Source: Eledone cirrhosa
Lineage: Eukaryota
NCBI GenBank assembly: GCA_964016885.1
Contig: OZ024740.1
Coordinates: 18,352,001-18,416,000 of the forward strand
DNA length: 64,000 bases
Reading direction: 5' to 3'
Below, piece by piece: positions 1-64,000 of the stretch. Position 1 is the stretch's first letter; each line of letters begins with the position of its first letter. The notes beneath the pieces were generated by a model, which made no database searches, was not told the DNA's origin, and was given only the letters and a program-made list of their open reading frames with translations. Position numbers and translations under genes: made by a program.

Positions 1-37
1 GACCCGAGCAGATAGAGATAACAATTTTGACATTACT

Positions 38-1298
38 ATGGGATCATCCGACTCAGCTCAGGTAACTGACCTTGTGGGCTTATTTTTAATCAATTTGCTG
101 CATAGGAAAATACCTGGTACTACCGGAGGTTTATATAGAGATGACATGCTTTTACTTATTGATAATAATAACTCTGAACTAAATAGAAAAAGAAAACAAA
201 TTACACAATTTTTTAATCACTTTAATCTAAAAATAGAAATTGAGAATAACCATAGAATAGTCAACTTCCTAGATATAACATTAAATCTCAACACATGTCT
301 TCACTATCCATTTCACAAGTTGAATGAAAACTTAAACTATGTCAGCTTTAACTCTAACCACCCCAAATCTGTTAAAAATACTATAGTAAACTCTGTTCAA
401 TCACGTATCTCTAGAATCTCATCTAATAAAAAGATTTTCGACGAAAAAGCCCATTATTACAATGAAGCGTTAGCTAGAGCAGGATATAGTGATAAAATTA
501 TGTACATAGATAATGATAAACAAATTAAACAAAATAACAACTATTTTAATTATGGCCACAACCTTAACAACTATAATAGAAAGCATTACAATAATTCCAA
601 AAGCCATAAAAGAAATAGAACTAGGAATATAATATGGTTTGCCCCCCCCCCCTTTCTCACTAAACATTAAAACCCACATTGCTAAACTATTTTTTAAAGC
701 TCTCGATAATCGCTTCCCTAGAACACATAGGTATCACTCAATTTTCAATAGACATACTATAAAACTAACCTACTCATCCACCAAAAATTTAGCGCAAAAT
801 ATTAATAGAATAAATAACAGGAACTTAAAACCTAGCGATAATAGCATAAATAATATCCAAGTTAACAAATGTAACTGTAGAGATAGATCTAAATGTCCGT
901 TAAATAACAACTGCTTAGTTAAAAATATAATATACAACTGTAATGTTAAAACGGGCGTTAATTCTTTTAACTACGTTGGTTCTACATCGACGGAATTTAA
1001 ACTTCGCTATAACAACCACAAGAATTCTTTCACAGATCCATCCAAAAAATCTTCAACAGCACTATCAGGCGTACTCTGGCAACTTAGGCATGATAACGTT
1101 AGATATTCGACGACTTGGAATATAGTTTCAAGGGGGATTCCTTTTAATTCATCCTCTGAGACATGTGACCTCTGTGCGGAGGAGATATTCTTTATACTAA
1201 AATCTAAAAATTCCCTTAATCTACGGACAAATTTATTCAGTTGCTGCAGACATAGATTGAACTCAACGTTTAAATATAAATTTAAATTTAAAATGTAG
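38..1298 (+). pseudogene. PLE RT + GIY-YIG endonuclease ORF, split by a frameshift in the poly-C run at about 642-653
   Basis: RT motifs MGSSDSAQVTDLVG, GLYRDD, NFLDITL and SNHP. Linker CNCRDRSKC (CxCx5C). Endonuclease motifs IIY..YVGST..FKLRYNNH, CDLCAEE and LN.R..CRH. Confidence 0.9.
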
Positions 1299-2234
1299 TT
1301 ATGTTTGATTTGATTTGTAATTATTTATGAAACTAGCCGATAAATCTTTCGATTTCTTCTTTTTATTAAAACATTCTTTTTATTAAAACATTCTTCATGA
1401 ATAATTAAACTACCCTAAAAGCTGATGCTCCAAATATATCGAATTAAATTTTAAACTAGATAAACTTCTATATTAAATATAAGAACATATGTAAACCAAA
1501 TGGGTATCCTAAACTTTTGGAATGATTTCTGCTAGACAGGATTTGGTAAACAATTTTTGTTTTATCTGTTTCGACTCTGATGCTTATGATGATCTTGGCA
1601 ATATATTGTCAATTAACTTTGAAAGGCTGATCTCTGTGTTTTATTTGTACTATTTTTTAATATTTTTTAATATTTTGTAATATTTTTTATTTTTAATATT
1701 AAATGTTTTAGTTTTCTGTTTATTTATTTATTTTCTTGTCTCTGATATTTTTATTTTTATTTTTATTAATATATTGAAATCTGTTCTCTATTTCTGCTTG
1801 ATCGACAATCATGTAGAATAAAGACAAGAATAGTATTGTTAAAATTAATATAGACTCTATATATATGTGTATATATACACACATATATGTATACTTGAAT
1901 TTTTATAGCACAATGAGAATGTTTTCGTGTGAATTGGGAGTTTGTTTATAATTATGATATAAACATATGAATTTTTAAAAACTAGACATAAGATCATTAC
2001 TTTTCACACATTATAGATACATGTCTCATTCATGAATACTGGTATTTACATTATAATGCCTGTTTTATACGAACTAATATTTTCTACGGGATAAAACATA
2101 GCGGTTTTAAATTCTGCATCGTTTATGTCTGGTTACGTTTCATTTTCTCTTTTTCATTTTCTCTTTTTTCTCTCTATATAACGGCTATTTTCTCTCTTAA
2201 CTACATACATCTCTCTTTACATTAATACTAGAGC

Positions 2235-2277
<43 letters not shown>

Positions 2278-2582
2278 ATGTATCAACCGATACTCAACTT
2301 CCTAGTTTCTCTATCTATCTCTATCTATCTCTTTCTTTTTTCCTCTCTCTATATATATTTCTCTCTGTTTCTTTACATGAAGTTCTTCTCTTTATCTATC
2401 TTTCTATATCTCTCTATTTTGTCACATGCATTTCTTCTTTTTCTTCGTTTCTCTTTCTTTCTCTCTTTATCTCTTTCTTTTTACAACTGTCCACAATATT
2501 TTTTACTGCCAAATCAACCTCCCAAATGCAAGGTGATTGAAAGGTATGTCGTATCTATTTATTTATAAGACTGTTTATATTG

Positions 2583-2648
2583 TATTTTGTCTGAAGAAGG
2601 CATAACATATTGTTAATATGATATCCCTGAAATATATATAACGAAATA
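2583..2648 (+). ncRNA. Minimal type I hammerhead ribozyme motif in the PLE 3' region
   Basis: Stem I TATTTTGT/ACGAAATA, core CTGAAGA (2591), stem II AGG/CCT, GAAA (2629), palindromic stem III ATATATAT, predicted cleavage after AUA. Confidence 0.75.
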
Positions 2649-2953
2649 AATATGGTTTTATAAATATAGTTTCCATTTATTTAATATCATAAATATACTC
2701 CAAATACTTGTTGAGTGCTTTTATATCAGTTATAAATATTTACTCGTTGTTAACCCAACAATTTAAATATAACTTTCCATATATACATATATATATATTT
2801 CAGAAGATCCCGTTAAGGGTGAAAGCAGCGATTCTTTGCTTAAATTTTAATCTGTTATTTTAATAAATACTTGCTCTAGGGTTCTTATATATTTGATATA
2901 TATTTATTCTTATCGAGCCCTCTTTGGATTTTAGTCTTCGCATTTATTAGAAT

Positions 2954-3079
<126 letters not shown>

Positions 3080-3162
3080 CGAAGGAGTTGTGGTAAGGAA
3101 TCAGATGGACCATAACGCACTACAGTACTCAATACTTAGGGTAGTAGAGTGGGTAATAGGAG

Positions 3163-3265
3163 AAAGTATGACCCCGACAGCAGAGCTCAAGCCGTTTCGA
3201 CGGCTATTTCTGGACTAGAAATAGCCGTCGAAACGGCTTGAGCTCTGCCGTCGGGGTCATACTTT
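3163..3265. repeat. Fold-back inverted repeat (about 50-bp arms) in a short repeat family that also occurs at about 18520-18630 and 41220-41390
   Basis: AAAGTATGACCCCGAC..GGCTATTTCT ggact AGAAATAGCC..GTCGGGGTCATACTTT, flanked by TA tracts. Confidence 0.9.
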
Positions 3266-3267
3266 TT

Positions 3268-3327
<60 letters not shown>

Positions 3328-3635
3328 AATGGAGAAAGCTATTAGCGATACTCCGACCAAATTCCAACTCACTCAACAAACATTAGGAAATACCGGAGTA
3401 TATTCCCAATTAAACGCCTAGAACCAACAACGCATACCACAGGTCTCTTGTATCAAAAAAATTAAAGATGTTTGAAATTGTTTGTTTAAATATTTTTACA
3501 CCACCTGACGAGCTCGGGTAGGAATCACACTACTTAACTGTCCCATCCCAATATATATCATGGGTACGGAAAGAAACTTACATACAACTGCAAATGGCCT
3601 TTTTTAATGTTATCTATATATAACATTAAAAAAAG

Positions 3636-3727
<92 letters not shown>

Positions 3728-3870
3728 ATTTTGAAAACCAAACAATACAATAGAAAGATAATTAAAATCTTACCTTAGCACATTTATGGTTTTAAAAATT
3801 ATTTAAATTTATGTTTCCTATTCAACAATGCTTCAACCAAACTACAACACTCTCATATATATATATATAT

Positions 3871-4185
3871 AATTGAAAAAGTGGAGAATAACATGGTCAA
3901 CAGTACAAAAAAGGAGATTTATTTACAGTCTAACAATTGTTTCACTGATAAAGTTGTCTAAAAATTGCTGAACACTAGAAGCAGTGCCACTCAATTTTAT
4001 ATACGATGTTAGCTCGATCAGATGTTCCCAAGATCTGATCGAGCTAACATCGTATTTAAAATTGAGTGGCACTGCTTTTAGTGTTCAGCAATTTTTAGAC
4101 AACTTTATCAGTGAAAAAATTCTTAGACTGTAAATAAATCTCCTTTTTTGTACTGTTGACCATGTTATTCTCCACTTTTTCAATT
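3871..4185. repeat. Fold-back inverted repeat (about 150-bp arms), probably a truncated PLE with inverted pseudo-LTR
   Basis: Arms of about 3871-4023 and 4031-4185 are near-perfect reverse complements. They contain GAAA-CAATTG-TT, the 3' half of a hammerhead. Confidence 0.85.
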
Positions 4186-4708
4186 TTATTACTCCAAGTT
4201 AAACTTACATAGGAATACAAGTGAAATCATAAACTCGTCATCTACGTAAACCCCTTGTTGAGTCAAGCCACGCCGTACGCTAAAACTATCCGTAATAAGA
4301 AGTATTCACAACCTCTAACTGGATTGCCTATAACGATATTTTGTTATCCCTTATATATATATATAAAAGTTTACATATATATATCCTAAACGGACGGTAG
4401 TCCGTTTAGTAATATTGTTGTGGTCGTGTTTTCGTTGTCAATCGTCTGTTTACGACAGTACAGCGCGGCTCTACTTTATTTAACTGAGATAAAACTTATA
4501 TGAGCATGAATAGTAGATCATTACGCATCTTTTGCCTTAAAAATCTAGAAATTTGGTCCAGCAGGAAAAAGTTTATAATCAAAGTTTGCTGATAAATCTT
4601 GTGTTCAAGTGAGTGAGTAGTAAGCGTGACGCTGTGTGCATTTGATGCATCTATGAGAATCGGCCCGAGATAATAAGGGGAGGTAATTACGAGTCTCTCT
4701 CTCTCTAC

Positions 4709-4833
4709 AGGGTCATCCAGAAATGACGAATTTTTTTCGGCGGAACTCTTGTGATTGTGATTACGTTAGTCAAATGTAGTCAAATCGCTGAATCCCCTCC
4801 TCCTAATTGACTACGTCATTTCTGAACGGCCCT
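4709..4833. mobile_element. Small MITE-like element
   Basis: Imperfect 20-bp TIRs AGGGTCATCCAGAAATGACG / CGTCATTTCTGAACGGCCCT. TSD unclear. Confidence 0.5.
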
Positions 4834-5190
4834 ACTTGCGTCAGTGTGAAACATTACTTCACTTTTCACTGCTAAAATGCTTTTTAAATACTTCGTTAAA
4901 AATTTATGTTTATTATCAAAGCTATTTTTTGTACCAATCTATCAATAGTTTGCTAAAATATAGTAAACATTTGAGTTAAATTTTTTTTAATCGCATCGAT
5001 CCCTTTGTCGCACCGACTGTGACACTGTCTGACTGTCTGTCTGACTGACACCTTTGTCGGACCGATACCTTTGTTCAAGCGGACAACTTTGTGTCACTGA
5101 CACCTTTGTTCGTGCCGGCATCTCTGCGAAACACCGATGACAACAACCAGACCAAAATTTCACTTCATACATATTTGATTAAAGTTTACA

Positions 5191-6352
5191 ATGCTATTTT
5201 TTGATAGATTGTCAACTTTCTGCAAAGAGAGAGATTTCAAATGGGAATCAATCCAGTTTGATCTCATGGTGGTACTGTTGTCAATGAAATTCGAAAATGA
5301 TCCTCTACTGGCATCAAAACTTCGTGACACGGGGACTGTATGTACATGTGACTAGGGTTGCAAACGGTTTTTTTACCATTAAAAAACCAGTAAAAAACGG
5401 TTAAAAAACCGTTTTTTACCAGACTTGAAAAAGTTTCCCAAAAAAGTTACAAACGGTTTTTTTACCATTAAAAACCAGTAAAAAACGGTAAAAAAAAAAC
5501 GTTTTTTGAGGGAAAAACCATTTGAATCTAGCTCATTTCTTGAATATTTGTAGCAACAATTGGTCGAGGACACCCCTAATCCAATTTGGGGGCGAGGATT
5601 TAATGAGAATGGTACAAATCTCCATGGCCGTTGTTTAATGGTCGTCCGTGCACTTTTGAATAAAAATCATCCACAATTCAAGTATATTGTGGGTGATTCA
5701 ATAATTAGAAATGTGGCGAAATCGAATGACCAGAAGGTATAAAAATATTAATTCAAATGTATTTACTTATCATACCAACAAAAATACTTAGATATTTTGT
5801 ATACCTGGGGCCCGTCTGGGCCAGGTAATGTTAATCGCCAACATTGTTATCTGTTGTCCTTTTGTGAAAGTATTGGTGGTTCATGTCGGCTCTAATGATC
5901 TGAATCCTCGTCGCACCGTTGGCACTACAAAGCTGTGCAAAGTAATACAACAATTTTTGCCCAAGTATTTTTTATTAATCATTTATTTGTAAATTAAGGA
6001 CAAAGTGCCCATTCGAGGCACAAAACCGGAAAAACAGGGGAAGAGTCTCTTTGCAAGGCTACAGAAAATAGCGGAAAAGCACCACTGTACACCCATTTTC
6101 TACAGTGGTGTCATTCCACGTCCACAAAGTGTAATTGAAAATAAAAATGAGTTGGGCAAGAGAAATTCTCGTTTGGAAAAGTTTAATTACTGCATGAAAG
6201 AAATGATTCAAAAATTGAACTTGCCCAATCTTCACAACATTGAAAATTGGTCAAAATTTGACAAATCTGACTTCAAACCAGATATGATTCATTTGAACAA
6301 TGTTGGAAATCTTAAATTGACACAAATTTTTGCCAATGTTTTTGCCACCTGA
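5191..6352 (+). CDS. Spliced gene: NADAR/YbiA-like domain (C-terminal half) fused to an SGNH/GDSL hydrolase; exons 5191-5337, 5554-5736, 5792-5941, 5999-6352 (about 277 aa)
   Basis: Three GT-AG phase-0 introns join one open frame. NADAR-like part: KWESIQFDLM..LLSMKFENDPLLASKLRDTGT|QQLVEDTPNPIWGRGFNENGTNLHGRCLMVVRALL. SGNH blocks: IVGDSIIR, IPGARL, VHVGSNDL, SGVIPRP, KPDMIHLNNVG. AATAAA at 6390. Confidence 0.75.
5352..5531. mobile_element. hAT-like MITE relic inside intron 1 of the NADAR-SGNH gene
   Basis: Starts TAGGGTTGC and carries repeated AAAAACCG/CGGTTTTT subterminal motifs. Right TIR is poorly preserved. Confidence 0.4.
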
Positions 6353-6532
6353 TCCTTGTTCTATGGCTGACTGACTAATTTTGTGACTTAATAAAATGTA
6401 ATCATACTAGTAATGCACAATGGTCATTTTTAAATTTAAATTTTATTAAATAGTTGTTGCTTGCATTGCCTTAAAATAGTAACAAGAATGTACACATAAT
6501 TTTTAAAAATACATCATTATCAGTCAAATCAG

Positions 6533-6892
6533 TCAAATGTCACTAAAAGCCAGGTGGTCGATAACAACTTCTATAAGATTAGTTACATGCTCACACATTG
6601 GATCACCTCTCATCAATGGCATTGGGTGTCTGAGATAATCGTGGAGATAACTGATGAAGTCACAAATGAAGTGATGGTCTTCCAGTGTGAACAACTCCCT
6701 ATATCCATTGATATATGTGATGGCTTCCGATTCATAGGTGCATTTTATGAGGAATTCCATGCATCCGATTTTCAGTGATTCAATGGGCATTTTATCAGAG
6801 ATGATAAGGTATTTGACCACGTTTTGCTTTGTAAGTAAATTTGAGAGAATCACTGCAGTCAAAGTCATTTCTTTGCATGGGTTTTTGTCCAT
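6533..6892 (-). CDS. 119-aa ORF with a BACK/SPOP-C-terminal-like helical motif, convergent with the NADAR-SGNH gene
   Basis: LLTKQNVVKYLIISDKMPIESLKIGCMEFL resembles the BACK start Lt.eNv..ll..Ad......Lk..C..Fi. A splice acceptor directly precedes the ATG, and a minus-strand AATAAA lies at about 6442-6447. Confidence 0.45.
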   Translation of the reverse strand: MDKNPCKEMTLTAVILSNLLTKQNVVKYLIISDKMPIESLKIGCMEFLIKCTYESEAITYINGYRELFTLEDHHFICDFISYLHDYLRHPMPLMRGDPMCEHVTNLIEVVIDHLAFSDI

Positions 6893-7169
6893 TCTAAAAA
6901 GTTAAAATGATAAAGTATTACTACTATATAACTTACATCTATTGTTGTAACACCATTGAAATGCACAAGTTTCACCAATTCACTATTATGCACTAATCAT
7001 CTCAAATGCATTCATGATTTACTAGCTTTGTCATTAAGCCAGTTGCCTCAACTAGATTGCAATTATACTCAAAAGAACTTTAAAATGTCAATCAATCACT
7101 TGTCAGTAATTCACTATGATCATTTAATTATTAGATAGTTGTTGCTTGCATTGCCTTAAAAAATAGTAG

Positions 7170-7366
7170 ACCAGATAGAAAAATGCTTACAGCAAAAAAA
7201 AGTAATATTGTTGGAATATAAACCTTTAAAAATACAGGACAAGAAACTAAAATAAAACTTTAAAAGAATAGGACAAGAAACTAAGATAAAACTTTAAAAG
7301 AATAGGACAAGAAACTAAGATAAAACTTTAAAGAATTGGACAAGAAATAAAAAATTTTCTATCTGG

Positions 7367-7367
<1 letters not shown>
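7170..7367. repeat. MITE-like unit with 13-bp TIRs enclosing about four 33-bp tandem repeats
   Basis: ACCAGATAGAAAA / TTTTCTATCTGGT flank (AAAACTTTAAAAGAATAGGACAAGAAACTAAGAT)n. Confidence 0.6.
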
Positions 7368-9780
<2,413 letters not shown>

Positions 9781-10132
9781 TATTTTCCGTAGTGTTGTAA
9801 TATAAATATTACACACAGTAATTTTTTTCCCACTACAAGCTGAATATTACATAAAAGAGGGACATCCCCCCCAACTATATAAACCTCAATCTACTTAGAA
9901 AAATATAAAAACAATCTCTTCTCAACATATATATGTATATTAATAACCTTAAATTACCACACTAATAATGGAAAGATATGCTGATGAGAATAGGTGCGAG
10001 TATGCTATAATGAATGTGTCTAAAAGCGACCATATGTATGTATATATATATGTGAACATGTATATAAATAAGTAAATATATATATATGTTTGATGTGTAT
10101 AGTTAGATGTAAGTGTATTCATGTATTAAAGT

Positions 10133-10191
<59 letters not shown>

Positions 10192-10720
10192 GACTGGAGT
10201 ATGTATGTATATATGTGTGTGTCTATACGTGTGTATATAAAGATAAGTTGAGTATGAAAATGTATACACACGAATGCGTATGTATGTACATGTATATATG
10301 TATATATATGTATATATATGTATATATATGTGCATGTGTATATGTATGTAAGTATGAGCATGTAAGTATGTGTATGTGAGTATATGTATTTTGTAGAGGT
10401 GTGCATATATGTTTGTGTGTGAATGCGTGGGCGAAAGGATACGTACACTTGAAAGAAAAATTTAAGTCTGAATGTTAATTAAGTGCAAACTCAAAACCAA
10501 CCATGCATATCTATACTATCTCTAATCCTTCTATAGATTTAGAAAAATAACCAATAATATATTCTATAAAAATGTCAAAACAACAGATGGGAATCTAATT
10601 ACTCACTGCCTCCAAAAATTCTCACTGCTATCAAAAAACCACTCCCTCAACTATTCTTCTAACAACTTCACCCCTCCCTCCTAATATTCTCTATAAAAAC
10701 CAAACAGGTCCTCAGTAAAA

Positions 10721-10841
10721 TTATTCTGATGAAATGACAGTTGATAATAACATTGAAATATTGAATGTCTGCATAACTAATACTTTGTAGATAGCAGCTG
10801 TTTTCAGGTTATGAAACTGTTATTGAAACACGTGTCAATAA
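10721..10841 (+). ncRNA. Type I hammerhead ribozyme motif with a large stem II loop
   Basis: Stem I TTATT/AATAA, CTGATGA (10726), stem II AATGACAGTT/AACTGTTATT, GAAA-CACGTG-TC (GUC site, palindromic stem III). Confidence 0.7.
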
Positions 10842-10873
10842 ATTCCTTTTAACTAAACTGTATCCATTTAAAT

Positions 10874-11003
<130 letters not shown>

Positions 11004-11787
11004 TCGTTCCTATATATATATATACATATATATTTATATCTCAATTTCAGACCTTCTCACAATCCAGGTGGGTGAAATACGTTTCCCAACATACACACTC
11101 TGAAGTAAGCACCCTAGAGTACTCTAGTACCTCTGCAAATGCATCGCTAGGTTTATAGCGAACATACACACATATTTATACACACAGACCTAGCCCTTAT
11201 AGAAGTATTTGAACGGACACACCATCATTAAAACTAATGTATTAGCGCATGAAACAAGTACCTAAACTGCTCATCTTGTACCTACCCACACATCCAATTA
11301 TTATTCACGTTAAAATACTCCCAAAGAGGCACACACACATAGAATTGGCTCTTAACGAAGCATTTCAGTGATCAGTGAGGCCACCAATATGATTGACTGA
11401 CTTGTCATTTTATCAGTCAGATGTGTTTAGACACCACCCAGTTAAATATGATTCGTTTATATTACTTCTACAAATCATTTTGTATATGTGTTTACCTTAC
11501 CGGGAAAATGTTGAATTTGAATACGACCTACATCAATATTTCATGTAGCCGGCCGAGTAGTTTACTGTAATAAATCCCTAAACACACACACCATCATTAA
11601 AACAAAATTACTAGCTGAGGAAATAAGTACATAGGCTGCTCATCTTCTACCTACCTAAGCTGCACATGCCCCCAAAGAGTTATCTACCTCAACATTTTCT
11701 GCTACAGCGGCGTTAGATTGTATTCCTAGTCTGGCCCTCCACTTCAGAAAAGCCTTTACCTTTTTTGCATGCAGATAACCCCCAAGA

Positions 11788-12210
11788 CTGACTTGGTAAA
11801 CACCCACAAAATTATTAACCATCTTTCCAACAACAACCCCGAGCACCTTTTTGATTTCCATGTGTCTAAAACACGTGGACATGCCAACAAAGTCAGAAAA
11901 CAACACAGCTCCCATGACTTTCGGAAACATTTTTTCACGCTCAGAGTTGCTGAAGCATGGAACAAACTACCTGCATCGGTTGTTAGCTGTCGAGACACTG
12001 CATGCTTTAAAACCTCCATGCTTCCTGAAATTTGCCAACACTACACCTGATATCCCCCCTCCATGCACACGCACACATGTATATCATGACTCATACACTG
12101 TTCACTTCCCTGACATTTGTATATTATTCTATGTACTATACATGCACCTTTGATGAGTTGCAGTGTACCTGAGCACAGTACACAATAATTTCATTATTAT
12201 TATTATTATA
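11788..12210 (+). mobile_element. CR1-clade LINE 3' fragment
   Basis: DL..THKII..KTRGHANK..RKHFFTLRVAEAWNKLPASVV, ending in an (ATT)n tail. Confidence 0.85.
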
Positions 12211-12974
12211 CACTCCTCCTTGCAACATAAATACGCACCGACTAAAATCAAATAGGCCCTTATAGAGCATTAATAATTAGCAATTACCCATTTTACCTGT
12301 TCCAGGGATGGGTGGAGGTCATTGGCTGATGGATTTAAAGGATGGGTGATATATATCCACCACTACTAACCTAGTAGTATGATGTAGCGAGGACATCGTA
12401 TATAAACAACACCTAATCCTATCTATATGAACATAAGAAAGAGAATAATTATAACAAATCTTATTCCGAGAGAAATTACCCTAATTAGCACCGACTAATT
12501 GATCTCACCGCTTCCCTTTATCTGTATTTATTTAATATTTCTATTCTATTTCTTTATTTTATTTGTCCAACTTAAATAGGATTTATATTATTGATTCCAC
12601 CACAGCTATGGAATGCCATCACTTATAACTCACCCTTATCAATAGATCAATAAGTAATTACTAATAAAATGACAAGTCAGTCAATCATATCGGTGGCCTC
12701 CCCACAGCCCCGGCGGACAGAATGGAGAAGGCGTTTCCCCGGTGGACGGCAAGGGAGACGCGCTGGAATTACTATCGAAAACTTTTCTTTTAAAATATTT
12801 TAGATATATTGTCAACTGTAAAGAAGAATCACAACTATACGATTGACTATAGAAACTTAATGTTGATGTGTGGATAAATCTTAAGTGCGTGTGTGCACTG
12901 CTGGATAGATGACCATGCCATTGCAAATAAATCATAAAGCATGGCATGGATGCTGCAGGCTTCCCTTCCTAGCC

Positions 12975-13398
12975 CCAGCCGGTGGGGTTGGACCGAAGGG
13001 ACAACAAAAGGCCAGATGGTATGACCATTTTCCTGTTCCGCGGTGGAAAACCCCTCATGTGGGATGCCATTTGCACCGACACTTACTCCAGCCGCAACCT
13101 GGTGCAGTCTGCGACTAACCCAGGTTCTGCTGCACGTCGGGCTGAGGTGGCGAAACTCTTCAAATACCGGTCGCTCTCCGACAGGTTTGCGGTTGTATCC
13201 TTGACAGTGGAGACTTCTGGTGTCCTCGACCATAGGGCTACCTCCCTACTCACCACTATAGGCGCTGAGCTCGCCAGCAGCCGCAGGTGTGAGCCTCGCG
13301 AGCTGGCATGGCTTTTCCAGCGCGTCTCCCTTGCCTTCCTCCGGGGAAACGCCTTCTCCATTCTATCTGCCGGCGCTGTGGGGAGGCCACCGATATGA
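12975..13398 (+). mobile_element. CRE-like non-LTR retrotransposon, restriction-like endonuclease C-terminal fragment
   Basis: KRPDGMT..GKPLMWD..DT..GSAARRAE..K..KY..VETSG..LFQRVSLAFLRGNA. Confidence 0.8.
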
Positions 13399-13739
13399 TT
13401 GACTGACTTGTCATTTTATCAGTCAGATGTTCAAATGATAGTGCAAAACTCTTCACCCCGTCCCGTCTCGTCCTAATAAACCACTTTTCCTATCAACAGG
13501 TACGATTCGTTGCTGGTCTCGTAGAATTCTGTGATATCGACGCCAATTCCATACTTAGGATGTCTGAAGGTCACGAAAGCACGCCTTTGGTTGAGATACA
13601 CAAACCCCCACAAACCCCCACAAACCTCCTTGATAAAGATAATTCGGCCCTTTTACACTATCACATTGATCTAGATAAATTAGAACACATACATTGGACC
13701 ACACACATACATGTGAACAGTCACTAAGCCAAATAATTG

Positions 13740-16700
13740 TATACACACAGCCACAGACACACACAGCCGCACACATATTTACAGCCACACACACATCTAC
13801 AGCCACACACAGCCGCACACAGCCAAACAGCCACACAGAGCCACAGAGCCACTCACAGCGACACAGCCACACACAGCCACACAGCCGCAGACAGCCACAC
13901 ACAGCCACAGCCACACACAGCCACACACAGCCACGCAGCCACACACAGCCACACAGCCGCATACAGCCTCACAGTCACACACAGCCACACAGCCGCATAC
14001 AGCCTCACACAGCCAGACACAACAACACACAGCCACAAACAGCCACACACAACCTCACACAGCCACACAGCCACACACAGCCACACACACACACAGCCAC
14101 ACACAGCTGCACACAGCCACACAGCCACACACAGCCACATACAGCAGCACACAGCAACACAGATCCACACAGCAACCCAGAGCCACACACAGCCACACAC
14201 AGCCACACAGCAACACAGCCACACACAGCCAAACAGCCACACAGAGCCACACACAACCACACAACCACTCACAGCCACACACACAGCTACACCCACAGCC
14301 ACACAGCCACACAGCCACACACAGCCACACACACAGTACACACAGCCACACAGCCACACAACCACACACAGCCACACACACACACAGCCACACACAGCCA
14401 CAGACAGCCACACACAGCCACACACACAGCCACACAGAGCCGCACACAGCCACACACACAGCCACACACAGCCGCACACATCCCCACAGCCACACACAGC
14501 CACACATCCACACACAACCACACACAGCCACATAGCCACACACAGCCACACAGCCACACACAGCCGCACATAGCCACACAGCCACACACAGCCACATACA
14601 GCCACACAGACTCACACAGACACTCACAGCCACACACAGCCGCACACAGCCACACACAGCCACACACAGCCACACACACACAGCCACCCACAGCCACACA
14701 CACATACAGCCACACACAGCCACAAACAGCCACACACAGCCACACAGCCACACACACACAGCCACCCACAGCCACCCACAGCCACACACAGCCGCACACA
14801 GCCACACACAGCCACACACAGCCACACAGAGCCACACACAGCCACACACAGCCGTACATAGCCACACACAGCCACACAGCCACCCACAGCCACACACAGC
14901 CAGACACAGCCACACACAGCCGTACACAGCCACACACAGCCACACACAGCCACACACAGCCACCCACAGCCACACACAGCCACACACAGCCACCCACAGC
15001 CACACACACAGCCACACACAGTCACACAGCCACACACAGCCACACACAGCCACACAGCCACACACAGCCGTACACAGCCACACACAGCCACACACAGCCA
15101 CCCACAGCCACACACAGCCACACACAGCCGTACACAGCCACACACAGCCGCACACAGCCACACAGCCACACACAGTCGCACACAGCCACACACAGCCACA
15201 CACAGCCACACACAGCCACACACAGCCACACACAGCCACCCACAGCCACACAGCCACACACAGCCGCACACAGCCACACACAGCCACACAGCCACACACA
15301 GCCACACACAGCCACACAGCCACACACAGCCACACACAGCCACACACACAGCCACACACAGCCACACAGCCACACACAGCCACACACAGCCACACACAGC
15401 CGCACACAGCCGCACACACAGCCTCACACATCCACACACATCCACACACAGCCACACACAGCCGCACACAGCCAGACACAGCCGCACACAGCCACACACA
15501 CAGCCTCACACAGCCACACACAGCCACACAGCTACACACAGCCATACACAGCCACACACAGCCACACATAGCCACACAGCCACACACAGCCACACACAGC
15601 CACACACAGCCACACACAGCCACACAGCCACACACAGCCACACACAGCCGCACACAGCCACACACAGCCACACACAGCCACACACAGCCACACACATCCA
15701 CACACAGCCACACACAGCCACACAGCCGCACAAAGCCACACACAGCCACACACAGCCACACACACAGCCACACACAGCCACACAGCCACACAGCCACACA
15801 CAGCCGCACAAAGCCACACACAGCCACACACAGCCACACAGCCACACACAGCCACACACAGCCACACACAGCCACACACAGCCACACACAGCCGCACACA
15901 GCCACACACAGCCGCACACAGCCACACACAGCCACACAGCCACACACAGCCACACATCCAAACAGCCGCACACAGCCACACACAGCCACACACAGCCACA
16001 CAGCCGCACAAAGCCACACACAGCCACACACAGCCACACACAGCCACACAGAGCCATACAGCCGCACAAAGCCACACACAGCCACACACAGCCACACAGC
16101 CGCACAAAGCCACACACAGCCACACACAGCCACACACAGCCACACACAGCCACACACAGCCACACAGCCGCACAAAGCCACACACAGCCGCACAAAGCCA
16201 CACACAGCCGCACACAGCCACACAGCCACACAGCCGCACAAAGCCACACACAGCCGCACACAGCCACACACAGCCACACACAGCCACACACAGCCACACA
16301 CAGCCACACACAGCCACACACAGCCGCACACAGCCACACAGCCACACAGCCGCACAAAGCCACACACAGCCACACAGCCACACAGCCACACACAGCCACA
16401 CACACAGCCACACACAGCCACACACAGCCACACACAGCCACACACAGCCACACACACAGCCACACACAGCCACACAGCCACACACAGCCACACACAGCCA
16501 CACAGCCACACACAGCCACACACAGCCACACACAGCCACACACAGCCACACAGCCACACACAGCCACACACAGCCACACAGCCACACACAGCCACACACA
16601 GCCGCACACAGCCACACACACAGCCTCACACAGCCACACAGCCACACACAGCCTCACACAGCCACACACACAGCCACACAGCCACACACAGCCACACACA

Positions 16701-18381
16701 GCCACACAGCCACACACAGCCACACACAGCCACACACACAGCCACACACAGCCACACAGCCACACACAGCCACACACAGCCACACACAGCCGCACACAGC
16801 CGCACACACAGCCTCACACATCCACACACATCCACACACAGCCACACACAGCCGCACACAGCCACACACAGCCGCACACAGCCACACACACAGCCTCACA
16901 CAGCCACACACAGCCACACAGCTACACACAGCCATACACAGCCACACACAGCCACACATAGCCACACAGCCACACACAGCCACACACAGCCACACAGCAA
17001 CACACAGCCACACACAGCCGCACACAGCCACACACACAGCCTCACACAGCCACACACAGCCACACAGCCACACAGAGCCACACACAGCCACACACAGCCG
17101 CACACAGCCACATACACAGCCTCACACATCCACACACAGCCACACACAGCCACACAGCCACACACAGCCACACACAGCCACACACAGCCACACAGCCACA
17201 CACAGCCACAAAGCCACACAGCCACACACAGCCACACACACAGCCTCACACATCCACACACAGCCACACACAGCCACACAGCCACACACAGCGACACACA
17301 CAGCCACACACAGCCGCAAACAGCCACACACACAGCCTCACACATCCACACACAGCCACACACAGCCACACAGCCACACACAGCCACACACAGCCACACA
17401 CAGCCGCACCCAGCCACACCCACAGCCACACACAGCCACACAGCCACACACAGCCACACACACAGCCTCACACATCCACACACAGCCACACACAGCCACA
17501 CAGCCACACACAGCCACACACACAGCCACACACAGCCGCACACAGCCACACACACAGCCTCACACATCCACACACAGCCACACACAGCCACACACAGCCA
17601 CACACAGCCACACACAGCCGCACACAGCCACACACAGCCGCACACAGCCACACACAGCCACATACAGCCACACACAGCCGCACACAGCCACACAGCCACA
17701 CAGCCACACACAGCCACACACAGCCACACAGCCACACACAGCCACACAGCCACACACAGCCACACACAGCCACACACAGCCACACACAGCCACACAGCCA
17801 CACAGCCACACACAGCCACACACAGCCACACAGCCACACACAGCCACACAGCCACACACAGCCACACACAGCCACACACAGCCACACAGCCACACACAGC
17901 CACACAGCCACACAGCCACACACAGCCACACAGCCACACACAGCCGCACACAGCCACACACACAGCCTCACATATCCACACACAGCCACACATAGCCCAA
18001 CAGCCACACACAGCCGCACACAGCCACACACACAGCCTCACACATCCACACACAGCCACACACAGCCGCACACAGCCACACACAGCCGCACACAGCCACA
18101 CACACAGCCTCACACATCCACACACAGCCGCACACAGCCACACAGCCACACACAGCCACACACAGCCACACACAGCCGCACACAGCCACACCCACAGCCA
18201 CACACAGCCACACAGCCACACACAGCCACACACAGCCACACAGCCACACACAGCCACACAGCCACACACAGCCACACACAGCCACACACAGCCACACACA
18301 CACAGCCACACAGCCACACACAGCCACACACAGCCACACACACACAGCCACACACAGCCACACACAGCCACACACAGCCAC
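13740..18381. repeat. About 4.6-kb satellite of CAGCCACACA with 8- and 12-nt variants
   Basis: Continuous array, more degenerate at the left end. It accounts for all the long HTQP/CVAV ORFs. Confidence 0.97.
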
Positions 18382-18853
18382 TATCTCAAAAAACCAGATA
18401 CTTTCATAAATATTTTTTTACAATTGGGTAAAGAGAGTACACCCATATTTGGGTATCGGAATCCCCAGATGAAACGGTATTTTTCACCGCCAAAACATCT
18501 ACGATTCAGTCTGACTAGCTGTTGAAACGGCAAGAGCTCAGCCGTCGGGATCCAGACTCTTTCTTATAACCATACTTTACTACCCCAAGTATAGAGTACT
18601 CCGGTGACTAATGGTCTAAACAGGTTTTTACTGTATCCATCTTGATTTATATACATCTATCTATCTATCTATCTATCTTGATAGAGTAAGACACGCTTCG
18701 CATCGGCTCCGCTATTCCATCGGGATTTACCCTTACTATTGTAAGTACCGGATAAATTTTTTAGTGCAACACATTTGGAACACTAACCCCTGTTATTTAG
18801 GGAAACATTTTTGCATTTACCCCCTTTTTAGGGGGTAAAATAAATATCTATTT

Positions 18854-20717
18854 TTGCCGAAAAATTTCTTTCTTGGCAGCATGGCGGAAAAGATGGCAGA
18901 CATGTCTGCCATTAGCTCTGCCACGCCCCCCAAGTCTGAAGAACAAAAAATAATTACAACAAAATTAGACATTGAAACAAACAAACAAAATGAAAAAACA
19001 AATGTTAAGGAAAATGAGCAAACAGAAAACAAACAAACAGAAAATAATACAAATAACGACAGGGCAACTTTCGCCCAGAAAACAAAGCAATCCATTACAT
19101 ACACACCAATTGACCTAACTGCCGCCAGAGAAAAACTGGCCGAAGCAAAGAAACATATTGTTTTGGGGGAGAACGGAATGTTTTCCATTAACTCCCCCCC
19201 AGAATTCAAGAAAGCCAGAGCAGAAAACACAGTTATATACAGAACTATACTAAACCAGTCAAGAAAGCCAGCACAGCCCAGCCAAATGGAAATAGAGTTA
19301 GTCCTAAAAGACTATATGAAGAATATTCTCTTCATACGAAAGGACCGACTCTATGGCAGCATTTCGGTCCTAACAAGAGACAAAGAAACGGCTGTTCAGC
19401 TTTCCCTAAGCCCACTCTCGTCGACAACATATAGCTTCTATCCCTCCTACATGGGTAGAAGAACACAGAGAATAAAAGTAAAAACAATGCTGCCCACAAT
19501 GGACTTCTGGTGGGCTATTGCTGGCTTCATTGATATGGGCGAAGACACTATGCTGTCAATGGGGAAGGCAACTGGAGATGCGTTCCTGGGAATGGGCCTC
19601 GACATACTAGTCCAAATGAGGCCCGAAAGAATAGCACAAATCCCGGATCGCATCTGGCTGGATGACCTTACCCCAATAGACATAATTGTAGAGGGGAGAA
19701 GACCAGCATGCTATTTATGCATGGAAAGGGGACACGTTAAGGCTAACTGCCCGAAACGTATCCCCCAAAAAGGACTATTGCCCACACCCACCACAAACAG
19801 TACACCAGCACCACCCACCTCCAAAAATACACTAATACCACACACAGCAAACAAAATACAGACACCACCAACCACAAACACAACACAAACATCACCACCA
19901 CCAGCACCAAACACAAGCACGACACAAAAATCACCACCACCAACCACAACACAAACATCACCACCACCATTACCAACCACAAGCACGACACAAACATTAC
20001 CACCACCACCACCACAAAACCCATTCCAAACAAATAATAAAAAAAAACAGTAACAAATCTACCCCTCCCGCAAAAAAAAAACAACCACACAACACGTCCC
20101 TCCCACCTAGCGCTGAAGAGTTTCCCCCAACTTCTGAAGAAGAAGGAGGAGAAGCCTTCAGACAAGTTAAAAGAAAAAAAAGAAAACACACACCCAGCAC
20201 ACCACAAATAACCCACACACAAACACCAACTCCAATCAAAAACACCCCACCCTCAACAAACAAAAATAAATCTGCGCCTCCCCTCTCCGAAACATTGACA
20301 GCATCACAAAAAAAGACGTTGCAATACACATATATAAATAAAGAAAACAAAAAACTGGTTAAATTAATAAACAATAACCCTATGGTGCAGACCGAAGGGC
20401 CAAACTTTATCTCAACAGAGAACTTCACCCATTTAAAAATGATAAAGGTCCCTCTGGACCTTTATCGTTCCTTAAAAGAACAATTTAGACGGGACGTGAG
20501 CCCCCCCTGTTTAAAACCGTTGAATCGCGTCCTCTTGAAAGATTTCCCCATAACCGCCCCTCTCCCTGACACAACTCCAAATACCCCAACCCCACCACAC
20601 ACGTGTACCCCCACACCACCACAAAACATCCCTCCACCCAACACACCTGATGCCATGGAAATTACGCAACCCGGAGAGGTAAGTGCTTTTCTTTCTTCAC
20701 TTTCAACACCAAAATAG
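18854..20717 (+). CDS. LINE ORF1 (CCHC zinc knuckle, Pro/Thr-rich tail), +1 frameshift in the A-run at about 20040
   Basis: CYLCMERGHVKANC. Copy 2 reads through the same A-run. The first ATG is at 18881. Confidence 0.85.
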
Positions 20718-20722
20718 ATCAA

Positions 20723-23700
20723 TTGAGAGTTGGCTGTTTGAACGCGCGTGGCCTGAGCTCAGCTTGGAAGCAAGCAAAGCTTCTAAGTGACCTCAGGTCA
20801 CAAAGTATAGATGTGATGGTTGTTTGCGAGAGTCGGATCAGCAGCGTGAGACAGCTGGCGCCCGCCTTCGATGACTTTGAGATGCACGCATCTCTCTGTC
20901 AACCCGGAGGCGGGGGGGGGGAGTTGCCGTACTGCTGGATAAACGTCTGACTCTCGACGTACAGATTGTTCACTCGGACCCGGGGGGTCGATTACTGGTG
21001 CTGGACGTCGGAGGTGGTGAAGGCGGGGCTTTCAGACTGGTCGGTCTTTATGCTCCCTTCGGGGCGGAGAGAGCCGACTTCTTCCAACGTCTGGAGACTT
21101 TTCTAGGAACGTCGCGTTCCCTGCTTTTAGTGGGGGACTGGAATGGAATCCTAGATGCGCGTTGGGACTATGCAGGGGCATGTCCCGATAGAGGGGGGTG
21201 TAGCAGCCTCAAGGGGTTACTCGATCGATTCGACCTGGTCGATAGATTTCGACTAGATTGTCCAACTGCGCCAACCTGGACCTGGGCAAACCGCAGTGGA
21301 CAATCTAGATCGTACCTAGATAGGTTTTTGGTTAGGAGTAAGGATAGGGACGTATTTAGTTGTCCAGAACTGATCATGGTTGGCTATTCAGATCACAAAT
21401 TAGTGACCTGCGTGGTCAACCTTGATAGAACGCATAGACAGGGTCCCGGTTACTGGAAGATGAACTTGTCCTTACCGACAAAGAAAGATTACAGAAACCG
21501 GATTAGTAGCTTAGTTAAGATGCGGTTGACGGGAGCGATCGTCAACAGTAGGTGGTGGATATCTCTAAAGAGAGAGATTAGAGTAAGTTCGATAGGTTAC
21601 AGTAAGGAACTAGCGGCGAATAGAAATAGGAGGGAAAGGGAGTTAACAGATAAACTAGAAGAGGCGATTAGGAGCGGAGACGTAGCCAGAGTGTTAGCGA
21701 CGAGAACGGCATTGAGCCAGTTCTTTGACGCGAAGCACGAAGGCTGCGTTGTCCGAAGTAAAATACGTGCTTTAGGAAACGAGGGGACCAAAGCTGTTAG
21801 CTGGGCCCGCGTGACAGAAGCCAAGAGTGGGATTAAATCCACCATTCGGTCTTTGCGAGACCAGGATGGACGGGTGATCCTTGAACCTGAGCGAATGTGC
21901 GAGACCTTTCAAAGGCACTTTGCTCGACTGTTCGGAGGTGGCGGGGGGCCGGACGGGGATGTGGACTTCGGTCCATACCTCGACGGTCTACCGCGTCTTT
22001 CGAGCGGCGAAGCGGAGTGCTGCGAAGGGCCAATCACAGCCACTGAAATCGGGGAAGCGCTCAGCCAATGCAGCAGACGCAAATCCCCGGGTCTCGATGG
22101 TCTACCATACGAATTTTATTTAGCTATGCCGGTCTTGTTCTCCGAACTCCTCGAGGCTGTCTATTGCAACTGGCAACAGAACGGGAGAATTCCCTGTTCT
22201 GTGACCAAGGGCGTGGTCACGCTAGTGAGGAAGGACGAGAGCAAGGGGGACGACTTAAGTAACTTTAGGCCCATAACTCTGCTGAATGCAGAGTTACAGA
22301 TTTTGGCCAAGGTGTTGGCGAAGAGGTTGGCGCTTGTGGTGGGTGGTTTGGTGGGAGACGCGCAGACATGCGCTATCCCGTCCAGGTCCATTCACGACAA
22401 CCTCCACCTCATGCGATACATCATAGAGAGGGTTGGCTACGAACCCGGCTTTGGTGGGGCCCTGATCAACTTGGATCAATCTAAGGCGTTCGATAGGGTC
22501 GACCATGGTTACCTGGATGCGGTGCTAGCGGCGGCGGGCTTCGGACCCGTTTTCAGGGGCTGGATTTCTGCCATGCACAGTGGCAACATCTACTCTAGGA
22601 TTAAAGTAAACGGCTACCTCTCGGAGCCGTTTCAAATCACCCGATCCATCAGACAGGGGTGCCCCCTCTCCTCCCTTCTGTACGTATTGACTCTCGAGCC
22701 ACTGCTGCGGAAGTTGGAGTTGCTGCGGGGCATACCCCTGGAACCGGGATTGCACAAAGCGGTCTCGGCCTATGCCGACGACGTAACAGTAATGGTGGCG
22801 GACGCCTCGGAAATCGGGGCGATCGCCACCCTACTGGAGGAATACGAAAGGCTGACGGGGGCTAAGCTGAACCAGGACAAGTCAGTCGGTTTGCAACTCG
22901 GAACGTGGAGGGGCAAACCGATGCCGTTAGACGGTGTCGTCGGGCGGTGGACGGAGGGCCCGGTGAAGCTGCTCGGGGTCTGGTTCGGACCGGACCTCCA
23001 GGTGGAGAAGAATTGGGGCGAGGTGACGAGCAGGGTGTTTGCGCTGACCCAGAAGTGGGCCAAGTGCAAACTATCACTGAAAGGTCGGGCGGAGGTGACG
23101 AACGCTTACATAGCGTCCGTCATCTACTACCGCCTGACCGTCGTGCCTTGCCCCAAGGAAAAGCTCACCATCATGGAACGCATGCTCTTCCAGTTCCTCT
23201 GGAAGAAGCGGCCTCCCATGGTGAGGAGATCCATCTGCTGCCAGCACCCTTCGAAAGGAGGGCTGGGTATGCCGTGGCTGTTGATGCGTAGGCACGCATT
23301 GAGGCTACGGCATCTACAGGTATTCCTCAACGGTCAGCCGGTGTGGGCCCCGTTTGTGAGGCGAGCCTTCCCACAGCTCGTCTCGCTCACCGAACTGCAA
23401 TCCTGGGTGAAGCAAAGACCGAGAAAACTGGGCAACTGGCACACTGAGTGTGCCCAGGCGCTCACGGCTATCTGGCAAGCGGACCCGACTGTCAGTGGAG
23501 AATCCACCTCGACATTCTATAGAGGGTTGGTGGCTAGCAGGGGCGACGACACCCTTGGAGAGTCGCTAGGCATGGAGGAGGACGAACTGGCCAGCCTGTT
23601 CGGTAGAACTTTCGGCCCGGGACCCATGGACAACTTCCAGAGGTCCCTAGCCTGGCAGTGTTACCGGGGGGCTCTGCCCGTTCGAGAAAAGCTCTACAGA

Positions 23701-24153
23701 CACGGGCGCCCGGGCAGGGATCCCGCGAAAAAGATCTGTCCCAGATGCGTGCGCGACGAGGAAACCGTTGCGCATGCACTGGTACACTGCCCGGGCGTTG
23801 CCGATCTGTGGGGCTACGTCGAACGACTGCTGTCGCGTGTGGCGCCGATTCGATTAACCGCCGAGTCTGTGGTGAACATCAAGCCGCCTCCTCCCTTCAG
23901 AAATGAAGCAGAGGCGGTCTTTCTGTGCGTAATAGCCATGATGAAAGAGGTTGTGTGGTGGACGCGCCTGAAAGGTCTGAGGTCGGGTGACTTTCTCTCC
24001 GGCCACCACCTGGTTTACTTCTTCCGATACCACTTCGGAAGAAGAATCAGGATGGAGAGAGAAGTGCTTGGTCCCAGACAGTTTTATGAAAGGTGGGTGA
24101 AAGAAGCGAGAATGGCCCGTGTAAATGGGCCTTCTCTCTACATTGTTCTGTAG
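20723..24153 (+). CDS. LINE ORF2: APE endonuclease, RT and zf-RVT; frameshift in a G10 run at about 20912
   Basis: GCLNARGL, VGDWNG, SYLDRF, SDHK; SPGLDG, RPITLLN, DQSKAFD, RQGCPLS, YADD; CPRC..ETVAHALVHC. Confidence 0.95.
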
Positions 24154-24569
24154 GTGAAGAAGTGAAGAGGAAAGGGGGAGCGCCTCCTCTCTGGGCTTCC
24201 CCCGCGAAAAGAGTTGCACACTTTTCGGGGGTATGTGCAATCCCCAACACGCCCCCTCCCTTTTGAGGACTTTTTATTGTTATATTATTATTGTTATTCC
24301 TTTTTTCTTTACTCGATTTATGTAAACTCCCCCACTGTGTAAATGTCCCCTTCTTTTGTGCCCTCGTGGCAAATAAATAGAAATTTATCTATCTTGATAG
24401 AGTAAGACACGCTTCGCATCGGCCCCGCTATTCCATCGGGATTTACCCTTACTATTGTAAGTACCGGATAAATTTTTTAGTGCAACACATTTGGAACACT
24501 AACAGCTGTTATTTAGGGAAACATTTTTGCATTTACCCCCTTTTTAGGGGGTAAAATAAATATCTATTT

Positions 24570-26431
24570 TTGCCGAAAAATTTCTTTCTTGGCAGCATGG
24601 CGGAAAAGATGGCAGACATGTCTGCCATTAGCTCTGCCACGCCCCCCAAGTCTGAAGAACAAAAAATAATTACAACAAAATTAGACATTGAAACAAACAA
24701 ACAAAATGAAAAAACAAATGTTAAGGAAAATGAGCAAACAGAAAACAAACAAACAGAAAATAATACAAATAACAACAGGGCAACTTTCGCCCAGAAAACA
24801 AAACAATCCATTACATACACACCAATTGACCTAACTGCCGCCAGAGAAAAACTGGCCGAAGCAAAGAAACACATTGTTTTGGGGGAGAACGGAATGTTTT
24901 CCATTAACTCCCCCCCAGAATTCAAGAAAGCCAGAGCAGAAAACACAGTTCTATACAGAACTATACTGAACCAGACAAGAAAGCCAGCACAGCCCAGCCA
25001 AATGGAAATAGAGTTAGTCCTAAAAGACTATATGAAGAATATTCTCTTCATACGAAAGGACCGACTCTATGGTAGCATTTCGGTCCTAACAAGAGACAAG
25101 GAAACGGCGGAGAAGCTTTCCCTAAGCCCACTCTCGTCGACAACATATAGCTTCTATCCCTCCTACATGGGTAGAAGAACACAGAGAGTAAAAGTAAAAA
25201 CAATGCTGCCCACAATGGACTTCTGGTGGGCTATTGCTGGCTTCATTGATATGGGCGAAGACACTATGCTGTCAATGGGGAAGGCAACTGGAGATGCGTT
25301 CCTGGGAATGGGCCTCGACATACTAGTCCAAATGAGGCCCGAAAGAATAGCACAAATCCCGGATCGCATCTGGCTGGATGACCTTACCCCAATAGACATA
25401 ATTGTAGAGGGGAGAAGACCAGCATGCTATTTATGCATGGAAAGGGGACACGTTAAGGCTAACTGCCCGAAACGTATCCCCCAAAAAGGACTATTGCCCA
25501 CACCCACCACAAACAGTACACCAGCACCACCCACCTCCAAAAATACACTAATACCACACACAGCAAACAAAATACAGACACCACCAACCACAAACACAAC
25601 ACAAACATCACCACCACCAGCACCAAACACAAGCACGACACAAAAATCACCACCACCAACCACAACACAAACATCACCACCACCATTACCAACCACAAGC
25701 ACGACACAAACATTACCACCACCACCACCACAAAACCCATTCCAAACAAATAATAAAAAAAACAGTAACAAATCTACCCCTCCCGCAAAAAAAAAACAAC
25801 CACACAACACGTCCCTCCCACCTAGCGCTGAAGAGTTTCCCCCAACTTCTGAAGAAGAAGGAGGAGAAGCCTTCAGACAAGTTAAAAGAAAAAAAAGAAA
25901 ACACACACCCAGCACACCACAAATAACCCACACACAAACACCAACTCCAATCAAAAACACCCCACCCTCAACAAACAAAAATAAATCTGCGCCTCCCCTC
26001 TCCGAAACATTGACAGCATCACAAAAAAAGACGTTGCAATACACATATATAAATAAAGAAAACAAAAAACTGGTTAAATTAATAAACAATAACCCTATGG
26101 TGCAGACCGAAGGGCCAAACTTTATCTCAACAGAGAACTTCACCCATTTAAAAATGATAAAGGTCCCTCTGGACCTTTATCGTTCCTTAAAAGAACAATT
26201 TAGACGGGACGTGAGCCCCCCTGTTTAAAACCGTTGAATCGCGTCCTCTTGAAAGATTTCCCCATAACCGCCCCTCTCCCTGACACAACTCCAAATACCC
26301 CAACCCCACCACACACGTGTACCCCCACACCACCACAAAACATCCCTCCACCCAACACACCTGATGCCATGGAAATTACGCAACCCGGAGAGGTAAGTGC
26401 TTTTCTTTCTTCACTTTCAACACCAAAATAG
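24570..26431 (+). CDS. LINE ORF1, copy 2; -1 frameshift in the C-run at about 26216
   Basis: 552-aa ORF plus the 26234-26431 tail, which matches the copy 1 C-terminus. Confidence 0.85.
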
Positions 26432-26436
26432 ATCAA

Positions 26437-29400
26437 TTGAGAGTTGGCTGTTTGAACGCGCGTGGCCTGAGCTCAGCTTGGAAGCAAGCAAAGCTTCTAA
26501 GTGACCTCAGGTCACAAAGTATAGATGTGATGGTTGTTTGCGAGAGTCGGATCAGCAGCGTGAGACAGTTGGCGCCCGCCTTCGATGACTTTGAGATGCA
26601 CGCATCTCTCTGTCAACCCGGAGGCGGGGGGGGGGGGAGTTGCCGTACTGCTGGATAAACGTCTGACTCTCGACGTACAGATTGTTCACTCGGACCCGGG
26701 GGGTCGATTACTGGTGCTGGACGTCGGAGGTGGTGAAGGCGGGGCTTTCAGACTGGTCGGTCTTTATGCTCCCTTCGGGGCGGAGAGAGCCGACTTCTTC
26801 CAACGTCTGGAGACTTTTCTAGGAACGTCGCGTTCCCTGCTTTTAGTGGGGGACTGGAATGGAATCCTAGATGCGCGTTGGGACTATGCAGGGGCATGTC
26901 CCGATAGAGGGGGATGTAGCAGCCTCAAGGGGTTACTCGATCGATTCGACCTGGTCGATAGATTTCGACTAGATTGTCCAACTGCGCCAACCTGGACCTG
27001 GGCAAACCGCAGTGGACAATCTAGATCGTACCTAGATAGGTTTTTGGTTAGGAGTAAGGATAGGGACGTATTTAGTTGTCCAGAACTGATCATGGTTGGC
27101 TATTCAGATCACAAATTAGTGACCTGCGTGGTCAACCTTGATAGAACGCATAGACAGGGTCCCGGTTACTGGAAGATGAACTTGTCCTTACCGACAAAGA
27201 AAGATTACAGAAACCGGATTAGTAGCTTAGTTAAGATGCGGTTGACGGGAGCGATCGTCAACAGTAGGTGGTGGATATCTCTAAAGAGAGAGATTAGAGT
27301 AAGTTCGATAGGTTACAGTAAGGAACTAGCGGCGAATAGAAATAGGAGGGAAAGGGAGTTAACAGATAAACTAGAAGAGGCGATTAGGAGCGGAGACGTA
27401 GCCAGAGTGTTAGCGACGAGAACGGCATTGAGCCAGTTCTTTGACGCGAAGCACGAAGGCTGCGTTGTCCGAAGTAAAATACGTGCTTTAGGAAACGAGG
27501 GGACCAAAGCTGTTAGCTGGGCCCGCGTGACAGAAGCCAAGAGTGGGATTAAATCCACCATTCGGTCTTTGCGAGACCAGGATGGACGGGTGATCCTTGA
27601 ACCTGAGCGAATGTGCGAGACCTTTCAAAGGCACTTTGCTCGACTGTTCGGAGGTGGCGGGGGGCCGGACGGGGATGTGGACTTCGGTCCATACCTCGAC
27701 GGTCTACCGCGTCTTTCGAGCGGCGAAGCGGAGTGCTGCGAAAGGCCAATCACAGCCACTGAAATCGGGGAAGCGCTCAGCCAATGCAGCAGACGCAAAT
27801 CCCCGGGTCTCGATGGTCTACCATACGAACTTTATTTAGCTATGCCGGTCTTGTTCTCCGAACTCCTCGAGGCTGTCTATTGCAACTGGCAACAGAACGG
27901 GAGAATTCCCTGTTCTGTGACCAAGGGCGTGGTCACGCTAGTGAGGAAGGACGAGAGCAAGGGGGACGACTTAAGTAACTTTAGGCCCATAACTCTGCTG
28001 AATGCCGAGTTACAGATTTTGGCCAAGGTGTTGGCGAAGAGGTTGGCGCTTGTGGTGGGTGGTTTGGTGGGAGACGCGCAGACATGCGCTATCCCGTCCA
28101 GGTCCATTCACGACAACCTCCACCTCATGCGATACATCATAGAGAGGGTTGGCTACGAACCCGGCTTTGGTGGGGCCCTGATCAACTTGGATCAATCTAA
28201 GGCGTTCGATAGGGTCGACCATGGTTACCTGGATGCGGTGCTAGCGGCGGCGGGCTTCGGACCCGTTTTCAGGGGCTGGATTTCTGCCATGCACAGTGGC
28301 AACATCTACTCTAGGATTAAAGTAAACGGCTACCTCTCGGAGCCGTTTCAAATCACCCGATCCATCAGACAGGGGTGCCCCCTCTCCTCCCTTCTGTACG
28401 TATTGACTCTCGAGCCACTGCTGCGGAAGTTGGAGTTGCTGCGGGGCATACCCCTGGAACCGGGATTGCACAAAGCGGTCTCGGCCTATGCCGACGACGT
28501 AACAGTAATGGTGGCGGACGCCTCGGAAATCGGGGCGATCGCCACCCTACTGGAGGAATACGAAAGGCTGACGGGGGCTAAGCTGAACCAGGACAAGTCA
28601 GTCGGTTTGCAACTCGGAACGTGGAGGGGCAAACCGATGCCGTTAGACGGTGTCGTCGGGCGGTGGACGGAGGGCCCGGTGAAGCTGCTCGGGGTCTGGT
28701 TCGGACCGGACCTCCAGGTGGAGAAGAATTGGGGCGAGGTGACGAGCAGGGTGTTTGCGCTGACCCAGAAGTGGGCCAAGTGCAAACTATCACTGAAAGG
28801 TCGGGAGGAGGTGACGAACGCTTACACAGCGTCCGTCATCTACTACCGCCTGACCGTCGTGCCTTGCCCCAAGGAAAAGCTCACCATCATGGAACGCATG
28901 CTCTTCCAGTTCCTCTGGAAGAAGCGGCCTCCCATGGTGAGGAGATCCATCTGCTGCCAGCACCCTTCGAAAGGAGGGCTGGGTATGCCGTGGCTGTTGA
29001 TGCGTAGGCACGCATTGAGGCTACGGCATCTACAGGTATTCCTCACCGGTCAGCCGGTGTGGGCCCCGTTTGTGAGGCGAGCCTTCCCACAGCTCGTCTC
29101 GCTCACCGAGCTGCAATCCTGGGTGAAGCAAAGACCGAGAAAACTGGGCAACTGGCACACCGAGTGTGCCCAGGCGCTCACGGCTCTCTGGCAAGCGGAC
29201 CCGACTATCAGTGGAGAATCAACCTCGACATTCTATAGAGGGCTGGTGGCTAGCAGGGGCGACGACACCCTTGGAGAGTCGCTAGGCATGGAGGAGGACG
29301 AACTGGCCAGCCTGTTCGGTAGAACTTTCGGCCCGGGACCCATGGACAACTTCCAGAGGTCCCTAGCCTGGCAGTGTTACCGGGGGGCTCTGCCCGTTCG

Positions 29401-29869
29401 AGAAAAGCTCTACAGACACGGGCGCCCGGGCAGGGATCCCGCGAAAAAGATCTGTCCCAGATGCGTGCGCGACGAGGAAACCGTTGCGCATGCACTGGTA
29501 CACTGCCCGGGCGTTGCCGATCTGTGGGGCTACGTCGAACGACTGCTGTCGCGTGTGACGCCGATTCGATTGACCGCCGAGTCTGTGGTGAACATCAAGC
29601 CGCCTCCTCCCTTCAGAAATGAAGCAGAGGCGGTCTTTCTGTACGTAATAGCCATGATGAAAGAGGTTGTGTGGTGGACGCGCCTGAAAGGTCTGAGGTC
29701 GGGTGACTTTCTCTCCGGCCAACACCTGGTTTACTTCTTCCGATACCACTTCGGAAGAAGGATCAGGATGGAGAGAGAAGTGCTTAGCCCCAGACAGTTT
29801 TATGAAAGGTGGGTGAAAGAAGCGAGAATGGCTCGTGTAAATGGGCCTTCTCTCTACATTGTTCTGTAG
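26437..29869 (+). CDS. LINE ORF2, copy 2; frameshift in a G12 run at about 26626
   Basis: Same APE, RT and zf-RVT motifs as copy 1. Confidence 0.95.
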
Positions 29870-30124
29870 GTGAAGAAGTGAAGAGGAAAGGGGGAGCGCC
29901 GCCTCTCTGGGATTCCCCCGCGAAAAGAGTTGCACACTTTTCGGGGGTATGTGCAAAACCCAACACGCCCCCTCCTTTTTGAGGACTTTTTATTATTATG
30001 TTATTCTCATTGTTATGCCTTTTTCTTTACTCGCATTTATGTAAACCCCCCCACCCCTGTGTATTTGTCCCTTTCTCTTGTGCCCTAGTGGCAAATAAAT
30101 AGAAATCTATCTATCTATCTATCT

Positions 30125-30505
30125 GACAACAACTCACCTCCTTCTTTAAGTACCACTTCAGAAGGAAGGTGAGAGTGGAGAGAGAGAGGCGCTAAACCCC
30201 AGTAAATTCGCTGAAAGGTGGGTGAATGTGGCGAAAATGGCCCGAGTGAATGGGCCTTCTCTGTGTATAAACCTGTAGGCTGAGGAAGATAAACAGAGGG
30301 AAGACGGGAACACCTACAAAACGTGTTCCTAGTGTTGAGGGTTGTTCTATCCACGGGGTGTAAAACAACCCCGCAGTAGCGTTACCCCCCCCCCTAATGG
30401 GGATTTCAATTGTTTTATTTTTATATAGTTTATTGTTATTTATCATTGTTAAAGATTTTATGTAAAACCCCCGCCGTCACGTCTTGTAATGTCCCATTTT
30501 TGTAC
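30125..30505 (+). mobile_element. Short 3' fragment of a related Tx1 subfamily
   Basis: FFKYHF..ERE..ERWV..RVNGPS homology plus 3' UTR. Begins at the (CTAT)n tail of copy 2. Confidence 0.8.
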
Positions 30506-31828
30506 GTCGACAAGGATGCCCTCTCTCCTCCCTTCTGTACGTATTGACTCTCGAGCCACTACTACGGAAGTTGGAGCTATTGCAGGGCATCCCTCTGGAA
30601 CCGGGACTGCGAAAAGCGTCGTCGGCCTACGCCGACGACTTGACAGTAATGGTGTCGAGCGCCTCGCAAATCGAGGAGGTCGGCACCTTACTGAAGGAAT
30701 ACGGAAGGTTCACAGGAGCGAAGCTGAACCGGGACAAGTCCATCGGTTTGCAACTCGGGTCGTGGAGAGACAAACCGATGCCTTCCGATGGCGTCGTCGG
30801 ACGCTGGACGGAAGGACCAGTAAAGCTGCTCGGGGTCTGGTTTGGTCCGGACCTCCAGGTGGAGAAGAACTAGAACGAGGTGACGGCCAAGGTGTTTGCA
30901 CTCACTCAGAAGTGGGCCGAGTGCAAACTATCCTTGAAAGGTCGAGCGGAGGTGGTGAACACTTTTATAGCGTCCGCCATCTACTACTGCTTGACCGTCG
31001 TGCCTTGTCCAGCCAAAACGCTCGCCAAAATGGAGCGCGCGCTCTTCCAATTCCTTTGGAAGAGGCGGGCTCCTTTGGTGAGAAGATCCATCTGCTGCCA
31101 ACGCCCTTCCAACGGAGGGCTGGGGAAGGGACCCTGCAAAAAAGATCTGTCCGAGGTGCGTATGAGACGATGAAACCGTCGCGCACGCATTCATACACTT
31201 CCCGGGCGTTACCGACCTGTGGGGCTATGTGGACCGACTATTGTCGCGGGTGGGACCAATCCAGTTGACCACCGAGTCCATTGTCATGATCAAGCCGCCA
31301 CCCTCCTTCAAAAATGAAGGAGAGGCGGTTTTACTTTGTGTGATAGCTATGGCAAAAGAGGTTGTATGGTGGACAAGGTTGAAAGGGCTGAGGTCAGACA
31401 CCTTTCTCTCCGGCCAACAACTGATTCTTTTTTTCAAATACCACTTTGGAAGAAGAATCAGGATGGAGAGAGAAGTGCTGTACCCCAGCAAGTTTTATGA
31501 AAGGTGGGTGAAAGTGGCGAGAATAGCCCGAGTGAATGGGCCTTTATCTCTATATCAGCCTGTAGGTTGAGGAAAAGGAGGAGGAGAGGAAAGGAGTACA
31601 AACTCTTCGTACTCCTGGAGATGAGGGTTGCACATTTTCTTTTTCGGGGCTATGTGTTACCCATATGAAATGTCTCCCTCTATTGGGGAAAATCGATTAA
31701 TTTTAAAATTGCATTTGTGATAATATTTTACACGTTTTTTTTTGTATGTAAACTTCCCACTTTGTATTTGTCCCCTTCTTTTGTGCCCCTGTGGCTAATA
31801 AAGAAACATATCTATCTATCTACCTATA
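30506..31828 (+). mobile_element. 5'-truncated, internally deleted Tx1 fragment
   Basis: RQGCPLS..YADD..; nonsense codon at 30871; deletion junction at about 31125; ends AATAAAGAAACATATCTATCTATC. Confidence 0.9.
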
Positions 31829-31923
31829 TGCATTGAGCACACTAACCTTCTCTCTACTGGCCAGTAATCTGCATAACTAATCCCCTTTCTCCCTCCTCAT
31901 TAGATTACTTGCTTTTTACCTTA

Positions 31924-31951
<28 letters not shown>

Positions 31952-31958
<7 letters not shown>

Positions 31959-32254
31959 AAAAAGGGATGAAATCGAAAATGCAACTGAAGTCTTATTTTT
32001 TTTAAAAATATATATATTTATTTGGTTCCTTTACCGGTTTCGCAGTTCTTCTGCTTTTCAAAAGGTGAGTTGAGATGGAGGGTCTGTGGTTTTTCTCACA
32101 TCTGATGTGAGAAAAACCACAGACCCTCCATCTCAACTCACCTTTTGAAAAGCAGAAGAACTGCGAAACCGGTAAAGGAACCAAATAAATATATATATTT
32201 TAAAAAAAAATAAGACTTCAGTTGCATTTTCCATTTCATCCCTTTTTCTTTATA
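31952..32254. repeat. Fold-back inverted repeat (about 150-bp arms); PLE-like 3' fragment, family also at about 53966-54345 (-)
   Basis: Near-perfect palindrome centred at about 32103. Contains GAAA-CCGG-TA, the 3' half of a hammerhead. Confidence 0.85.
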
Positions 32255-32309
32255 CTTCCACTCGTGTAGGACACCTCGGTTATTTTTCATTTTGTAAAAA
32301 AAACCTCAC

Positions 32310-32388
<79 letters not shown>

Positions 32389-32649
32389 TAAGGTAAAAAG
32401 CATGTAATCTATATATACATTCATATGATTTATTGATTTATTGATATTTTATCTGAGTGACCCGAATCTTCCTGATCGTAATTTTTCGGTCGTATGGTTG
32501 ATTTTAGACATAATCTATGTGTGTTGGTATTTTAACGATAGTTATAGCTCTGATTTATCTGAATTATTGAGCCCTCTGCCACTCATGTCGAATTTTGTTT
32601 ATCGTGAACTCGTGCGCCGATTTTTCGATACTCGATTATTCTACTATAT

Positions 32650-33352
<703 letters not shown>

Positions 33353-33486
33353 TTATATAAATATATATATAGTGGTAGAACACTGGAAGGTAATATCCGA
33401 AGTGGTAGAGCACTCAGTCCATGGGACGAGTTAGGTAGAGGTGGTTATACAACAGTGAGTTCACCATACCGAGAACAATTGTTCTC

Positions 33487-33529
<43 letters not shown>

Positions 33530-34273
33530 GTGGTTACCACCAGTGGTTACCACCGTGTCATTCACTTATTTGGTACAGAGCGAAATACCTGTTGATAGCG
33601 TGATATTCCTTGTTCGATCATTATACCCAAAGCTTATATATTTAAGCAGACTGTATTTGATCTAGGTGTCACAGAAACTCTACATCGGACTTTAACAGCA
33701 ATTCCGGGAGTCCAGGTCTGGTTATCATTTATTTTTTATCATTTATTTTGTTTTGACATGTTTAGCTTGATTTGGTTTTTGTCTTGGGTGGTTGATGCCT
33801 TCTTGACCACCTTTTCAGTTTTGTATGGCTTCTTAACACATTGTTTAGCTCTGGTTTTTAACTATTGAGCACTTTGCCAGTATCATTTCTGATTTTTGCG
33901 TTTCGCTTCGCTTTTCCTGCCCGCCGAAATGTGATTCTCGCTGAATCTTTATTTGTATATATATATATATATATATATTAGAATTGGTGCTCTGAAATAG
34001 CGATATATATGTATATACAGTGTATTTTGCAATACACTGTATGCTTAATTAAAACCATTTTGAAGACCTTACGCTATTGTTTTAAAGTAGTGACTATGTC
34101 ACTTACTTCTTTTTTCAACAAACAAAGGGAGATAAGCTGACAGATCTCTGTTTCATACTGTTGGTATTCCTCAGAGTAGTTCAACAGATTCAGGTCTGGC
34201 GTGCTAGGGGGCCATATGTTTGGAGTGACGTGTTCGTGGAGATTGAAACTCATTTATTAATGTATCGCCTTGA

Positions 34274-34484
34274 CCTTATGAAAAGGCGCAGGGACTTGAT
34301 GGTCGATGTACGGTAATCTTTTACTAACACTGTCCAAAATATTGGCCTTATGAAAGGGCGCAGGGACTTGATGGTCGATGTACGGTAATCTTTTACTAAC
34401 ACTGTCCAAAATATTGGCCTTATGAAAGGGCGCAGGGACTTGATGGTCGATGTACGGTAATCTTTTACTAACACTGTCCAAAAT
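34274..34484. repeat. 72-bp tandem repeat, about 3 copies
   Basis: CCTTATGAAA.GGCGCAGGGACTTG.. starts at 34274, 34346 and 34418. Confidence 0.95.
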
Positions 34485-34489
34485 ATATA

Positions 34490-34663
34490 AAGATCATCTC
34501 ATGTGAACATTTCAAACGACGTATTGAAGCAGTCATCAATACTAACGGCGAGTTACATGAAGAATCAAGAAGAGTCTCGATTATTCGTGCCAAATGTTTT
34601 CTCAAATAAAGTTCTTCTTTCATGACATTACTAAACTCTTGCCAATGTACTGAGCAGCCATGT
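34490..34663 (+). mobile_element. Tc1/mariner 3' relic
   Basis: Translates SCEHFKRRIEAVINTNG, the typical Tc1/DD37D C-terminus, followed by AATAAA and a TIR-like end ..GCAGCCATG|TA. Confidence 0.55.
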
Positions 34664-35178
34664 ATATATATAAGGAAGTGCTATTGCAAGCTTATCACCA
34701 TGAATGCAATAGCTTAAGTAATAGATTAAATATTAACAGTCTTAGGTTATTAATTATGTAACTAACAGTAGATATTGTGTGTATAAGAGTGTATTGAGAA
34801 AAAGCAAACAAACACACAAAAATAAGCCGGGTGTGGCCTCAAAGAAACGGGTGCGACATTATTTACATATCAGATTTTTATTTTGAAAATATTTCTTTTC
34901 AATTTTTTTTAATTATTGCAGCCCGAAGCTAAGTTTTCTCTCTTTCTCTCTCTTAGATTGCATATAATGTCGTCAGTTTATATTTTTATGAAGTGCTCAG
35001 TAAGGATATTGATTGCAATGAGGGATTAGTTAGAGGATTATATCAGATTTCGTTGCAGTGAGCAGCAGAAAAAAGCTGACTATAAAAGAAAAGTAAGCGG
35101 GTGAGGTAATAATATTAGCTCTATTATATATAAATATACATACAAGCAAATATATATATATTTACACACACACACATG

Positions 35179-35270
<92 letters not shown>

Positions 35271-35339
35271 AACATGTATATATATATATAATACCTAATA
35301 TATGTATATATGTATATATATATGTACATATATATACAC

Positions 35340-35376
<37 letters not shown>

Positions 35377-35384
35377 TATGTACA

Positions 35385-35434
<50 letters not shown>

Positions 35435-35568
35435 CATAAATATACATATATAAACACACATATATATAAATGCATAAATATATATATATGTATATATATA
35501 AATATATATATGTTTTTATATAGGTATATTTATGTGTGTATATGTGTACAGATACACACACATAAACA

Positions 35569-35631
<63 letters not shown>

Positions 35632-35635
<4 letters not shown>

Positions 35636-36493
35636 TGTTGTAATAATATTGCCAGAAATAATAACAGAACACACTCACTGTTTGGTTGGTTTTCGCTTGT
35701 GTATCTTTTATATCAGTTAATTCATTCGGTCCTCAATGTTTACAATTGACTGACCAACGGTCAAAAATACAGATATAATATAGATATAAACACATATATA
35801 TAGTCTAACAAAGTTCTTTCGTTGCACATCTGCAACATCATCATGGTACTATTATGTTCCTCCTGTTGTATTATATATCTACGCCATTTTTATTTTATCT
35901 GTTTATTCATTTATTTTTGTCTTCTTCTCTTAGAGCTTAGAAAGCCAAAGCTAAACAGAAAAAATGAATGGAATAACAACACCCAAACAAACAATACTAA
36001 ATTATGAGGAATATAAATATATAAATAAATAAATAAATAAATAAATAAATATACACACAAGCACAATAACAACAAACACATATAAACACAGACTAGTAAA
36101 CTAAGATGGAATACAATAACTGAAACGCAGTCACCCAAACGCGAACACACACCAAACACTATACACACATGCAAACGCATGCGCAGAGAAGAAGACAAAA
36201 ATAAAGAAATAAATAAACAGATAAAATAAAAATGGCGTAGATATACAATACAACAGGAGGAACATAATAGTACCACTGACGATGTTGCGGATGTGCAACG
36301 AAAGAACTTTGTTAGACTATATATATATGTGTTTATATCTATATTATATCTGTATTTTTGACCGTTGGTCAGTCAATGGTAAACATTGATCGCCAAATGA
36401 ATTAACTGTGGAGATATAAAAGATACAGAAGCGAAAACCAACCAAACAGTGGCAATATTATTACAACAATATGACCCTCCCTAAGTATAACAA
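35632..36493. mobile_element. Short PLE family X: inverted pair of pseudo-LTRs (further copies at about 40955-41195, 59925-60447, 63168-63288)
   Basis: About 35632-35925 is the reverse complement of about 36190-36475. Both arms carry the hammerhead region. Confidence 0.8.
36267..36320 (+). ncRNA. Hammerhead motif of family X (also 40972-41025 and 60201-60254; core-mutated copy at 35800-35852 on -)
   Basis: CTGACGA-T, stem II GTTGC/GCAAC, GAAA-G-AA-C-TT, bulged stem I ATAGT..ACCA/TGTT..ACTAT. Confidence 0.65.
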
Positions 36494-36516
36494 TATATAT
36501 ATATATATATATATAT

Positions 36517-37307
36517 ATTGTTATACTTTGGGAGGGTCATGTTGCCAATAAGAAACACACGCACCAGTTGCTTTCACTTCAATTTATTATATATTTATAA
36601 ATTTATATGGGGAACGGATAAATGAACACTGGCGAGACCTTCAAGATAATAAAGAATCATCTGTACTCTACCAACATGCTAAGATAGAACACAAGGGTAA
36701 ATTAGAGAACATAGAAATAAAAATAGAATCTACACACAGAAAAGACGCAATGTTTAGACAAATTACAGAGGCAATAAACATAAAAGAATTACAACCAAAA
36801 TTAAATAGAAAATATGAGTGGAACAGCAGCATCACAACTTACAATTAAGGACAAAATGAAAACACACACACACATAGAACAAACAACCAACCAGTAACAT
36901 GTAAATAAACAAATAAATAAATGAACATAAACACACACAGATACCCGGATGTGGCGCATGCGCAGACTGAGCACACAACACACACACAGAAACAAGATGG
37001 CGTGGGACAGGGCAGGGCAGAACAAAGGAGAGGCACAGAAACAAAGAAAGGAATCCCCAGTCACTGAAGAGGTCACAGAGTGTGTGACGAAAGAACTATG
37101 ACTATATATAAACAACTATCTGGTTGTGGAACCAACCAACCAACCAGAAATTTATAAATTTATAAATTTATAAATATATAATAAATTGAAGTGAAAGCAA
37201 CTGGTGCGTGTGTTTCTTATTGGCAACATGACCCTCCCAAAGTATAACAATATCGGTTTCAACACACGATTTCAGATAAAGAATCTTGCTAAACAAATTC
37301 AGAAACG

Positions 37308-37308
<1 letters not shown>
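36517..37308 (+). mobile_element. 5'-truncated PLE family Y with an inverted 5' arm and a GIY-YIG C-terminal fragment
   Basis: 36606-36848 translates YGERINEHW..SVLYQHAKIEH..FRQITEAINIKELQPKLNRKYEW. 36517-36605 is an inverted copy of 37160-37250. Confidence 0.8.
37059..37103 (+). ncRNA. Minimal type I hammerhead ribozyme motif of family Y
   Basis: Stem I AGTCA/TGACT, CTGAAGA-G, stem II GTCAC/GTGAC, GAAA-G-AA-C-TA. Confidence 0.8.
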
Positions 37309-37374
<66 letters not shown>

Positions 37375-37375
37375 C

Positions 37376-40209
37376 GATATTAACAAATGGAAACTATATT
37401 TATAAAACCATAGTTATTTCATTATACATATTTCAAGGACACCAAGTTAAATTATAGTGTGCTTTCATCAGATAAAATATAATATAGAGCCGTTTTATAA
37501 ATAAATATTGACATACCCTTAAATAATGCAACCATTACTGTTGGAAGCTCCCGGATAGTGGAGTTATATCTTTAATTATACTATTAGGTAAGTTAGTATT
37601 GGATATTTTTAAATAAGCCGTTGGGTTACGGAGAAAGAGAAAGAGAGAGAGAGAGAGAGAGCAGAACAACAGAGAGAAAGAGAGAGGGAGAGAGAGAGAG
37701 AGAGGAGAAAGACAAAGGAGAGAGAGCGAAAACTCTAAGTCATATCTTGTTGAGTTATCTTAACATTTGAGATGAAATGAATAAATAAAATTAGAAATGT
37801 TAATAATCATGAATGGAAGATACATATATATGAGAAATTTAACCATTGTTTAAATATGATTAAATGTTTAGTTAATCAGTTAAAATATTGAGATCAATAC
37901 ATTAAAAATTGAGATCTATATATTAAAAAATCTATATATTATTATTAAGACTATATTATTAAAAATCTATATATTATATAACACATATACATACGCAAAA
38001 ATACATACATATAAATATATATACACACGTATAAAGATATATATACGAGTACATATCTAACTACGTATATAATATATACATACAAAATATAAAGGATTTT
38101 TTAATTTAATATATAAGAATCTTATAAAATCAGAGAAAATCATTTCAATGTAATATCAAAGCAGCGTGAAGGAAAATTACGTTATTTAGTTATATAAATG
38201 TTACAATTGTTAAATATTAAAGGAAATTTCATGTTATACACACTTTATGTTATTAAACACATTTTTTTAATATAAGTTTTATAAGATTACCTGTTATGTA
38301 GTTATGACTGTTATTATATGTTTATTTGTCACGAACCTTGGGATAATCTCTATAAATAAGTGCAATCGAATTGTATGCATATACACATATATATACATAC
38401 ACAATTCCCACATATACATACATATAGATATGATATCATTTTCAAAATCCATTAGTAGTTTGTTGGGGGATGGATTTTTTTTAGAATTGAAGATTTTATC
38501 CAGATTGGAGACATTTTCATTTAGATTAGATTTACATATGTGTGTATGTACAAATGCATGTGTATGGTGAAAATGTGCGTAAGTACATATATGAGGGCAA
38601 GTATATTTGTGTATATGTGACCACAAATACGTATATAATATGATTTGAAAAAGAAATTGTAAGATATTATAGTTAACACGCATCCAGATACAGGTATTAA
38701 ATACACATACGCGTATGAAAGTACGCGTATAAACACACACACACGCGCGGTCACTTATATGCGGAAGATAAAGAGGGAAGGGAGTGTAATAGTAAAAAGA
38801 AGTGTCATTCTCGATATATGTATAAAAATGAAACAATATATGAGAATGAAAAACAATTTTAAATCAAAGAGAAAGTAAGAGGGAGGGGTTATCAATTAAC
38901 ACTAGAATAAAGAAAACAAACATAGGTACGTACGTACACACACATATATATATATAAATATATATACATATAAATACGTACAGACAAAAGCGCATGCATG
39001 CGTACATACATACACACGAGGCACGTATATATATATATCGCCACATCTATATCTAATCACACGTACGTACGCGACTATATATATACATATATACATACAC
39101 ACCCATACATACGTATACATATACACATATATACATACACATACATTCACCCACATACACGCACACGTATACATAAGTATGTAAAAAACATAGATATAAA
39201 AACACACATACACACATATATATATATATATACGTACACACGCACACATACGGAGGCGTTCGTATACATATACAGAACGTATACACACATATGCACACTC
39301 ACACGCATAGATACAAATTATAAACCAGCCGTATGAATAAATGAGTACAAATATAAAATCGGCTGCGAAACAACAGAATATATCTGGAGTGGAAAACGCA
39401 AGTGACAGTGTTATCAGGTAGTGAAAGAAAATGGGGAAGTAAAATGTGGAATGTGAAGATATTAGGTAAGTGAATCAAAAAGTAGGGGGGGGGGGGGCGG
39501 TTTACTGGTGGATGTGAAGTAAAAATAAAGTAAAGTTAAAAATAAAGTTAAAAATGAAAGTAAATCAGAAAGAGAAGTCTGTAAAGAGGATAATTTAAGG
39601 AAAGTGAAGAACAAGAGTTTATGGAGGATAAGTATCTGAAAGTGAGTTAAGTTTATATGAGCTGGAAAGCAAGTGTGATTTCATGTGTGGGCAACTGGTG
39701 GAAATTTCTGTTTTTGCGTTTAGGCAGGTTTTTGGTGATTAAAGGTTCTGTAAAATCCAATATTTTTCACTTATGCAGAGTGTGCATCTTCTTGTTCCTC
39801 TTGCATATTCTTTAGATTGGTTCAAAATTGACCAATCCAATTTATATTGGATACCTTGGTCTTTCAAATCCCATATTCTGCTAGCCAGAGTTGTTGTAAA
39901 TCTTTTTTCTGGATGTCGGAAAGATGCGACATGTGAGTAATAACGCGTTTTGAATTTGTCTTGTGTCATACCCACATATCGCTCGCTGGTGGCTGGTAGG
40001 TTGTTGCTGATGGTTGTCACTTTAGCCGCATATACAATGGCTTTGGTGTTGCATTTATCTTGTAATGGGCATTCACTTTTGACTCTACAGGAGCAATTTT
40101 GATGTTCTCTGGGTGTTTTCTTATTGATGATATAAGATTTAATAGAAGGTCCGTCGGTGATGTAACAAATAATTAGATAATTATTAATAGCAGTGATGCT
40201 AATGACCAT
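37376..40209 (-). mobile_element. 5'-truncated Hydra-type PLE, related to the element at 1-2780
   Basis: GIY-YIG CSCRVKSECPL..IVY..YVGMT..FKTRYYSH..CTLCISEK, then an in-frame stop and CLNAKTEISTSCPH. The 3' end is homologous to 2540-2690. Confidence 0.85.
37415..37479 (-). ncRNA. Type I hammerhead motif homologous to 2583-2648
   Basis: Minus strand: TATTTTAT CTGATGA AAG..CTT GAAA TATGTAT A ATGAAATA. Confidence 0.75.
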
Positions 40210-40562
40210 GATGATAAAACTGTGTGGGGTGGGTACAAGTATACATGTGAAGGTAAAATTGAAGAAATAAAAGATAAGGTGTAATAAAATTACATGAAGT
40301 TTAAATTAAATTAAAATAAAATAAAATAAAATACTTAACCAGTGTTGGGTCTTATGAGTTAGTCAATAAAATAATTGTTTATACTTTTGGCACAAGGCCA
40401 GTGTCTTACTGAGAGAATATGCTCCGAAATTAGACGTGTCCCTCGAACCTGCGGGTCCAGAATCAGACAGATCCACACACAATGATCGCGTTTCGAGCTG
40501 TCCGCCGGCGAAACAATTGTAACACACAATAAATTGAGTTCAGATGCATCACTGATTTTTCG

Positions 40563-40610
<48 letters not shown>

Positions 40611-41188
40611 CATCTATTCATTCGTCAACTAAAATTAGATTTCGTCTGCTTTCTTTGAAGTTGTTGCCTCATTTTGGAGGACTGAGTTGTGGGAGGAGGA
40701 AGGGGAGTAGTGGGAGAGAGGGTTTAACATAGAGTAGTAGTATCTCCTCTTCCCCCTCTCTCACTAAAACATCTCTTTCCTCCTCCATTGTAAATATGTC
40801 CCCAGGGGTTCCATTATTGAGTTTTATTGAAATCCAATTAGCCAGTCCTGTTTCTGAATATTAGCTTAACATGTGTGTAAAGTTTTATCAGGATCGGATC
40901 ACTGGTGTAGACGCCAACTGGTTATACACAGATACACAGATAGCCAGAAATTGCCAAACAGGAGGAACGTAATAGTACCACTGATGATGTTGCAGATGTG
41001 CAACGAAAGAACTTTGTTAGACTATATATATGTGTTTATATCTATATTATATCTGTATTTTTGACCGTTGGTCAGTCAATGATAAACATTGAGGGCCAAA
41101 TGAATTAACTGTGGAGATATAAAAGATACAGAAGCTAAAACCAACCAAACAGTGAGTGTGTTCTGTTATTATTGCTGGTAATATTATT

Positions 41189-41222
<34 letters not shown>

Positions 41223-41703
41223 CGGAGGACTTGTGGTAAGGAACCAGATGGACCATAACGTACCAGAGTACTCAATACTTAGGGTAGTAGAGTGGGTAAT
41301 AGGAAAAAGTATCGACGTCTATTTCTGGACTAAAGTCCAGAAATAGACGTCGAAACGGCTTGAGCTCTCCCGTCGGGGTCATACTTTTTCCTCTCTCTCT
41401 ATATATATATGGAATGTAGAGAAGTGACACACGAGTTGATATATATAAAAAATAGGCAAAAAGGAAAATAAAAACACACAGTAGAAAATGATAGAGGGAC
41501 TTTTTTAGAATATCATAACACATATGTAGAAAGTAGGGATTTCCGCATTTAATTGTACCGGTTTCAGTTGCATAGTGCAGTTAAATTGCATATTAAGAAT
41601 AATAAGAAAATGAAGAGAAATATATATAGATTCGTACTTACATGCACACACACTCTTTTACTCACATATACACACACATTTCCTCTTAGCTTCGTAAGGA
41701 CGT

Positions 41704-41799
<96 letters not shown>

Positions 41800-42031
41800 C
41801 ACACACATGCTTACGCACGTGCTCAAGTATAGCTCTTTTTACAAAACGTATTTTTTTCGCTTTCAGGTAGACGCGCTCCATCATCCACTTTTCTAAAAAA
41901 TAAATCATACACACCAGCACCAACAGTTTTGCAAGAGATGTCAACATGAATGGACCTGTTACTTTTATCTAAAGACATGTTTTCTAATTCCAACCCGTCC
42001 GTCCCTCAATCTATCTTTTTTCTCATTCTTT

Positions 42032-42065
42032 CTTCTTATGAAGGACTAGCGTCCGAAACGTTAAG
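42032..42065 (+). ncRNA. Degenerate minimal hammerhead (core CTTATGA)
   Basis: CTT cTTATGA A GGAC tagc GTCC GAAA CG TT AAG. G5 is mutated, so it is probably inactive. Confidence 0.45.
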
Positions 42066-42151
42066 TCCCTCTTCCTGCTATATCAAGCGTTAACCGAATA
42101 TATCCCTTCCATATACTGTACCGATTGTGTTGTTATTTCTATTTACCTTTT

Positions 42152-42184
<33 letters not shown>

Positions 42185-42187
42185 CAT

Positions 42188-42229
<42 letters not shown>

Positions 42230-42542
42230 ATATATATGTATATGTATATGTACATAGATATATGTGTATATATATATGTATATATGTATATATATATATA
42301 GAGAGAGATTTACATATACACAAACTAAAACAGAGTTATAGATATGTTTTTGGCAACCATTCACGATGTGGCTCAATGATGAATTAATAAATTAAATAAT
42401 CAGAGCAATATACTATAAATTATGTCCTTAGAATCATTCGATAAGATATATACTCAATTTCCTCTCCCAATTAGCATAATCAACCACACAAGAAACCAAT
42501 TAAACCAGGCTATAAGATTAAAAGGCACCTGTGAAGAAATAA

Positions 42543-44355
42543 TAGATAAATTTCTTTATTAGCCACAAGGGCACAAAAGAAGGGGACAAATACAAATGGG
42601 GAGTTTACATGCAGGTATATGAAAATAAAACTAATAATACAATAACAAATAACAATTGAAATCCCCAATCGGGGGGACGTGTTACACAGGGGTTGTACAC
42701 ACCCCGAAAAAATGTACAACCCTCATCTCCAGGAGCACCATGAGCGAGTACTCCCTTCCTCTCTTCCTCTTTTTCCTCAACCTACAGGCTTATATAGAGA
42801 GAAGGCCCAACCACTCGGGCCATCTTTGCCACATTCACCCACCTTTTATAAAATTTGCTGGGGTACAGCACTTCTCTCTCCATCCTGATTCTTCTTCCAA
42901 AATGATATTTGAAAAAACGAATCAGTTGCTCGACGGAGAGAAAGGTGTCTGACCTCAGCCCTTTTAACCTCGTCCACCATATCACCTCTTTCACCATAGC
43001 CATAACACATAGGAAAATCGCCTCTCCCTCGTTTTTGAAGGAGGGTGGCGGTTTGATCATGACAATGGACTCGGTGTTCAACTAGATTGGTCCCACCCGC
43101 GACAATAGTCGTTCTACATAGCCCCACAGGTCGGTAACGCCCTGGCAGTGTACAAATGCGTGTGCGACGGTTTCCTCGTCGCGCACGCATCTCGGACAGA
43201 TCTTTTTCGAAAGGTCCCTACCCGGGCGCCCGTGTCTGTAGAGCTTGTCTCGAATTGATAGAGCTCCTCGGTAGCACTGCCAGGCCAGGGACTTTTGGAA
43301 GTTCTCCATTGGTCTCGGGCGGAAGGTCCTACCGAACAGACTGGCCAGTTCGTCCTCCTCTACGCCTAGAGTTTCTCTGAGCGTGTCGTCGCACTTGCTG
43401 CGGACCAACCCTCTATAGAATGTCGAAGTGGAGTCTCCACTGATCGCCGGGTCCGTTTGCCAGAGAACTGTGAGCACCTGAGCACATTCGATGTGCCAGT
43501 CGCCCATTTTCCTCGGTCTTTGCTTGACCCAGGACTGCAGCCCGGTCAGCAAGACGAGTCGTGGGAAGGTTCGCCTCACGAACGGGGCCCACACCGGTTG
43601 TCTGGTGAGGAATACGTGGAGGTGCCGCAGTCTGATCGCGTGTTTGCGCATCGTCAGCCACGGCATCCCCAGCCCTCCGTTTGAAGGGTGTTGGCAGCAG
43701 ATGGATCTTCTCACCAAAGGAGCCCGTTTCTTCCAAAGGAATTGGAAGAGCGCACGCTCCATTTTGGTGAGCGTTTTGGCTGGACAAGGCACAACGGTCA
43801 AGCGGAAGTAGATGACGGACGCTATAAAAGTGTTCGCCACTTCCGCTCGACCTTTCAAGGATAGTTTGGACTCGGCCCACTTCTGGGTGAGCGCAAACAC
43901 CTTGGCCGTCACCTCGTTCCAGTTCTTCTCCACCTGGAGGTCAGGACCAAACCAGACCCCGAGCAGCTTTACCGGTCCTTCCGTCCAGCGTCCGACGACG
44001 TCATCGGAAGGCATCGGTTTGCCTCTCCACGTTCCGAGTTGCAAACCGACGGATTTGTCCCAGTTCAGCTTCGCTCCGGTGAACCTTTCGTATTCCTCCA
44101 GTAAGGTGCCGATCTCCCCGATTTGCGATGTGATCGACACCATTACTGTCACGTCGTCGGCGTGGGCCGACGCCGCTTCTCGCAGTCCCGATTCCAAAGG
44201 GATGCCTTACAATAGCTCCAACCTCCGCAGTAGTGGCTCGAGAGTGAGTACGTACAGAAGGGAGGAGAGAGGGCATCCCTGTCGGATGGATCGCGTGATA
44301 TGGAATAGCTCCGAGAGGTAGCCGTTCACCCTGACCCTTGAGCAGATGTTGCTGA
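42543..44355 (-). mobile_element. 5'-truncated Tx1 LINE fragment, same subfamily as 30506-31828
   Basis: RQGCPLS, HADD, CPRC..HAFVHC; frameshift at about 44200 and stop at 43082; ends AATAAAGAAATTTATCTAT. Confidence 0.9.
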
Positions 44356-44708
44356 TAATATGTGTATATGCATTTTTTCTCCTAACTTTAATTTTATACC
44401 TAACTAGCAGTAAAGCCCGGCGTTGCTCGGGGTCGCTCAGTAGCTGTGTTAAAGTTACAATGTTAAGTTTCTTTCTTGGCTTAAAAACTGTAGTGTCTAC
44501 TGTGCAGACTTGCATGTGGTGTTTTTGATTAATATTCCCTCAACCAACAATATGCCTTATGAAGTTAAGAAAACATAACGATAACCCGAATGTTATAACA
44601 AAAGAGGTTGCTGGGGATAAAAACTGCACTGGTTATTTATTAACAAAGATCGAAAATGTAAACACTGCAACGCAGAGAAAAACATTAGCGTAACCAAATT
44701 ATCAGTTA

Positions 44709-44836
44709 TGTCTGTCTGCACGCCTATATCACCTCTCTGCACGACTGTCTGTCTGCACGCGTATATCACCTCTCTGCACGACTGTCTGTCTGCACGCGTA
44801 TATCACCTCTCTGCACGACTGTCTGTCTGCACGCCT
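44709..44836. repeat. About 37-bp minisatellite inside the Helitron (also 51432-51580 and 51866-51992)
   Basis: (TGTCTGTCTGCACGCCTATATCACCTCTCTGCACGAC)n. Confidence 0.9.
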
Positions 44837-46267
44837 AACGAAATTTACAGATACATATATTTTAAATAAACTTATATAATTTTTGCTTTTTTTTACGAAA
44901 TATTTGCTTGTTTTACGTAGTCTTTAAATAGACTTGTTTTCAAGTAAAAATATTATTTTAAAAGGCTTTTAAATGGAAATGAAGCAAAACGGAAGCTTAG
45001 TGTTCGAACTGATGAATTTTGCAGGTCAATAAAAGTTACAATGTTAAGTTTCTTTCTTGGCTTAAAAACTGTAGTGTCTACTGTGCAGACTTGCATGTGG
45101 TGTTTTTGATTAATATTCCCTCAACCAACAATATGCCTTATGAAGTTAAGAAAACATAACGATAACCCGAATGTTATAACAAAAGAGGATGCTGGGGATA
45201 GAAACTGCACTGGTTATTTATTAACAAAGATCGAAAATGTAAACACTGCAACGCAGAGAAAAACATTAGCGTAACCAAATTATCAGTTATTTTGAAACAA
45301 AGAAATTGGATGGACATGAAGAACAAAAAAAAAAATGCGTTATCTGAAGTCGAGGGGCAGGCAGCATCAAATAGGTTTGCACTTGTGATAAAAAATATTG
45401 ACAATGTAATAGCTCAGATGTTTAAGTATAAAGTATGAAGAGCTCATAACATACCCATGGTGAGTTTGACGGGCAGATTATAGACAGCCACAGCATGCGA
45501 AATGGATAGCTGCAGCAAAAGCCATATTCACCAAAAAGAATCACTAAAATCAACAAAACAGAAATGCTGCTTCCATTGCATCTTCAGGTGCAACTGAGAA
45601 TGATGACGAAAGTTTACTTTGACGCACCAGAAATGCTGTTGTCGCTTGTTGTCCATGTCGGAATGCATATTGAAACAATGAAAGAAATGACGGAAACAAT
45701 CTGTGTATGTATGCGGCAAGTTGTGTGTCTACGTATTAAACGCCGGACTTGTCAGCGACTGGAGGGTGTCCTTAACAATCGAAAGCATCAATTCCAGAGT
45801 CCACTTTGACTTGCAAGCAATGCCGGGCCTATAGGTCTCGTGATGTGTCCTATGGTGTCAGAGGCGTTGTGCTTGTTAAGAAGTTGGCGTCATGTCGTCA
45901 GTTTCGAAGTTGCTGATGTCGCGTGTGTGTTAATGCATGAGCACGCATGTATGTCGTTCTTTTAACTGTGTGTGGGCGTATGTGTGGGTGCATATGATGG
46001 CGGTGTGTGCAAATACGAAGTGCGAATAAGTTTGTATATAGTTCTGTTGTTTGACATATATTTGTACAATGGTAGAAAATTCAAATGAGAAGTGATTCAC
46101 TGTTGCATTGGTAACTGTAATTTACTCTGCAAATGCACTGAAAGGTATGTCTAGGTGTCAATAGAATGCACTGCGTCAATGTTGAATAAGTCTCCTTTTT
46201 TCAGGTTTCGTAGATGCTATATATTTAAGGCAGTTGGTGTAACATTGCCATTTTGAACATAAAAACT

Positions 46268-49200
46268 CTATAAAACCTCACGGTATACAATATTCTTTGT
46301 TTTTCCATTTGGAGCAAAGGCAAAAAGGTTATTCCGGCTGCCAACTCGAGAACACCCAACGTAGAATTGTCCATGTGAGAAACATGGTTCCTCCAGGTGA
46401 AGTCCTGCAACAGATAAAGTCTGACCCTGGGACTTGTTGATGGACATAGCAAAGGCAGCACGAAGGGGAAATTGAGTTCTTTTAAAAGAATAGGGTGCAT
46501 CCACTCCTGATGTAGTAAGAGTTACCATAGGTATTAAAACATCTTCTCCTTTTCCACACCCTGACATAATCGTAGCATAAATAATGTGCTGTGACATCCT
46601 ATTGACAACAAGGCGTGTACCATTGCAAAGCTTGGGAGGAGTTATATTCCTGAGAAGTATAACTGGACATCCTTCCTTGAGAGACAAAATATGTTGAGGT
46701 AGACCAGGAATGTCCAATGAATTGAGGAATTCAATGGGATAACTGACCACATCATGTGGATCAACATTGGTATCAATAGACTTAAAAGTCATATCATTTC
46801 CAGGAAGACTTTCAAGCATTTGGCGATTAATGGCGGAGACAGTGACATTTGTAGGAGCTAATATAGCCCTCTCACACAGCCATGCATGATTGCGGTAATT
46901 ATCTACCAAGCTGGGAAAAACGGCTGCCTTGAGATCTTCGACAGTGTTAACCAGACAGCATATATTGTCGAGTGCAATGTCTCTATGCACATCTGAAGGT
47001 ACTTTGCCGTCGCCAAGAATGAGAAGGTCTTCAGCAAATTTTTCAGACACAGTATCGCCATGCAGTTGAATACGCATGTTAGTGGTCAGACGAAGTGTTG
47101 TTACCTGTTGCCACAATGGAGAAGACTTCAGGCAGGCCCGAACTTGATCCGCTCTGGTGCCCTTTGGAATAACCGGCAAAGTTTGTCGAAAGTCCCCTGA
47201 AAGCAAAAGAGTTACACCCCCCATGGTCTCCTGACAGTCTCTAATGTCTTTTAGCGTTCTATCTAAGGCCTCAATAGCTCCTTTGTGAGCCATGGTACAT
47301 TCATCCCACACAATCAGTTGGCACCGCCGTAGCAGTTCTGCTCTGGGACTATCCTTGGTGATGTCACAGAGCGGTGTTTCAGCTGATACCAAGTTAAGCG
47401 GAAGCTTAAAGGTAGAATGTGCTGTCCTACCGCCAGGAAGTAGTGTTGCAGCAATACCAGATGATGCAACAGCTATTGCGATAACTTCATTCTGTCTAAC
47501 TTTGGCAAGAATAAGTTTAGTCACAAAGGTTTTTCCAGTGCCTCCAGGGGCATCAAGAAAGAAGATACCACCCGATCGATGAAATACATAATCAGTGATA
47601 GTGTTGTATGCTAATTGTTGATCAGGAAGTAGTTTTGATTCCATTTCAAACACATATCTAGCTAGAGCATCGACATCATAAGATGTTTCTTGGATGATGA
47701 GAATTGGAATTTTATTAGAATCAGTGCGGTGGGTTTGTGGAAGACCGTATGCTGGCAAGGCATTCCCACCCATAAGGAAAATCCTGTCCTCTATATCTAT
47801 AAGCCCTTTATTGTATAAATCATCACTGAAATCTATTTCTATGTCAGGAAGTAGTAGTTGAGCCTGGTGCAGGAAGTCCTCAGACAGTTGGTTCCGAAAC
47901 TTCAACCATAATGTGTAGGGATCACAAATGTTACATAAGTGAAGAAGCTTTGCAAAGACCTCTCGTAGGCTTCCAGCTGAGTGTGATGAAGCGATCTCCA
48001 CCAAGGTTGCATCCCATCGTGAGTCATCTTCAAGCATTCCACGAGCCAAACAGGCATCTCTGTATGTAGACCAAACACGATTACTGAAAGTTCTGAGGTC
48101 CTGAAAACTGGTCGGTCCTTTTACCTCATGCAGTAGCATTCGAAGATAGAAGCAACTGTGTTGATTTGGAGGAATCGTATACACTCGCCCCAAGCAATTA
48201 GTGAATTTGATTCCAGGAACTCCAATAACTGGTTGGCCAGTCTTTCTGCGACACCATGTTTTTTTATTCCATGTGTAGTATGATGGCACCTGAGGATACA
48301 GCAATGATTTTGCGAACTCATCGTATTTGCACAGTTTGAAGAATCCAGTTAAAGTTGTCTCCCTTGGGGTCTGTGCTAATTCAGTGGCATTTTCATTGGT
48401 ATAATACACCCGTTGACCGTGTTCTAGGTGTACATCTAATTTTACAATTGAAGGGTGCCTATCATGTATTGGAAAACCAAAGATTCACCAAAAGGCCTCG
48501 CTACTACTTATGTATCGACCTACTTGGAATTGTGTTACTTCGTCTCTATTGTTTTCGTTGAGTATACCGAACGAAGCAGCGTCAGAACCTTTATTAACAT
48601 ACTTACATATGTATTTGATGCACTTGACGGAGCTACAGAATTCAACATTAATGTGTGCGTTGAAAGTACTGAGCAGGAGTGGACAATAGGGAATGATCCA
48701 TCTGTTGTCAACCTCGCCATTCTTAACCCTAGCCGTAAAACCTCCATCTTCAGGTCGCCTACGTCTATATAATGGGTAGCCATCATTGCCAGTCTGAGTA
48801 TCGCGAATAAATTGACGGGGAAATTTTTTAGTGCATCTTTTATTGCCTGTAACGCATGGTAAGTCGGTTCTAAAGCCAGGCCCACATGGACCATGCACCA
48901 TATGTGCCCTAACTTTCATGTACAAGTCCTTGTCAGTGGAAGGATCTGGTAATTCTGCAGAGATGATCCTGTCAATGTCGTTAGAACTAACCTTTGTTGT
49001 CAGCCAAATAAGAATATGAGCATGGGGGAGGCTCCTTTTTTGCCATTCGATTGCGTACATGTCACATTGAACTGGTCCGAAAACCTCACCTAATTTCATA
49101 AGATCCATAAGCTTAAGTAACTTAAGACGGAATACTCTAGCTGCGAGATCATGTCGGCGTGTGGTGTTCTGACCAGGAAGGAGTTCGTCCTCAATCTCCT

Positions 49201-51035
49201 TCCAATTGGGGTTACATGTAAAAGTTATGAATAAGTCTGGCCTACCGTAATGTCGTACAATTGTCATGGCGTCCTGAGTCCTTTCATGCATATATCGAGG
49301 GCTTCCCGTGAAGGTAGAGGGCAGAATGCATACTTTTCCAAGACTCTCAGGATCCGCATCATTGTTCATTCCATCCCGAAGGTGTATGTAGCTGTCACAA
49401 CGCAACTTTTTTTGATTGAGTTTGATAAAACACAATCTCTCTGATTCCATTTTTGCACACATGTCAGTTGCATACTGGTTGAAAAGGTCTTGAGAGCGGT
49501 GGAGGTGATTAAAACAGTCATCTCGGATCATGAATCGACATGCATAGAAGTCCTTGCATGAAACTGTTTTGGTAGAATGAACCTCTGAATTGGTAGAGTT
49601 ACATTGTGGAATGCCAAAATGGTATCCATCCTCTCCATATACAAAAAGCAGTGGGTATTGGAGTGCGTCGTATGATCTGTGTGTTTCACTGATCCGTTGA
49701 AGTCCGTGGTCGCGATGCTTGATAACAATGTCACGTTTGTTGTGCTGATCACCAGCGAGAAGTATCGCAACCTCATTCAAAGAAGGTGAATTATAGCGGC
49801 CTGCATGTTCTCCAGATGGCCGCTTGTCAGCATCAATGACAACATAGTAATTATCAACAGGAGCTGTTTCTAATGCATATTTAAAGCTCTGAACATAGCT
49901 GTTGTGACTATGAAGCATGTCTTGAAGTTCAAAAAGGAGCTCCTGTCTAGTGTCATAGGCAATTGAATATTTCCTTGTTGCTTGTGGACAGTCAGTTAAG
50001 TTATTTGTTTTTTCTTTTGGGAAGGCAAATGTATTTCGCCTTGTAGCTTGTTGAAGGCAGTTGGACATGAAGTAGACCTGGAGAAATCGGGGCATTATCT
50101 ACAGGCTCCAGTGATCCGATAAGATGATAAACCTGACCTTGAACTTTGAAAGTGGGCATAAATCCACCTTCATATTCATAACTCGATCCAAAAGATGTCA
50201 TTTGGAAGGCACAATTATAATGTCGAATATCTAGAAGGAAAGCTCTGGAGAGTGAATGGGTGCCTGTAAGAAGAAGCCTCAATGGCTGTGGTGGATCTCT
50301 AGGAGGGTGCAAGTTGACCTTACCATTAGAGCAGCACATTCCGGCTGGTTCGCCCGGCCACTTTTTAGCTTTGCAAAACTGGCAAATTCCAGACATGTCA
50401 CCAATTTGAATATGAAGGTGTGTAGCATAATTATTAGCGGGGACATAATTGAAAGCCTTCAATGACCACCGTGATTTCGCAGCCCTCGAAATACCCCGCT
50501 TATTGGCTTTAAACTGAAAAACACCCCCCAGTCGAATAGTTCGGTTACCTGCTGTCTCCGCTTCTCGCGCAGCTGCAGTAGCAGCCGCATCTCTGCCCTG
50601 ACGAAGTATACGTTCAATAGCATTCTCTGCAGCTCGAACAGTTGCAGTAACAGCCGCATCTCTGCTTTGACGGAGTTTACGTTGAACATCATTCTCTGCA
50701 GCTCGCGTAGCTGCTTTTGCCGTTGCATTTCTTGCAAGCTGAGTTTGACGTTCCACGTGTTTCACTGCAGCACATAAGGATGCAGTTGAAGAAGCATTTC
50801 TGGTGCGTCGGAATAAACATTCGTCATAATTCTCAGTTGCCTGTGAAGGTGCAATGGAAGCAGCATTTCTGTCCTGTTGACTCAAGCAACGCTCATCGAT
50901 AGACAGAGCTGTTGTATTCACTGAACACCCCGCTATTTCAGGCTGTCTAATGCTCGACGACACCTCAGTCAGCCTCCTTCTTTTTGTTATCTGAGACCGC
51001 GTCAGTCGTAATAAGGGTGTCCTTTTTTTAGGCAT
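46268..51035 (-). pseudogene. Helitron RepHel (Zn finger, HUH Rep, PIF1 helicase) with one frameshift (about 50090) and one premature TGA (48485)
   Basis: CQFCKAKKW..MCCSNG; DLFITFTCNP, EWQKRSLPHAHIL, KYICKYVNKG; DAPGGTGKT, IVWDEC, GDFRQ, AMSINKSQGQTL, HGQFYVGCSRV. The frame continues W*IFGFPIHDRHP through the stop. Possible 5' UTR intron at 51060-51265. Confidence 0.93.
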
Positions 51036-52769
51036 CAGGGTGGTGGGCACAATTGAAACCTAAAACAAACAATCCCTCCATTTCGTCAAGATAAAATGAA
51101 ATTAAAGTAAATTCAGCCTTATAAGACCGTAAAATTAATTTAAGTAGAAGGCCTAACCGCCAACGCCATAGTGAAATCAACCAACTTATACTGAAAATAA
51201 TCCAAACGTTTAATAGGGAAAGTTTGCTAACCGTCGTAATAAAAAAATAAATATCAATAACTTACGAAGTAATGAACTCGCCGAACTTTTAAAGCGTTGT
51301 AGCATACAAAGGCAGTACAGTGCAAATGAAGCTATTAAACAAACTGGAGATTCCAATTCACTCTACTAAAGATTTACTTAATCGTCTGCACATTCGCTAA
51401 TCGTCTGCTCATTCCATAAAAGGGAAATAATCGCCTATATCACCTCTCTGCATGTCTGTCTGCACGCCTATATCACCTCTCTGCATGACTGTCTGTCTGC
51501 ACGCCTATATCACCTCTCTGCACGACTATCTGTCTGTACGCGTATATCACCTCTCTGCACGACTGTCTGTCTGCACGCCTAACGACGAAATATTTGCTTG
51601 TTTTACGTAGTCTTTAAATAGACTTGTTTTCAAGTAAAAATATTGTTTTAAAATGCTTTTAAATGGAAATGAAGCGTGTTTTTGATTAATATTCCCTCAA
51701 CCAACAATATGCCTTATGAAGTTAAGAAAACATAACGATAACCCGAATGTTATAACAAAAGAGGATGCTGGGGATAGAAACTGCACTGGTTATTTATTAA
51801 CAAAGATCGAAAATGTAAACATTGCAACGCAGAGAAAAATATTAGCGTAACCAAATTATCAGTTATGTCTGTCTGCACGCCTATATCACCTCTCTGCACG
51901 ACTGTCTGTCTGCACGCCTATATCACCTCTCTGCACGACTGTCTGTCTGCACGCCTATATCACCTCTCTGCACGACTGTCTGTCTGCACGCCTAACGACG
52001 AAATATTTGCTTGTTTTACGTAGTCTTTAAATAGACTTGTTTTCAAGTAAAAATATTGTTTTAAAATGCTTTTAAATGGAAATGAAGCAAAACGGAAGCT
52101 TAGTGTTCGAACTGATGAATTTTGCAGGTCAATATTTTGCTGGCTCGACAACTGTTCGTGTATTGTAATTTTTTACGTAAGACGCTCAATGTAAACAGAA
52201 CAAAGGGAAATAACTGATCACTTACGCTCAAAAATCGATACATTATATTCGATTTCGTCACATAGGGCGGGTCAATTTGAAATTTTTTTTTTCCGATGTC
52301 TTCGCTAGGGCTCAATGTACAAGTATAGCAATTTCGGTGCAATTTTGTGAGAGATTCTAAGAGGAGATGTGTGCCGAAAATCGATAGACAGACAGACAAC
52401 CACAGTTTTATATATATAGATAGATTGTGTATGGTTGACGATATATTTAATCGATTTCCACGTGCTATTGAAATGATGGGTAAATATTCTATGGCTGTTG
52501 ATCGCGAATAAATGGCTATCGTTTATTTATTTATTATTTCTTCACAGGTGCCTTTTAATCTTATAGCCTGGTTTAATTGGTTTCTTGTGTGGTTGATTAT
52601 GCTAATTGGGAGAGGAAATTGAGTGTATATCTTATCGAAAGATTCTTAGGACATAATTTATAGTATATATATATGTATATATATCTATATACAGTATATA
52701 TATATGTATATAAATGTAAATGGACTAGAATGAAACGAAATTTCATTTCTCACTCTTAGTACGGCACTT

Positions 52770-53152
52770 ACTTAAATGTAAGTATCTATGTATGTATACG
52801 TACATAAATATATGTATACAGACGTACACTAGTATGTATATATATACATACATGCACACATATATATATGCACGTATCGGTTTACCGAACATTTATTATA
52901 ATGCTCGGTTTGTTTGTTTGTAAACAAACAAACAGCCCGAATTACGCCGTACAGTTTTAGGCAACCACGTCACCTTTCTGTTCAACACTGACACAGGAAC
53001 GATGTACAAACAAACAAACCGGGCATTATAATAAATGTTTGGTAAACCGATACGTGCATATATATATGTGTGCATGTATGTATATATACATACATACTAC
53101 TGTACGTCTGTATACATATATGTATGTACGTATACATACATACATACTTACA
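52770..53152. repeat. Inverted repeat with about 150-bp arms and an 80-bp spacer
   Basis: GCACGTATCGGTTTACC..GTTTGTTTGTA versus TACAAACAAAC..GGTAAACCGATACGTGC. Confidence 0.8.
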
Positions 53153-53191
53153 TTTATATAAATGTATATATGTATATATATGTATATATAT

Positions 53192-53875
53192 AAACAAACA
53201 TAAATTATCGAGATTCGCATTTCGGCCCACGAAATAAAGAAAAACAACCTCCGAGATGTGAGGCAAGTGCTCAATGATTCAGATGAACCAGAGCTATAAC
53301 AAACGTTAAAGGCCGAACACACTGAGACGATGGTTAAACAATCATTCGCATAGCCAAAAAAACGATCAAGTAATTCGGGTATTGAAAATTTACCCGGACC
53401 CCTGGAAGGTTGGTAAAATCCAGTATATGGGTTTCTGCGGCTCCTAAATCAAGTACCGTCCGCTTACATAAATAATGTCAGGCTTCTGGTAAGATGATTG
53501 AACAAGGAAGCCACTTTCCCAACAGGTTTTAGTTCAATGTTAATACAAGGGCTGACTATTGCTGACCACACGTGGGAATGGGCAAGGGAGGCAACCCCTA
53601 TATCAGGCGAATGAATTCAGTTGTGTATATTTTTTCAAGAATGCAAAAACATCACAAATCGAATAGAGTTCTCAACAGAAGGGTTAAAATTAACATAAGC
53701 TATTCATCAGTCAATAGAATCAACTAAAAAATCAAGAAAATTAACTGGTCAATAGCTAGAGCCCGGAGATTAATACAAACATAAATTATCGAGATTCGCA
53801 TTTCGGCCCACGAAATAACGAAAAACAACCTCCGAGATGTGTGGCAAGTGCTCAATGATTCAGATGAACTAGAGC

Positions 53876-53880
<5 letters not shown>
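53192..53880. repeat. About 580-bp unit with a 105-bp terminal direct repeat between TA tracts; diverged relative at about 32540-32640 in opposite orientation
   Basis: ACAAACATAAATTATCGAGATTCGCATTTCGGCCC..CAGATGAAC.AGAGCTATA at about 53194 and 53775. Confidence 0.75.
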
Positions 53881-53912
<32 letters not shown>

Positions 53913-54746
53913 CTATCTATCTATATATATATATGTCTACACGTCTGTATAAATATATATATATATTAGAAAGTGAGGTTTTTTCACAAAATGAAAAATA
54001 ACCGGTGTCCTACACGAGTGAAAGTATAAAGAAAAAAAGATGAAATCGAAAATGCAACTGGAGTCTTATTTAAAAAAACATATATATATTTATTTGGTTC
54101 CTTTACCGGTTTCGCAGTTCTTCTGCTTTTCAAAAGTAGAGTTGAGATAGAGGGTCTGTGGTTTTTATCACAAATCTGGTTGGTCTCTGAATGTTAATAT
54201 GTTTTCATTAAATTTTCGCGCCCTTATTTGGAAATCTATTCTGTAGCCTTTTTAGAGAATTTTATGACAAGTAAAAGATAATGGTCAATAGAAATTGGAT
54301 GGGAGAATTGTTCTGATTCAGTGAATATGGTTAGTTGCACCTCTACTATATATATATATAGTAGAGGTGCAGTTGGATTGGGTTCACAGGCGAAGATGAG
54401 CACTCGATTCCAGAGTCAGGAACGAACATAATTCGATCGTTCCTCGAGCTGATCGGCGGTGAAACATATGTAATATGTAGTTAAATATGTATATGATTCT
54501 TTGTTCCCTATTTATTATTATTATTATTATTATTATTGGCGACCTACGTAGTAAATCGTATCATCGTGAGCTCCGCAAAGGTTTGTTATTTCCGTTTCTT
54601 AAAAATTGCCATTTATGGAAAATTTTTATTGTTAACTATATATAAGCGCACATACATTGTTTTCCGAAAAGGACACCCAAAAAGATTGGGGCCTTGTGCC
54701 CAAAATTTAAACGTTTATGATTATCAAAAAATTTCTTTGAAAAAAA

Positions 54747-56726
54747 ATGGTTAATTCACCTCTGCACCAAGCAGCTGAAAGCCTTCCTCACAAATTAACA
54801 CCTCACACCGACACCACCATTGTAAATGTTACTACGTTTGCCAACACTACAAAAAATATAAGCAGTAGCAATATTTTAAATTTGTCTCAAGCAGACATTC
54901 ATTTCCCACCATTACCAATGACTGCAGGTGTTAAAGCCTCCACCACCACCACCACCACCGCGACAACCACCACCCCCACCACCACCGCGACAACAGAAAC
55001 AAAAGGAAAAAATAAATCAACCCGTGATGACGAAATAATTTCAACCAAAATGGACTCTTCCACTTCCACACCGAACACCACTGACGTCACCACCACCACA
55101 ACTGAAACTAAAATTAATAATAACAAAAATAACGATAGCAACAACAACAACAATGACATTAAAAAAAACCACCCTGAGTTTTGCCAGAGTAGCAAAACAG
55201 TGCGAAGCATATACGGTAACTCAGGAGGAATTAGAAAATGCCAAACAAATAGTAAAGAAAGATGGGTACAGGGTCAGCTTCACCCCCACTTAATAAAATG
55301 GAGCATCGGCGCCTATGCACCGTGTCGTATCGAACCATAAATGTAAAATCGCGCCGAGTGGAACGGGCATCCGAGTCCCAAATCCAAAAAGCTTTGGGAC
55401 ATGTGTGGGCAAGAAAAACCCACATCAGACGTGGGCAGAAGTATGGAACCGTGGACGTGTTCCTTGAAACACCAGAGGAGGCTAGAGAACACTCCATGGC
55501 CCCATTAAGAAGTGACGACTTCACACTCGTCCCAAGCTATTGTGGCCAGAGACTCGTAAAGATCAGGGTGACCCACGTTCCACCGGCCATCGAAATTCCC
55601 TGGCTAATAGCGGCCGTCCTCGCCGGCATCGAAGCCAACACAAAGATAATAGCAATAGCAAAAGAAAAGCAGGAGAACTGGTCAGGATCTGGGATGGAGC
55701 TCCTGATCCAAGCGGACCAAAAAAGCATTGAGGAGATCCCAGAGGTAATAGACCTCACTGACGGCAGCCACCTCACCGTAATTGTCGAGGGCAGAAGGCC
55801 TAGGTGTGTCGTTTGTGGTGAAGGAACCCACCTAAGGGCTTTCTGCCCTCAGGCTAAAAGGTTGAGGCCACCTCTCCTACCCACCCCAGTGACACAACCA
55901 TCAACACCACCAGTAGCAGAGATGGCAGCAACAACTGTAGCAGCAACAACAGCAGCAACTATAACAGCAACAACCCCAGCAACAATAGCAAAACCACCAC
56001 CACCACCACCAGCAAAACCAACACCACCACCACCCAACGCTTCAGAACTAGCACCAGCGCCTACACCATCCACCACGCCACAACCAAAACTAACGCCTGT
56101 GGAGGATTTTCCACTCCCCGGCCTATCACAACTGGAGACAGATTGTGACGACGAGGAGTGGGAAACGGTATCAGGAAAAAAAGAAAAGGAAACCAAAAAA
56201 GAAAAAAATTCTCTTCCTTCCCCCTCCAAAAACAAAATAGAGAGGGAAACAAATAAATTAACAAACAAAAAAGTTAGGACAGATATGCCACCATCCACAC
56301 CAGCACCACCAACACCATCACCATCATTAACCCCAACACCACCATCACCTACACCACAAAAGTCACCAAAATGCGAAACAGAAACAAACCCACAACAAAC
56401 GCAAACAAAACAAAACAACCAAAACGATACACACTACACAGCATTAAATTTGAACAACAAGCAATTATTACACTACATCCAACACAACACCAGCATCACA
56501 GAAAAAGACTACACAACAACCCCAAAATTCACACCACCTCCACACATACAAATCACTCGCATCACACAGAAAACGTTACACGACACTAAAACAAACATTC
56601 CCCAAAGACATCGGAGAATTCCGACAAACACTCTCCAGGAGGATTTATAAGGACATCCTTCCTGAGGAGGCCACAAGCAGTGAAATGGATGGAAAAACCG
56701 TCCTTCCCCTACGAGAAGTAAGGTAA
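54747..56726 (+). pseudogene. Family B ORF1, frameshifted
   Basis: Overlapping ORFs 54747-55340 and 55262-56650; IVEGRRP plus a CCHC knuckle as in family A. Confidence 0.75.
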
Positions 56727-56760
56727 GTGGTCTTTCCCATCTTTTCCACTCCTTTTCAAC

Positions 56761-59416
56761 ATGACCTCACTCAGAATAGGCAGCATAAATGCGCGTGGCT
56801 TGGGGTCGTCATGGAAGCAGGGCCACCTGCTCAACGACCTCAGGTCACTAAACATAGATGTAGTGGCCATCAGCGAGACCAGAATCTCCGAAGCACGGGC
56901 CTTTGCACCGATCTTCGGCGGCTACGATGTGTACGCATCTCCCACCCGTCCGGGATCGGGGGGAGGAGTTGCTGTGCTTTTTCGGAGAGGTTTGGATCTT
57001 GCCATACGGGCCATCTTCCTGGACCCAGAAGGTAAGTTGGTGGTGCTGGACGTGACCAGCGGAGAGGGGCAAGCTTTCAGGTTAGTGGCCGTCTATGCCC
57101 CGACAGGAGCAGGGCGGCCTGATTTCTTCCGGCGTCTGGAGACCTTTCTTGGAACGTCCCGCTCTTTAGTGTTAGTGGGCGACTGGAACGGGATCTTAGA
57201 TGCACGCTGGGATTGTGTGGGATTAGTGGATAGGGAAGGAGAGTGCAAGAATCTCACCAACCTGCTCAGGCGTTTTGAACTGTCTGACAGGTACCGAATG
57301 GATTTCCCGAATGTACCAGTGTGGACTTGGACAAATCGCATAGGGTCATCCAGATCATATCTAGATAGAGTATTTTGTAGGGAAATAGATAGGTCTAGGA
57401 TAGGCTGTCCACAATTCAAGATAGTCAGCTACACGGACCACAAATTCGAGATCTGTGTGCTTGACTTAGATAGGCTTCATAGACGAGGACCCGGCTACTG
57501 GAAACTAAACGCGTCCTTACCAGCGCCCAAGGCCTACAGAGACCGGATTAGCGAACTAGTTAAGCGGGCGTTGACGGGGGCCATCGTCAACAACAAGTGG
57601 TGGTTTGCTCTGAAAAGTGCAATTAGAATAGAGTCCATTAGGTTTAGTAAGGCTTTAGCAATAGAGAAAAATAGAACAGAGGGAAAATTAGTTAGAAAAT
57701 TAGACGAGGCGCTTAGCAAAGGCATCGCGACCGACGTACTTGCGGCAAAATTGGCCCTTGACCAATTCTTCAATGCAAAGCACGAAGGCTGCGTTGTCAG
57801 AGCTAGGGTGCGTGCTCTCAGACACGAGGGGACGAAAGCCGTTCAATGGGCCCGAGTGGCGGAGGCGCGTCGTGGCAACAAAGCCACGATCCGGTCTTTG
57901 GTGGACCACGACGGGCGCATGCTACTCGATCCCGGGCAAATGTGTGAAGCTTTTCAGCGACACTTCGCTCAACTATTCGGGGGCAGTGGCGGGCCGGATC
58001 GAGGGATGGACTTTAGTGTTTACCTCGACGGACTGCCGCGGCTTTCGGCCACTGAGGCGGAGTGTTGCGAAAAGCCGATAACAACCGCTGAAGTACGGGA
58101 AGCAATGACTGGCTGCACAAGGGGTAAATCGCCTGGTTTGGATGGTCTGCCCTATGAACTTTACGTACAAATACCAGACTTGTTCGGAGGCCTCTTGGCG
58201 GACGTCTACTGCAACTGGCAACAGAACGGGAGAATTCCCAGCTCTGTGAGCCGAGGAGCGGTGGAGCTGCTGAGAAAGGATCCGAACAAAGGGGATAACA
58301 TAGATAATTTTAGGCCCATAACTCTGCTAAACACAGAGTTCAAGATTTTGGCCAAGGTGCTAGCAAAGAGGTTGGCGCTTGTCGTTGGTGGTCTGGTGGG
58401 AGAGGCACAGACATGCACCATTCCCGACAGATCCATCCACGACAACCTCCACCTCATGCGATACATCGTAGAGAGGGTAGCTAGGGAACCTGGCACGGGT
58501 GGGTCTTTGATCAATTTAGATCAGTCGAAAGCCTTCGATAGGGTCGACCATCGTTACCTAGCGGCAGTCCTGAGGGCGGCTGGCTTTGGGCCCGTCTTCA
58601 GAGGCTGGATCGCTGCCATGCACAGCGACATCTGCTCTGTAGTGAGAGTGAACGGTCACCTTTCGGAACCGTTCAACTTCATGCGCTCGGTCCGCCAAGG
58701 ATGTCCCCTCTCGTCCCTATTGTACGTATTGACTCTCGAGCCATTACTGCACAAACTGGAGACGTTGAGGGGGGTCCCGCGCGAACTAGGATGCGGGAGA
58801 TCCATGTCAGCATATGCGGACGATGTCACCGTAGTGGTGTCGAACGCCAAACACATCGAGGCGATCGGCACTACACTAAAAGAATACGAAGCGGTGACAG
58901 GAGCAATGATCAACCAGGAAAAGTCAGTGGGCCTGCAGCTCGGCACCTGGAGAGGCAGATCCATGCCGTCCAACAGCGTCGTCGGGCGCTGGACGGACGG
59001 ACCGGTTAAATTGCTAGGGGTCAGAACCGTCCTGCACGCACTCGTCCAGTGTTCGAGCATTGCTGACTTGTGGGTTTCTGTCGAACACCTGCTATCGCGT
59101 GTAGGACGGATCCAGCTATCAGCTGAGTCCATGGTGAGGATTGCCCCGCCCTCTTCCTTTAGCCGGGGAGAGCAGGCAATTTTTATCTGTCTGGTGGCCA
59201 TGGCGAAAGAGATAGTATGATGGACGCGTCTGAAAGGGCTGAAGACGAGCAGTTACCTCTTCGGTGATACCCTGATTAACTTTTTCAAATTTCACTTAAA
59301 AAGGAAAATCACGTTAGAAAGGGAAGTGCTCTCTTCCCAGAATTTTGTTGAAAGATGGGTGAGAGAAGCAAGAATGGCCCGAGTGAATGGGCCTACTCTG
59401 AGTATGTGCCTGTAAA
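56761..59416 (+). pseudogene. Family B ORF2 (APE-RT) with an internal deletion and a TGA at 59218
   Basis: GSINARGL, VGDWNG, SYTDHK, DQSKAFD, RQGCPLS, YADD. Homology continues to RVNGPTLSMCL*. Confidence 0.92.
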
Positions 59417-59694
59417 TTGAAGGTGGGAAACTGGGAGAGGGTACTTGCCCTGGTGGTCAGGGTCACCGTCCCCGTGGCTTTTTTTAATGAGCTTTCTCCA
59501 CAAATGTCCCTCGGAAGTCTCCCCCATATTGGGGAATTTTTCATTGCTTCTTTTGTTGTTACATCCTCCTCTGTTTTGGGGTTTTTTTACACGCAGAAAT
59601 GCCCATTTGTACCGTCCTATATTATCTTGTACTGTCCTTAATGTCTACTTTGTGTAAACCCTTGTGGTTAATAAAGAAAGCATTATTATTATTA

Positions 59695-59774
<80 letters not shown>

Positions 59775-59868
59775 GAATTGGAGCTCTGAAATAGCAATAT
59801 ATATATATGGATGTATATATAATGTATTTTGCATAAAGTGTATTGCAAACTACATTATATATACATCC

Positions 59869-59906
<38 letters not shown>

Positions 59907-60976
59907 TAGTTTTGCGAGGTTATTGATATGAAATCGTGTCGAAACAAATATTGTTATACTTGGAGATATGTAAATAAATACATACACAAGCACAATAACA
60001 ACAAACACATATAAACACACACTAGTAAACTAAGATAGAATACAATAACCAATACACAGTCACCCAAACACGAACACATATAAACAAACCACTATACACA
60101 CACGCAAACGCATGCGCAGAGAAGACAAAAAACAACAACAAATAAATAAACAGACTAAATAAAGATGGCGTAGGCATACAATACAACGGGAGGAAACATA
60201 ATAGCACCACTGACGATGTTGCAGACGTGCAACGAAAGAACTTTGTTAGACTATATATATGTGTTTGTGTCTATATTGTATCTGTATTTTTGACCGTTGG
60301 TCAGTCAATGGTAACTTTGAGGACCGAATAAATTAAATTAACCGATATAAAAGACACAGAAGTGAAAACCAACCAAACAGTGAGTGTGTTCTGTTATTAA
60401 TTCTGGCAATATTATTACAACAATATGACTCTTCCCAAGTATAACAATATATATATATATATATATATATATGATACAACGGTCAAGAAACAGAGCTAAG
60501 CCCCTTATAACCCCGAAAAAAATACCACGGAGGCGGAGGGGGTATTTATATCGAAGCCGTAGAAGAGGTGGTTAAGGTGGCGAGAAGTATGAGTAATGGC
60601 AGCTTTCCAGCAGTCACCACACTTCAAAGATTACTCGACCAGAGGGAGTTATAAACAATATATTGAGAAACACACAGATACATGCGGACACACACATATA
60701 CATGAATATATCCACATCCATCCTTGAGTTAATGGTGCCAACCTTAACCGATGTTGCTCTATGAATAACCGGGACAAACCAATCCGAATGGATTAGACTG
60801 AACCAGTATCAGAGCTAAAAGTACATTATGAAGAGAGAAGAAACATTTAGATATAATTAGTAATAAGATTAGCTCTGTTTCTTGACCGTTGTATCACGTG
60901 ACTGTCTCCCCCTCCGCCTTTTGGGATTCTATCTCACATCATATAGACGTGTTCTTGAGGCTAGTAAAACGAGGTA

Positions 60977-61066
60977 TCCTCTTGATAAGTCGGCAGACCT
61001 CGCAAAGGCTCTATATCTCTATGATGTATTGTTTTTGTTTATGCCACGAAACTACGTAGTCGAGGA
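60977..61066 (+). ncRNA. Type I hammerhead motif with a U3-A8 variant core
   Basis: Stem I TCCTC/GAGGA, core TTGATAA, stem II GT(C)GGCA/TGCCAC, GAAA-CTACGTAG-TC. Lies in a fold-back PLE fragment at about 60825-61136. Confidence 0.65.
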
Positions 61067-61132
61067 ATCTAGAAGCAGTTTAGGTATGATACATCTTATT
61101 ACTAATTATATCTAAATGTTTCTTCTCTCTTC

Positions 61133-61164
<32 letters not shown>

Positions 61165-61167
<3 letters not shown>

Positions 61168-61899
61168 TTTCTGAATTTGTTTAGCAAGATTCTTTATCTG
61201 AAAACGTGTGTTGAAACCGATATTGTTATACTTTGGGAGGGTCATGTTGCCAATAAGAAACACACGCACCAGTTGCTTTCACTTCAATTTATTATAATAA
61301 ATTTATAAACCCAGGAATCTACAAACCTCCGGCCGGCCGGCCGGCCCCACAACCAGACGGTTGCCCACATACCGTCAAAGTTCCCCCGTCACACACCCCG
61401 CGACCTCCCCAGCGACAGGGGACAGGCAATAAACATAAAAGAATTACAACCAAAATTAAATAGAAAATATGAGTGGAACAGCAACATCACAACTTACAAT
61501 TAAGGACAAAATGAAAACACACACACACATAGAACAAACAACCAACCTGTAACATGTAAATAAACAAATAAATAAACGAATATAAACACACACAGACACC
61601 CGGATGTGGCGCATGCGCAGACTGAGCACACAACACACACACAGAAACAAGATGGCGTGGGACAGGGCAGGGGGAAGGCGCAGAAACAGAGAGGGGAGTC
61701 CCCGGTCGCTGGGGAGGTCGCGGGGTGTGTGACGGGGGAACTTTGACGGTATGTGGGCATCCGTCTGGTTGTGGAGCCGGCCGGCCGACCGGAGGTTTGG
61801 TAGATTCCTGGGTTTATAAATTTATTATAATAAATTGAAGTGAAAGCAACTGGTGCGTGTGTTTCTTATTGACAACATGACCCTCCCAAAGTATAACAA
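61165..61899 (+). mobile_element. PLE family Y copy with an inverted 5' arm, A-to-G hypermutated across the hammerhead region
   Basis: Sense arm 61424-61899 is colinear with 36769-37250; the inverted arm spans 61165-61423. Clustered A>G at 61671-61812 is mirrored as T>C at 61310-61423. Confidence 0.88.
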
Positions 61900-62187
61900 T
61901 ATATATATATATATATATATAAGAAATGAATACAAAGGAGTATATACCGTTAAAACATATTTATATAACACGTTTTATAAACATGTTTATAAACATGTTT
62001 AACGGTATATACTCCTTTGTATTCATTTCTTTTGTAACCGCTCTGCTTATATTCTCGCCCACTAAATATTAGCGCTTCTAATATTTAACCCTGTAGGCAC
62101 GAGTATTGAGCACATTTGCACAAACTATTGGCAACTAAATATATGTATCGCTTATTTTTCCTTTTTTCTCTCTCTCGATACTTAAAC

Positions 62188-62255
<68 letters not shown>

Positions 62256-63283
62256 CAGTCTAGTACTGGGGTCGATTCTTCCTATATATCTCTTTCTCAT
62301 TTCCTCTTTCTCGTTTTCTATCTTTCTCTGGAAGAAATCTGCTGTACTCAGGCCAGGAGAGAGAGCTTAAAATGCCCAACAAACGCCGTATTTCAATACG
62401 GCGCCCCTACGACTCTATTAGGGGTATGGGACCATATATATATTACAGATGATAAGTTGCTTATACATGGTTGTTACGTGGGCGATGCCAAACCACTTCA
62501 CGCCAGTAGTTTATCCCAGCTAAGCGTTGGTGATTAGTATTCATTGAGTATTCATTTATCAATAAGAGTAGTTAAGAGGGGATTATTTTACCAAGCTTTA
62601 TTACATGATATATATTTCTGTTACATGGTTATGCATGTGACTTCATCAGACACTTACGCAATCATTGGTGTAGTTATGCAATCATTGGGATATGTCGCTG
62701 CTAATGTATTACCATCCTGTTTTGGTGCCAGCAGACATATGAATCTCTTTACTTATTAAGTTCTAGTAGTAGATGTATCATCCTTCTGATTCGTTGATAT
62801 TTAGGATCCTATATTTAATTATTGTTGACATATTTGCTCTTACATCTCAGCTTGTGGTCTATTATGTCTTCCGCAATCCTTAGCTTCCGTTATCATCATA
62901 TCTCCTTTAGACCACTGGCTGAGATGTAGCAGTAAATATGTCAACATTTAAGTATTGGAACTTTACCAGGAGCCTACAAAACCAACCAAAAGGCTCATAC
63001 ATCTACTACTACTACAATTTAATTTTCCTCATGGTTTACTTCGAATGAAACAGTTCTAGTCCTGTAGAAGCCATTTCTATATTAAATTTATTGCATACAC
63101 TTTACTAATGTATTGAATACTTTACTTTCTGTGGTTTCCCCCAATTGAACCCGGGACTCATATATTGCCAAATAAATTAACTATGGAGATATAAAAGATA
63201 CAGAAGCGAAAACCAACCAAACAGTGAGTGTGTTCTGTTATTATTTTTGGTAATATTACAACAATATGACCCTCCCCAAGTAT

Positions 63284-63325
<42 letters not shown>

Positions 63326-63639
63326 TACGTGTCAGTTTGTGCATGTGTGCTTAGCAAAGGAAAGTATAAGCTTAGCTATGCAAGACTTTTCTTAGCTAAA
63401 AAGTGTGAAGTCAACAAGTGTGATTGTTAACAAAACAGAAAACTAAACAAGAATTGATCAAAGTTTAAGCAAATGCATGGAGGGATTGTTATGTAGGTTA
63501 AAGATCGGCAATTCAATCTGTTAGATTTAGACTAGATTACAGCATTAGTTATTTCAACTGTTAGTCCTCCTAGAGATCAATTTCAGATATTTGGAGCGCG
63601 ACCTTCACATGAAATAATGAAAACAAAATCACATTTTCG

Positions 63640-63920
63640 TCTCTTCCTCTCCCCCTCTCTCTCTCTCTCTCTCTCCCCTTCTCTTTTTCTCCTTATCTCT
63701 CCCCCCTCTCTCTCCTCTCTCTCCTCTCTCTCTCCCTCTTCCCTTCTCTCTCCCCGTCTCTCGCCCTCTCTCTCCCCGCTCGCTTGCTCTTTCTCCCCCG
63801 CCTCTCTTTTTCCTTCTAGCTCACTTGTTAGCTCACTTTCTCTCTCCTCTCTCTCACCCTATCCCCCCTCTCTGCCTGTCTCTCGCCCCCTCTCTCTATC
63901 CATCTATCTATTTCTCTCTG
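63640..63920. repeat. Degenerate (CT)n low-complexity tract
   Basis: Pyrimidine-rich CT repeats. Confidence 0.9.
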
Positions 63921-64000
63921 TATCGGTATATATTTCTTTTCTTGTAATGTTGACCTTGCGCCAAATAGCGACGCCACCGCTGTACATCAGTGGCCATAAC

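Follow-up and report, generated by a model that had tools for sequence, protein, structure and literature searches.

The closest described systems are Kibi and Koshi, microsatellite-targeting LINEs of the Tx1 clade (PMC4494074), and the L1-Tx1 of Octopus vulgaris (PMC13282606). As far as the excerpts of these papers go, they share with the elements studied here two ORFs, an APE-RT-Cys ORF2, a CCHC ORF1, a position at simple repeats and tandem arrays, whereas the repeats are (TC)n for Kibi and (TTC)n for Koshi (PMC4494074) and (TATC)n or (TTA)n next to our elements. Neither a donor at the end of ORF1, nor an acceptor framing ORF2, nor a clamp helix is mentioned in the excerpted descriptions (PMC4494074, PMC13282606), and neither 'splic' nor 'intron' occurs in the accessible text of the O. 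vulgaris paper (PMC13282606). In plant Ty1/Copia elements, spliced GAG RNA has been shown experimentally (PMC5580714).

The elements and their coding regions

The window, a stretch of 64,000 nucleotides from Eledone cirrhosa, contains a full-length family-A LINE between (TATC)n runs (copy 1, 18678..24393, + strand), in tandem with a second copy of 98.9% identity (copy 2, 24394..30125, +; donor at 26393, ORF2 stop at 29867-29869). ORF1 of copy 1 (18881..20717, +) comprises an RRM/ZCCHC3-like region, a CCHC knuckle and a Pro/Thr-rich tail; it gave no match in a Pfam profile search, and its look-alikes in the atlas were zf-CCHC and ZCCHC3/RRM (0.90-0.92). ORF2 (20714..24153, +) carries an APE endonuclease, an RT and a C-terminal Cys/His motif (CPRC..H..HC), with Pfam matches to PF03372, PF00078 and PF13966, the last at 25.2 bits, below the 27.5 cut-off. 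Among solved structures, where other clades are not represented, human L1 ORF2p was the best match (2e-46) with R2 behind (6e-23), and the closest named homolog came from Argonauta hians (64%). Both window copies bear frameshifts in homopolymer runs, which in copy 1 affect ORF1 (A-run near 20040) and ORF2 (G-run, 20912-20921). A poly(A) signal, AATAAA (24372..24377, +), lies upstream of the (TATC)n run; simple repeats are found at the 5′ flanks and the 3′ ends of the elements, and tail and target are indistinguishable.

Judged by its APE/RT/Cys-His ORF2, by an RT nearer to L1 than to R2 and by its CCHC ORF1, the family-A element is an L1-group non-LTR retrotransposon, and the LINE group to which it belongs is large and active. 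The putative Tx1 label follows the initial annotation and resemblance, the homologs returned by our searches including no named Tx1 sequence. A spliced-leader or snRNA-like 5′ end was considered and rejected, with 0 Rfam matches in the 64-kb window. The ORF2 of family A has lost its ATG: the ORF1 stop TAG overlaps the remaining ATA in an ATAG (20714..20717, +), at the position where relatives have the ORF2 ATG.

The donor at the end of ORF1

The end of ORF1 in copy 1 holds a 5′ splice donor motif, GAG/GTAAGT (20676..20684, +; the slash marks the cut), from which the would-be intron begins at 20679. The initial annotation had placed AG/GTAAGT there, at 26393 in copy 2 and at 56723 in family B, and all three positions were verified; the family-B motif, AAG/GTAAGT (56720..56728, +), contains the ORF1 stop TAA, and the ORF2 ATG follows at 56761. 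In family A the donor lies 13 codons upstream of the ORF1 stop, and in most subfamilies the stop falls within it. The annotation had made its reading depend on donor conservation across subfamilies. Such conservation exists: AG/GTRRGT precedes ORF2 in 57/63 elements of the clade, against 43 of 1386 ORF2 control windows, with GTAAGT, GTAGGT or GTGAGT as the hexamer. Depending on the element it occupies ORF1 phase 0, 1 or 2, and it is therefore conserved at the RNA level. Its core is missing in two copies of one subfamily. Among more distant L1-group loci (80 taken, of which the 33 with a readable ORF2 start were scored) the donor was found once, which is the background level (19/718 in controls). 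When some 280 GT sites were ranked by a simple score of our own, it proved the best or tied-best U1 match in 11/14 subfamilies and the sole best in 4. Here and below, counts over subfamilies are not independent, the subfamilies being related by descent. We are highly confident that this motif functions as a site for U1.

What would U1 do there? One possibility, which we consider unlikely though far from negligible, is that it docks without splicing, to support transcription or to block early polyadenylation; a long-range helix, described below, would later hide the donor for export, the resemblance of the ORF2 stop to an acceptor would be a by-product of that helix, and the hybrids described below would be accidental. 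Such docking would fit a second donor-like motif in the 5′UTR (GTAAGT, 18741..18746, +), present in 21/26 intact 5′ ends versus 34/520 control windows, between which and ORF1 no conserved acceptor was seen by eye. Splicing from this motif in family A yielded 0 non-G joins, with a pattern that misses any join beginning with G or carrying C in the last place. Docking would also fit the presence of 0-5 AATAAA within ORF1, the prevention of early termination by U1 in EVD (PMC5580714) and the reported nuclear retention of RNA by unused donors (PMC4380460). However, ORF2, downstream of the donor, contains 0 or 1 AATAAA in 15/15 representatives and therefore leaves little for U1 to protect, and a donor at the ORF1 stop is placed where it would suit a stable ORF1-only message.

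The ORF2 stop and a predicted long-range helix

In family A, a pyrimidine tract and TAG/G form an acceptor-like site on the ORF2 stop (24130..24154, +), which ranks first among 264 AG sites. The ending CCTTCTCTCTACATTGTTCTGTAG/G, by which the stop codon would double as a canonical acceptor, was confirmed at 24153 and, in copy 2, at 29869, as was CTGTAG/G in the three related fragments (30278, 31565 and, on the - strand, 42782). Family B had been singled out as a caveat, and rightly: its ORF2 ends in TAA, followed by ATTGAAG/G; the stop and the nearby AAG lie at 59413..59422 (+), the AAG being a weak acceptor. Scored across subfamilies with our own simple ranking, the ORF2 stop is first among about 260 AG sites in 10/14 subfamilies and second in 1, but ranks only 14, 21 and 61 in three that retain the donor; a competing AG lies 18 nt or less upstream in 8/14. 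Retention of the donor even beside a weak acceptor is what non-splicing U1 docking would lead one to expect, whereas a stop that is the top acceptor in 10/14 subfamilies speaks against it. The acceptor look may possibly have arisen by chance.

The predicted family-A join reads as had been proposed, QPGE/VKK and a stop, and the predicted spliced tail of ORF1 is of 3 residues or fewer in just 8/15 groups. Whether donor phase covaries with where the first stop falls beyond the acceptor was also considered; the agreement being 8/15 only (both ends located in 43/62 rows), it was not counted as support.

The sequences around the donor and the acceptor-like site are complementary and are predicted to form a long-range helix, a feature absent from the initial annotation. 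The predicted helix would join the exon end, donor, pyrimidine tract and ORF2 start (20664..20723, +) to the ORF2 stop and the purine-rich start of the 3′UTR (24141..24207, +), both arms having been computed on the family-A copy L093 and placed by offset. Scanned for its best partner, the donor region pairs most strongly with the ORF2-stop/3′UTR region in 15/15 subfamilies, and in each of them 0/200 shuffles equal it. The subfamily's own partner ranks first in 8/15 and first or second in 12/15, and swapping partners weakens the mean from -63.3 to -49.0 (0/100000 permutations). The helix persists against local structure by -15 to -36 kcal/mol in 15/15 subfamilies and appears in 9/11 folds of whole RNAs. 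The minimum-energy structures of window copy 1, the youngest family-A sequence here, and of L093 do not contain it; for L093 it lies 5.8 of 1690 kcal/mol above the minimum. At donor position +4 the pair is G-C in 3 subfamilies and A-U in 4, and unpaired in 7/14 rows. As modelled, both splice sites lie within the helix, which would thus counteract splicing.

Could the donor and the pairing be fortuitous, an Arg codon, a stop and base composition imitating a donor while purine and pyrimidine tracts pair through composition? An ORF may quite ordinarily end in AGG TAA, and the pairing tracts are of low complexity. Nevertheless, the three phases, the enrichment over controls and the exact joins described below refute this for the donor, as the shuffle and partner-swap tests do for the complementarity, and we give chance hardly any weight. 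A role of the helix mainly in translation or cis-preference, with the donor secondary, is improbable in a lesser degree. By linking the stop of ORF1 and the start of ORF2 with the ORF2 stop and 3′UTR it would aid reinitiation or ORF2p loading; in several subfamilies the helix is predicted to extend to the start and the stop of ORF2, family A functions without an ORF2 ATG, and reinitiation in SART1 requires RNA structure (PMC5972666). It would, however, leave unexplained both the U1-compatible hexamers in three phases and the exact joins J1 and J2.

Joins at the donor in the genome

The initial annotation had suggested that splicing could spawn ORF1-only copies, and here the genome did not follow it. 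Junction searches, which left out exon ends followed by G and a non-T base, returned 0 ORF2-skipping joins against 426 unspliced donors in family A, and 0 against 4,803 donors and 13,891 unspliced 3′ ends in the clade. None was found for the AAG acceptor of family B in the genome, among 44 non-GT joins at the donor, or among 77 altered donors (with a pattern blind to C at the last place). Since the join would be situated no more than about 230 nt from the 3′ end, even truncated copies would reveal it. HAL1 elements consist of ORF1 only and would resemble the proposed ORF1 plus 3′UTR product, but these searches found no such element in this genome. A protein search with spliced ORF1 C-termini gave 4 distant matches, none informative. 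In four contig sets, which may be DNA and in which contigs lose rare forms, 0 of the 15 joints listed, of 92, link the donor to the ORF2 stop; in the smallest set, which may likewise be DNA, single contigs run unspliced through the donor (20600-20899) and through the acceptor (23785-24260). The lack of ORF2-skipped copies in the junction searches favors U1 docking without splicing.

Two hybrids, J1 and J2, point the other way. In both, the donor exon is fused directly behind a CAG in the ORF1 end of another copy, only AG being shared. J1 is carried by 12 copies and founded a small, spreading hybrid; J2 is carried by 2 copies on separate contigs. Because they join the donor exon exactly behind the CAG of another copy, the donor likely splices, and J1 and J2 are likely genomic copies of spliced RNAs that retain ORF2. 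Both bypassed the AG of the ORF2 stop and used cryptic sites farther on. Deletions near the donor in L123, in L244 and L245 and in one family-B copy were rejected as splices, being 1-4 nt off the cut or without AG. The splicing switch originally proposed thus stands as regards the conserved donor, an ORF2 stop that is the best acceptor in most subfamilies, and the hybrids, but not as regards ORF1-only copies.

The donor might alternatively start a short intron, whose removal would fuse ORF1 to ORF2 or take out the spacer. One subfamily does have a strong acceptor, by our reading in frame with ORF2, 28-37 nt past the donor. However, an RNA keeping ORF2 would be copied in cis, and 0/44 non-GT joins show such a form; furthermore, most subfamilies have no AG ahead of the ATG, and the nearby AGs of family A, read by hand, lead to a stop or to the wrong frame. 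The absence of intron-less copies largely refutes this intron, which we regard as very improbable.

A proposed splice switch and its relation to known systems

LINEs require ORF1p in much larger amounts than ORF2p; the solution known so far relies on a single unspliced RNA, on which reinitiation is inefficient. Our tentative proposal, to which we grant a little less than an even chance, is a co-transcriptional splice switch locked by the long-range helix, in which the RNA is mostly kept whole and a fraction becomes an ORF1-only message. U1 would occupy the donor while ORF2 is transcribed. The 3′UTR would emerge 30-60 nt past the acceptor, and the helix would then, as the folding models suggest and as we think probable, compete with splicing and mask the donor, an effect that would also help export. 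Both sites being likely locked, most RNA would stay full length, and a fraction would lose ORF2. RNAs that splice first would encode almost the same ORF1p and, their stop lying downstream of the final junction, would therefore escape nonsense-mediated decay, an outcome that is plausible but somewhat doubtful. We infer that spliced RNAs without ORF2, not being copied in cis, would therefore leave no genomic copies. In family A, unspliced RNA would yield ORF2p through termination-reinitiation at the ATA within the overlap. More broadly, and still more tentatively, the whole reverse-transcriptase gene may be a retained intron: a self-complementary clamp linking the end of ORF1 to the 3′UTR would settle, while the RNA is being transcribed, whether it becomes genomic RNA or an ORF1-only mRNA, and this donor would also shuffle ORF1 ends between neighbors through spliced read-through RNA of tandem arrays, founding hybrids.

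How does this compare with known systems, as far as the excerpts of the papers cited go? In Arabidopsis EVD, likewise, a U1 donor is conserved close to where the structural gene ends, splicing gives a structural-protein message, and U1 has a second, non-splicing role there (PMC5580714). EVD is, however, an LTR element that combines a short intron with early polyadenylation and does not remove its whole enzyme gene; its splicing is experimental whereas that of our LINE is predicted, and no long-range lock is described for it (PMC5580714). Human L1 also has a conserved 5′UTR donor, and its SpIREs are spliced RNAs that retain ORF2 and leave genomic copies (PMC5860796). It differs in splicing within the 5′UTR and ORF1, with dead-end products, and in a donor attributed to a RUNX3 site (PMC5860796). 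In our elements the donor stands where ORF1 ends, and J1 gave a small, spreading hybrid. The overlap of stop and start recalls termination-reinitiation in SART1 and mammalian L1, and non-AUG starts are tolerated in caliciviral reinitiation (PMC5972666); family A differs in having an ATAG overlap without AUG, and reinitiation there is proposed. We found no co-evolving helix over 3.4 kb in a LINE RNA in the papers searched, and the helix would be noteworthy even if U1 merely docked. If the proposal is true, splice-born hybrids would be a route for ORF1 exchange among LINE lineages, and a splice switch locked by RNA structure would add a second solution to the ORF1p:ORF2p ratio, parallel to that of plant copia elements.

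The tandem LINEs and their family

Two full-length LINE copies stand in tandem on the forward strand (18678-24393 and 24394-30125, 98.9% identical; family A), with APE, RT and zf-RVT domain matches in their ORF2. The nearest named homolog of this ORF2 comes from Argonauta hians (64%), which makes an octopod the likely host, and its top solved relative is human L1 ORF2p; Tx1 is a putative clade label for the element. Family A is young, as its best 40 genomic matches are 100% identical across 421 nt and its exact donor 18-mer occurs in 426 genomic copies; for the clade as a whole, an endonuclease-start motif is matched 13,204 times. Both window copies carry homopolymer frameshifts, and ORF2 is open in 20 of 30 other family-A copies over the 562 codons covered. 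A G-run in the endonuclease (20912-20921) counts 8 G in 19 of the 30 fetched copies (L001-L030) and 9-16 in ten (one unread), reflecting either a frameshift hotspot or an assembly error.

The ~4.8 kb just 5′ of copy 1 (13679-18500) are repetitive and C/A-rich, show an extreme strand skew and contain long open frames. The window also holds a Helitron Rep/helicase gene (Helitron_like_N, PIF1) split over three frames on the minus strand (46268-51059), a short inverted-repeat element seen twice by eye (~32000-32250 and 54000-54160), and a copy of the diverged family B missing ~780 nt of ORF2 at 59022-59025. Among the 3′ ends of fetched loci L061-L120, the tail or target repeat divides by lineage, (TATC)n-like in A-side and (TTA)n in B-side subfamilies.

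Splice motifs bordering ORF2

The initial annotation framed ORF2 as an intron, with a donor near the end of ORF1 and an acceptor at the ORF2 stop, and its motifs were all found in the window. The expected conservation of the donor across subfamilies is borne out: the motif precedes ORF2 in 57 of 63 clade elements (the three window copies and 60 fetched from the first 100 matches, picked to cover motif variants), against 43 of 1386 control windows. These elements form 16 groups with 47-90% identity in the endonuclease region. In distant L1-group loci from metagenomes, the motif was found in 1/33 (control 19/718); the single case, L209, combines it with a pyrimidine-rich TAG ending ORF2, at background rate.

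The donor variants are GTAAGT, GTAGGT and GTGAGT, in phase 2 (ORF1 stop inside the donor), 1, or 0 (family A); with three phases in use, protein constraint is no explanation. Under simple in-house scoring, no site outranks the donor in 11 of 14 subfamilies (best or tied-best); the ORF2 stop leads the acceptors in ten of the 14, comes second in one and scores poorly in three. As a sequence motif, the donor at the ORF1 end is real and conserved, and it is likely a working splice donor.

A second donor-like motif is found in the 5′UTR of 21 of the 26 intact 5′ ends left after a filter removed 37 of 63 rows (control 34/520). Two dispersed copies of one subfamily (L246, L247) have both lost the donor core (AG/GTTCCT). 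Shortly 5′ of the ORF1 start, a strong hairpin (~18820-18845; also the L061-L120 5′UTRs, by eye) is kept across subfamilies despite sequence differences.

ORF1-only copies and hybrid junctions

The suggestion that splicing spawns ORF1-only elements is refuted by the genome: across 3.0 Gb, nothing matches the exact family-A spliced junction, and a degenerate clade junction has 0 matches against 4,803 donors, only part of whose subfamilies the pattern fits, and 13,891 unspliced 3′ ends. Genome searches likewise found no family-A exon end followed by a non-G base and no alternative exon-2 start after the donor exon. These missing copies weaken the case for spliced RNA but fall short of refuting it, because L1 proteins, according to PMC5860796, favour their own RNA. 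Two copies on different contigs (L244 and L245, 98% identical) share a ~550-nt deletion running from just past the donor into the endonuclease, so that an endonuclease-less RNA of this type likely moved at least twice.

Two hybrid junctions, J1 and J2, fuse one subfamily's donor exon to another copy's ORF1 end, immediately after a CAG. J1 occurs in 12 copies, one among the 12 rows of a first junction search and 11 among the 32 of a second, and J2, built on J1, in two; the search patterns select joins at the donor base, so that no rate of such joins is derivable. Splicing of read-through RNA from tandem arrays, followed by cis copying by the downstream ORF2, explains both simply. Template switching could have used the only shared bases, AG, but is less likely, as this 2-nt match would have served twice at the same base. 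Since the joins are exact at the donor exon, splicing at this donor is likely. No join of this kind was found for family A. Elsewhere, near-identical ORF2s carry different ORF1 ends or 5′UTRs (L065/L066, L115), a sign of ORF1 exchange.

A predicted helix and the start of ORF2

Along the element, the best pairing partner of the donor region is the ORF2-stop region in 15/15 subfamilies (compared with dinucleotide shuffles, z lies between -3.3 and -9.7). Own partners pair more strongly than swapped ones, and the computed pairing persists against local hairpins. Of 11 whole-region folds, 9 contain the helix (37-55 pairs). The two that lack it are both of the youngest family-A sequence, with donor GTAAGT; it forms in two older family-A copies with GTAGGT. 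Donor position +4 is paired G-C in three subfamilies and A-U in four, and unpaired in seven. This helix around both splice sites, predicted from sequence throughout, would oppose splicing rather than aid it, because the partner lies within the would-be second exon and donor and acceptor are both covered. The predicted structure would be a lock around ORF2.

The ORF2-in-intron reading stands in part, with the motifs and a conserved, likely working donor for it and the absence of ORF1-only copies against it; a putative ORF2-skipped mRNA is plausible, if just short of probable. Literature searches, with few subscription papers or Repbase reports in their scope, turned up no LINE whose ORF2 is bounded by splice sites like an intron, and none carrying a comparable clamp.

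At the start of ORF2, relatives have CCAAC ATG G where family A has AAA ATA GAT, its ORF1 stop TAG overlapping the ATA. The endonuclease start motif is retained in the 33 codons 5′ of the first in-frame ATG, and these codons show 4-9 synonymous and 5-12 replacement differences from six relatives. Family-A ORF2 would likely be translated by termination-reinitiation at a near-cognate codon, a route for which termination-reinitiation as presented in PMC5972666 offers a precedent.
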